From contig CALSCP010002154.1 of the NCBI GenBank assembly GCA_943704425.1, positions 1-64,000 on the forward strand: a stretch of DNA of 64,000 bases. The letters run 5' to 3'. The notes under the pieces are model-generated. The model was not told the DNA's origin and made no database searches. It worked only from the letters and a program-made list of their open reading frames with translations. Position numbers and translations under genes: made by a program. Origin of the DNA: Ministeria vibrans ATCC 50519. Its lineage: Eukaryota > Protista > Filasterea. Below are positions 1 through 64,000 of this stretch, piece by piece. Position 1 is the stretch's first letter. The number at the start of each line of letters is the position of its first letter.

Positions 1-6
1 GACAGA

Positions 7-60
<54 letters not shown>

Positions 61-315
61 AAGAAAGAGAGAGAGAGAAAGAGAGAGAGAGAAAGAAACA
101 AAGCGAAAGAGAGAGAGGAGAAAGAAACAAAGTGATAGAGAGAGAGACAAAGTGAGTGAGAAAGAGAAAGAAGCAACGTGATAGAGAGAGACAAAGTGAT
201 AGAGAGAGAGAAAGAAACAAAGTGAAACAAAGTGGTTGAGAGAGAGAGAAACAAAGTGATAGAGAGAAAAATAAAGTCGTAGAAAGAGAGAAACAAAGTG
301 ATAGAGAGTCAGACA
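1..315 (+). repeat. (GA)n-embedded AAACAAAGTGATAG minisatellite; dispersed family, mostly intronic
   Basis: The same motif occurs at ~13630, 14010-14110 (reverse), 23330-23480, 25400-25500, 56550-56800 and 60090-60430 (reverse). Confidence 0.85.
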
Positions 316-347
316 AAGGGATTGTAACACAACACACTCAAGGTTTG

Positions 348-1664
348 TTACTTGACGATGCGAGCGAGAAGGCACTTTGATGACTGAGAGGCGACTGCAA
401 TCAACGACAGTGATGGAATCCACTCGAGAAGGGCAAGGCGATCCATGGGCGCAGCAAAGATGCGCAAGTGTGGAGGAATGGCCGGCCGGAGTGCTACGAG
501 CGGCTCAAGCGACGGCACTGCAAGGACGTAGACACTCTCGCGTGTGCACATCACAAGAGAGTATTCGTCGACGTCAACCCTGTCGTCATTGTCATTGCTG
601 TCGTTGTCATCTTCCGCTTCCACTGCGTGTGCCTCGATTTCTTCAATGTGCCACTGATCAAAGCGCTCGTAGAAGCGTTCGTCGTCCTCGTTGAGAGGCG
701 CGGCACGGCGACGCCGCCCTTCTCGACGTTCCTCTCGTGGATCATTCGCATAGTACAAAAGAGCGCGCTGCCGTAGATGCAGTCGTGCTTTGTTTTGAGC
801 GACCGGATCGGCCGCGTCCACTCGCATAAGGTCTTTGTCACGGACAAATCGCAGCGCCCAGCACCACTCGAGGTGCAATACAAGCGCCTGAGCCACGCAC
901 TCATTTCGAGCAGTGTCCCACAATCGTATGGACGAGTCGATGCTGCACGAGGCAATGTAGCGACCGTCCGGCGAGCAGTCAACGGCCGGGATGTTGTGTT
1001 CGTGGCCTTCAAGATGCATTGCACGAACCTACAAAGTTGTTCAGTTGCTTTGCACAACTGCAACACACACACACACACACACATACACATAATAATAATA
1101 ATATAATAGCCAATAATCACAACTACAATCGGCTAGCTGTACCCTTTCTTCCAAGGCGAAGCGAGTGACGAGAAACGAGTTTGCCGAGACGACAAGTTCG
1201 CGTTCGGCCCAGATGGCCAGACCCCACGTCGACGTGTGGTCGTTGCTGAAGGAGCGCCAGGGACGCGCGTCGTCGCTGGCCTTCAGATCGACGGCACGGT
1301 ACACATAGACCATGCCATCGTCGCAGGCAAGAAGGACAGCGGAGGAGTTCGCTAAGACTCCGCTTCGGATATTGTTGACAAGCTGAATATACGTTTGCAA
1401 AGTTTAGCGGATCTCTTTCTTCTCATCCATCTGACTTACTCCAACGTGCGGCAATCGAACTCGATGCAAACACTGCTTGCAGAATCCCGACGAGGAGAAG
1501 CTGAAGACACCCAGGTGAGTGCTGGTGGCAACAACAACAATCGACTCGATCGCAGTCATCACAGACATTTTCCAACGAGCAAAGACCTGCTCCTCTTCGT
1601 TGTCGCCGTCACCCCAATCAAGGGATTCTATACATGACTCGGACACCGTCAAGTGGCCGTACAT
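348..1664 (-). CDS. CRT10-like WD40-repeat protein, multi-exon; probably continues past the left edge of the window
   Basis: Spliced reading gives LVNNIRSG...VLLACDDGMVYVY, STWGLAIW..LVVSAN, LEGHEHNIPAVDCSPDGRYIASCSIDSSIRLWD and MDRLALLEWIPSLSLIAVASQ, matching recalled CRT10-family motifs. A GT donor near 350 leads into a (GA)n intron. Confidence 0.7.
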
Positions 1665-1894
1665 GATAAATTTTATGCTAAGATTATTTTAAAAGTTAAA
1701 AAAATAAAACCGAACGTCCGAATTCCGATTATCAAAAATTTACCCATTCTCTTCACGACTTTTTGTTTGTATCCCCTGGTCAAAGCTTAAGACCGAGTAG
1801 TATTTCTCTCTGTCTCTTGTTTCTTTCTGGGGGTTTCATCTTTGGCGTCGAAAGTTATTTGGAACTGCAACTTCACTGCAACACTCGCGGCGTC

Positions 1895-4800
1895 ATGACG
1901 AGGGTTCTTGTCGTCCTTGCCGCATTGCTACTCTGTGTGGCTGCCGATCAAGGTACGTATGGTCCTTTAGACGACGTAGAAGCGCAAGTGCGAGACCCCT
2001 AGCGGGAGTGTGGCCGAAAGAAGACCGAAATTCCAGGCGACATTCCGACAGAAATATTATTCATCTCGCCGCGTGCTTCGTTGGCGCGTGCCGTAGTCAT
2101 TGCGTGCTTTTCTACCTCATAAGAACAAGCCCCGCGTCCCACAGAAGCACAATCCTCATCTTTCCGTCGCGTACCAGATCCATTTTATATTATTCTGAGT
2201 TTTGATGTTGATTGCCAGCTCACACTCACGCTCTTCTCTCCTGCCCTCCTTGTCCAGGCGCGTCCCAAACACGACCCTTACCCGCATCCGTCTTTGAGAC
2301 TGCTCGCATTGCACTTCATGAACCGGAAGCGACTCGGAGACGCGATGAGGGAGTCAGCCACCAACTCAGCCTCACTGCTTTTGGAACGTACTAACTAAAA
2401 ACATTATAATAATAATTATGACTGTCGTATTATTATCAATGTTATTTTTATTAATCTTCCGCCTCACGCTCACGCCGTTTATGTGGTGTACATTGATCTT
2501 GCACTTTAGGCAAATAAACGTTGACTTTGTGCCCAACACCGACAGTTGGGAAGGGCAGGTCAAGGTTGCGGTCAGTGGCGGGGTTCCCAAATTTCTCGAT
2601 ATCTCAAGATATTTTAGAGGAACCAATCCAAGTAAAAGATTGTTTTTATATTGGAATTTTTTGATTATTTTTTTTTTCTTTTGCAGACATGCCATCACAT
2701 GGTGTGATTGACCCCGATACGGGAGTATTCGATGGTATCATTCACGACCTCGCTCACAACGAGGCGTACTACGTCGAGCCAATGTCACGCTACCATAACA
2801 TGGGCTCGGCCGTGCCCGCCGAGCACAACACCGTGGTTTTTCGCGCTTCTGACCTCGATCCTATTGACACAGCTCTTGAGTATGGCGCCGCTAACCCCCC
2901 GCAGCTTAATATTCCCACGGTACGGTCGGCGAGTCTGAAGTATGCTTCCTCATTAAATTTGTGTAGGCTGTGCTCACGGCAGCGCTCGAGGGTCAAAGAC
3001 ACCACACGCATACTTCACGCCGTTCATTGTCGCGCTCTCGTCGTGCGTTTCCCACTGACAAGTCGTGTTCTATTCTTCTTGTGGCCGACCACACCTTCAT
3101 TGCCGAGATTGGATCTAACCAGCTCGCCATCGACGAGATGGTCTTCCTTCTCAACGAGGTGGACGGCATCTACCGCACCACCGACTTCAACGGCATCACC
3201 GGAGTAGGCTTTCGACTCGCTGGCACGATTGAGCTCTGGCCCGATTCCAATCATCCTCACTACCCGTGGCCCACACCCGCGCCGGGCACGTCGAATAGCG
3301 TACGGGCTAAGCAAAAAAATAAAATTAATACTATCTTAATTACTGGTCCTCAGGTTCTTGACGAGTTCTCCCGGCACGGCTACGAAGACCGCATCAACGA
3401 CTACGACAATTTTTGCGTTGCCCACGCCTTTGTCCACCGTAATTTGCCTGGGAATACGGTCGGCCTCGCCTGGGTTGGCTCTCCCGCCTTCCTCCTCGGT
3501 GGCATCTGTGCCTTTTCCGTGAATTCCTTTTTTGAACAGAATGTCAACACAGGGTTCAGCGTAAGCCAGCGATGTTATTATAAGAGTATATTCTAAGTAT
3601 TAATCCTTGGGGTGAACCCACACTTATTGTAGAGTATGAACAGCAATGGAAACACCCTTTCACGCGCAAGCCTTACTGGAATTATGGCTCACGAGGTATC
3701 AACAAACGAGCACAAAATAATTAAGAGCAACAAAAATTGATAGAAGATGATTGTGAATGCCTTTTCATTTGTTTCAACAACAAAAACCAACACTAAAATA
3801 TTATGATAATAATAATAATTATTAATAAAAATAATAATAATAATAATTATTATTATTATTATATTTTGTTTATATTAATTTTTCTCTTCTTATTCTTTTT
3901 ATCTATAGATTGGTCACAATTTCGGTGCACAACACGATGAGACCTTTTCGTCCAATTCGACTTGTAACCCGGCTGTAGATGGCACGTTTATCATGGCCAG
4001 TTCGTTGCAGACGGGCAATGCAAACAATGTTCTGTTTTCGCCTTGCTCGCGCACCTCAATGCGTGCCAATCTCGATCATAAGGGCACCAACTTGCCTGCG
4101 TGCTTCACAACGGATCCACTTGCCGACGTGTGCACGTCGAGTCCTTGCAACAACGGCGGCACGTGCACAGCGGGACTTCTGTCCTTCTCGTGCGCCTGTC
4201 TTCCCGGCTTTACCGGTCCCACATGTGATACGGACGAGTGTATGTCGAACCCCTGTCAGAATGGCGGTACCTGCTACGAGGGAACAGCTTCGTACTTTTG
4301 TGGCTGCGCCTCGGGGTTTACTGGCACATCTTGCAGCGAGGTTGATGATTGCGCGTCAAACCCGTGCGCCAATGGCGGAACCTGCAACGACGGTGCGAGT
4401 TCGTACACCTGTACCTGTGCAAGCGGATTTAGCGGCACAAACTGTCTCAGTGCCGACGACGATTGCCTCTCTAACCCGTGTGCCAACGGGGGTACCTGCA
4501 ACGATGGTGCAGGTTTGTACACTTGTACCTGTGCAAGCGGGTTTACCGGCACTGCCTGTGGAGAGGCCAACGAGTGCGCCTCAAGTCCGTGCGTCAACGG
4601 CGGCATTTGTGCAGATGGTTCATCTTCATTCTCCTGTGATTGTACTGGCACTGGATTCAGTGGGACACAGTGTCAAACGGACATCGACGAGTGCGCGTCG
4701 AATCCATGCCAGAACGGTGGTGTGTGTACCAACGGCGCGAACGAGTTCACGTGCAACTGCGCGGNNNNNNNGGATTCAGTGGGACACAGTGTCAAACGGA

Positions 4801-7800
4801 CATCGACGAGTGCGCGTCGAATCCATGCCAGAACGGTGGTGTGTGTACCAACGGCGCGAACGAGTTCACGTGCAACTGCGCGGGCACTGGATTCAGTGGG
4901 ACACAGTGTCAAACGGACATCGACGAGTGTGCGTCGAATCCGTGCCAGAACGGCGGCACGTGTGGTGACGGCGTCAATGGTTACACCTGCACCTGTGCTG
5001 CTGGTTTCTTTGGCGATGAATGCCAGGCTGACGTGAACGAGTGTGCATCGAGCCCATGTGCAAACGGCGGTGTGTGCTCGGATACAGTGGGCGGTTACTC
5101 GTGCAACTGCGCGGGCACTGGATTCAGTGGGACACAGTGTCAAACGGACATCGACGAGTGCGCGTCGAATCCATGCCAGAACGGTGGTGTGTGTACCAAC
5201 GGCGCGAACGAGTTCACGTGCAACTGCGCGGGCACTGGATTCAGTGGGACACAGTGTCAAACGGACATCGACGAGTGCGCGTCGAACCCATGCCAGAACG
5301 GTGGTGCGTGTACCAACGGAGCAAACTTTTATTCGTGCGCCTGCACCGGTACTGGTTTTACCGACGACACCTGTTCCACGAACATTGATGAGTGCGCTTC
5401 TAGCCCGTGTGCTAATGGAGGCACTTGTTTTGATGGCGTTTCGTCATTCTCGTGTGTGTGCCCAGCTGGCCTCCTGGGTGATGCATGTCAGATCAATCCC
5501 GACGACTGTGCCAGCAACCCTTGTCTGAACTTGGCAACGTGCATTGATGGTTTTTCTTCCTACACCTGCATGTGTCCTCTCGGCTTGACCGGCGTCACGT
5601 GTGCTGACGATGTTGTTGAATGTGTGTCAGACCCTTGTACAAATGGCGCCACCTGCAATGAGGGCGTGAACAGTTTTGCATGTTCCTGCGCATCGGGCTT
5701 CACGGGCGTATTCTGCTCTGGAAACATTGACGAATGTGCTTCTTCACCCTGCCGCAATGGCGCCACCTGTATCGATGAAATTGCCAGTGTGACATGCACC
5801 TGCCCACCAGGCTTTGAAGGGGATCTCTGCGAAACCGACATCAACGAGTGTGCCACGATACCCTGCGAGAACGGTGGCACTTGCGATGATGCTGTCAATG
5901 ATTTTTCGTGCACATGCCGCGTTGGATTCAGCGGAAACACATGCGAGAACAACATTGACGAGTGTTCCTCGACGCCGTGTCTCAATGGCGGCACCTGTCA
6001 GGACGGCATAAATTCTTTTTCGTGTCAGTGCTCTCTTGGCTTTTCGGGATCCACATGTGCCACCAACAACGACGAGTGCGAACAGAGTCCTTGCTCGAAT
6101 GGTGCAACGTGTGTTGACGGTGTAAACTCGTTTGTGTGTGACTGCGCTCCAGGATTTATGGGAACGTTGTGCGACCAGGACGTGCTCGAGTGTGCCTCAG
6201 CACCCTGCTCCAATGGCGGCACCTGCACCGAGCAGCTCAACGGATACGCGTGCAACTGTATTATGGGGTTCGCGGGAGCACAGTGTGAAACCAACATTGA
6301 TGATTGCGCTGAAGCGGCCGGCTGTCTCAACGGCGGTACCTGTCTTGACGGCGTCACGTCGTTTGCTTGCGCCTGTGTTCTTGGCTACACCGGTACCACT
6401 TGCGAGGAAGACATCAACGAGTGTGTTTCTGCGCCGTGTGTAAACGGGGGAACATGCACCAATGGCGATGTAGGTTTCTTCAGCTGCGAATGTCCTTCCG
6501 GATTTGAGGGTGTCACCTGCAACCGTGACGTGAGCGAGTGCGACTCCGCTCCATGCCTCAATCAAGGCGTTTGCATCGAGGGAGTCAACTCGTACCTGTG
6601 CACCTGTCAGGCTGGATTTACTGGGGTGGAGTGCGGCGAGAACATTGACGAGTGTGAGCCGATGACGTGCCTCAACGGTGCGACTTGCCACGATGGTGTC
6701 GACAGCGTCTTCTGTGAATGTCCCGCAGGCTTTACTGGCACCACTTGTGGCCAGGACATTGACGAGTGCGCCTCGTCTCCGTGCGAAAACAGTGGCGTGT
6801 GTACAAATATTGTGGGCGCCTTCAACTGTGCGTGCACCGCCATGTTTAGCGGGCCGCAATGCGATGTGGACGTCGACGAGTGTTTGACAGCTCCCTGCGA
6901 AAATGGCGCTACTTGCATCAACTCCTTTGGCGGTTTCTCTTGTGCGTGCGCTCCGGGCTACACAGGAACTTTGTGCTCCCAGGAAATCAACGAGTGTGCC
7001 TCGTCTCCGTGTCAGAACCAAGGCACGTGTATCGACAACGTTGCTTCGTACACGTGTGTGTGCACCAACGACTTTGAAGGCACGCACTGCGAGAGTCTTA
7101 TTATACGCTATTGTGTCTCGTCACCGTGTGCACTTGGCGCCACTTGCAACGAACTCGCCAACGGCTTTTCGTGCACTTGTGCCGCAGGCTTTACCAGTGC
7201 CTTTTGCAACGCGGACATTGACGAGTGCGCAGCATCGACCGTGTGTGCCAACGGCGGCAACTGTAGCAATACTTTTGGTAGCTACTTTTGCCACTGTCCG
7301 GAGGGATTTACGAGCGTCGACTGCAGTGAGAACATCGACGATTGCACTGTGAGAGCCGGCCAGTGTCAAAATGGTGGGACGTGCGTCGACGGAATTGCTT
7401 CCGTTGTGTGTCTGTGCATTTCGGGGTTCACCGGGACCGACTGCCAGCAAGAGATAGATGAGTGTGCCTCTTCACCGTGCGCCAACGGTGGCGTGTGCAC
7501 AGATCGTTTTAATGGGTTCACCTGTGAGTGCACTGCAGGATTCACAGGCGCCACTTGTGTCGGCGATGTGGACGAGTGCGCTTCGACACCCTGCGCCAAT
7601 GGTGGCACTTGCGCCAACCAGCTGAACAGATTTGTCTGCACATGTGCTCCGGGATTCTTTGGACCCCGTTGTCTTGGAAATGTCAACGAATGTGGCTCGT
7701 CTCCGTGCGCCAATGGTGGCACATGTAGCGACGGCGACTTTGTATTTGTGTGCGACTGTGCGCATGGCTACACCGGAGTTCAGTGTGAGATAAACATTGA

Positions 7801-10800
7801 CGAGTGTGCCTCGTCGCCCTGCAGAGATTTTGCGCAATGTATCGATGGCATCAACCGCTTTCTGTGCAACTGTCCAGCCGATCGCACCGGTTTCACCTGC
7901 GACACGGCCTTTCTCGAGATCTCTTTCGAGAACCAGGGTGGCACCGTTGCGATTGGAGACGTATCACTCACCTTTGCACCGGGCAGTCTGCCCGTAGGCA
8001 CCGTGGTGACCGTAACTGTATACATTCAGCTAGTTGTGGCACCCGACGGAGGCACGATTGAAAGCTTGCAATACCTCGTGCAATTCTTGGCAGGTAGTGG
8101 CGTAGGTCGTCGTGACGCGGGATTGCCACTTCCATTCAAGGTACATTATATGCTTCCAGGTGATGCAACGCAATCACGGCTGTATGGCGTCTTTGATATC
8201 GATCTGGGAGTGTGGGTGCCACTTGAAGAGCTTGCTTCGTGCCCTGCCGGCTTCGTGTGTGGTCTCTCGGATCAGCCTTTGGTCGTCCTGGCCGTAATCA
8301 GCTTTGAAGAGTGCCACTCGTCGCCCTGTGCTAACGGCGGTACCTGCACCTCCGCTGGACACGTGTTTACGTGTGCATGTTCGCCTTTGTTTGCAGGCGA
8401 GGTGTGCACTATCGAGCTATCGCCGTGTGCGTCCAATCCATGCGGTCAGGGTTCGGGTGTGGCCGGGTGCCAGAGTTCACCCTCAGGTGACGCATACACA
8501 TGTGTGTGCCACGCTGGCTACACGGGCGCCACTTGCGACCAGTTTTCCGGTGGCTGCGTCAGCTCGCCCTGTCAGCTGGGCGCTGTGTGTCGTCTGATTG
8601 CACCCGATGCCCAAGAGTTTGTGTGCGATTGCCCGCCTGGCGTGACGGGCAGCATGTGTGAGACTGACGTTGACGACTGCTTTGTAAAGCGGTGTCGCAA
8701 CTTTGGCACGTGTGTCGACGAGACGAATGGTTTCCACTGTCTTTGCCTTGAGGGACTCACAGGTGAATTGTGCGACGCGGAGATTGACGAGTGTGCCTCG
8801 TCGCCGTGTCAGCACGGAGGTGTGTGTCACGACGAGTTCCGCGGCTACTCGTGCGATTGCAGCTACACCGGCTACTATGGCGAGCAGTGCGAGCGACTCA
8901 TAGACGAGTGTGCGTCGTACCCGTGCCGCAACGGTGCGAGTTGTATAGACCACGTCACGCATTTTAGCTGCCACTGTGCCGCCGGATTTTACGGCTATCT
9001 GTGCGAGGTGAATAACAACGAGTGTGGCTCATCGCCTTGCCGTAACGGCGCAACGTGCTACGACGATACCAATGGCTTCACGTGTTTCTGTGTGCCGGGC
9101 TTTACAGGCGCCAAGTGCGAAACGGACGTGGACGAGTGCGCTTCGAGCCCGTGTTACAATGAGGGCCAGTGCCACAATGGACACTATCCTAATACATTCG
9201 ACTGTACCTGTCCGTATGGCACTGCAGGCCTGCTGTGCGAGGTGAACTTCAACGATTGCCAGTCATCGCCTTGTCTTCATGGCACGTGTGTCGATGGCAT
9301 TGCGTCGTTTGTGTGCGCGTGTGAGCTAGGGTACGAGGGCCCGTTGTGCGAGGTGAACACCCTCGAGTGCCAGTCAAACCCCTGTGCAAATGATGGCATG
9401 TGCATTGACCTTGTCGCAGACTATGTGTGTTCGTGCGCCGCGGGCTTTACCGGTCGTGTGTGTGACATCGACATTGACGAGTGCTTATCGCATCCGTGCC
9501 ACAATGGCGGCTCGTGCCACGACGGTGTAAATTCGTACGGGTGTGCATGCCTGCCTGGCTTTGAGGGAGCACGCTGTGCGGACAACCGCAACGAGTGCGC
9601 TTCGAACCCCTGTTTGCATGGAGCAACGTGTCGCGACCACGTGAATGGCTATACTTGCTCGTGTGCAACCGGATTTGCGGGCAGTCGCTGTGAGGTGAAC
9701 CGCGACGAGTGTGCATCCAGTCCATGCGCTGGTGACTCGACTTGCGAGGACCGCCTCAACAGCTATGTGTGCCATTGTCCCGTGGGGTTTGCCGGCGCCC
9801 ACTGTCAAGTGGACATTAACGAGTGTGCATCGCGCCCCTGTCTCAACCAAGGTGCTTGTGTTGACGTCCAGGGCGGCTACCATTGTGTGTGTCGACCCGG
9901 CACGACGGGCCGTCAATGCGAAACGCGGCTTAACGAATGCGCCTCGAGTCCGTGCCAGTATGGTGGCGAGTGTTTCGATAGAGCGGACAAGTTTGAGTGT
10001 GTGTGTATGCCTGGCTATACGGGAGAACTCTGCGAGGTGGACGTTGACGAGTGTGCTTCGTCGCCGTGTGCGAATGGCGAGTGTGCCGATCTAGTTGATG
10101 GATTTAGGTGCACGTGCGAGCCGGGGTGGATCGGATCGTTGTGCAGCAGCGAAACGGACAAGTGTGCGTCATCACCGTGTGCTGCAGGGCAAGGCACTTG
10201 TGACAATGTTGCTGGTGGGTTTGTGTGCGTGTGCAATGCGGGCTGGACAGGGGCGCGTTGCGACTACGATGTTGACGAGTGCAAATGGTACCCGTGCCAC
10301 AACGGTGGCACCTGTACCAACTTGGTCAATGACTTCTCGTGTGTTTGCCCGCCCGCGTGGACTGGTAAGACGTGTTCCGACGACGTCGACGAATGTGCGG
10401 GGGCTGCATGCAAGAATGGTGCGACATGTGTTGACCTGGCTGCGTCCTCGGGTGGCGGCTACTTTTGTACGTGTGCGCTGGGATACGCCGGTGGTCTATG
10501 CCAACACAATGTGAACGAATGCGAGTCTAGTCCGTGCGAGCACGGTGTGTGCGTTGACCACACCGGCGGCTACGAATGCGTCTGCGAGGCAGGCTACCTG
10601 GGTGTACGTTGTGAAGTGGAGGCGAACGAGTGCGCCTCTCAGCCGTGTCTGCATGGTGGTGTGTGCATTGATCTCGTGAACAAGTTTGCGTGCAGCTGTG
10701 CCTTTGGCTATGCGGGCTCCGTGTGCGAGACTAATGTGAATGAGTGTTTGTCGTCGCCGTGCGGCGCCCATGGCGACTGCTACGATGGCGTTGGCTCGTT

Positions 10801-12706
10801 TGTCTGTGATTGTGCTGCAGGTTTTACCGGTCGCCAGTGCGACGTGAACGTCGACGAATGCTCATCGCAGCCGTGCATTTATGGCAATTGCCTGGATGGT
10901 GTGAACACATTCACGTGTGCGTGTCAACCGGGATTTACGGGGGTGCTGTGTCATACGGACATTAATGAGTGCGCGGAAGGTTCCTGTGGCGCCAATGCGC
11001 TGTGCATTGACCTGGTCAATGGATTTTTGTGTGCCTGTTACCACGGCTACACGGGCACTTTGTGTCAGTTTGAGGTCGACGAGTGTGCGTCGCAACCGTG
11101 CCAGAATGGCGGTACATGCCGCGATTCCACTGGTGGCTTCACCTGCGACTGTGTCCAGGGTTTTGCAGATCCACATTGCAGTGTGAACATCGACGAGTGT
11201 GTGTCGCATCCGTGCAAACATGGCGGCACTTGCGTGGACCATGTGGATGGATTCACATGTAAATGCACGCCGGGGCACACTGGATCAACGTGTACCGTAG
11301 ACATTGACGAGTGTGCCTCGTCCCCCTGTGCGGGGCACGCCACGTGTGTTAACCTGCTGGGCACGTTTCATTGCATTTGTCCCGCCCACTATTACGGCAC
11401 AACCTGCCATGCGCCTGTTGACTACTGTTCGTCGTTGCCTTGTCACGCGGCGGGCACCGCTGGCTGTGACAGCACCATGGCGGGCTTTGTGTGTCGCTGC
11501 CGTGCAGGCTGGACTGGCACACTGTGTTCTTTGGACATTGACGAGTGTGCGACGACACCGTGCGCACATGGCGGCACGTGTATGAACATGGTTGGAGGAT
11601 TTCTGTGCGGCTGTGTACTTGGCTACGAAGGACCGACGTGTGGCACGAACACGGACGATTGTCTGACGTCGTACTGCAAACATGGCGGCACCTGCGTGGA
11701 TGGTTTCAATGCGTATGCCTGCCTGTGTCCCGCCGATTACACCGGTCCCGACTGCTCGGAGCCTGTTGACTCGTGTGTCTCGGCGCCTTGCGTCTTTGGC
11801 GTGTGTGTGGACGGTGAACATTCGTTTGCGTGTCTTTGTGCGCCCGGTTTTACCGGAACGCTGTGCACCGACGACATCAACGAATGCGCGTCGTACCCGT
11901 GCGAACACGGCGGAGTCTGTGCCAATCTAGTCAATGGGTTTGCGTGCACGTGTGCACCGGGCTTCTCTGGCACTCGATGCGAAGAGAATCTCGACGAGTG
12001 TGCACCGATGCCATGCGACCATGGAGCGACCTGTGTGGACGGCATTGACAGTGTGACGTGCCATTGTGCGACCGGCTATGCGGGTGTGCGCTGCGAACAT
12101 AATGTGAACGAGTGTGCATCGGCACCGTGTGCCTATGGCGCCACGTGTGTCGACGGTGTGTCCTCGTACGTATGCCAGTGCCTCACTGGCTTTACCGGGC
12201 CTCACTGTCATCAACATGTGTACGCGGGTACGCAGACAAACACAGGCCAAGCAAGTGTGGGAGCGTCGTCGGCGCTCATTGCGGGCATTGTTGTCGCCGT
12301 TCTGGTGGTACTTGCCGTAGTGGTCTTGGTGTTTGTCGTACAGCGTAAACATCGACAGCACAAGATCGTGCCGGAGCAGACATTGACGTCGTCGTCGTTT
12401 GCACGAAGTTCCTTCACAAGCGACGCATACGCAAGCGACGTCAACGCAGCGTGGCTCGCCACGGGTGTGTCGCGTGGACTGCGCGAGTCGGACGACTCAG
12501 TTGACTTTACGAGCCAGGAAGACCTGTCGCCCACCTCGTCGGTGTTGGGCCACTGGAGCCGCACGAGTATGGATACCGCAAACAGTGGCGTGGACAGACG
12601 ACGCTCGTCGGCAGCATCGACGCTCTCAGGCGAAGTGCGGCAGGAGGCGAGTCTGCCGGGCGCGGTTGGGGCACGCTGGGAGTATGACGACGAGAGTACT
12701 CTTTGA
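1895..12706 (+). CDS. ADAM10/17-like metalloprotease fused to ~67 EGF repeats, a central ZU5-like domain, a TM helix and a Ser-rich tail (~3,300 aa). About 8 exons; last exon 3909-12706.
   Basis: Signal peptide MTRVLVVLAALLLCVAA. Prodomain GVFDGII..YYVEPMSRY..HNTVVFRASDL. Furin-type RSRR/AF. CSILLVADHTF, GLAWVGSP..GGIC. Zinc motif AHE|IGHNFGAQHD across intron 3696-3908, Met-turn GTFIMAS. Ca-binding EGF repeats DIDECASxPCxNGGxC. TM ALIAGIVVAVLVVLAVVVLVFVV followed by QRKHR. The apparent frameshift coincides with the 7-N gap at 4765-4771. Confidence 0.88.
4640..5320 (+). repeat. Near-identical 117-bp (39-aa) EGF-coding tandem repeat, several copies, with an assembly gap inside
   Basis: The unit ggcactggattcagtgggacacagtgtcaaacggacatcgacgagtgcgcgtcgaatccatgccagaacggtggt... 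recurs at about 4648, 4772, 4883, 5114 and 5231. Confidence 0.9.
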
Positions 12707-12857
12707 GCGAGCGAGAGAGATCGAGAGGGAGAAAAAGGTGATGCGAGAGGTCGAGTGACGTAATAGTATTGAATACGTGTGTTATAAGCAAAAGACATAT
12801 TTTCTTTTTTGGAGATAGATCACAAAGGTAGATAAAGGAAAGAGAAAAAGGGAGGGC

Positions 12858-14080
12858 TCATCCACGCTTGGGGTACTCGCCACGGGGCGGAGGGGAGTAG
12901 CCTTGGCGCTTGGGGTCTTGACCGCCTGTGTGGTAGTCACGGGTGCTTGTTGCCTAGATTGGGGGACGCAAGAATGGGGTGAGTAAGGAAGGCTGGGGGA
13001 GGGGTGTGAGTCATGTAGTACTTGGTCGGGAAAGGTTGGGTCGGCGAAACGGAGGTTCTTGATGACATACTCTGCTGCTTCGTGACAGCTGGTTTTGCCA
13101 GAGAGTAGTTCGGTCAGGGTCTTTTCAAGAGGGACGAAGAGACCCTGGTGGAATCCCAGAGACCAATCGTAGCTCTGGACGGCATTGTATGTCGCAGGGA
13201 AAATTGGGTGCTATACCAAGATCATAGATAGATAAGGGCAGAGATCGAGTGAGGGTGAGAGTGAGTAAGTGCGTGCGTGTGAGTGAGTGTGTGTGAGTGC
13301 GAGTGTGCGTGTATGTGTGTGCGAGATTGAGGTGAGATGAGTTTGTACGTCGTCGTTGTGAAAACATGATCGGCTGCAATGCATCAGTGCAATGCCGTCT
13401 TGCTTGGCATTGTCGCAGTTGTTTCCATAGCGACACTAAAAGTGAGAGAAAAAAAGGACACGGGATTTGTAACGGTGTCAGTGAAAGAAAGAGAAAAAAA
13501 CAAACTTGGTTTGTTACTTGATCGGCTCTGTAGTTCCATCGACAAGGAATGATTTTCACTACATCCGGATGGATACCCAAAATGGTATTGATGAGATCCT
13601 ACACAAACAGAGAGAGAGAGAGGAGGAAGGGAGAAAGAAACAAAGTGTGTGAGAGAGAGGAGGGAAAAAGAAACAAAGCGACAGTGTGTGTGTGTGTGTG
13701 AGTGAATGAGAGTGAGTGGGTGAAAGGGAGTAAGTGTATGAGTCAAGTCAGTCAGTAAGTGAGTCAGAAAGCGTGAATCAATAAGGTCAGTGACAGTTTG
13801 TAGTAAGCGAATGAGTCAGTTGATGAGTGCACTGACCTGGTCTCCCCAAGTGAGGGCACCTCGGTACATGTCGTAGTAGTGTTTGACTTTGCCAACCCAG
13901 TCGAACGAGCGCATTCGCTTCAGGTCCATAAACATCACTGCGGAATTGATACCCAAAGTGCCAAAGAACCTAGAAACAAATTTGCCATAGAGAGAGTGTG
14001 TGTAAGGGTATTCTCTCTCTCTATCACTTTGTTTCTCTCTCTCTCTCTATCGCTTTGTTTCTCTCTCTCTCTCTATCGCT

Positions 14081-14117
<37 letters not shown>

Positions 14118-15241
14118 GCGTACGGGTGTCGNNNNNNNNNNNNNNNNNNNNNNNNNNNNNNNNNNNNNNNNNNNNNNNNNNNNNNNNNNNNNNNNNNNNN
14201 NNNNNNNNNNNNNNNNNNNNNNNNNNNNNNNNNNNNNNNNNNNNNNNNNNNNNNNNNNNNNNNNNNNNNNNNNNNNNNNNNNNNNNNNNNNNNNNNNNNN
14301 NNNNNNNNNNNNNNNNNNNNNNNNNNNNNNNNNNNNNNNNNNNNNNNNNNNNNNNNNNNNNNNNNNNNNNNNNNNNNNNNNNNNNNNNNNNNNNNNNNNN
14401 NNNNNNNNNNNNNNNNNNNNNNNNNNNNNNNNNNNNNNNNNNNNNNNNNNNNNNNNNNNNNNNNNNNNNNNNNNNNNNNNNNNNNNNNNNNNNNNNNNNN
14501 NNNNNNNNNNNNNNNNNNNNNNNNNNNNNNNNNNNNNNNNNNNNNNNNNNNNNNNNNNNNNNNNNNNNNNNNNNNNNNNNNNNNNNNNNNNNNNNNNNNN
14601 NNNNNNNNNNNNNNNNNNNNNNNNNNNNNNNNNNNNNNNNNNNNNNNNNNNNNNNNNNNNNNNNNNNNNNNNNNNNNNNNNNNNNNNNNNNNNNNNNNNN
14701 NNNNNNNNNNNNNNNNNNNNNNNNNNNNNNNNNNNNNNNNNNNNNNNNNNNNNNNNNNNNNNNNNNNNNNNNNNNNNNNNNNNNNNNNNNNNNNNNNNNN
14801 NNNNNNNNNNNNNNNNNNNNNNNNNNNNNNNNNNNNNNNNNNNNNNNNNNNNNNNNNNNNNNNNNNNNNNNNNNNNNNNNNNNNNNNNNNNNNNNNNNNN
14901 NNNNNNNNNNNNNNNNNNNNNNNNNNNNNNNNNNNNNNNNNNNNNNNNNNNNNNNNNNNNNNNNNNNNNNNNNNNNNNNNNNNNNNNNNAAAAAAACGAC
15001 ACTCAATGCAAAAGACTGACGCTTGAAGAAGCGGCAGAGGGGGGGGCGGGGAGGGGAAGGAACGGCAGGTCGCAGAGATCGGAGCTCAAGGGGGACGCTG
15101 TGGAGCGAATGATACCGGGTGTGCGGGGCGTGAGGTGACAGCAAAGAAGACGGTCAGCAGAATGGCGCCCATCACCATCGTCGACATGCGCATGCCGCAG
15201 CACCGCCCTGACGTCGCAAAGCGCGACATTCCTCGCCTCAT
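12858..15241 (-). CDS. GXYLT: Glucoside xylosyltransferase GXYLT1/2-like (GT8); middle hidden in the N-gap 14132-14989
   Basis: Hand-spliced minus-strand exons: FFGTLGINSAVMFMDLKRMRSFDW..YRGALTWGDQ | DLINTILGIHPDVVKIIPCRWNYRADQ | CRYGNNCDNAKQDGIALMHCSRSCFHNDD | HPIFPATYNAVQSYDW. These are collinear with recalled GXYLT motifs (GxNSGVMLM, ITWGDQDLLN, PCQWNYRPDHC, YGSNC). A probable type II anchor exon (MRRGMSRF..MVMGAILLTVFFAV) starts at 15241; its linkage across the gap is inferred. Confidence 0.82.
14132..14989. other. Scaffold gap (N run, ~860 nt)
   Basis: Run of n. Confidence 0.99.
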
Positions 15242-15398
15242 GCCTGCTCACTGCTATCCTGGACAAACTAATAAACAGAATTGTGATTTGTGAGTTCAAA
15301 GGTTTACTATTGTCTTACTAGATGACTTGAAATTTGAATAATTTTTTTCCTAGATTTATTTGGTCTTTCCCTCTTGTCATACCCCTTTGCCATTGGAC

Positions 15399-18037
15399 AT
15401 GCGACTGATCGCGGCCACTAGCCTTGTCCTTTTGCTTTTGTTTTGCCTTGAGGTTCGTTTATGTCTTTCTTTCTACTCTCCTGCGTCGCGCTCTGGCCTT
15501 TCTCTCTTTCCGTTGCGTTCTTTATCACTTCAACTCGTATACGATTGTGTCTCTATGCTCTCGGGTGTTTTTTTTTTTTTTTTTTTGTCGATTTTTGAGT
15601 TATGATTTTTTTTTTTTGATTTTCGCTTCTCAAAAATAAAACTCTTTGGCCTTCTCACGCGTGCTCTCTGTCTCTCGGCTAACGCACGATCATGTAGAGC
15701 CGGGCCAACGAGAGCGAAGACGCCGGCGCGGCATCTATTGGAGCAGAGAAGGTCGATGGAAACGGTGAGGTGTCCACGGCGGATTTGTCCACGTCGGATT
15801 CCGTCGCCATAGTCGACAGCGACGCGCCACCGCCCGACGAGGTGCCCCAAGTGGACATTGGAGATGACTTGGTGACGCTGATGCGGCGACAGCTTAACGA
15901 ATCTTCGCCAGAGTACGACTTGGCGTTGGCGTACGCAACCGCTCAAGAGTGCGTTGTCCGCCACGATCGTCCCGAGTGCGCCATACGCGTCGCCATGGGC
16001 CATTTCTACGGCGATGCGCCCGACGTCATTGCTCACAATGTAAGCGAGTCCTACCGACTCTTTACCGAGCTCTTGACACGACCGCTCAACGACGAGGCAA
16101 ACCCCCAGGCGCTCACCAAGGCCTTCCACACCATTGTGAATCGTTACTTGGCGCTACACCACGCTCTGGGTCTTGGAGTACGTCGTGATCAGGCACGTGC
16201 TTTGCTGCATAGCATGTCCAGTGCACGCGGCGGCAACCTCCTCTCGCGCATGTTTCTGGGCTTTCGCTTCTACCTAGGTCTTGGCCTGCCCATGGGTTGC
16301 GAGAATGCCGTACACTACTATCGCGACGTTGCCGACGCGGTCGTGCCGCAGCTAATGCGCTCGGGCGATCCTCTGATTGAGCGGGTACGCCTGTCGTCGG
16401 AGGCGGACAAGGCGGCGCAGGCGAACAGCATGTCGGAAGACGACATTGTTGAGTACTATCGGCATGCGGCGTCGCGCGACGATCGCGACGCCCAGAATCT
16501 GCTGGGCGAGCTGCACCTGCGCGGCCGTCATGGCTTGCGTCAGGACTATGCTTTGGCTCGCGACTACTTTGAGCGGGCGGCACGAGGCGGCCATGTGGCA
16601 GCTCAGGCACAGCTGGGCACGCTCTATCTCGAGGGTCTTGGTGTGGAGCAAAGCAACGAGACGGCCCTGCGGATGTTCCGCAAGGCAGCTGACAAGGGCA
16701 ATGCGGTGGCACTCAACGGTCTGGCTGTGATGTATTTGACGGGACGCGGCGTGGACGTCGATGCTAAGGAGGCGTTGCGGCTCTTCCAGGTGGCAGCGGA
16801 CGGACCCCAGGGACTGCCCGAGGCTCAGTTCAACCTTGCCAACATGTACTTTGACGGTCGAGCCGTTGCCCGACGCGACTACAAGCGTGCCATTCACTAC
16901 TACACGCTGGCGGGCCAACAGGGCCACACACTGTCACTCAAACAACTGGGTGATATGCACCACAAAGGCATTGGGATGCACAAGAACTGCAATCTGGCCG
17001 TGTCTCTCTACAAGAACGTGGCCGAGCGTGGTCGCTACTCGCGCACCCTAGAGCTTGCACACACTGCTTTTAAGGCGGCCAACTACGCATCGGCCTTTGT
17101 ACGCTATGCCGAGGCCTCCGAGCTGGGCTTCGAGGTGGCGCAGGCCAATGCGGCCTACATTCTGACCGAGTACGGCAGTGCCGTTGAGTGGCTTTTTGCC
17201 ACTGAGAAGGAACGGGCAGAAGACGTCAACGAGCAGACAGCGCCTGCTCCCTCAATCGCACAACAGAGCGCGACCACCACAACTGAGACGGAAACGACAG
17301 CGGAAACGACAACGGAGACTGAGACGAGTGAGGCACCGATTGCAGGTGGCCCAGCCGAGGAGGCACACCCATCCGAGTCAGAGTCACCACAGTTGTTGCC
17401 TCGCAACGAGAAAGAAGACACGTCCTTGTCGCCTCCTCCCACCACTGCTGCACCGACGTACGCGAGCGTTGCCTTGTTTTACTACAAGCGGGCAGCGATG
17501 CAAGGCAATGCAGCGGCGCGCGTCAAGATTGGCGACTACTACTACTACTACGGTGCAGACTACACGACGGCCGCCAGCCACTACCGCACGGCGTCGGATC
17601 AGCTGCAGAATGCACAGGCCATGTGGAACCTGGGCTACATGCACGAGCACGGGCTGGGTTTGCCTCGCGACCTGTTCCTTGCCAAGCGTTACTACGACAT
17701 GAGCGCACGCACCTCTCAAGAGGCCTACCTGCCCGCCTCCCTTGCCCTTCTCAGCGTTTATGCGAAGTTTGCCTGGCAGAGTTTTGAGCAAGGTCGCTTG
17801 GCGACGGACATTATGGCGCTGTTGGCACCACCACCCACCAAGGGCACATCAGCGGAAGCAGCTGCAGGTGGTGCGGAGTCGGATGCGCAAACGTCACCCT
17901 ATGCCGCGCAAACCGAGTTCCTCTTGGAGCTTTTCTTGCAGCACGAGGACGTCATTCTGACTGTCCTTACTGCTCTCTTTGTGTTTTTACTTCTTATTCG
18001 CATGGGTCGAGTTCAGCTTCGGCAAAGGCAGCCTTGA
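15399..18037 (+). CDS. SEL1L: SEL1L/Hrd3 ERAD adaptor (Sel1-like repeats); signal-peptide exon 15399-15452, intron 15453-15697
   Basis: Signal MRLIAATSLVLLLLFCLE joins the 755-aa ORF in frame. SLR repeats, CENAVHYYRDVAD, CNLAVSLYKNVAERG, ELGFEVAQANAAYIL, ARVKIGDYYYYG, NAQAMWNLGYMHEHGLGLPRDLFLAKRYYD, C-terminal TM. Confidence 0.9.
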
Positions 18038-18254
18038 TTAGAGGAGAGAGAGAGAGAGAGAAAATGTACAGTTGAGTGAGCCTTTTTGAGTGTCAATCAT
18101 GAATGAATAGTTCAAGAAAAATAGAAGAAGAGAATAATTAGATGATTCTTCTGCTCTTTCTCGATCAGGACTTGAATTTTAAGTTTTTTTTTTTTTTTTT
18201 CATTCTGTAATCTTTATTCTTTAATAGCTGTATTAAAATTTTTTTTGTCTCCAA

Positions 18255-21200
18255 ATGAACTTTACAGTGCAAATCACGCCAGACATATCGCAATCGACCC
18301 AGCTGCGCGTTGCGCCCGATTCCTATGTAACCTTTGAACTGGGAATGACTGCGGGCTATGCGGTGCGCCTCGAGTGGACGTATCCGCCGGCAGAGGCGAC
18401 GTTTGATCGAAGCAAGTTTCACCCTTGCCCGTTTGGTGTACGGACGCTCGTCGACCAGCCGGGGCCCTACGCCTTCCGCGTGATCACCTCGGAGAATGGC
18501 CGTGCGCTGGTGAGTGGCGTCGTCGTTGTGGAGCCGCGGCTGCCGCACGGTCTGCACAGCGATCAGATCTGCGCGCAGACAGTCCTCACCAAGTGCCTCG
18601 GCCCCATCGACGAGTGGCGAGACCGTCTGCTCGTGGCCGTCGACGCCGGTTACAACGCCATCCACTTTACGCCGGTGCAAACGCTCGGTCCGAGCGACTC
18701 GGCCTATTCACTTGCATCGCAAGACGAACTGCCCGACGATCAGTATCCGACGTGTGCCGATCAACGCGAGCGCTGGCATCAGCTTGAGACGGTGCTGGGG
18801 TCTCTCCAGAGCGAGTTTAACCTGTTGCTCATTCAAGATTGCGTGTGGAACCACACGGCACCCGAGACTACCTGGGTACGCGACCACCCCGAAGCGACAT
18901 ACAACCTGCGTGACTGTCCTTGGCTGCAGAGCGCCTACGACGTGGACGCTGCCATCAGCCACTTCTCTTCGTCGCTCGCTGCTCGAGGTGTCATCATCGA
19001 CTCGGAACATTCGATGGAACAGGCTTTGCGCGAACTCCATGATACCCGTCTGTGTGCACTCAACCTGTGGGAGTACGATATGGTCGACAACGCAGAACTC
19101 GAACGTGCTCTCACGGAGATCGCCAACGCCTCATCCTCGTCCCCCTCTTCTTCTTCTTCTTCCTCCTCCTCCTCCTCAACAACAACAACAACAGCAACAA
19201 ACATCAGCACAAATTCAACATCGTCGTCTCTGTTGGACTTGCCTTTGATCGAGAACGTCAAGCATGGCCGAGGCACAGCACAGGTCAACTGCAAGGCGGC
19301 ACTTGCGCTCGGTCTGGATGCGACTCGTCTGCGCGCGCGTATAGACGAGCACAACCGCGACGCACACGAGCGTGCACAGCATCTTTGTACGCAAATCATC
19401 GACAATGTACGTCATCGCGTACGCTACGAGCGCTGCGAAGAGGGCGGGCCCCGCTACGGAGCGGTGACGGCCTCGCATCCTCTGACCACCCCGTACTTTG
19501 AGGTGTTGGATCAGACGCGTCCCGAACTCATCATGGCTCACAATGGATGGATGTGGAATGCGGATCCGCGTGACGATTTTGCCTCCGAGACGTCGTCGGC
19601 GTACCTCACGCGCGACGTCATTGCCTGGTCAGACTGTGTCAAGTTGCGCTATGGCACGTGTCCAGCCGACAACCCGTGGCTGTGGCAGCACATGCGAGAG
19701 TACACGGAGCGCACGGCCCGACTCTTTGACGGAATCCGTGTTGACAATGCACACAGTACGCCGCTTGCAGTGGCCTCGTACATGCTTGACGCGGCCCGTG
19801 CTGTCTCGCACGGTCGTGTCTACACCATTGCTGAGCTGTTCACCGGCTCGGAAGAGCTCGACAACGTCTATGCGAATCAACTGGGCCTGAGTGCGCTCAT
19901 TCGTGAGGCCATGGCGGCACACTCACCGGCCGAGCTAGGTCGTGTTGCCTTTCGTCATGGAGGACGTGAGCCGGTGGGTCAAATGCCGCGTCGAGGACAG
20001 CTTGTTGGCGCACGTCAGTTGCCACCGGCGCTGTTTATGGACGCGACGCACGACAATCCGTTACCGGTGCAGCGACGTTCGCTCGCCGACATGCTTGCGA
20101 CAGCGGCGCTGGTGAGTGGCACACGTACAGCGATTGGCAGCACACGCGGCTACGATGAACTGGTCACGACCAATGCTGATGTTGTCACCGAGCGGAGACG
20201 TTATACGGGTCGCAGGAGCAGTGAGCAGGATGTGGGCATGTCAAGAGTGCGCCGTGAACTCAACCAGCTGCATGTACACTTGGAGGCGAATCACTACTGC
20301 GAACAGTTTGTTGATCAGTGTGCCGAGGACACGTGTGCGATTGTGCGCACCTGTCCCGCCGAGCACAGTTCCTATGTATTCATTGTGCGCTCCGCATTTG
20401 ATGGGCATCATGCGAGTGAGCCACTTCGCGATGGTGTCTCGCTATTTTTTGAACGTTCAACTGTCGCTGAGATCGTGCTGGAGGCGCGCCTCACCTCGAC
20501 GAACGCACAACCAGCCGTGAGTGCAAGTGGCGACTTCATTCGAGGGTTGCCCAGCGATGCGTATTCACTGTGGAGCCAGACACGCTGTGCGCCCGAAGAC
20601 AGCCGACTGGTGTATGTAGAGCAAGCGGCGACGCACTCGGACAAGGGTGTAGTGGGCACACGCGTGCATTTGAGTGGACGACTTTTGCCGGGCGATGTGT
20701 GTGTGCTACGGGTAGAAGGGGACGCGGAGGTGAAGCGAACACTGGTGCGTCTGCACAAGGCACCGTTTCCCAGCGAGACCCTCTGTTCCGACGTGATTCA
20801 GCACTTGACCGAGCTGGACTTGAGCGATGCGCTGTACCGTTGCGAGAGCGAAGAGCTCGACTGTGGCTCCACAGGCTACAGCATTCCCGGCTATGGGGCT
20901 CTCGTGTTGCACGGCTTTGCTCACCTTGACTGGATTCTGCGCACACAGGTCCGCAGTGATCTGGGACACGCGGTGTGTCAGCATCTCCGTGACGGCGACT
21001 GGCTCATGGAGTGGTGTGCGCGGCGTCTGTGCGAGACAGAAATGGCAAGCGAGGCACTGCGCGACCTTGGCGGCGCCCTACTGGACCATTTGTCGCTCAT
21101 CCGTTTGCTCCCACGACCGCTTGTGCCGGCCTTTGTGGCCGAGTGCATTTACGGGGTGACGGTTGCGCTGGAGCGTCGTGCCGTGGCACTGATGCCACGC

Positions 21201-22727
21201 GTTGCAAAGTTGAGCAAGGGAGTAGACGACGCGCGCTTTGTGCGTCAGTTGGCGCTGACCAGCTATCAAATGTATGGACGCATTCCATCGGGGCGCATGT
21301 TGGACGTGAGCAGCGAACGCCACGAGGCGTACGGTCACGACGACGACGTCGACGACGATGGTGGCTCGCTTGCGGCGGGTCTGCCTCACTTTGCTACGGG
21401 CTATATGCGTTGTTGGGGCCGCGACACGTTTCTCAGCGTGCCCGGTCTGTTTCTGGCGACTGGTCGATTTGATGTGGCGCGTCGTTTGCTGCTGCGTTTT
21501 GCTTCGGTTTGTCGCCATGGACTCATTCCCAATCTGTTGGCGGGTGGACGACGACCGCGCTACAACGCGCGCGACGCCACCTGGTTCTTCCTTGAATGTC
21601 TGCAGCGCTACTGTCGCTTGGCGCCCGAACACCTGGCGATTCTCGAGGCGCCCGTACAACGACGCTTTCCGTTTGACTCGCAGACGGAACACGAGGCACA
21701 CTATGGCACGGAGGGCGTTGCGACCGATGTGTGGTGGACGCTGCGTGATGTGGTGCAACACATTTTGCAGGCACACACGCGTGGCATTGCGTTTCGTGAG
21801 TGGAACGCCGGACGTGCGATTGATGCGCACATGCATGACGAAGGGTTTGATGTGAGTGCGCGAGTGGACCTGTGCACAGGCTTTGTGCATGGTGGCAACC
21901 AACACAACTGCGGTACGTGGATGGACAAGATGGGTGAGTCGGAGCGTGCGGGCACGCGCGGGGTGCCTGCGACGCCACGCGATGGGGCTGCTATTGAGAT
22001 TGTGGGGTTGTGCAAGAGTGCTGTGCGATGGATGTCGCAGCTGGTGGCCGAGGGTATGTGGCCCTGGCAAGGGGTGCAGGTGATGAAGCAGGAGGGAGAG
22101 AGTTTGTGGACGTATGCGGAGTGGGATACGATCTTGCAGCAGTCGTTTGACGAGTGGTTCTACGTGCCTCGGACAAGCGACGAGGACGCGGCGCACCACT
22201 GTCGCAGCGACCTGGTGCATCGTCGAGGCGTGTACCGTGACACTGTGGGCGCGACGCACACCTGGTGCGACTATCAGTTGCGACCAAACCAGTGCATTGC
22301 CATGGTGGTGGCACCCGAGTTGTTTGCACGTGAGCGTGTGTGTGGCGCACTGACGATTGTGGCAAGGTTACTTCACAGCGAGCAAGGGATGCGTACGCTT
22401 GATCCCGACGACTGGAACTACCGACCACACTACGACAATGCACGCGACGACGACGATCGTGCCACCGCGCGTGGCTTCAACTACCACCAGGGGCCCGAGT
22501 GGCTCTGGCCGACTGGGTTCTTCCTGCGTGCGCTTGCGATGCACGGACACGAGCGTGCCGATGAGCTATTGGCAGCCACGCGACGAGACATGGGACGGGC
22601 CTTGGACGCCAGTCCTTGGCAAGGGCTGGTGGAGCTCACGAATGAGAATGGGTCGTTTTGTCGTGACTCGTGTGCCACACAGGCTTGGAGCATGTCGTGT
22701 ATGCTTGAAGCTGTCTTGAAGCAGTAG
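18255..22727 (+). CDS. AGL: Glycogen debranching enzyme (4-alpha-glucanotransferase/amylo-1,6-glucosidase), apparently intronless
   Basis: QTVLTKCLGP, GYNAIHFTPVQ, WSDCVKLRYG, GIRVDNAHSTP, AELFTGSEELD, DATHDN, LAAGLPHF..MRCWGRDTF, NCGTWMDKMGES, DYQLRPN, GFNYHQGPEW, QAWS. Confidence 0.96.
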   Translation: MNFTVQITPDISQSTQLRVAPDSYVTFELGMTAGYAVRLEWTYPPAEATFDRSKFHPCPFGVRTLVDQPGPYAFRVITSENGRALVSGVVVVEPRLPHGLHSDQICAQTVLTKCLGPIDEWRDRLLVAVDAGYNAIHFTPVQTLGPSDSAYSLASQDELPDDQYPTCADQRERWHQLETVLGSLQSEFNLLLIQDCVWNHTAPETTWVRDHPEATYNLRDCPWLQSAYDVDAAISHFSSSLAARGVIIDSEHSMEQALRELHDTRLCALNLWEYDMVDNAELERALTEIANASSSSPSSSSSSSSSSSTTTTTATNISTNSTSSSLLDLPLIENVKHGRGTAQVNCKAALALGLDATRLRARIDEHNRDAHERAQHLCTQIIDNVRHRVRYERCEEGGPRYGAVTASHPLTTPYFEVLDQTRPELIMAHNGWMWNADPRDDFASETSSAYLTRDVIAWSDCVKLRYGTCPADNPWLWQHMREYTERTARLFDGIRVDNAHSTPLAVASYMLDAARAVSHGRVYTIAELFTGSEELDNVYANQLGLSALIREAMAAHSPAELGRVAFRHGGREPVGQMPRRGQLVGARQLPPALFMDATHDNPLPVQRRSLADMLATAALVSGTRTAIGSTRGYDELVTTNADVVTERRRYTGRRSSEQDVGMSRVRRELNQLHVHLEANHYCEQFVDQCAEDTCAIVRTCPAEHSSYVFIVRSAFDGHHASEPLRDGVSLFFERSTVAEIVLEARLTSTNAQPAVSASGDFIRGLPSDAYSLWSQTRCAPEDSRLVYVEQAATHSDKGVVGTRVHLSGRLLPGDVCVLRVEGDAEVKRTLVRLHKAPFPSETLCSDVIQHLTELDLSDALYRCESEELDCGSTGYSIPGYGALVLHGFAHLDWILRTQVRSDLGHAVCQHLRDGDWLMEWCARRLCETEMASEALRDLGGALLDHLSLIRLLPRPLVPAFVAECIYGVTVALERRAVALMPRVAKLSKGVDDARFVRQLALTSYQMYGRIPSGRMLDVSSERHEAYGHDDDVDDDGGSLAAGLPHFATGYMRCWGRDTFLSVPGLFLATGRFDVARRLLLRFASVCRHGLIPNLLAGGRRPRYNARDATWFFLECLQRYCRLAPEHLAILEAPVQRRFPFDSQTEHEAHYGTEGVATDVWWTLRDVVQHILQAHTRGIAFREWNAGRAIDAHMHDEGFDVSARVDLCTGFVHGGNQHNCGTWMDKMGESERAGTRGVPATPRDGAAIEIVGLCKSAVRWMSQLVAEGMWPWQGVQVMKQEGESLWTYAEWDTILQQSFDEWFYVPRTSDEDAAHHCRSDLVHRRGVYRDTVGATHTWCDYQLRPNQCIAMVVAPELFARERVCGALTIVARLLHSEQGMRTLDPDDWNYRPHYDNARDDDDRATARGFNYHQGPEWLWPTGFFLRALAMHGHERADELLAATRRDMGRALDASPWQGLVELTNENGSFCRDSCATQAWSMSCMLEAVLKQ

Positions 22728-22871
22728 CTGTAGATATGAGTTTATGATAACAATAAATTAATAATAATAAAAACCACGTTTTAAAATTTGGGTAAACGGT
22801 ACACAGCAAGGAGCAGAAAAAAAAAACAAAAGCTAAGTAGTGTCAGTTTCTGTTGTCTGATTGTCTGTTGC

Positions 22872-22932
<61 letters not shown>

Positions 22933-23012
22933 NNNNNNNNNNGCTCACGCGCGATGCCCTGATCAAAGGGGGTGTCGAGCTTGAAAATTTTTTGTATGCA
23001 TTTGTTGTACTT

Positions 23013-23533
23013 TTACAGAAACTTTTCAAGCTCGACACCCCCTTTGATCAGGGCATCGCGCGTGAGCTGCCCCGCCTCGGCAAACTGAATGTGATTGACG
23101 TGTAGGACGGTGAAGGGCGTGCGGTGCACCTTGAGACTGCGTTGGTGCTTGCGTGGCTTCGTCTTGTACACATAGATTTCACGGTCAAGATTGTGCTCCA
23201 GGACCGTCGCGTGCACCGACGCGGTTGTATGATTCAACAATGGTGTGCCCAGTACCGTGAAAAATGGCGAACCAACCATCAAAACCTGACAAATTACGTG
23301 AGAGAGAAAAAGATCGAGAGAAACGAAGCGATGGAAAGAGTGTCAGAGAGAGAGAGTGAGAGAGAAACAAAGCGATTAGAAACAGAGCGGGGATAGAGAG
23401 AAAGACAGAGAGTGAGAGACAGAGAGAGAGACAGAAAGGTCGAGATAGAAACAACAGATAAGAGAGAGACAGTGAGAGAGTGTGTGTATGTGTGTGTGTG
23501 TGCATGTGTCTGTAAGAGTGTCTGTAAGCAAGC

Positions 23534-23564
<31 letters not shown>

Positions 23565-24210
23565 TGTCAGTGCGCATATGCATGCATGCATGTGAGTGTG
23601 TGTGTGCATGTCAGTGCGCATATGCATGCATGCATGTGTGTGTGGGTGTGTGCGTGTGCGTCCGTCAGCAGACACAGCCAGTCTTGGTCGTACCTTGCTC
23701 AGGATGATTTTCTTGCCTGCCTCTACTCTCATTCGTGGCACGACAATCCGATCCAGAGCGGACACCTTGAACTGTTTCCCCGATATGTGAACAATGGCGA
23801 ACATTTTGCGAGCGCGAACTTCAAGAGCAGCCCTGCAAGAAAGAGTGTGAGAGAGGAAAAGGGAAAGAGAGAACACGACAAAAAAAAAAAAAAAAAAAAT
23901 CTCTCTCTGTCTCTCTGTTTTACCGAGAAAGCGGAACTGTGGAGGGAGGGTGTAATCTGGAGAACTTTCGCCATCTGAGGGCGGGGTGGATAGCGTCGGG
24001 GTCGCCGTCGACGGGCGAGGGCGGGAGGGCCAGGGGCGCGTCGTCGGGCGCGGAGGAGGGACGCGCAGCGGCACTGGACGGCCCACTGGAAATGCTGCTG
24101 GACGGCCTTCTGGGGGCCAGCGCCAGGCGCGGCGTCGCGAGGACCACCGGCCAGCGCAGGCTGGACGCCGATGCGCGTGCGTTGAGCGTTCGAAGAAGCG
24201 TCAGTCTCAT
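23013..24210 (-). CDS. MRPL21: Mitochondrial ribosomal protein bL21m, 3 exons
   Basis: Arg/Ser-rich presequence MRLTLLRTLNARASASSLR. MFAIVHISGKQFKVS. VLMVGSPFFTVLGTPLL...VHATVLEH..IYVYKTKPRKHQR..HRTPFTVLHVNHI. Confidence 0.88.
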
Positions 24211-24399
24211 CGAGAAGCGAATCAAAAAGACCAAAAAAGTTTTGATTTTTTTTAATTTTTATTGATTTTTTTTTATTGATCGTTCTCTGTGTTGGAGTGA
24301 GTTAAATCGCGACAGATCACAGACTCCGACAGCGACAGCGTTTGTTTATTTATTTATTATTATTATTGTTGTTATTACCTTCTGAGTCTCTTCCGTGTG

Positions 24400-25308
24400 A
24401 TGGCGCAGCGAGGGGGCCGCGAGTTGCCGCCGTTGCCGCCGGCGGCGGTCGCCGGAACTTTTGGAAAAGCGACGACAGTTGACGTGTTCTGTGTGCGTCC
24501 TATTGCCCTCGACGGCCTCAACGGCAAGGCGGGCCAGGCAGGCGAAGACGGATGCAACGGGCAGGACGGCGCAACGCCTCCCAAGGCGCCCCTGGTGTCT
24601 ATGAAGCTGTCGCGCGACCCTACCGACCATCATCGCATTGTGGTGGACGTTGACGACCGCGAGAGACAGTCGCTGCGGCTTGACGGCGGGCCCGTCGGCA
24701 TCCGCGTCCATTCCGAGGGAGGCGATGCCGGCCACGGCGGCCACGGCGGCGCTGCGGGCAAGCGCATTCAAGGTCTTGTTTATCTTTATCACTCTCATCT
24801 CCTCACTCATTCTCCTCTTCCCGATTCTCTCCCATTCTGCTTCTAGGCGCTACTATCCCGCTGCGAGGCGGTCTCGGCGGCCGTGGTGGAAACGGCGGTG
24901 AAGGAGGCACTCTGCGCGTGTTGATCGATGAAGCCGACCTGTGTCTGCTCGTCCTGCTGACCGAGGTGAGACGCACGCAACGACAACGGCCGTCGAGATT
25001 CCACGCATTTTGATGCCATGCAATTGCTGCTGCTGTGTAGGTTAAATTGAAAGGTGGCAAAGCGGGTCGAAAAGGATTGGGTGGACCGGCACGCGAAGAG
25101 GACAACGTTGGCGATTTCATTGGTAGAATTTTTGTGCTGTCACACACACACACACACACACACACACAAGTGCTAACCCGCAAGAGGCGTAGGAAAAAAT
25201 GGTCTTGACGGCACAGATGGAATAGCCGGGAAGGAAGGCACAAAAGAAGTTCACGTGCGCTATCCAGATGGATCCGTAAAAGTCTTTGACGACGTAAGGA
25301 AGAAGATT

Positions 25309-25397
<89 letters not shown>

Positions 25398-28300
25398 GGA
25401 GAAAGAAACAAATTGATAGAGAGAGGGGAAACAAAGTGATAGAGAGAGAGGGAGAAAGAAACAAAGTGATAGAGAGAGAGAGAGAAAGAAACAGATAGAG
25501 AGAGCAAGCACACTCCTCTCACTTCTCCCTTTCTTCCTTACTCTCCTCATGTTTTCTATTTTGCAGCTGCTTCACTTGCACGTCACAAGTGCCACTGTGG
25601 CGCCGTCCTCGTACCACTCCGCAGGACCCAAGCCGCTCATCACACCAAGCGACACAGTCCATGTGACAGTCACACTTCACAATCCATCACCCCTGCCTTT
25701 CCCCGCTCCCTTCACCCTCACTCTTCGCTCGTCTCCCCTCGTCAACCCCACTTCTGAAATCACCGTCTCCACTCCCATTCTCCCTCGCACCACCGTCACC
25801 CTTCACGAACAATGCCTCCGTTTCTCTGTGCCTACACAGCCCCCGAAGGACGGCGACCCCCTCTCGCTCGACGCGAAGCTGCGCTTCATCGCCCGAATAC
25901 CCGGCATCAACTGTGACGTCACCGACACCAACGTAACCTTTGTGCCATTTCACGTGCAGCAGCGTCTCGAACTCAGTGCGATCTCCCTCCCGGAGTGCGT
26001 CTCCCCCGCTGGCGTTGCCCCCGTGATCACCCAAGTCGTCAACCGCGCCGCACCCGGCACCGTCGGCCACGAAAAGTCTTCCGTGCTCATTCGCGTTGCC
26101 GAGTCGGGCGCACAGCCCCTTGCCTGCCTCGTTGACCACACGGGCGCACCCCAGCACGAAATCCGCTTCGAAATAGCAAAGGACGCCATTGAAGGTGCTA
26201 CCGCCCTTACTCAGCTCTGCTCCGTCCGATTTCTCGAGAACGCCTCCCCTTACTCCACCGCCATCCTCCTCGCTCAGCTTTTCATCGACGAACGTCTCGT
26301 TCAATCTCGCATCTCCAAAATCACTCTCTCAGATGTAATCGCAAAAGAAAAATAGAAAAGAAAAACACGAACCTTGTCTCAATTTTTGCGCTACCGCTCT
26401 CTACCTTCTTTAGACATTTGAAGGACGAAGTGAAGCAGACGTGCTGCTGGTGGTGGACAGTCGGGCGACAGCCAAGGGCGTGGATGCGTGGCGGGCGCTC
26501 TGTGCGCGCGGCTGTCTCCAGGTTGACGTCTTCAACACAAGTCTCTTTGGTGGCCTGTCGTTTACGCAGCGTCTTGCAGCACTCGACGGCTGCTCGCTCG
26601 GCGAGTACGCCGCTGGTCTGGTGGTTGTGCTCTTGGCGGATGATGCTGTTCAGAATGTCGGCGTGGTTGCCAAGGCTGCCACACGCTATGGCTTCCATGT
26701 ATACGTGCCCGCTCACCCCGCAGCGCCTCCCCTCAATGACAATTGGACCCTGCCTGACTTGGCTCGCGTCGCCGACAACACCGTTAAGCGTGTTCATCCC
26801 TCCCTTGCCTCCTTCCTTCAGCAACTCCAAGAAGTCGGTACCGAACTGGCCACAACCGTGCCCGTTGAACAACCCCTCACCGAAGAGAGCATCCTCAACA
26901 AGCGCAACAGTAGCATCAAAAATACCTTGGCAGACTCGGCAACCAGCATCTCCAGCGGCACATCCACCACCATTACCGCCACCATTACTGCCACGAGAAA
27001 TAGCAACCCAAGCTTACTGGGCACTTCCTCTGCAGTCGTCAATTCGCCCACCGCCACGACTGACCTGGACTTGTCAATGTCGGCGTCTTCAACATCAACA
27101 TCGGCAGTAGCCGCCGCTCGGTCATCGCTCTCGTCCGACGCTGTCATGCTGGGATATCTCGAAAAGCGTGGCGGCGTGCAAGGGAGCAGCGGTTTCAAGC
27201 TGCGATTTTGGGCCCTCTTCCTGGACACACTCACACTTTGCTACTATAAGGCACCCGGTGACGCCTGCCCTCAGGGCATTGTTGATTTACGCGAGGCCCA
27301 CGTTAAGCTCGGTCTTAAAGACGGCGCCGCAGAGTCCCAGGCAATGGAGACTCTTCTCGAGACAGGCGAAAAGGCCGTTGCGCGTTTCCGCGTCATCACC
27401 AAACAGCGCACTTTCTACCTGTACTTTTCCGAGGCGTGTCGCGCCGCCGTGCGTGCCATCACGCACGCAGCTCACGACGACTTTATTGGCGATGCGTTTT
27501 ATCGCAAAGTAGCACGCTCCGCCGAAGAGTGGATGGTCGCCGTGGGCGGCGGGGAACAAGCCGGCTACGAAGTAAGTGCTCGCGCCCTTCTCAGCGCCAC
27601 TGGTGTCACCGTTCACACCCTTATCGCTCGCGGTGTTGACGTCAACGTACGCGGTCGCGGCGGTATTACTGCTCTCCATCAGGCCGCGCGCGTGTCCGAT
27701 GCCGAAGCGTGCGTCGCCCTGCTTCAGGCAGGCGCCAGTCTCACCGCTGAAACCGCCGAACGTCTTCGACCGATCGATCTTGCCACATCAACGGCCGTCG
27801 TCAATGTACTCAAAGGCCTTGTAAATACCCACGACGTCCTTCCCATGATCAAGGCGGGCGACATTGATGGCCTCCGGCGCATCATTACGCCCGCTAGCGC
27901 CAACTCCATGTACAGCGATCATGGCTACCGCCTGCTTCATTACGCCGCTTTCTGCGAGAGCATCGAGGCCATGGAGACCCTCGTCAAGCTCGGCGCCAAT
28001 GTCGATGCTCCAAACACCACTGGCTGGACCGTCTTGCTGGTGGCCGCATCAAAGTGTCTACTCAAGCCAATGGAGGTAAAATAATAATAATAATTAATAA
28101 TAATATTAATCGTATTGGGGTTTTTTGTTACTTCGACACTCTAACGGTATTCTTCTTTATGTATGAAAAGTGCCTTCTCCGATTGGGCGCCAAAGTGACA
28201 CTGGACAGCGACAACACTCGCGTGACACCCTTGCACTACGCGGCATTTAGTCGTCGTGACAAGCCGCCCGTCGTCGCCAAACAGCTGCTCACTGTGCGCG

Positions 28301-30779
28301 CTCAAATGTGCCGTCTGCTGATTGCATATGGTGCGCCCACTGCCGTCGAGTCGCGTGCGCTTACGGGACAGGCTGAGACGCCCGTTTCTTTGGCAACTGC
28401 TCCTGTCATCCGCTCTGCCATCGAATCGGCAGTCGCCCTGCGTCTTGTTGTCATCGCCGTGCGCTCTGGCGATGCCTCCAAGGTGAGTAAATTTGTAAAG
28501 CGACTCTCGGCCGGCCTTGACGACCGAGTTCTCGACGAGCCTCAACGACCCACCGTGTTGCACATGGCCGCCGGTGTGGGACGTGTGGACATGGTGCGTG
28601 CGCTGGTGGATGCCGGGGCAGACGTGACTGCTGTTGATGCGGAGGGACGGCGAGCGGAGCAGTGGGCACGCGACAAGGGCCACGCCGACAACAGCGAGTT
28701 GCTTGCACTGCTGAATCAACATCGGGCGCTGTCGTCGACATCGTCATCGTCGCTCTCGTCGTCCGGCGCTGTCGACTTGCAGGGCACGACATTGCTGCTC
28801 AAGTCAACGTTTGACAAGGGCACGTTGCGACGTCAGCGACAGCAGCAGCAGCAACAAAAGCAGCGTCCGCTCGAAGACGTTGTGCGCATGGCTGCCTCGG
28901 AAAACGTCCAGTTTGCTGGCTGGCTCAAGAAACGCGGTGCTGTCAACTCCGCCTACAAGCAACGTTGGTTTGTCTTGCGCAAGTCTCCACCCACCCTTGC
29001 GTATTACAAGGTATCAAGCGAGAACGGAAACAGAGAGAGAAGGAGAAAGAATCAGAGTGATGATGGAGAGAGGAGACAGAGTGAGAAATGTGTGTGTGTG
29101 TGTGTGCAGCTCAACATACTTCAGTGTGTTATTATCACTACTACTGTTATTATTATTAATTTATTATAATAATATTTTTATTTTATATTATTATTATAAT
29201 AATAATAATTATTATTATTTTTATATTATTTTTATTATTTTAACCCGTTTTTTGTTTCAATTAGTCTCCCGATAGCAAGGAGCCGCGCGGAGTGATTGAT
29301 CTGGTGCAGTTTTACGTGACTAAAACGGGCGAGGATGACGGAGGTGAGGCGTCATTGTCTGCCTCTGCCGCCACCGCGGCGTCTTTGTCGACGCCGTTCT
29401 CTACCGCGTTCAATGTGGTGACGCCCACACGGACCTTCTTTTTGGATGCGGTGGGAGGTCGAGATGGAGTGGAGTTGTTGCATCGGTGGCGACGGCTCCT
29501 GGATGTCATGTCCAAGGAAGACGACGATGCCGATGGGAGTGGTGGCAATGGTGTTGGCGCTGTGGGTGGTGTGGTTTTGGGTGGTGATGGCACAGCAGGC
29601 GGTGATGGGGGTGCCTTGTCGCGTGTTGTTGCCGAAGAAGGGGTGCTTGTTGAACGTCGTACGACGATGAATACGACGTTTTACTTTGATGAGATTGATG
29701 TGGCGGAGCAAGCGCAGCAGAGTGTTGCCGGAGACCTTTTGCGGATTGTGGCGGAACGAGCTGCCAATGGACTGCGCCGCAATGCGCCTGCACAACGTTT
29801 CACCGTCGTCTACGAGTGCAGTGCGGACAGTAAAGGTAGCACGAGTGGTGGTGTTGACAAGCAATCGCATACCGTGTCGCTGGGCAAGCTGCGTGTGTAC
29901 GCTGCGACGCCCAACCGCAATGCAACCGTCACGTACCGCTGTGGCGACCGAGAGTGTGTGTATGCACAAGACGAGGTGTGTGGCGAGGAGAGCACGCTTG
30001 CCTTTCTGTGCGCACTCCCTTTCCCCACCAAAATGCTCTTGCTCGCACGACTGCCTGCGACGTTTGCGTCCAACGCCGACACGCGCATGTACGCCGAGTG
30101 TCTGTCGCGCGCGATTTTGGCGGGTCTGTGCGATGAGCTTGCGTGTTTCTGGCAGGTCGAGTGGTCTGTGGAGCGTTTGGTGAATCCACGACAAGGATTT
30201 GCACTGCTTCACGCCTTCTCGACGCTCAAGACGGTGGAGCGGGGCACCGACAAGCGTCTTCTCGTCGAGGAGATTGCGGTGACGATGATGGCGTTGAATC
30301 GACGGCTGGCGATGCAACAAAAGCAAGTGGCGGGGCTGGGTCCTCCACAGCGACGCAGTGGCAGCCAGTCGGCCGCGATGCTCCAGCTGTTCGAGTCGTT
30401 TGTGCGCCAATTGACCTTTGGCGAGGCAGACACGGACAGTGCCCGTCGCGAGACAGTGCGAAATGTGTTTGCAGATCTGACCGCGCGTGCAACAGCACGT
30501 GCAGCGGACACACAACAAACTGGAACGATCGACGAACAGCTGTGGCGACTGCGCAAGCCGTTTGGCAGTGGGGGCAGTTCGGCGCTCACACGCAACGCTG
30601 GCTCGCTCTTCTTCCCTAACACCGTGTGCTCGGCTGCCGAGGCGCGCGTGGTACCCGCCGAGCCCACCATCCTTGTCGAGGGTCGCTATGTCTACCGCAC
30701 CAATCTTGATCGCGTCCGTGAACTCAACGCATTGGGTCAGACTACTCACTTTCGCTATAAAGCGAAAGCAAAAGAATAA
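24400..30779 (+). CDS. Large multidomain protein: Gly-rich N-terminus, beta-rich region, PH, ankyrin repeats, second PH, helical C-terminus; multi-exon
   Basis: GLNGKAGQAGEDGCNGQDG, GGDAGHGGHGG, GGLGGRGGNGGEGG. PH1 MLGYLEKRGG..FKLRFWAL..LCYYK..PQGIVDL. Ankyrins ITALHQAA, LLHYAA, TPLHYAA, TVLHMAA. PH2 FAGWLKKRGAVNSAYKQRWFVL..LAYYK|SPDSKEPRGVIDL..FNVVTPTRTFFL. Same-strand exons joined by plausible GT-AG introns; the single-gene model is inferred. Confidence 0.65.
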
Positions 30780-30953
30780 CCGTTGCTATAATAAAACTAT
30801 GTTGTATACCGTAATCATCAATGATAATAATTTTTGTCTATGGCGGAAGTATTGTGCTGCCTTTTGTTTTGTATAATGCCTTGTTTTGACATTGTGTACA
30901 GCTCACGATTTTCTATAATACGAGAAGTAATTTTATTATTATTATTTTCTTAT

Positions 30954-31266
30954 TCACCCTTCCCCTTCCCCTTCTTTCAAATTGGACGTGTTTTGTTTTC
31001 CAAAGAGCTGAGCAAAGCGATGCTGCTGGCGGAGGGCAATCCAGTGGTTGACCTTCCAGATATCGGCAAGGGGCTCACCGTCCAGATGGGTGGGCTGGTA
31101 TGACGGCGGGCCGTGCTCGGGCGTCAGAGTCACTTCGTCGACGTCCCCTCGTCGCTGCTGCGCCTGCCAGATGGCGTCCCACCACCTCTCATCTACAGAA
31201 GACAAGCATGGTGAACTGATAGAAGGAAACGATTGGATATTCCTTTCTTCCTTTTCTTCTTCTTCT

Positions 31267-31297
<31 letters not shown>

Positions 31298-32139
31298 GGT
31301 ATTTACGGCCTTGTGTGTACGAGAGCCACGCCTCGGCGCGTGGGTCTGCGACTTGAGGCCCGTGATCGTAGCCGACTCTCGCGTGAATGTGCCGGAAGGA
31401 CGGTGCGAACGATTCAATGACGCGCGTTAGATCGGGGTCGCTGGTGTTGGTTTCTGCCACGTTGATCCAGTGCGACAGATCCGCGACCATCTCCAGCGGA
31501 GCACACGCGTTTGTTGTGGCGACGGACGGAACAAAGTCGCGAGTGACCCACGGCGAGTATAGAAGCCGCTTGCGATGCGTCTCGTGGTACACACGGTAGC
31601 CGTGGTCCTTTTGCCAGGCGAGCGCGTCCTCGAAGAATGCGCGGCCCATGTCGGCAGTGAAGAAATCGCTGCACGAGTGACTGTTGACAAAGGATGGGCG
31701 CAGTGACTGCGCCGCCTCAACCTGTTCCTTGAACACAGCGAGGTGGCGTGCCACAATTGCCTTTGCATCTGCTTCACCGCCCTCGCAGGGTCGTGTGAAT
31801 CCATCGTGCGCACCGCCAAAGGGTCCTGGGGCGCCGGGAGCGGCGGGTCCGCTGGTAAACACCATCACAATCACTTTGAGGTTTGTCTGCGCGAGGAGCT
31901 CTCTGAAACGCTCAAGGCCGTAGTCAAGGAATACTTTGAATGGAGCCTCGACTCCGTCATAGCCAAGGGCAGCAATGGCGGGCAGTGCTTCATCGAGCGT
32001 AGCGTATGGCGACTGATAAAAGTGTGTGAAAACAAAAACAAACAATTTTATGATTTGATTGAGGAGAGAATACCCGAGCCTTTTGGCCGTCGGTGGCGTC
32101 TACAACGCCCCACAGACTGCGGTAGATTCGAAGTTTCAT
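30954..32139 (-). CDS. Xylose-isomerase-like TIM-barrel (sugar phosphate isomerase/epimerase family), 3 exons
   Basis: MKLRIYRSLWG | ..GYDGVE, HETHRKRLLYSPW, ADLSHW..AE, HIHARVGYDHGPQVADPRA, EHGPPSYQP. Confidence 0.8.
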
Positions 32140-32461
32140 AGAAGTATATACAAAATAAATAATCAAAAATGCATTTAAATAATAGCCGTTTCAACTAAGG
32201 ACATGGACGTAATTTATTGGACGAGGGTACTGCCCAGAGTCTCGCTGTCCTGAGTATCCTCGTATTCTTATTGTTTTAGCATTGGCCTAATAATAATTAA
32301 TAAGAGAGAATCGAGAGCTGTACCTGTCGGTGTGTAAACAAATATTTACAAACATGAATCAATATTGAAAGCAAGAGACACAACACCACACGACCACGAC
32401 TCACACAAGAGGCAAAATCACTAACACTAGCAATTGGTAGATACACAAAGAGGGATAATAG

Positions 32462-33082
32462 CTAGGGTTGAACACCAAAGTCGGTGGTGGGCAAGGCAAG
32501 GACGAGTGAGTCGCGTGTGACAAAGTCCACATCCTCGCATTCGTGTGATGCTGCCTGTGCCGTGTAGTACACACCGTCGCCGTAAGGCGGCTGGTGCCAG
32601 GTGCCCATCGAGATGACGACGGATCGCTTGCCCGAGAAGTGGACAAGGCGCAGGTCGCCTGGCTGCAAGTGGGCACACCCGACGGCGGCCGGGGCGAGCA
32701 GCAAGGCAAAGCGCTGGCCGCTCAAGGGGTGGAAGAGCTGCTCTGACGTCGGGTGGTTGTTGACCTCGCGCACAAGCGCGTGCGGTGTCACGGAGCGGTC
32801 GTCGAGGCGCGATGCGATGGTGTACTCGGGCATCTTGATGCCGTCGTTGCGCGCATGGATCGTCTTCGGCGACGACCACACGGAGAAAGGGCCGTGCGCC
32901 ACGCCCCCCTCAGTGCTGATCTTCACGGTCGACGCCCAGTCCTCAAAGCCGCCCGGCACGTCCACGTAGTGCCCGTACGGCGCGAGTTCTTCTTCCGAAG
33001 GATCGTGCAACTCTTTCACAACAAACACTGGCAGACCCGAGAGCGCCTTGTCCGAGTAGTCGGCGTATCCAGAGGGGGCCAT
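32462..33082 (-). CDS. Ureidoglycolate lyase-like cupin protein, single exon
   Basis: LAPYGH, NNHPTSEQLFHPLSG (compare ERHPxxSQxFxP) and GTWHQPP. Confidence 0.55.
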   Translation of the reverse strand: MAPSGYADYSDKALSGLPVFVVKELHDPSEEELAPYGHYVDVPGGFEDWASTVKISTEGGVAHGPFSVWSSPKTIHARNDGIKMPEYTIASRLDDRSVTPHALVREVNNHPTSEQLFHPLSGQRFALLLAPAAVGCAHLQPGDLRLVHFSGKRSVVISMGTWHQPPYGDGVYYTAQAASHECEDVDFVTRDSLVLALPTTDFGVQP

Positions 33083-33232
33083 CTGTAGTGTAGAGAGAGA
33101 GTGTGTGTGCGAGAGAGAAAGAAAGAAGTGTCAAGTGTCTCTGAAGTCCGAAGTTTGAACTTTGAACTATCAAAAAGTATTAAGAACACTGATCATCTCT
33201 CTCATTGTTTGTTGTCTATCGTACTGCTTGTC

Positions 33233-33590
33233 ATGCACCGCTCATTTGAACCACTTCATCCGTCGACAAGCCGCCTGTTGTCCTCCCAGAGGGAGGCAGA
33301 CGCCTACGACCGCCATCGTCGCGCACTCGGCAAAGTCAAGCCAGTCGTCGACACCGGAGCGCCGCGCAGCCATCCTCACTTGCGAAGCAAATCAAAGGTG
33401 CGCCGTCTCACTGGTTTGTCGCAGACCCAAGACGAGAGACGACTGACAACAAATATTATCAACATTCCCAGAAAAAGCAACAGGAGAAAGAACGCTTGAC
33501 GGAGATTGAGCGCGATAACCGCCTCTTGTTAGAGAAGATGTCGGGCATCATGGCAGGACAAGGACAGGTTCGCATTAAACTCAAAAGAGT

Positions 33591-33621
<31 letters not shown>

Positions 33622-34134
33622 CGCTTCGTTGTCAGGGGCAACCGCTTTTTTTGCACGTCTTGTTGACCACGCTTGTGAGCCATAGACGTGTCTTTAGCTG
33701 ATGCCAAGCATGTCATTGCCAGCCCAAGTGCATTGTACATGTCCACCCGATGTTTACGACACTGATATTTGTCACGCGCTCTTTTAACGTATCTTTCATC
33801 CCAGGTCGATCATGTCAATCGCTATGAGGAATGCACGCAGCGATCCCTGAATCGAGGCAAGCGCAAGCGTGAGCTGGAGCGAATTACACGTGAAAACGAG
33901 CGAATGCTGCGGGCGTTGCAGGCGCGTCAGCCGTCTCTCTCGCGCAGAAAATGGGACAAGGAGCACGAGAAGAGCGAGTATCTCAAGAAGCAAATTACGC
34001 GGTTCCCATTAGGTCCACCCGTATTGGGCGACTCGCCCGGTCGACGCGACGGCGAGCGTGCTATGCGCGAGGATGCGTACTCGCCCGACGATGGCAACGA
34101 GGAGTACGAGGATGTCGACGAGGAAGGCGATTGA
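33233..34134 (+). CDS. CFAP97/KIAA1430 (Hemingway)-family cilia/flagella protein, 3 exons
   Basis: MHRSFEPLHP..AYDRHRRALGKVKPVVDTGAP..HL | KKQQEKERLTEIERDNRLLLEKMSGIM | SLNRGKRKRELERITRENERMLRAL..W. Confidence 0.8.
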
Positions 34135-34288
34135 TGCGAAAGATGTTGGATTCTCTTGCGGCATCACGGTGTGTATATGTAACGGAGATCGAAGCCTTGT
34201 TATTTTTTATTACTGTTGATTCAACCCCGCACACACACACATAGAGAGAGAGAGAAAAAAAAAGAAAAAGAAAAAAAAAGATCGAGAG

Positions 34289-34826
34289 CTACTGGGCACT
34301 GGCGAGTTTGCGGAGGACGTAGTTGAGGATACCGCCGTGCTGGTAGTAGGCGATCTCAAGGGCCGTATCAAGACGCACCTTGGTCTCAAACTCAACGCCC
34401 GAGCTGGCGCGCACCTTGAGCGTCTGGCCGACTGTGAATGCGTCGGGAATGGCAAAATCAAACGTTTCCTTGCCGGTCAGACCGAGCGAGTCAGCGTCAG
34501 CGCCCGGAAGGAACTGAAGCGGAAGAATGCCCATGCCGACCAGGTTGGATCGGTGGATGCGCTCATAGTCCACCTGAAGATCAACAAATAAGAAAGTGAG
34601 ATGGATAGGAATGAGCCGAGAGAGTCGATTGTACCGCAATGACGGAGCTGATGCCGAGCATCCACGGGCCCTTGGCGGCCCAGTCGCGGCTTGAGCCAGA
34701 CCCGTACGCCTTGCCCGCCAGGACCACCAGCGCACTGCCCTCCGACCGGTACCGCGCAGCGGCGTCGTAAATGTCCATCTAACCATGAGAGGGAGAGTGG
34801 GAGAGACGAGGCAGAAAGAAACGAAG

Positions 34827-34913
<87 letters not shown>

Positions 34914-36501
34914 AGAGGAAAAACAAAGCGTTAAAGAGACAGAGAAGAGAGAGAAAAGAGAGGAAAAACAAAGCGTTAAAGAGACAGAGCAGAGAGAGAA
35001 AAGAGAGGGAAAACAAAGCGTTAAAGAGACAGAGAGAGGGAGCAGAGGGGAGAACAGGAGAAAAACAAAAACAAAAATGGAAAATAGCGTGCATGTGGTA
35101 AGGCACCTTGTCTCCAGACGGGACGTGGACTGTCTTAGGGCCCGGGACACCATCCATGAGCTTGTTGACAAGGCGGATGTTGGCAAAGGTGCCACGCGCC
35201 ATGACGTCGTCGTTGCCACGACGACTGCCGTACGAGTTAAAATCGCGCGGTGTCAGCGAGTGCTTGTCGCTCAGGTAGCGCGCAGCAGGGCCTGCAGTGA
35301 AGAAGTGCACACACGTATTAGTAGAACGTACACTTGAATTCGTATTGTGGGTTATTTCTGTTTACTGTTTCGTGCAATGTTTCCGGCCGGTGAAATGTGG
35401 TCGGTGGTGACGGAATCACCCACGTTGAGCAGTGCATGCGCACCCTTGATCTGACGCAGAGCCGGAACCTACAACAAATACACAATGTGTGACAACTCGT
35501 TCCGTTCATAACATGCAATTGATACCTCCAACTTGACCCAGTCAAAGAAGGGAGGGCGCTGGATGTATGAGGAGGGAGGCCACGCGTAGAGCGTATCAGT
35601 CGTGACCGGCAGCGCATTCCACGCCGCATTGCCGTCTTTGATGCTCTCGTACACCTCTGCGAACAACTGTACCAATACAACCAAGATGATCAGCGTCCAT
35701 CTCTCTGCTGTCTCGTCATGTGCGTACCTTGGGGACCACTGTTTGGTTGATGACTTTGCTCACTTCCTCATTCGTGGGCCAAATATCGCGCAGGAACACA
35801 TCCTTTCCTTCCTTGTCCTGCCTACACTCGCCCAAAACACATCGCGAATAAGTATATATATATTAAAAAACAAAATAAAAGCTACCCAATCGGCTCAGTC
35901 TCAAAATCAATGCGAACTGTTCCCGCAAGCGCATAGGCGACAACCAACGGGGGACTCGCAAGGTAGTTAGCGCGTGTCAGCGAGTGGATGCGCCCTTCAA
36001 AGTTACGGTTGCCCGACAGAACACCACAGACAACCAAATCGTTCTGTACCCAAAACCAGCATGTTAGTATATTAATTGTATGTATGTATGTATGTGTGTG
36101 TGTGTGTGCGTGTGTGTGGCAGTGACTAGTGTCAGCTTACGGCCTCAATGGCATCGCCAACTTCCTGGTCGAGGGGTCCGCTGTTGCCAATGCAGGACAT
36201 GCACCCGTAGCCCACCGTGTGGAAACTACGTACGAGAGATGATGCATTAGACACATACATCGTGCAAGATTAGAGTGTTTGTGAAGAACACATACACACG
36301 CACAATCCGCTCCCTCACAAACAAACAAACAAACAAAAATGTACCCGAGTTTCTCAAGGAACGGAGTGACTCCACTGTCGTTCAGGTAGCGCGTGACAAC
36401 ACCACTTCCCGGCGACAGGCTCGTCTTGACAAACGATGGCACTGAGAGACCCTTCTCAACAGCCTACAAAAATAAAAACAACAGATGAGCCGACCTCACT
36501 C

Positions 36502-36554
<53 letters not shown>

Positions 36555-38377
36555 ACATTTGCAATCACATACACTTAGTGATCGATTGAGTCATATCTTA
36601 GTAATGGATTATTATTACCTTCTTGGCAATGAGACCGGCACCCAGCATGACGGACGGATTGCTGGTGTTGGTGCAGCTGGTGATGGCCGCAATGACCACA
36701 CTGCCGTGCTTGAGCGTCTCTGAGCCTCCCTTGTACGCAAACTTGCTCTCGGCCGAGAGAGTCTCGGGTTTCAGCGCAAATCCCTTGAAGCCAACGGGAC
36801 TGACGAGGCACTACAATATTATTATTATTTTAAGAAAGTGTAAGTCTGCTTGTGGAAGAGAAAACACTGCCATGCAATTGAACGTGCCTGGTCAAAGTCC
36901 TTCTTCATGTCGGCCACAGGAACACGGTCGTGCGGGCGCTTGGGACCTACCAAACGAAAAAAAACATCAACTCGCCACACACTTGACAGCCTCGTATTAA
37001 TTACCGGCAAGACAGGGAACGACCGTTGCGAGATCCAACTCAACGCACTGCGAGTAGTGGATACGTCCTTCGTCGGTAGCGTCGTTGTAGTCGCGCAGCA
37101 TCCCCTGGGCCGCCAGGTACGACCGCACAAGCCCAATGTGCTCCTGTGCATACAAACACAAACATAGGAAACAAGAAAAAGAGACGCCATGATCAATAAA
37201 GACAGGGCACATCGAGTCAAACTGACCGAATTGCGGTTGGTCTGGGTGAGGTAGTCAATGGCGACGTTGTCCACAGCAAAGAAGCCCACTGTGGCACCAT
37301 ACTCGGGCGCCATGTTGGCAATGGTCGCGCGGTCCGCCACCGAGAGCTGAGCCACACCAGGACCTACATCATGTCACACATGAGGATAACAATCATATGG
37401 ACCCAAAGTACATCATACCGTAGAACTCGACAAACTTGCCAACAACACCAACATCACGCAGATGCTTGGTGATGGTGAGCACGACATCGGTGCTGGTGGC
37501 CAGGGACGACATGGTCCCCGTGAGACGGTAGCCGACGACACGCGGGAGCAGCATGCTAATGGCCTGGCCGAGCATGACCGCCTCCGCCTCAATGCCACCC
37601 ACGCCCCACCCGACGACACCCAATCCGTTGATCATCGTCGTGTGCGAGTCGGTGCCCACCAATGAGTCGGGGTACACAAGACCGTCGCGGTCAAACACCA
37701 CGCGCGCAAGGTACTCCAGGTTCACCTAAGAAAAATAACCCCCCATAATCCCATGAGATTAGATCAAACCACAAACATACGTCGAGCACGCCAATACACA
37801 ATATTAGTTCTCTCTGAGGGGTGTCTCTATCTCACCTGGTGGACAATGCCCGAGCCCGGCGGCACCACCTTCATGTTGTCAAAGGCGTGTGCGCCGTACT
37901 TGAGAAACTGGAAGCGCTCAAAGTTACGCTCAAACTCCAGCTTGCTGTTCTTCTCAAGAGCATCCGGAGTGCCACTCACATCCACCTGCACCGAGTGATC
38001 AATCACCAGGTCAACGGGACACAGCGGGTTGATCTTCTTGGGATCGCCACCAAGGCGGTCCATCGCCGTGCGCATTGCTGCAAAGTCAACAACCGCAGGC
38101 ACTCCAGTGAAGTCCTACACACATGAAACAAGACGTGGTGATTGTGTGAGCACAAAAAAAAAAAAAGAAACATATAAAAAAATGATCTCACCTGGAGAAT
38201 GACACGGGCCGGCTTGAAGGGAATTTCGGCGTTGAGCTCACTCGACACTTTCCAGTCCAAAATGCGCTCAACGTCTTCGCGGGTGAACGCGAAGTTGTCG
38301 CACGAGCGCAGCGAGCATTCCAGCAGCACGCGGATGCTGTAGGGCAGCGAGGCAACGCGGGCGTCGTTGAGGGCCGA
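34289..38377 (-). CDS. ACO1: Aconitate hydratase, AcnA/IRP1 (cytosolic) type; main body, multi-exon
   Basis: [22 protein letters not shown]|[30 protein letters not shown]|[94 protein letters not shown]. Confidence 0.96.
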
Positions 38378-38487
38378 CTGAGTGAATGTGAGACAAACAA
38401 GATACGAACAAAAAGCACAGTGGCGTATCTTTCACGTGATGGGATGTCCGAAACTCATTTTNNNNNNNNNNTTTTTTTTTTTTACAG

Positions 38488-39039
38488 TGCACTCGGTATT
38501 TGGAGAATTTGCAAGTGGGAGATCGGCTGACAGTGTGCCTGAAGCCATCGGTGATGACCTTGCCCGAGGACGACAGTGCGCCTATCATTATGGCGGGCCT
38601 GGGCACTGGACTTGCCCCGTTTATGGCGTTCATTCAGGAGCGCAGTGAGCGTGCGGCGCAAGGGATTGCGGTGGGTCCGATGACGCTGTACTTTGGGGCA
38701 CGGTACCGGGCAGCGGAGTATCTGTACGGGGCAGAGCTGGAGGCGCAGGCGGCGACGGGTGACGAAGCACTGGCATTGCGTTTGGCCTTCTCGCGTGACA
38801 CCTCACGCAAGGTGTACATCCAGCACCTGATGAAGGAGGACGCTGTGCAGCTTAAGGAGGCGCTGCTCGACAGCCCCAACGGCGCCTTCTACCTGTGTGG
38901 GCCCACCTACCCCGCCGGCGACGTTCACGACGCCATTGTGGGGGCCTTTGTCGCGCACGGTGGACTCTCGACTACCGACGCCGAGAAGAAGATCCACCAG
39001 CTGAAGGAGGACGAGCGCTATGTGCTTGAGGTCTACTAA
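38488..39039 (+). CDS. MET10: Sulfite reductase flavoprotein (alpha, MET10-type), last exon only; 5' part lost at the gap
   Basis: Acceptor (t)12acag| then CTRYLENL..KPSVMTLP..PIIMAGLGTGLAPF..YFGARYR..EYLYG..AFSRD..KVYIQH..FYLCGPTYP..ERYVLEVY*. Confidence 0.85.
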   Translation, partial: CTRYLENLQVGDRLTVCLKPSVMTLPEDDSAPIIMAGLGTGLAPFMAFIQERSERAAQGIAVGPMTLYFGARYRAAEYLYGAELEAQAATGDEALALRLAFSRDTSRKVYIQHLMKEDAVQLKEALLDSPNGAFYLCGPTYPAGDVHDAIVGAFVAHGGLSTTDAEKKIHQLKEDERYVLEVY

Positions 39040-39178
39040 GCTCAAAAAGAAAACATGAAGAAGAACAATGCAAAACTATTTTTTTTAATTTTTTTTACTG
39101 AAATGAAAAAGCATGCAGAACAACGCAACGCTCGTACAAGATTACTTCAATAATAAGACTCGAGTCATATATTTTATT

Positions 39179-40943
39179 TTAGTACTTGTAGTTTGCCTCA
39201 AAGAGACTCTGGGCGGCCTCGGCATCGCCTGAGCCTCCGGCGTACTTGCCCTGCTGGGCCTCGCCGTTGGCCTTGGCGCGCACCATGAGCGCTGCCTGCG
39301 CGGCGGGCACGTGAGCGGCGTCTCCCTTCCACGTCTTCAGGACGGTTGCCTGCAACGCACGTCCAAACGAGAAGGTCAGCGACCAGGGCTTCTTAGCATT
39401 GATGGAGTTCATGGCGTTGAGGTGGAGCGTCGCACTCTCCTCTGACTGGCCACCCGACAGGAAGGTGACGCCGGGCACGGCCACGGGCACGGTGCGCTGG
39501 AGCACAGTGAGCGTCGCCAGGCCAATGTCGGCCGGCGTGTACTTGGTGGGGCACTCGGCGCCCGGACACACCATGTTGGGCTTGAGCAGTGAACCCTCGA
39601 GGAACACGTGGTGGTCCGCAAGCGCCTTGTACGTCGCCGCAAGCACACGCTCCGTCACCGCCACCGCCACACTCAGGTCGTGTGCGCCGTCCATCAGAAT
39701 CTCAGGCTCGACAATGGGCACAAGTCCGTTCTCTTGGCACAGCGTCGCGTAGCGTGCCAGCACCTTGGCATTCTCTTCAATCGCCAACTGTGAAGGTTTT
39801 CCCGTGGCCACGTCGATCTTCAAAGCGCAGCGCCACTAAAACAGAACGGGAAAAGAGTCAAAAAAAAGAAACGTGGTAGAAAGTGTTGCGTTTTGTCGAT
39901 TACCTTGGCGAAGCGAGCGCCGTCGGCGTAGTACTTGGCGCATCGCTCGCCAAGACCGTCAAGACCCGCAGTGGTGGTCTCCTCGTCTGTGCCGGGAATG
40001 TTCTTAAGTCCCTATACAAACAAAGAAAAGATGATGTGTGAGTGAGACGATTGCTACATGTAAGAGAGGGTAAAGGTTGAAGAATAAGACAAAGGGAGTG
40101 TGTGTGGGGAGGAATGCACAGATATGCAAAAACAGTGATGGTGTGGAAAAAAAAGATGCATTGCAGAAAGAGCGCGAGCGAGCGAGTGAGCGAGTGAATG
40201 AGTGTGTGTGTAGTTCAACATTTTTGCATCGTACTTTGTCGACTTTGATGCCGGGAATGATGCCCTTGGCCTTGAGCACCTCGGGAAACGACACACCATC
40301 GTCGGTCTTTTGGTAGAGGGTCTCCTCGAAGAGAATCACGCCCGAAATGTAGTCACCCAGGTCTGAGGGACGCACAACGTGTGAGTAAGTGGGAAGTGCG
40401 AGACAAACTTGCGCGGATGAGATGCCCAAAGCGGCGGAATGAGCGCGCAGCGGCGCACACAGAGACACGGGAGCAGTGCAAACACGCCCATGTGGTGCAG
40501 GGAGGGACAGACAAAGCCAAGGGAGCAGGAGAGAGCAGAGATGCGCACCAGTGCGTGTCATGGCAACGTTTGTGCGTGACACGGCAAAATCGGCACGGTG
40601 CAGGCCATTTAGCACTCATCAATGTTGAATATGCACTCTATGTACATGGCCCACGGCGCTCAATCGCAGAAAAAGCGCCTTTTTTTTTTTTTTTTTTTTT
40701 TTCGGGATCAGACAAAAAAAAAAAAAAAGAAGAAGAAGAAAGCAAAAGTTTACTTTCAGTGGTGAAAAGAAGTTGCCTGTACGCGCGGCGGTTTTCTTCG
40801 TTGTTTTCAACGCTGATCGGAGCAAAGCGCTTGCCGATGGTGCCGGTGCTCTCGTCGGCGGCCAGGATGCCCTTGCCGGTCGCGGCAATGGCGTTGGCCG
40901 TCGCGGCAAGTTCGGCGCGTCGTTCGCTGCTCAAGTGGGACAT
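39179..40943 (-). CDS. Fructose-bisphosphate aldolase class I, 4 exons
   Basis: [75 protein letters not shown]-terminal Tyr. Confidence 0.96.
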
Positions 40944-41187
40944 GGTGGTCGAGTGGAGGTTTGAGGAAGAAGTGGGAGTGGGGTGATAATCAATCTGATC
41001 AGTGATCTTACTTCTTAGTGAAAGTGATTAATGATTTATTTCATTTGACTTTGTGATTTTTGAGTGATCATTGTTTATTTATGGCACCACGATTGAGTCT
41101 GTCGGCTCACTCTGCACTCCACTCTCTGAGTCTCTCTCCTTTAACACATTTTTTTCTTTTCTTCTCACTTTGCCTCAAGTCAAAGCG

Positions 41188-41933
41188 ATGGCGCCAAAGG
41201 ACGACTACGACTACGTGCCGTGGGCGCTGCCCCCGCCCGTCTACGCGCTCTTCATCTTCATGCTGGGCACGCCGCTCGTCGTCGCCAGCGAGCTGCTTGA
41301 CTTCGAGGGGCGTCTTGCGGCGCTGCTGCCCTCCGATGCACACAAGATGAGCCTGCTGTGCCTGGGGGTGTTTGGTGTGCTCGTGGCGACGCGTGTGCTC
41401 ACCGGCATTGTCCTTGCTGCGCGCTGCTCCGAGCAGGTGCCCTATCCCTTCCTCTATGCCTCCAAGCACGACAAGATCGGAAAGGACGTCGACCGGTATG
41501 GACGAGGGGGAGTGATTATGAGCTCTGGGTGTGTTTGGGTTGCGTTGATTGGTGGTGTGTGTGTTCTTGTTTGTGTTTGTGTGTTTGTGTGTTTGTGTGT
41601 GTGTGTGCTACTAATTACTCTTTCACCCTTTGTAGGTTCAACCGAGCCCAGCGAGCCCACCAGAACACTCTCGAGTCCCTTGCCGAGGTCTTTGTGGCGG
41701 CCGTGCTGGTTGCGACGGTCGTTGATCGTCCTCGGTACGCCGGTGCGGCCCTCCTGGCCATGTCGCTCCTTCGCGTGCTCTATGCGTACGCCTATGTCAG
41801 GTCCACCAAGGCCCGCAACCCGTGGTTCTTCCCGTTCGCCGCAATCTGGTTCAGCTTGGGAGTGTATCTCTTCCTCTTTGCCCTGCGCAACCTGACGCCG
41901 GTCAAGGGCGTCGCTGGCTTCGTCTTTCCCTGA
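41188..41933 (+). CDS. MAPEG-family (MGST3-like) membrane protein, 2 exons
   Basis: VLAARCSEQVPYPFLYAS, FNRAQRAHQNTLE, RVLYAYAY; hydrophobic helices. Confidence 0.8.
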
Positions 41934-42151
41934 TTGATCTTCCAAATACACTCCTTCCTTCATTTCTCTAAATTCTAATACGTAACAGTATGTTATGTCT
42001 CTATTCAGTTTAATATTATTATTTATACAGTATTCTCTAAATATCTATTCTTTGCTGAATGGCAAACGACAAATCTGTCTGAAATCATTTTTTTTTACAT
42101 TTATTTACTCTTAAACTGATTAACATTAAAATAATTCATCTTTTCATACAT

Positions 42152-42983
42152 ATGCTCAGAATTCTACACACTGTCCAATCGCGCTGTGCACGCCACACCG
42201 CCGTGCGTTTGCTCCCCACAGCGTCGTTTGCGACGGCCCCCTCCAAAGTAAGTACCGCAACGAACCGCCAATCGCTCCGTCGCACTCACGCGCCCCGCTC
42301 CCTCAGCGATGGCGCCTCGTAGACAACCTCTTTAACCACTACCGCGAAGCACACGCCCAAGAGGTTGGGCCGGACCGTGCTTGCGCTGAATTCGTCTGTA
42401 TGCAAGAAGGTACGTGAGTGCGGATGACTTGAACTTGAACTTTCCTTCCATAGTGATCAATTCTTATTGCTTGTCGTTGTCGTCTCTGTAGGCAGCTGTG
42501 TCACCGCCACCGGCACTTCCATTTTCACCCTTGCCAACATCCCCTCTCTTCCCTTCCACTTGTCGTCCATCTCCCTGGACAATTCAGGAGTCAACGCAAA
42601 TGGTTTGCGTTATGTTCAGCCGTGCACTCATGTCAACTCTCTCTCCTTACACAACTGCTACCTCATTGGCGACTCGGCCATTCACCAACTCGCCAGCAGT
42701 CTCCCCGCCTTGCGCTCGCTCAACCTGAGCGACTGCCACAGTGTGACTGTCGATGGGCTCACACACCTCCAGCACCACAGCTCACTTGACCGTCTCGACA
42801 TCTCAAACACAGCCAGTAATACGCAATGAGAAGAGAGCCAAGGGAAAACGTCAACTAAAATGATGATGATGATGATGATGATGTGTGTGTGTGTGTGTAG
42901 CCTCGGAAGAAGACCTTTGCAAGCTGAAAAAGATCTTGCCCAATGTCTCCATTAAGCATCACTGCGCCTCAAGTGTAAAATAA
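42152..42983 (+). CDS. Mitochondrial LRR protein similar to ATP synthase coupling factor B (ATP5S/DMAC2L), 4 exons
   Basis: Presequence MLRILHTVQSRCAR. WRLVDNLFNHYREAHAQEVGPDRACAEF (recalled human: WLNAVFNKVDYDRIRDVGPDRAASEW). LRRs LSLHNCYLIGD, LRSLNLSDCHSVTVDGL. End LKKILPNVSI. Confidence 0.72.
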
Positions 42984-43102
42984 ACAATAATAATAATAAT
43001 AATAATAATAATAATTATAATTATTATATTTTTGTTCTTTTAATTCGATTTTTCCACTCGATGCCACTCCTAAAGCCTCTCTCTCTTTCTCTCTCTATCT
43101 CT

Positions 43103-46100
43103 TTAAATGTCACCGAGATTCTCATGAAAGTTGTTCCCCTCGGTGGTCATCTTGACAATGCCAACGCGAATGACAAAGTCACCAAAATGCTCGCCAGCAG
43201 TGCGCTCCGTTGCATACCGGCGCACAATGGGTGCGAGCAGGGTCAGAATCTGCTCCTCGTTCACCGAGTCCTTGTACAGTTTGCTAAGGCGCTCGCCGCA
43301 GTGCCCGCCCCCCAAGTACATGTTGTAGATGCCCGGCGCACGCCCGACAAAGGCAATCTCAGCGACGTAGGGACGCGCACAGCCGTTGGGACAGCCCGTC
43401 ATGCGAATAGTGATGGCGTCGTGACGCAGGCCCGCCTCGTCTATCAGCGCCTCAATACGTCCCACCAGTGATGGCAAGTAGCGCTCGCTCTCGGCCAGCG
43501 CCAAACCGCACGTTGGCAGCGCCACACACGCCATCGAGTTGAGTCGCAGTCCCGTGTGCTGTGCGTGGTCCAGGAAGGGATATGTCTTGAGTGTCGCTTC
43601 AAGTGCCGCCCGTCCCTTCTCGCGCATCCCCCCAATGATCAAGTGCTGGTTGGCCGTCAGACGGAAGTCCCCGTGGTCCGGCATCAGCTCCGTCGCCAGC
43701 TCACGCAGCGCCGTCTTGATCGGCATACCGGGCGTGTCGCCAATGCGCCCATTCTCAATGTACATGCCGTACGTCCAGGTGCCGTCGTGGCCTTCGTGCC
43801 AGCCAAAGCGGTCGCCGTTGCTCTTGAACGTGTACTCGCGCGACGCTTCCAACGCATAGCCCAGACGTTGCTCGACCTGCAAACGGAACCAGGCAACGCC
43901 GTGGTCCTCGAGCGTGTACTTGAGACGCGCGTGCTTGCGATTCTGTCGGTCCCCGTGGTCCCGCTGCACCAGCATAACACTCTCGCCCACGTCAAGCACC
44001 TGCTCGGGCAGGCAGAAGCCCAGCGGCTTCGCAACGCACGGATACGTCTTCTTGTTATTATGCGTCATGCCCATGCCACCCCCAATCGTCACGTTGAAGC
44101 CTTGAAGTTCGCCCGATGCCTCGTCAATGATCGCAATGAAGCCCAGACAATGGGCAAACACATCCGTGTCGTTGTGTGGCGGAATAGCAAACGCAATCTT
44201 GAACTTGCGCGGCAGGTACGTCGCCCCGTACAGCGGTTCAACCTCATCACCCCCCTTGGCCGCGCTCGCTGCTCCGTCCAACTGCACTGCATTTCCCGCA
44301 ACCTGCAAGGTGAGAAAAAAGAAAGTTTTAATAACGTCATTATGATTGTAGTATTAATAATAATAAAATATAATAATTATTATTAATAATTATTATTATT
44401 AATTATTTTTTGTTGTTGTTTTGTTGTTATCACCTGTTTCTTTTTGCCCACTTCGTCGAGCAACCAAATCTCGTGGTAGGCAGACGTCTGCGGAGACAGG
44501 TGGGTACTGAGAGCACGTACAATGCGGTCGACCTCGGCGTGAGCGCGCGTGTCGTTAGGCGCGGGAGTGCACATGACGTTGCGGTTGACATCACCACAGG
44601 CCGCCAGCGTGTCCATTAGGGCCCGATTGATCTCCTGAATCGACGAGCGAAGGTTCTTCTTGATGATCCCGTGCAGCTGGAAGGCCTGGCGCGTCGTCAG
44701 TTTGACGGTGCCCGAGCCGTGCGACTCGGCGAGAGCGTCCATTGCCAGGTATTGCGCGGCCGTCGAGATGCCGCCGGGCACACGAACGCGCACCATAAAG
44801 GAGAAGGCCTTCTCAAGACCGTCGCGACGTCGTTGCTCGCGCAGGTCACGATCGTCTTGTTGGTAGATGCCATGGAACTTGGTCAGCTTGGTGTCGCGCT
44901 CGGGCAACGCACCCGTCGTCGTGTCCTGCAGTCCCTCAACAATAGTGCCACGCAAGTAGTTGCTGCCACGCTTGATGTCATCGTCGGCAATCTTGACAAC
45001 AGCCGAGTTGCTGCCGTCCGCATCCGCCGCTGTCGCCACTCCAAGTGCCGCCCACAACGACGGTACCCAGGCAGCGTAGCCTGTCTCGAATCCGTCCGCG
45101 TCCTGGTCGTCACCATAGCCGATGTCGCAGAGGGGTGTCGAGCCCAGCAGCGTGAGACGCCGGTCCATGTCGACGCCCGCCTTGCAGTAGTACGCGGCAT
45201 CTTCGGGTCGGGGCCAGTAGTGCGAGTCACCCATGGCAAATACGGCTGACTTGAGCGACGTGAGGTCGAGTGCCGTCGAGCTGAGCGCCTTCCAAAAGGC
45301 ACGCCCGTTCGATGGGAACTCTCCCTGTCCAGCGGTCGAGACGACCACGACGAGCTGTCCCTCCCCCGGCAAATTGCTCAGCGCCGGATCTTCGCTGCAG
45401 TAGTCGTCCATGACAAGCAGTTGTGTTGGAACGCCGCGCTTAGTGCCTTCCGAGGCGATGCGTGCAGCAATCTTCTCGGCGTTGCCACCGTCCGACGAGT
45501 ACAAAATGAGCGTGGGATCCGCCTTGAGACCCGACACAAGTCGCGCAAAGCTGTCCTGCAGCAGACTCGCATGATGAGCGTAACCTCGCACCAGCTCGCT
45601 ACCGCCCGTCTGTGCCAGTGCCCCATCGAGTTGCGGCTCGACGTGCGCCACGTGCGCCAAATGTTGGTCTCGCTGCAAAAACTGCTCAATGTCAGCACGT
45701 GTCTTGGCCGAGTCAAGCTGGAAGGGCTCGCCATTGCGAAGAGGATTCCAGCGGTAGAGAGGCCAGACGCCCGCATCCACCGCACGTTTTGTGGCCTGCA
45801 GCGTTGCCAAGTGACTGGCACGCGACGCCAACGCAACTCCTTGGTCAGTGCGCACAATGGGTGCGTAAGCCAGGATCACGGCGGGTCCGTCAAACGCCTC
45901 GGCCTGCTGCACCGCTTCGAGTGCCTGAGTGTACGACCAGTGCACCGCAATGGACGCCACGTAGACGCTGCCGTAGTTCATAGCATACAGACCAATGTTC
46001 TTGCGCAACTGTCGATGTGCCCAAAGACCGTCGTCGCTGTCGCTCAGCAAATCGTCGGTCGTCACCACCAACAGACGCACACGTTCGCCCGATGCCACAA

Positions 46101-47413
46101 GACTGTGCACACCCGACAGAGCCAGGTCGTCACCAAGACGGTCGCCGGCAAGGATCCACTTGGAGCGACGTTGCAACAAGTGCACATGATCACTTAACTC
46201 ACTCACCGACTCACTCTTGACCAATCGTGTGATGGTCTCTGCGACCTCATTGCACGCGTCACTCGTGTTTGTCGCAAGCCACTGTGATAGTGCCGCGCGT
46301 AGTTCCTTGGACACCTTGCCACTACAGAGGTTGTTGAAAAAAGGAAAAAAAAAAAAACAAAAAACAAATCAGCTCCCCAAATCACATCATTCACACGTTT
46401 GCAGTCGGTCAGTTTTAAAAGTTGCGCTCTTACCTGGAGATGACAGAAGTGACACGCTGCTCAAGCTGCAGTCGCAGTGTATCGTGCGCGGCAAATTGGC
46501 CAAGGGCATTTTCGCCACTGAGGGATGTTGCGGCGGACGCTTCGAGGTCGATGAGAGTGAGTGACTCGCGTGCAATCACTTGTTCCAGCAAGCGCAGGTA
46601 AGGCGCATAGCTCGGGTTTGCAGGAGTCCCGGTGGTGACGGAAGAGGCCACCACTGCATCCACTGTCACTGGCTGACAGATATTGAGCTGAGTCGCGTCA
46701 GGATCGTTGGCACTGGCAACAAGACGCGCTAAGTCGGCGGGAGCAACCGACGCACGACGACCATCCTGACCCACAATGGCGGCAAGGATGCGCGTGGAGG
46801 CGTCAACGCCGTCGCTGGAGGCAACACTTGTAAAGAGCGGACCCCAAGCGACAGTGTCAAGCACGACAATGGCCTCGATGGAGGTGGACGAGGGAAGGGA
46901 CGCAAGGAATCGCTGGGAATCCCACGGACGCACAAGTCGCACATGGACGAGGTGAAATTCGGGCGCAGTGGACTCCTTGGAAGCGTTGTAAAGAGCCGCA
47001 GCGCTTTCCAGCTCAACAGCTACCGCGCCAGTGGCAACCAGTACGATCACAGGCGAGGAAGCCGCAGCGGAGGCGGATGACGAGTCAAACGGACTGTACG
47101 ACGAGTAGAGGTCGTGCCAGATGGCATCAGCAGTGACAGCGGGTGCGTGTGCAGCGGCAGCGGTAGTGGCATCGTCGTCTGTGTCAATGAGCGAAAGATA
47201 CAACGACGTGGGGGTGGCGGAGGCGGCTGCTGAAGACGACTCGCTGTCTTGGTGTTTGTCAGACAACTGCTTCAGGTGGTGCTGGAGTGAGGCCATGGCG
47301 ACGACGGCGCTTGTGGACGCAGTCAAAGTGGATACACGAGGGTAAAAATGGACTACGGGTGTTTGCGAGCGTACTGCCATAAGGTGCGCTGAAACGGCCA
47401 TGGCGGTTGATTC
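43103..47413 (-). CDS. MET5: Sulfite reductase hemoprotein (beta, MET5-type: PFOR-like + flavodoxin + siroheme/4Fe-4S); N-terminus apparently truncated; 3 exons
   Basis: AHLMAVRSQTPVVHFY, KNIGLYAMNYGSVYVAS, WPLYRWNP, ILYSSDGGNAE, STAGQGEFP, GDSHYWPR, KFHGIYQQDDRD, KLTTRQAFQLHG, ACGDVNRN, YLPRKFK, MACVALPTCGLA, RMTGCPNGCARP. Confidence 0.93.
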
Positions 47414-47509
47414 CTTGACAAGAAAAAAAAAAAAAAAAAAAAAAAAAACAGAAATGACAGGAGAGTGAGAAGGAGAATGAGGCGAGATCCAGGACGAGAC
47501 GATGCGTAC

Positions 47510-47819
47510 CAGCGAGAAGTACTCCTTTCCGTCGACGAGCGTGCGCTTGAGTGAGGCATACGGATGATCTAGGGTGAAAACGAGCCGATGGATGAGCAAA
47601 AATGAGTTTCGGACATCCCATCACGTGAAAGATACGCCACTGTGCTCTTTGTTCGCCGAACGCCCGCCATAGACAACACACGCGTACGGCAGGATGGATT
47701 TCAGAGCGACAACTGGATCGTATGGCCCAGGAAGGGAGTGCAGTGTGTTGATGGGGGGGAGGGGGGCACACAGCGGAGTGGTCCCGCTGGCGACGCGCTT
47801 GGCTTCTCTTACCACTCAT
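47510..47819 (-). CDS. ACO1: Aconitase 5' exons (47819-47813 and 47568-47510), encoding MSDHPYASLKRTLVDGKEYFSL
   Basis: ATGAGTG|gtaaga...ccctag|ATCATCCG...TCGCTG|gtacgc. A phase-0 join to 38377 gives ..[26 protein letters not shown], the canonical AcnA N-terminus. Confidence 0.8.
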
Positions 47820-48240
47820 AGTAGGGGTCAGTTGAAGTTTGCTTGGTAAAGTTCACGTTTGATGAGAATTTGAATGATGAGACAATGATCACAATGTAAA
47901 GTGAGATCAGATCATTTTGATAAAATTCCCTTAGCTTTAAGCCACAATGAATATGTATGATTGCGTCAGCCGTCACGGTCGGATTTTGTAATGATCACTG
48001 AGTCATCACTCCTGTGTCAGGTTGACCGCAACGACGAGCGGCGTCTGCAGCGGGCTGCGGTCGGTGCACGCCGCAACTTCAGCCATTTGGATCTTGTCGA
48101 GAACGCCACACAAATCCTGCGTGAGCTCCTTGGCCGGCACACCCGCTGTGGTGCCCAAGCGCCCTGCACGAGCAAGCACACACACAAAAAAAGAACCAAG
48201 TGAGTTCTCACCCGAGTAGGGATAAACTTGTTCGTATTTT

Positions 48241-48318
48241 CACGAAATGCACGAAGATACGAAAATGAACGAAAATGAACGAAAATGAACGAAAATGAAC
48301 GAAAATGAACGAACGATG
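48241..48318 (+). repeat. 10-bp tandem repeat (acgaaaatga)n, about 5 perfect copies plus degenerate ones
   Basis: gaaaatgaac repeated at 48261-48310. Confidence 0.85.
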
Positions 48319-48386
48319 AAAGGTTCTAATAATAATAAACAATAAAACTTAAAGACTATTCAAGATAATTATTAATAATATTGAGT

Positions 48387-51300
48387 TCAAATCACGGAGC
48401 CAAGGACTCCGCTTCCGCTGCGGTAGATCAGAACATCGCCGTAATTTTCGGCGCCAGCCCAATCGTTCCAGACGCGTCCAATTAGAAGCGCCTGGTGGGA
48501 ATGAGAAGAGTCGAGAGTGTGCAGACGACGGCGGAGTTCTGCTGCGGAAATGACGGTCTCACCGTCACGAAAGGCAGACAGCTTGGGACCGAGTGCTTCC
48601 CAGAGAAGCTCAGTCATTCGTGTTTGACTGTCGTCATCAGTCATGAAGGCGCTAGCATCGTCCAGCGAGCTGGAGATCATCTGGCGCGCGTAGCCAACGA
48701 CCGGAGGATGAACCTGCTGCGTAATGTCGTTCTTGACCAGCGCGCCTGAGTTGCAGAAATCACAGATAATCAGGATATTGCACCCACGCCAACCAATCTC
48801 GGCATCAAGCAAACTCTGGAGCGAAAGTAAATCAAAGCGAGATGTTTTCCCGCTCGGGTTCACGCGCGCATCGCTCAAGAGTAGCCCGCCGCATTTGTCC
48901 TCGACGCCGTGCCCAATCAGCTGAACGATCAAAAGGGAGTCCTTGCCGACACCTTCGCCCATGTCCTTGGCGAGTCGCAGAGCAGCCGTGACAATCTCCC
49001 TCCGTGTCACAACGTCGTTGGCACGCGTGTCCACCACGGTGTGAACCTTGAAACCGCGTCCGCCCCACAACTGCGCCATCCTTGACACGCTCTTGCGCAC
49101 ACCGGGAAGGTCTGCGTAGAGGTGGAGTGCATCATTGTTAGTGCTTTGGTAGCGACTTACACCCACCACAAGTGCACCAGCATGCGTGTACACGCAAGGA
49201 ATGGTGCGCCCTACCAAAGAAAACAATAATATTTATTATGTAGTTTCATTATAAAGTACTTTTCTTTTGCATACCAACGCTGGTTCGACCATGATCTACA
49301 ATCCACCATTGCTCCAACGAGGCGTTAAAAAGTCGCTCGCCCTCGTGAGCGTAGGTGGCCAGGGCTGCAAAAACATTGCTCTCCAACAAGTAGCTCTGCG
49401 TTGACTTGGCCACTTTGTCGGGCGGAAAAAGAGGCGCATCTGCCTGAAACGGGTGTGCGGGTACAAATACGCAGTCGCCACGCCAACCCCATCGCAGAGA
49501 CCGTGTCTGATTGCACACTTGCTCACGAATTCGCTCTATCGTTCGCCACACATCATCGCTGTTCGTGTCGTCTGTCAGTTCAACACGCACAAACGGCTCG
49601 TTGTCAAACAGTCGAAGCTGAACAGGAACGCAATTCTTCATGATCATGACGCTTGTGCTTCGCTGCGTTGCCCGGATGAGGCAAGTGGGAAGAGACTCGC
49701 GCCAGAGTGCAACTACAATCAAGTGGAACGTGGCCAGTGACACAGGGAGCATCATGGAGCCTGTCGGCGTGTCCACATACTGATAGAGAAAAAGGTGGAC
49801 CGGATGCACGTGGGAGACGGGCTGGTGCAAAAAAGGGGCATCGTCGGGGAGAAGCATGGGAATGAGGAGACGGTCATCACGACGAAACACCAAAGAGAGG
49901 CGTTCGAGTGAGGCCAGAAAGGCGGGCACGTCGGAGATGTCAGCACCTGCCAGCAACTGGCTGCGGTCGGGCTGTGGGGCCGACTGCGCGCGCGACTTTT
50001 GTCGACGCAATCGAGGCTTGAGGCGCTCTTTGAGGGCGATTCGGCCAGGCTTCTCCATCGCATCGGGCGCACGATGCGTCATCAATTCGTTTGCACGCTT
50101 GCTCGCTGCCGTCCACACAAGCCACTCAGCTACTTCGAACGGAAAGCCAACTTCCGACATCTCTTTCGCGGCGTCCAGCTCGCGCAGAATGCGTGAAGTG
50201 CGCCTGATGTCGAGTGCCTCTCCCGCAGAAATGACTTCATCAAGCATTGCCAGAGCACGCTTGCTCTTGGAGCGTCCCCACTGAGCCATCACAACGGAGC
50301 ATAGCAGCTCAACAGCGGCCAACAGTTGAGGCACGTCAAAGATGATGACATCATCGTCGCTCACCGACACAGACGTGACGTCTGCTCGACAGACAAGGAT
50401 GTCGGCCGAACTCTCCAAGTACGGGATGAGACCATCGCGTATGGCATCATCTGACGGAAGCAGCTCGCCGAGCACAATCAGTGGTGCATCGTTGAGGGCA
50501 AGTTCGCCAAGGTTGCAGACGGGGCTCATGAGGGGAATCTTGCCGAAGCGCGTCCAGCGACCAATGAGGTCCTGTACGAACACCAGCTCTGTTGGCAGCT
50601 GGCGGTCACGTACGGCCGAGTGAAGAGCACTACTCAAGTCACGTAGGCCAATCTTTTTGGCGCTGCCGACTTGGAAAAAGCAAACGCTCTCTGTGCCCGA
50701 CGGCTTCTCGACGTGGTCGCCGAGAATAGCACCGATGCGTCGCAAAATCTCGCGGTGCGTCAGCAAGAGAAGGTCTGCTGGCACAGTGTTGTTAGGGAAC
50801 GTGTCGACGTGAGTGCCGACAAGGACAACGCGAAAATACGACATGTCAGTCGTAGGGACTTGGTGGGCGATGATGTGCGCCCACTTGGACATGTGGTCGA
50901 ACTGTTGCTGAGCAGACACGGCGTTTTTCATCTCGGATAGGTCAAAGACGATAAGATACACAGATTCGGAGCCCATGAACAAGGCTGGAAGCGAGTCAAA
51001 CATCGATTCCCCTGTGCGCGCGTGTGGTTGAGACGGAAGATAAAAAAAGACAGGGACAAAAAAGAGATAGTACAATTAAATCCAATACGAGATGTGTGCA
51101 CACAGGTCATAAACAAGCCATCTATATAAATTATAATGCATACCGGCAAAGTCGAATGTGTCCAAGTCAACGTGCTTTTCTTGCAGCTTACTCTCAAGGA
51201 GCCCTCGCGCTTGGTCCATTGTCTCGGTGAAGACGTGTGAAGGGCCGATAGGTGGCATTGAGCCGCTGCTGGATTGTTGGGAAGTCGCGCGCGAAAGGGA

Positions 51301-52921
51301 GCGATGGCCATAGGCAGTTGATGAAGGGGAGGACGTTGAGCGTGTGAGAGACTTTTGACGAGAGAGGTCACAGCTACTGACGACAATGGCAGGCGATACG
51401 CGTCGGGATAGCGGCCGCGAAACGCTTTCATCACAGCTGCTGCGACGGGTAGAGACGAGTTCGACGTCATCGTCGTTCCACACGGAATCCTCTTCAATCT
51501 CAGTCTGCTTCTCGTCCCATGTATCGCGCCGCGCCAGAGGCTGCCCCAGCCCACTGCTCTCACTAAATCTACGCTTTTCTGCGGAGATTTCCGCAGCAAT
51601 GAGACTCGCCAGATGAGACTCTTCTTGAGGAACTGCCTGAAAGTACCCTGTGTCGGGGTTGAAGACCATTCGCAGACGGTGTATACGCGTCGCCACAGAG
51701 CGGTCGTCCTCGCCGGGCAAGGCCTCACCCATCATTGCCGCCACGAGCGCACTTTTTCCTGCCATTGGCGCGCCAAGGAAAAGCAGCTTGATCGATTTGG
51801 AGACGACTGAACCACGAGACAGGGCCGCCGTGAACGCCAGATGGTATGCAAGCGCCCTGTTTTCGTGAGGGGAAAAAATAACAAAAAAGAAGAGGAGGAA
51901 AATAAGAAGAAAGTTATGTAGTGTTCCGTCACTGTCCATGTACAAGCTGTAGTTCATGTAGAATGTGTATCCTTACGGAATATTGGTCCATGTGAAGGAA
52001 GAGCCGTTTTCGCAGTGCGCAATGAGCGCTTTCGTGGTCTTCTTAAACTCCAATTTGGTCACGACACTAAGTACGTGTTCAAGTTAAAAAAAAAGGAATT
52101 AATAAGAAAGAGCAATAGACGTAAGTAGAATGCAAAAGAGTAAGTAATGATAATTACTCTGTAAGAGGAGAGTCATGGCATACCTGGCGCAATCGGTGAG
52201 GGTCGTGATTTGCGATCCATGTACAAGGGTCCACACTTTGATTGTGTGATCATACGAGCAAGAGAAAAAGGTGACACCATCTCCCATAATGCAGACTCGA
52301 CGAGCAGCGCTGCAGTGATAAAGCAAAACAGTAATAATTATTTAGAATTAAATATTGTATGTTATGTGGAATATTGGGTCATACTCGGTGTGCGCGGCAA
52401 AAGAGCGAAGGCATGCGCCAGTTTGAATGTCCCACACTTTGACTGTCTCGTCAAGTGACCCGCTGACCACGCCTGCCTCTTCTGTTGGCGTAAACACTGC
52501 ACATCGCACTCCTCTACGTATGCGCAGTCAAAAGTCAATAAGTGTCTCATATGTATCTATGTGTGTGCGCATGTGTGTACATATGCGTATTAATTATTGT
52601 GAGTGATATTAATACTCGCGTAATTAATAATTATTATTATTATTATAATTATTATATTTTGGGTGTACGCGTGAGTGTGTAAACATCATGCCGTGCGTTT
52701 TTGTGTGCAAAAGAGAGACAGTGTATACATGTAAAAGAATTAATTATCACTAGTAATTCTTCGTTACTTTGTATGACCGACGAAAGACTTTGTGCACTCG
52801 CCAGACTCGACAGACCACAGCTTCACTGTCATGTCGTCTGATGCACTCAATATGTTCAGTCCATTGTGATCAAATACGCACGACCAGATCCACCTAACAC
52901 AAGCAAGAAAACGGTTATATG

Positions 52922-52964
<43 letters not shown>

Positions 52965-53938
52965 GTTATTATTATTATTATTATTATTATAATTATTTTA
53001 GCAGTACGAGTTGTGGCCGCTCAATGTCATCACGCACACGCCCAAATCAATGTCCCACAGTTTCATAGTGCAGTCATTCGAGGCGCTGAGCACTTTTGTC
53101 TGGTCTGGAGAGAGTGCCACGTCCCAAATCTCACTGTCGCAAAAAAGAATGCAATGGGATGTATGGCAAAACAAACAAATTGCGACTCTTTTGTGTACCC
53201 TTCATGGCCTTCGAATGATGACAGACATTCGCCCGTGCGGAGGTCCCATATTTTCACAGTCTTGTCGTACGAGCCGCTTGCAGCCCGAGTGCCATCGGGA
53301 AAGAGAACGCCGCAACCAACGCTTCTAGGGGAAGAATAGCAGTCAACGAGACACCGTTCACCGAACGTACGCGTTCACCCAACTCTCGCGGCGTAACGTA
53401 CTGGCTGTGGCCATGAAGCGTCACGCAGCAAGCGCCACTCTCAAAGTCCCACACTTTCAAAGTTTCATCTCGAGAAGCACTCAATATGGTGTTGCCCGTG
53501 GTAGAGATGTCGACGGAGAAGATAGGCCTACGGAAAAAGAAAAAAAAGCAAAGCGGAAGTGGGTGGGTGAAAGCTTTATTGTCCACGTAAAAACATACCC
53601 GTGGTGTCCTGTGAGCGACCGAACACACTGAAAGTCCTTTACAGACCAGATCTTTACTTCTCTGTTGGCGCCGCCGCTGACTAGCCACTCTTCATCGGCG
53701 CTGAGCGCGACGTCGAATATCGCAGCTGAGTCGTGCAAAACCTCAAGCGGACAGCCGATCTCGCTACTGCCACCACTTTCTGGGCTAAACAAGACAACAT
53801 CTGACTTGTTACTGTAAGCTAAAACGTCTTCGTCAATGCGAACAAACGGCATTTGAAAAAAAAAATAAAACATTTAGACAACAAATCTATAATCATAGTA
53901 AACAATTAATATGTGGCGTTACTTGCTTGTTTGGCCAT
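48387..53938 (-). CDS. Roco protein: WD40 repeats - Roc GTPase - COR - caspase/metacaspase-like (peptidase C14) domain; multi-exon; start uncertain (53852 or 53938)
   Basis: WD40 exons (LVSGGANREVKIWS, ILSASRDETLKVWD, YDKTVKIWD, SCSYDHTIKVW). P-loop KLLFLGAPMAGKS, DFAG|ESMF..LF..SVYLIVFDLS, VVLVGTHVD, VGSAKKIGL. COR-like LERLSLVF..LLIPMLLP. In-frame intron 49274-49211 into ALVVGVSRY..LIGHG..IICDFCNSG. Confidence 0.75.
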
Positions 53939-54230
53939 CGGTCAAACCATCTGCTCTCTCAATACTTCTTAAACTTGTATCTGAGTAATTTCCCGTGCCT
54001 CAAAAATGAATCTGAGCTCTTTGTGTTGTGCTTTTTTTGCATTGCAGTTGAAAATGTAAAAATTTAACAATTTGCCTAAACACTGCACAAAAACAAAATC
54101 ACGGCACGAATGGCAGGAGCTGTGATCCGGCTCAGAACATACACGCATATCACTACGTCTTTGCATACATGACGCTTCTAACCTCCTCGCTCACTTGCAT
54201 GACAGACACAGAAAACAAAAACGCTACAAT

Positions 54231-56577
54231 TCATTTTTCATCCTCCTCCTCCTCCTCCTCGCCACTATCACTGTCGGGCGTCTGGAGCCACACAAGAAAC
54301 TTGTTGACCTTGAAAAGGGCCGTCGTCTTGCCGGGGTACGTGTCGTTAAGGTCGTCGCGCCACAGCAGGTAGGCCTCTTCGTCGCACACGTCAAAGTCGT
54401 ACAGGTAGACGAACGCTCGATGGATCAATCCTATCAGGTTGTGTAGGTATGAAAAGTGAGTGTTGTGTTGTGTTGTGTTTTCGTTGAATCGGCTCGGCTT
54501 TGAATACCTTCGGGGAAAGACTGCTCGTGACAAATAACCTGCAAGGCGTAGACGAGAAGCATTTGCAGCGGAGGGGTCTTCAAGAAGAAGCGCAAGAGCG
54601 GGGCGACACGTTGGAAGCGAGCCTTCTCGGCAGCAGTCGTTGCTGGGGCCGGAGGGTTCGAGGGAAGGGCAAAGCGAAGCACTTCAGAGGAGACAATGTA
54701 CAGAAAATCGGTTGAGCTGCGCGTCGTTTCGTCAAATGTCATCTATTAAGGAAAAAAAAAAGCGATAAAAAAAAAAAACGAAAAACAACACAAGAATTGA
54801 GCATGCAAAGATACAACAACAAAAAAAAAAATGTCGGCTTTTACCTTGATCCATTTGGCGACATCTTCGAGTGGCGATTCGGGCAGAAGCGGTGAGAGCT
54901 TGTCGCGCAGTTGCATGCGAATGGCGGGCCAGGGGAAGAGCTCAGAGAGAGAGTGCTGGGCGACCCAGGCAGCCTCCTGCGCGTGCGTGTCGGGAGGTGA
55001 CTCGGGGAAGAGCGAGGCACGTTGGATGCGCCATGATGCTGTAAGAGTGCGCGCTTGCGCTAGGGACACACGCGAGAGAAATACACCGACAGCAGTGCGG
55101 GTGTCGGAACCGGTGAACAGGGCAAAGAATTGCGCAAGTGCCGCGTTGGTGTTGGGTGCTTTGGCGTCGCTGTCGGGCAGACGCACCGCCACGTCAACAA
55201 GGAGAGCCGGCAGTGTACGGTCCACTTGAGGCACATCGAGTCGAATATCGGCGAGTGCCTCGACGCTTGTCTTGACGGCGTCCACCACAACATCCATGCT
55301 CATAAGCGCTGGTCGGGTAGAGCGTGGCTGCGGGGGGGACTGTGCCGGCGACTGTGCGGCACGTCCACTGCGGTTGTCATGCGGATTCAAAGGCGCCGCA
55401 CTACTGCCCCCACCGCGACCGCCAGGCGGACTCGCAGTTTTCTTCCAGCCCTTCTTCTTCTTGCGTGCGTCTCCTGAGCTTCCTCCAGCAAAATCTGCAT
55501 CGTCGTCGTCGTCATCATCTTCGCCAATGGCCGAGCGTTGAACGCAGGCGGCCAAAAGGCTGGCGGCGGCAGTGCGACTCTTGTCATCGCCCCTGTCGAT
55601 GGCACGCGAGAGGGTCATCTCAACGAGCTCCTGATGAAACTGTGGTGCGCGCAGGTCGCGCACGCATCGCAGTGCTTCGGCCGTGTCGGCGGCGCCACTG
55701 AAGAGTTCGTCGAGCAAAAGCGAGGACTTGTCGCGTACCTGTTCGGGCGTGAGAACCGGACGAGGTTCTAGCGCTGCAGCACGTTTGGCAGCGAGCATAG
55801 CAGCGGCCGTGGCGGCGGCGGCGCTTTCCGAGGCACTTTCGGGGCTCTCGAGTCGCACGCGTTCCTGCAGACTGTCGCTTTCGCGCTTGTCGACAACACC
55901 GCCTGCCTCGCGACGAATTGCATTGATGGTCTTGGCACTGGCGACCGCCCGTCGTGGCACCCACTTGTTGTCGCGCAGCTCAATGGTGTTGAGCAAGAGA
56001 AAACGGATGCGTGCAGGGAGGCGGGGGTGATCGGCGAGTCGATGCATGCGGGAGAAGTAGGCAGCCATGTGTTTCGCCGCCTTGGCGTGGTCCAGCACCT
56101 TGCCCACCGTGGCCATGAGTTGGCAGAGACAGTCAATGTCATCTTCGTTAGGGTCCTCCAGGTTGCTCAGGAGCTTTTGCACACAGTCGTGCAACACCTT
56201 TTCGCCGACCATGGAACGTTTGCCGAGTTCGCCGATGAAGCGAATATTGCCGAGCATTTTGAGGCGCAGTCGTGTCCACTGCTCGAATTCGTCCTCGTTC
56301 AGCTCGGCGCCCGTTCGCTCGCGAAACTCTTCAAAGGCGCGAGAGCGGTTGTCAAACTCTTCGCGACACTTGTGAATGAGCAGCCGTTTGAAGGTGGTTG
56401 GCTCGCCAGGCGCGAGTGAACTTGGCGCGCGGGGCATGCCTGTTTCGACGTCAAAGCAAGGCACACGCTGACTCAGATAATCGCACAGGTCAGCGTACAT
56501 GCCACTGAAGGTAGGTTCAATGAGAGCCTAAGCAGAAGAGAGATATAAAAAACAAAGTGATATAGAGGGAGAAGAAT

Positions 56578-56633
<56 letters not shown>

Positions 56634-57026
56634 GGGAGAAAGAAACAAAGTGATAGAGAGAGGAGGGAGAAAGAAACAAAGTGATAGAGAGAAACAAAAA
56701 GAAACAAGTGATAGACAAAGTAATAGAGACACAAAAAGAAACAAGTGATACTGATAGACAAAAGACAAAGTAATAGAGAGAAACAGACAAGTGATAGGAA
56801 AAAAGGAATAGAGAGAAAAAAAAAAGACAAAAAAGAGTGTCTGGAGTACCTTCTCGAAGAGCAAGACAACGACGCCACGCAGAATAGTTTCGCTCGTTAC
56901 GCCGACATGTACAAATTGGGGTGCGATCCGAGGGAATTTGTCAATGGTGAGTTTGTTGAGCAGGCTAGACAGCGGGCGGGGGGGGAGGGAGGGGGAGGGG
57001 GTCAGGCGGCGTCGCGTTCTTTCCGG

Positions 57027-57067
<41 letters not shown>

Positions 57068-57382
57068 GCAGTGCGGTACCTTCGAACGTTGCGAAACACA
57101 TGTTCATCGCTGCTGGCCGTCTCCTCCGTCCGCAACGCACTAGGAGACACCCATGGAGCGTCGCTCGAATGGAGCTTCACTGCCGAATGCTGATGCGAAA
57201 CAAGACAGAGAAGGAAAAAACGAAAAAAAAAAAAATGAGCGCCAAGAGGAAAAATGAAAGAACATGAAGAAAAGGGCAATCGGAGAGAGGCGTTGAAGGA
57301 ACGAGTGGAAGTCACTTACGGTGCCGCGGCTGCGGTAGGAGGAAGAACGACCGTGCGGTGCGTCTGCTCCTTTATACGACAG
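54231..57382 (-). CDS. EIF4G2: eIF4G2/DAP5/NAT1-type initiation factor (MIF4G - MA3 - W2, short N-terminus); putative CTG start
   Basis: PWVSPS..VFRNVR|SLLNKLT..VGVTSETILRGVVVLLFEK|ALIEPTFSGMYADLC. TFKRLLIHKCREEFDNR, KMLGNIRFIGELGK, LPARIRFLL, WVPRR. W2 YLLWRDDLNDTYPGKTTALFKVNKFLVWLQT plus acidic end. Confidence 0.88.
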
Positions 57383-57603
57383 TTTGAGGTCTTCTTGTTT
57401 GAAAAAAGGGGGTTTGAGGGGAAAGAGAGGCAGGCGGACACGCCAAACAGTGAGAGGGACTGGAAAGGGGGGGTGTGTCAATAGTAATTCGTGGCCAAGT
57501 AAGGCGCAAATTAATTGAAAATTGAAATTAATTTCGATCGTCGATTCGACGGCGGATTCGTGAACGTTTTTTGAACTTCTCATCTCAACTCTTTTTTTCC
57601 AAC

Positions 57604-58800
57604 ATGAATACATTGCCTCTGGAGATTAAACATGCGATTATTGCTTTGTGTGATCCCGAGTCAACTTGGGCTCTTTCGCTTGTGAGTCGAGAATGGCGTT
57701 TCGCAGTGTGTGGCGATGGATTTCGAACGCTTTCCAATACCCTCTACCAACGCGACTCTGTTCGCGCACTGGAAGTGTTGCTACGGATGAGTACACGTGA
57801 AAGTGCATGGCACACGGTGGGGCAAGTGCCGATGGCAAAGGCATCGTGGATTTTGAGGCAGGCCGGACACATAGGTGCCTTTCGTGTTGTCGAATTGATT
57901 CTGCGCTCGAGCACTCACCCGCTCCTCTTGGACTACATGAATGCTCTTGTGCGTGCCAGCAGGGTGGGTCGCGTTGATGTGGTCGACAGGCTGCTGTCGG
58001 AGCAGCGCTTTGAATTTGACGGGCTGTACGCTGCGCCATTTTTTGAAGCGGCTGCGCTGGCGGGACAGGTTGGGGTTGTTGAGCTGCTTCTGTCACACCC
58101 ACGGTTCCATGTGGACTCGCACGAATTGGATGGAGTCTTTGAGGTTGCCTGCTGCCATGGTGTTGCGGGCGTGGTGGCGTGTCTCTTGGGCGATCCAATC
58201 ATCAATAGTCTGGATAGGGTTGGTGAACACTCTGCGGCCGCCCGGGCGTTGCTTGGCGCCTGTCGATTCAACCACACGGATGTAATTGAGGTGATTCTTG
58301 TCGATGGACGTTTGGATCCATCGCTGTGTAATAATCAGCTCATGCGCTGGGCGGCCGAGCGGGGACACACTTCGATTGTTGCTCAGTTATTGGCGGACGC
58401 CCGTGTTGATCCTGGTGTAGACGACAACTATCCCTTTCGCTATGCGTGCAGCGAGGGACACCTTGCCGTTGTCAAGTTACTTCTGGGCGACCCACGCGTT
58501 GACCCGACAGCCGTCGACAACGACGCCTTTCGCGCCGCCTGTGTCAACAACCACCTTGCCACGGCGCGTGTCTTGCTTGCCGAGCCCCGTATCGATCCGA
58601 CGGCGCGACAACACTATGCCTTGCGATTTGCCAGTCTGCGCAGCCATCATTCCATGGTAAATTTACTGCTGGCTGATCGACGGATCGACGCCACAGTACT
58701 TGACTCGTATGCCTTGCGTGCGGCGCGCAGGTACGGAAGCCAACCTCAAACGGATGTGGATTGGGAAGATATCAATGACGTCTTTTGTTCAATAATGTAA
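57604..58800 (+). CDS. F-box-like plus ankyrin-repeat protein, intronless
   Basis: MNTLPLEIKHAII..LSLVSREWR, then repeats LLxDxRVDP(S/G/T)xxDNxxFRxACxxGHxxVVxLL. Confidence 0.75.
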   Translation: MNTLPLEIKHAIIALCDPESTWALSLVSREWRFAVCGDGFRTLSNTLYQRDSVRALEVLLRMSTRESAWHTVGQVPMAKASWILRQAGHIGAFRVVELILRSSTHPLLLDYMNALVRASRVGRVDVVDRLLSEQRFEFDGLYAAPFFEAAALAGQVGVVELLLSHPRFHVDSHELDGVFEVACCHGVAGVVACLLGDPIINSLDRVGEHSAAARALLGACRFNHTDVIEVILVDGRLDPSLCNNQLMRWAAERGHTSIVAQLLADARVDPGVDDNYPFRYACSEGHLAVVKLLLGDPRVDPTAVDNDAFRAACVNNHLATARVLLAEPRIDPTARQHYALRFASLRSHHSMVNLLLADRRIDATVLDSYALRAARRYGSQPQTDVDWEDINDVFCSIM

Positions 58801-59070
58801 TGAATTGTATTTGTGAAGTGAGCGCAATATCAGCGCATACGTTTCTTTCAGTCCGCTAAAAGAACCAAGGATACATGCCATGTAGCGGGCGATTTCTCGG
58901 GTATAAAATTATTATTAAAATATGTAATAAATAATAAGAATAAAACGGTGTGTGTGAAACCCATTCGATACAGTCACTAAATAGTAGAAGAAGAAGAAGA
59001 CATTTCCAATTTATTATCACAATTCACAAACGAAAAGCGACAACGCAAACAGCTCAGAACCATTTTCTAA

Positions 59071-59350
<280 letters not shown>

Positions 59351-59467
59351 TATTATTAATAATATTAATTTTTTTTATTTCATCCGTCAAGTCACGTAAC
59401 GTCCAAACTGCCTTACTCTGGATACTCAAGATAGTAGATCACTTAAAATATTTCAAGTTTCTTATCA

Positions 59468-61164
59468 ATGTCGACTACAGTGGCTGCCGCCTCTGCTGTG
59501 GCAACGGCGGCTGTGGCTACCGCTGTTGCAACAGCTTCATCGACAATTTTGCCGAGTCCGATTTTGAGCAATGCCATTCTACAGAATGTGTGGGTCTCAG
59601 TGGGCTGCGGCATCATTGGTGGCGTCTTGACCTTTCTTGGCTACAGAATATTCCGCTTGGCGGCCTTCTTTTGCGCCTTTTGCATCGTAATGGGGGACAA
59701 TAGAATCTACCTTGGTGGCCGTCGACTGACTCTCTTCGTGTAGGGCTTTGTGCTGTGGTACGTGTTCTCGCCGCACATGTTCACAACATCGATATGCTGT
59801 GGACCCAATGGAAAGGAGTGGGGTAGGGAGCAGTGGTCGTGGCACGAGACTGGAGGAGAAGACCTTTTTCAAACTATTCGGTTATTTCTTTTAGTGCATT
59901 ATTTGACGTCGTCTATTGTTGGACTTGTCTTTGGCCTTCTTGCAATGTTCCTCATTAGAGTGGGGGTTTTCATGATTGGTGCCTGTCTTGGCATTGTGAT
60001 TGCTACTATTGCAATGTCGACGCCCCTTGGTACACGAGAATGCAATTGTGTCATTTGGGGTTGTCTCTTGTTTCTCTTCCGTCTCTCCAGTCTCTCTCTC
60101 TCTCTCTCCTGTTTCTTCCGTCTCTCTCTCTATCACTGTGTTTCTCTCTCTCTCTTTCTCTATCACTTTGTTTCTCTCTCTCTCTCTATCACTTTGTTTC
60201 TCTCTCTCTCTATCACTTTGTTTCTCTCTCTCTCTCTATCACTTTGTTTCTCTCTCTCTCTATCACTTTGTTTCTTTCTCCCTCCTTTTTCTCTCTCTAT
60301 CTCTCTCTCATTATTCTCTCTTAACTCTCTCTCATTATTCTCTCTTAACTCTCTCTCTATCACACACACTCTCTCTCACTATCACTCTGTTTCTCTTCCC
60401 CCCTTCTTTCTATCACTTTGTTTTCTCCCTCACTCTCTCTCTCTGTTTTTTCAATCTCTCCTTTCTATCTCACTTTTGTTTCTTTTCCTCTTCTTTCTCT
60501 GCCTATGCTTTGACTTGTTCTTCATATGCATTTCACTCACTGCGCCCGTCTTCTTTTCTTTTGACTCTTTCCCTCCAGCAACATCGTCATTTTTCGCAAG
60601 CAATGCGGCGTACGGCACCTTCTACGCCTTGTGCGCGCTTGCGACGGGTATTGTGGCGTGTCTGCTTGAGAAGCTTACAATCATCCTTGCTACGTCCATT
60701 GGCGGTGCCTTTGCCGTGTTTCTTGCCATTGACTATTGGGTTCAGAGCAACTTTAGCAAGTCGGTTGAGATGTTTCTGCAGCGCGTTGCCGAGTCCGTCC
60801 AGGAAGGGTTTCAGTCGCGACACACAAATGTTAGTACCGTCACTCAGAATTACGCGTGGAATGGAAAAGGTATATGCAATATAGAAGAAGTGTCTTTGTC
60901 ACCCTCATAATTATTATTGTTTGCGCTTTCTCTGAAGACTTTGGGATGTGTGTTGGGTGGGCGATTCTTTCGCTGTTTGGCATCTACATCCAGTTTGTGT
61001 ATACGTCGCGGAACGTATCGCACCGCAAGACCAAGGACAAGGCGAAGAAGCTGGAGGCACAGGTGAAGGAGCAGCAGAGGGCATTGCAGAAGCAAAACGA
61101 GTTGGTTGTGCCACTGTTGGCGGCGCAGGAGCCCGATGCGATGGAGATGAGGCCCGTGACGTGA
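59468..61164 (+). CDS. TMEM198/DUF4203-like multipass membrane protein, multi-exon
   Basis: GGVLTFLGYRIFRLAAFF, GLVFGLL..RVGVFMIGACLG, IILATSIGGAFAVFLAIDYW, WAILSLFGIYIQF. Confidence 0.78.
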
Positions 61165-61275
61165 AAGTGCGTGCATGTGTGTGTGTGTGTCTTTTTTTTG
61201 TTTCAGAGGGTGTTGTACAGTGTATTTATTCTGATTTACTTCAAGTGAGAGAGAGAGAGAGTGTGTGTGTGTGGG

Positions 61276-62142
61276 CTACTTCTTGAGGGAGGCTGCTGCT
61301 TCTCGCGCGCGTGCTACTGCTTGTTTGAGCGCCTGTGCAGTGTTCTGTGGCTGTGCTGTTGTGGTGGTGGTGGTGGTGGTGGCCGTCGTCGTCGAAGATG
61401 ACGCCGTAGAAGGGAGTGCCGTGGCTGGAACAAAGTCAACGGTGGTTCGCTGACGCATTTCGCGCGCTCGTGTCTCCATGTAGACGCTTTGCTGTTCGCC
61501 CAGTTGTTTGTAGTGGCTGTCCGCACCAAACAGACTCGACTGCGGATCGTACACCTCGGTGGGCAGATTGCTGCCTCGCTCGTCGACACCACACAGGTCT
61601 GTGAGCTTTTCGTAGATAGTGGGGTTGTGGAAGTGCTTGTGGCGCCGGAGCTCGTCGTTGACATTGCGACCCGTCGATTCGCGAACGGCCAGAAACCTCC
61701 GGACGTTTCGTTCGACATCCGTCGTCATGGGTCTCCCAGCGACATTGTCAACGTCCAGCGTACACAAAGAGGTGTCAAGGAAGGGTCCTGTGCGTGCGCC
61801 GACGCTGCCAAGCATCGGATCGCACGAGGGTAGCTCGTCAAAGATCAACGGGGTCGCATCAAAATTCGACCGGGCCGTTGCGGTGTTTGCTGTGCTTGCG
61901 GCGGTCGATGCGGGCGCGATGCCAGGAACCGTCACCCGACCAACTGTGGTGGCGCTGTGGCTGTCGCTGAGGTCGTTCTCGTGCACTTGTTGTTGATTCG
62001 CACTGTCCTCTTCCTCTTCGTCATCATCATAGCCAACAATCAGTTTGGCACCGGGAGGACTCGCACTGCGGCGGCGAGACGAACTATCTCCAGGCGATCC
62101 CTCATCGTCACTGTAGTCGGCTGCGACCAGTTTCAACGACAT
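61276..62142 (-). CDS. SAP30BP: SAP30-binding protein / HCNGP family
   Basis: MSLKLVAADYSDDE; NVNDELRRHKHFHNPTIYEKL..GVDERGSNLPTEVYDP..YKQL..Q; TTVDFV. Confidence 0.85.
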   Translation of the reverse strand: MSLKLVAADYSDDEGSPGDSSSRRRSASPPGAKLIVGYDDDEEEEDSANQQQVHENDLSDSHSATTVGRVTVPGIAPASTAASTANTATARSNFDATPLIFDELPSCDPMLGSVGARTGPFLDTSLCTLDVDNVAGRPMTTDVERNVRRFLAVRESTGRNVNDELRRHKHFHNPTIYEKLTDLCGVDERGSNLPTEVYDPQSSLFGADSHYKQLGEQQSVYMETRAREMRQRTTVDFVPATALPSTASSSTTTATTTTTTTTAQPQNTAQALKQAVARAREAAASLKK

Positions 62143-62777
62143 GAGAGAATAAAACTTTTTTAAAAAAAACAAACTGATGTGATATCCCTCAGGGAAAGAA
62201 TTCACACACACACACGCACACAAATTATATTGGCAGATTCGGCCCCAGAATCCCGACTATGGTGAGTGCGCTCACTGTGCGTAGTGTGCTGTGTGCCAGT
62301 GTGGTCGATCTGCATTCTACTCAATTGTGATTTATGAGTATTGACTTGAATTTTCCCCGTAATTTCATCGAACTTTTTCGTACATCTTTTGGGTCACTTA
62401 CCACACTAAACACTTTCCACGGTCTTAAACTAACCGTAAACCAATTTCAACCTTTTATAAATGATAATTTATGTTATTTTTAGAATTATTTCATCATACA
62501 CACAAAAACAAAATAAATTATTCATGTTGCAATCAAGATTTCACACACACACAATTTCTCATTCCGCCCACACCGCTTCCTCTCTAGATCTGGTCCCGAA
62601 TCGCTTCGACGCAACTATGACTAATGATACAATATACAAAATACGCCACTATTCACTGTGCAAGGCTGTATCAAAGCGATGATCAGCGACAATGCAAACT
62701 CATTTCACACATTTTATTCTCAACTAAAAATTCACTTTTATTCACTTTTCAGAAACTTATTTTGTTTCATCAATACT

Positions 62778-64000
62778 ATGACATTCGTGGCGTGGCCCTC
62801 GATCAAGCAGCTACACGGGGTTGTGGCGGCGGTGCGTAAATTGCGCTGTCAAGAAGACATGGTCGAGTTTCGCGGGAAAATCAAACTGCACGGCACCAAT
62901 GGCGCCGTGGGCATTGTTCGCGACGCAGACGGCAGCATCTGCGTGCATGCGCAGAGCCGCAACCGTGTGCTCACCCGTGAGAGCGACAATGCCAGCTTTG
63001 CCTCGTCGCTGTTGCCGCACGAAGAATATTTCCGTCATGTCTTCCGCCGAGTTGCGGCCATCCACGACTCCGTCAGGCGCGTCGTTGTCTACGGCGAATG
63101 GTGTGGTCCTGGTATCAACAGCGGCGTGGCCCTGACGAAGCTGCCTCAGAAGCAGTTCTGCGTCTTCTCCCTCTTGGTCGACGAAATGCTCGTCAGCGAC
63201 CCATCGACCATTGCCGACTTGCTCCCGCTCCACGAGCGCCCCGACTTCCTTCATGTGCTACCATGGCACTCGGTGGTGGTGCGAACGACCCCGGATGCCG
63301 ATGCCAGTGGCGAAACGGCCGGCCCTGCCACCCACGACGACAAGAACGCGCCCGAGCAAGTGCGCATCAACTTCCGCGACTTTGAAGCGTCTGCCAAGGA
63401 CGTCGAGCGCGTCAACGAGCTTGTCTATGCCATTGATGCCGTCTGTCCTTGGACGCTCGCCACGTTTGGCGTGACCGGAAACGGCGAAGGTCTTGTTTGG
63501 TATCCCGTTTCGTTGGAGACGAACGAGTTGTGGATTTGCGACGATGACAGAGGCAACGAGGACGGAGACGACGACGACGACGACGAGGAGGAGGAAGAAG
63601 AAGAGAAGGACACGGTGCCTTCGGGGGAAAGCGTGCCTGCTCCCTTTCCGCACCTGAGAAGGAAGATGTTTGCGCGCTATGCGTTCAAGGCCAAGGGCGA
63701 GGCGCACACAATCCCCACCAAGAATGCGTCCACGAGGAAACAGCCAGCGCAACTGTTGCCAGAAGAGGCCAAGTCGATTCACGAGTATGTAAACCTGGCC
63801 GTGACAGAAGCACGTCTACGCCAGGGGCTCACCGAGGTGCTGGGCGTCGACTACGACCACAAGACGTCGCCCCCTAAGAAGCGCACCAACAACTTCCGCC
63901 AGTGGATTCTGGCCGACGTGCAGAAGGAGATGGGGCCCGAACTTGAGGCAGCCAATCTCACGTGGCAGCAGGTCGTGTCGTACGTGGGACAGCGTGCTGT
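62778..64000 (+). CDS. Rnl2-like ATP-dependent RNA ligase, intronless; runs off the window end and is absent from the ORF track
   Basis: MTFVAWPSIKQL..FRGKIKLHGTN (motif I), QSRNRVLT..DN, VYGEWCGPGI, FCVF, GEGLVW, FKAKGEAH, AVTEARLRQG, WILADVQKE. Confidence 0.8.
   Translation, partial: MTFVAWPSIKQLHGVVAAVRKLRCQEDMVEFRGKIKLHGTNGAVGIVRDADGSICVHAQSRNRVLTRESDNASFASSLLPHEEYFRHVFRRVAAIHDSVRRVVVYGEWCGPGINSGVALTKLPQKQFCVFSLLVDEMLVSDPSTIADLLPLHERPDFLHVLPWHSVVVRTTPDADASGETAGPATHDDKNAPEQVRINFRDFEASAKDVERVNELVYAIDAVCPWTLATFGVTGNGEGLVWYPVSLETNELWICDDDRGNEDGDDDDDDEEEEEEEKDTVPSGESVPAPFPHLRRKMFARYAFKAKGEAHTIPTKNASTRKQPAQLLPEEAKSIHEYVNLAVTEARLRQGLTEVLGVDYDHKTSPPKKRTNNFRQWILADVQKEMGPELEAANLTWQQVVSYVGQRA

Follow-up and report, generated by a model that had tools for sequence, protein, structure and literature searches.

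A GXYLT-like glycosyltransferase gene beside a giant EGF-repeat gene in the protist Ministeria vibrans

The glycosyltransferases GXYLT1 and GXYLT2 (Shams in Drosophila) are UDP-xylose:beta-glucoside alpha-1,3-xylosyltransferases known in animals as modulators of Notch and Crumbs trafficking. A 64,000-nt stretch of DNA from the protist Ministeria vibrans ATCC 50519 (hereafter the window) raises the question of whether such an enzyme is also encoded outside animals and, since the gene in question lies tail-to-tail with one for a giant EGF-repeat protein, whether the two form an enzyme-substrate pair, as an initial annotation had proposed. Judged on sequence, the gene is probably an intact orthologue or very close relative of GXYLT1/2 and its giant EGF neighbour a coincidental one. 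The features on which this reading rests are collected in Table 1, and we discuss below the gene, its family, its neighbours, and the pathway to which it may belong.

Table 1. Features of the locus, in coordinates of the 64,000-nt window (contig CALSCP010002154.1); the GXYLT-like gene lies on the minus strand, and exons are listed in its 5' to 3' order.
Feature	Position	Strand	Remarks
Three upstream EGF modules of the EGF-repeat gene	4131-4577	+	In upstream exons; all with C-x-S-x-P-C
Main open frame, EGF-repeat membrane protein	4640-12706	+	61 EGFs, TM helix, stop at 12704-12706
Exon 1	15241-15116	-	Met start, short basic N-terminus, hydrophobic stretch, then GT donor
Exons 2-6	In gap 14132-14989; on contig C211 at 189-433, 582-750, 833-988, 1183-1248, 1327-1373	-	On unplaced contig
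Exon 6, final 8 bases and GT donor	14124-14131	-	Low gap edge; same as C211 1366-1373
Exon 7	13969-13837	-	FFGTLGINSAVMFMDL..TWGDQ, core GT8 motif; first exon seen in the initial annotation
Exon 8	13598-13518	-	DLIN..PCRWNYRADQ; match on GXYLT proteins (e.g., P0011 244-269) directly adjoins that of exon 7
Exon 9	13435-13349	-	CRYGNNC..LMHCSRSCFHNDD; conserved His retained
Exon 10	13210-13022	-	C-terminal, past the Pfam GT8 core; weak match to GXYLT C-termini (P0017 385-425)
Exon 11	12953-12858	-	Low-complexity tail; predicted TGA stop at 12860-12858
SEL1L orthologue (ERAD adaptor)	15400-18037	+	Human SEL1L (8KET), E=2.6e-110; yeast Hrd3 also matches

A predicted gene across an assembly gap

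Canonical AG/GT borders flank the minus-strand open pieces between 13969 and 12858, and the introns contain (GT)n, (GA)n and related microsatellites. The five exons delimited in this interval, together with exon 1, bear out the initial description of small minus-strand exons in microsatellite introns that reconstruct a GXYLT1/2-like enzyme. An 858-nt assembly gap sits within the gene, leaving the window alone without the N-terminal half of the catalytic domain. Closure of this gap, called for in the initial annotation, was achieved in silico with an unplaced contig of 1,484 nt from the same assembly (G000:C211, locus L026), which offers a practical means of completing the gene. C211 matches the minus strand of the window from 14131 downward exactly over 45 nt (21 unique bases and a GA run) and starts in a T-run resembling the other gap edge, the high-edge join consisting of a poly-T run alone. 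It supplies the five missing exons in frame, with the stem region, the start of the GT8 domain, and the DxD metal-binding motif "DSD", encoded within "YLDSDTL" of exon 4. Exons 3-6 align in order with GXYLT proteins, with residues 127-179, 186-239 and 245-261 of one of 440 aa (P0020) corresponding to exons 3, 4 and 5, respectively, while exon 2, for which no match was found, is read as a putative stem region. An independent link between the two pieces comes from a related organism, in which one exon (P0001) spans both, covering exons 5 and 6 on C211 and exon 7 in the window with 72%, 93% and 84% identity. The real size of the gap is about 1.4 kb, as against the 858 nt recorded.

With C211 in place, the predicted gene has 11 exons and 464 codons, amounting to 1,395 coding nt, and its phases close over 10 of 10 introns, all GT-AG, with the borders of exons 2 and 3 set by hand. 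Exon 1, whose intron enters the gap and whose join crosses the gap edge, appears to be part of this gene from frame, phase and topology, its hydrophobic stretch, as judged by eye, being a predicted type II signal anchor. At the other end, reading through exon 10 without splicing would bring the protein to a stop near 12783 instead of at the stop in exon 11. A broken or mis-assembled gene, with a disruption hidden in the gap or with C211 drawn from another copy, might be suspected from the location of the gap inside the gene and from a GA repeat of unequal length in C211 and the window, but exon 7 is single-copy in the assembly, the overlap is exact, the single exon of P0001 bridges both pieces, and every exon is open and in phase, all of which render such a defect highly improbable.

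Assignment within the GT8 family

Similarity searches were made exon by exon. Searched against 1.84 billion representatives, exon 7 yielded 63 matches at E<=1e-3. Of the 30 of these that were examined, 15 carry a name: 14 are animal GXYLT1/2, and the last was discounted as a spurious, low-complexity match. Exons 3-10 are collinear on GXYLT proteins, where their matches are ordered and abutting (weakly so for exon 10), with median identities of 32-45% in six of the eight exons, 27% in exon 5 and 19% in exon 10. Against the LARGE-like GT8 domain of the organism's own genome, the same exons reach 0-37% identity, and against generic GT8 domains 7-35%. Near-invariant GXYLT columns are retained in 25 of 30 cases, among them DxD and the conserved Cys/His motifs.

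Animal GXYLT1/2 are the nearest by sequence at every catalytic exon, and they share with the predicted protein the order of motifs (DxD, G-x-NS-G/A-VM, WGDQD-L/I-N, PC-x-WNYR-x-D-x-C-x-YG-x-NC, H-G/C-x-R), a similar length (464 versus about 440 aa), a predicted type II anchor, and co-occurrence with POGLUT1 and EGF C-x-S-x-P-C sites. The differences lie in the protist host, catalytic-exon identities of 32-55%, a divergent C-terminal tail, and alteration of a few near-invariant residues (e.g., HG to HC).

LARGE1/2, whose N-terminal GT8 domain uses UDP-xylose and is the nearest to GXYLT among families with solved structures, and XXYLT1, a GT8 enzyme of the same fold that adds the second xylose in the same pathway, were both considered and rejected. 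In PDB searches at E<=10, exons 3, 4 and 7, the three longest catalytic ones, retrieved no LARGE1 or XXYLT1 structure, a result used solely as a negative discriminator; a full animal-type GXYLT matches both (68 and 31 bits, respectively). LARGE was ruled out on this result, on the absence of its second domain, GT49, after the GXYLT-like gene, and on a true LARGE-like gene, with both GT8 and GT49 domains, elsewhere in the genome (contig C1535). XXYLT1 was ruled out on the PDB search with the same three exons. Other approaches were less discriminating: the Pfam GT8 profile (PF01501) matches exon 4 alone, at 16.3 bits against a gathering threshold of 24.3 in single-exon queries, as compared to 47.7 bits for a full animal-type GXYLT; a tree with the exons as separate rows is unresolved, with long branches; and exon 10 retrieved nothing from the ESM Atlas beyond meaningless short bacterial clusters. 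Named relatives of exon 7, per-exon identities and the PDB negatives agree with the original call of a GXYLT-like enzyme and point away from LARGE and XXYLT1, and the predicted protein is probably a new member of the GXYLT family, in a protist.

The only close relative found lies on a 497-nt contig, and two metagenome scans gave no relatives with exon 10 and, with exon 4, four low-GC contigs, probably animal, that have no EGF neighbour. One metagenome scaffold (L032) carries three tandem GXYLT-like genes, also with no EGF neighbour, and the other contigs with related proteins are animal or unknown in origin and have unrelated neighbours. As a separate observation on relatedness, the glycogen debranching enzyme encoded in the window has 31-41% identity to the proteins listed for it and forms a long branch beside insects, with weak support; on these features the host would probably be placed outside animals, as a unicellular relative of them.

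Neighbours on either side

The EGF-repeat gene encodes a predicted single-pass membrane protein with a tail of about 130 aa and a non-EGF insert near residues 1090-1225. In its main frame, C1-x-S-x-P-C2 occurs in 47 of the 61 EGF modules, C2-x4-[ST]-C3 in 34, C-x-x-G-G-[ST]-C in 17, and a calcium-binding prefix in 48. With the upstream exons the EGF total is at least 64, and the O-glucose motif is present in 50/64; the initial estimate was of about 50 motif-bearing EGFs among some 67. Pfam finds EGF families alone in this protein, with no LNR and no ANK, so that it is not Notch, in line with the earlier description, and an LNR-TM-ANK protein encoded on another contig (C2097) has no EGF repeats.

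The two convergent stop codons are 151 nt apart, matching the initial estimate of about 150 bp. This closeness, and the 50 O-glucose consensus sites on the neighbour, would be expected of a selected enzyme-substrate pair, in which GXYLT and the EGF giant are co-regulated or their expression is coupled by overlapping 3' ends. Convergent genes, however, lack a common promoter, and EGF-array genes are extremely abundant in this genome: EGF-domain candidates number about 6,600 (6,638 at first look), the best 150 of the 6,638 lying on some 82 contigs, so that for any one gene chance alone would give an EGF neighbour at a level of roughly 1-7%, an approximate figure in which the numbers of genes and of EGF genes are both estimates. 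Nor is the neighbour special as a substrate, because five other giant EGF genes are equally rich in the motif, with C-x-S-x-[PA]-C in 27-97% of their modules. Short spacers are likewise normal, those between genes being about 150-250 nt in this genome and the SEL1L-like frame, on the other side, stopping 218 nt short of the next gene's start. No EGF gene was seen beside the POGLUT1-like, POFUT1-like, second GXYLT-like or LARGE-like genes in 10-kb stretches (not both flanks in each case), and none neighbours GXYLT on the contigs of other organisms that bear it. A selected pair is therefore quite improbable, contrary to what the initial annotation inferred, and the tail-to-tail closeness appears most likely to be due to chance in a genome full of giant EGF genes.

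On its other side the GXYLT-like gene is head-to-head with that of SEL1L, the putative start codons being about 160 nt apart. In mammals, the GXYLT1 step, xylosylation in the ER, aids the quality control, export and trafficking of EGF-rich proteins (PMC13683433). Together with the strong SEL1L orthology and the divergent start codons, this is what would make the neighbourhood meaningful, as a module for the quality control of EGF-rich cargo in the ER, under a bidirectional promoter. Against it, genes in this compact genome mostly lie as close together as these two, the case is a single one, and the role of SEL1L in ERAD is general; such a module is unlikely.

Pathway context and proposed function

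Searches of the genome proposed in the initial annotation recovered a POGLUT1-like exon (on C2085; human POGLUT1, 5L0R, E=6.7e-22, with Drosophila Rumi also matched) and a POFUT1-like gene (on C498; E=5e-26). The genome has another GT90 gene, on C2228, but this one does not resemble POGLUT1. The third enzyme sought, XXYLT1, was not recognised among the GT8 loci read by eye, a non-exhaustive set whose members look like glycogenin, GAUT/LgtC-type, UGGT or LARGE genes, and Fringe (PF02434) gave no match in the genome; the glycan may accordingly end at Xyl-Glc or differ from that of animals. Since POGLUT1-like, POFUT1-like, LARGE-like, UGDH and second GXYLT-like genes (the last a divergent paralogue, on C578) coexist here, EGF O-glucose/xylose glycosylation is plausible in this non-animal eukaryote. 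The set resembles the POGLUT1-GXYLT-XXYLT1 system that acts on Notch and Crumbs in uniting POGLUT1-like and GXYLT-like enzymes with abundant consensus EGFs in one genome, and differs from it in its likely substrates, giant EGF-rod proteins, and in that XXYLT1 and Fringe were not found.

We propose that the intron-rich gene encodes a type II membrane glycosyltransferase of family GT8. Folded EGF modules in the ER would receive O-glucose from a POGLUT1-like enzyme at the C1-x-S-x-P/A-C2 serine, and the GXYLT-like enzyme would add xylose to that glucose. Its likely substrates would be the giant EGF-repeat proteins of the cell surface, which are very numerous in this organism and of which the neighbouring EGF protein would be an ordinary example. 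An enzyme GXYLT-like by sequence could instead use another acceptor or donor, such as some other glucoside or a polymer like matriglycan, leaving EGF O-glucose aside; identities to animal GXYLTs that peak at only 42-55% over the catalytic exons, the paralogue on C578, and the lack of XXYLT1 among the GT8 loci read would all suit this alternative. It is nonetheless unlikely, given that near-invariant GXYLT residues are mostly retained, that the same genome encodes a POGLUT1-like enzyme together with consensus sites by the thousand, and that LARGE-type function has a separate gene.

Xylosylation of EGF-linked glucose thus remains the preferred role, and a broader proposal may be built on it, namely that the O-glucose/xylose EGF code predates both animals and Notch and serves quality control in the ER for hundreds of giant EGF-rod surface proteins, with GXYLT set in a small functional neighbourhood between a substrate gene on one side and SEL1L, with which it would have a common promoter, on the other. 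Taken as a whole this is speculative and rather unlikely. POFUT1 has already been reported as holozoan-wide (PMC2770060), and among the literature hits listed for GXYLT together with unicellular relatives of animals none dealt with both, which does not in itself prove novelty. What the genome offers is a protist in which a predicted GXYLT orthologue occurs with enzymes resembling POGLUT1 and POFUT1 and with consensus EGF sites in the thousands. This suggests that EGF O-glucose/xylose glycosylation is older than Notch signalling, and that it may have arisen as a general aid to the folding and quality control of EGF-rich surface proteins.

Gene model and family assignment of the GXYLT-like enzyme

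Exons of the GXYLT-like enzyme gene flank the run of Ns on both sides, so the gene is interrupted by the assembly gap (14132-14989), where the first half of the catalytic domain is missing. C211, an unplaced contig of 1,484 nt, came up when a full-length relative served as query against the assembly. Its 3′ end is identical over 45 nt to the minus strand of the window, reading downward from 14131; past this overlap, GA-repeat length is the sole difference between the two records, and the final 8 bases of exon 6 with their GT donor are also found in the window (14131-14124). C211 holds five exons in correct order and phase, including the DxD motif (LVYLDSDTLL), and its 5′ end begins in a T-run resembling the opposite gap edge, where the join to exon 1 rests on that poly-T run only. 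P0001, a 94-residue exon of a related organism (fragmented NCBI assembly GCA_025491055.1), covers exons 5 and 6 of C211 and exon 7 of the window (identity 72%, 93%, and 84%) and is therefore an independent bridge between both records. This closure of the gap in silico confirms and extends the initial annotation's reconstruction: the predicted gene has eleven exons totaling 1,395 nt (464 codons plus stop), with GT-AG borders at 10/10 introns, and the assembly has a single copy of exon 7.

Features of the window and of other contigs of the same assembly (coordinates refer to the window unless a contig or locus is named)
Feature	Position	Strand	Remarks
EGF neighbour, upstream exons	4131-4577	+	three further EGF modules
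EGF neighbour, main open frame	4640-12706 (TGA 12704-12706)	+	61 EGF modules, non-EGF insert, TM helix, tail of ~130 residues
Enzyme gene, Met-initiated exon	15241-15116	-	hydrophobic anchor; beyond N-run from other exons
Enzyme gene, exon 2	C211 189-433		
Enzyme gene, exon 3	C211 582-750		
Enzyme gene, five exons	13969-13837, 13598-13518, 13435-13349, 13210-13022, 12953-12858	-	clean AG/GT borders
Enzyme gene, stop TGA	12860-12858	-	
SEL1L/Hrd3 (ERAD adaptor) orthologue	15400-18037	+	E=2.6e-110 to human SEL1L
Glycogen debranching enzyme, complete	18255-22727	+	one intron-free frame, 1,490 residues
LARGE-like gene (GT8 + GT49)	C1535, locus L028 262-2629	+	
Second, more divergent GXYLT-like gene	C578:30435-30920 and nearby, locus L025	-	168-residue exon with DxD, more exons downstream
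Notch core without EGF	C2097, locus L046 2917-6819	-	single 1,301-residue open frame

Similarity searches were run exon by exon. Exon 7 (44 residues) gave 63 matches at E<=1e-3 among 1.84 billion representative proteins; 30 of these were looked up, and all 14 named relatives are animal GXYLTs (“glucoside xylosyltransferase 1/2” or [quoted passage not shown]) from a priapulid, sea anemone, sea urchins, amphioxus, feather star, sea slugs, acorn worm, mite, stick insects, planthopper, and nematode. One more named match, labeled as ribosomal protein S16, stems from low-complexity sequence and is spurious. Every catalytic exon aligns collinearly to GXYLT proteins with no residues missing. In fragment-aware alignment, median identity is 32-45% in six of eight exons, 27% in exon 5, and 19% in exon 10 (best per exon, 27-55%), as against 0-37% to the GT8 domain of the same genome's LARGE-like protein, and the exons retain 25 of the 30 near-invariant GXYLT columns. 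Among solved structures, neither LARGE1 nor XXYLT1 was matched at E<=10 by exons 3, 4, and 7, the three longest catalytic ones; a complete GXYLT as query matches them at 68 and 31 bits, respectively. Individual exons score below the Pfam GT8 threshold, and a tree built from separate exon rows was unresolved. With its named relatives all animal GXYLT1/2 and its longest exons matching neither LARGE1 nor XXYLT1, the predicted enzyme is GXYLT-like, as initially annotated, an identification that is well supported at the sequence level. The LARGE-like gene on C1535 sits in a probably non-animal genome. An environmental eukaryotic metagenome scaffold (L032; ENA, 17 kb, 51% G+C) carries three tandem multi-exon GXYLT-like genes (8342-16723).

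Genomic neighbourhood of the enzyme gene

The window is eukaryotic, with ~55% G+C, microsatellite-rich short introns, and intergenic spacers of 150-250 nt. The main frame of the giant EGF neighbour bears C1-x-S-x-P-C2 in 47, C2-x4-[S/T]-C3 in 34, and a calcium-binding prefix on 48 of its 61 modules; counting the upstream modules as well, the O-glucose motif is present in 50/64, so the earlier EGF and motif counts were essentially right. A Pfam scan of this protein found EGF-type families only, with no LNR or ankyrin domain.

The enzyme gene and its EGF neighbour had been proposed as an enzyme-substrate pair, their stops being convergent and 151 nt apart. Spacers of this order are normal in the M. 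vibrans genome, and convergent genes have no promoter in common. The EGF Pfam model gave 6,638 first-look candidates in the 29.7-Mb assembly, the best 150 of which spread over ~82 contigs, in open frames as long as 6,478 residues. This very large repertoire extends across many contigs (e.g., C837, C1415, C2236, C138, C2817), and numerous very small contigs contain nothing but EGF units, which are probably repeats left unassembled. In five other sampled giant EGF genes, C-x-S-x-[PA]-C occurs in 55/80, 16/46, 23/25, 59/62, and 60/62 modules; a sixth sampled frame has 11 modules only, three with the motif. The EGF neighbour is, judged by its motifs, one among many equally good candidate substrates. 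Assuming roughly 50-350 EGF-array genes per ~10,000 genes (our own estimate), any gene would adjoin an EGF gene with a probability of ~1-7%, so that finding it once in a set of four or five pathway genes is no surprise. No EGF gene occurs in the 10-kb stretches examined next to the POGLUT1-like, POFUT1-like, second GXYLT-like, and LARGE-like genes, which take in part of the flanking sequence. As to relatives, the only close one, P0001, lies on a contig of just 497 nt, and the remaining GXYLT-bearing contigs have unrelated neighbours. Of two metagenome scans, one yielded no relatives and the other four low-GC contigs, probably animal; no EGF neighbour was present on these four or on L032. With EGF genes abundant, equally motif-rich elsewhere, and short spacers normal, the proposed pairing is not supported.

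On its other side, the enzyme gene stands head-to-head with the SEL1L orthologue, the start codons being ~160 nt apart, and a bidirectional promoter between them is possible. A functionally meaningful GXYLT-SEL1L pair is attractive because GXYLT1 acts in the ER, but the genome is compact and this adjacency, too, is one observed case.

The glycogen debranching enzyme is 31-41% identical to the proteins listed (animal, fungus, or dictyostelid) and in a quick tree formed a long branch next to insect sequences, with weak support. A position of the organism “outside animals” is probable.

Possible EGF glycosylation in M. vibrans

A genome lacking POGLUT1 would, by the initial annotation's own standard, have refuted its reading. 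This is not the case: C2085 bears a multi-exon gene with similarity to human POGLUT1 and Drosophila Rumi (E ~1e-21 across 126 residues); a second GT90 gene (C2228) is not POGLUT1-like. POFUT1, also sought, is represented by a gene on C498 that matches POFUT1 structures (E=5e-26), and a UDP-glucose dehydrogenase gene is present. Fringe was searched for in the genome and not found, and no XXYLT1 was recognised by eye among the other GT8 loci read, which resemble glycogenin, GAUT/LgtC-type enzymes, or UGGT. The C2097 protein has no EGF repeats; its parts are a signal peptide, three LNR domains recognised by Pfam, a juxtamembrane region, a TM helix, and ankyrin repeats. More LNR matches lie on C2583, C386, and C985.

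POFUT1 was described as holozoan-wide in 2009 (PMC2770060), and among the hits listed in literature searches pairing GXYLT with unicellular relatives of animals, none covers both. In mammals, the extension of O-glucose with xylose is an ER step that aids the quality control and secretion of Crumbs2 and Notch (PMC13683433). The M. vibrans enzyme is a new addition to the known GXYLT family; it is plausible that glucose and then xylose would be added to EGF serines in this organism, and likewise plausible that Notch-type EGF glycosylation may operate in a non-animal, on non-Notch proteins.
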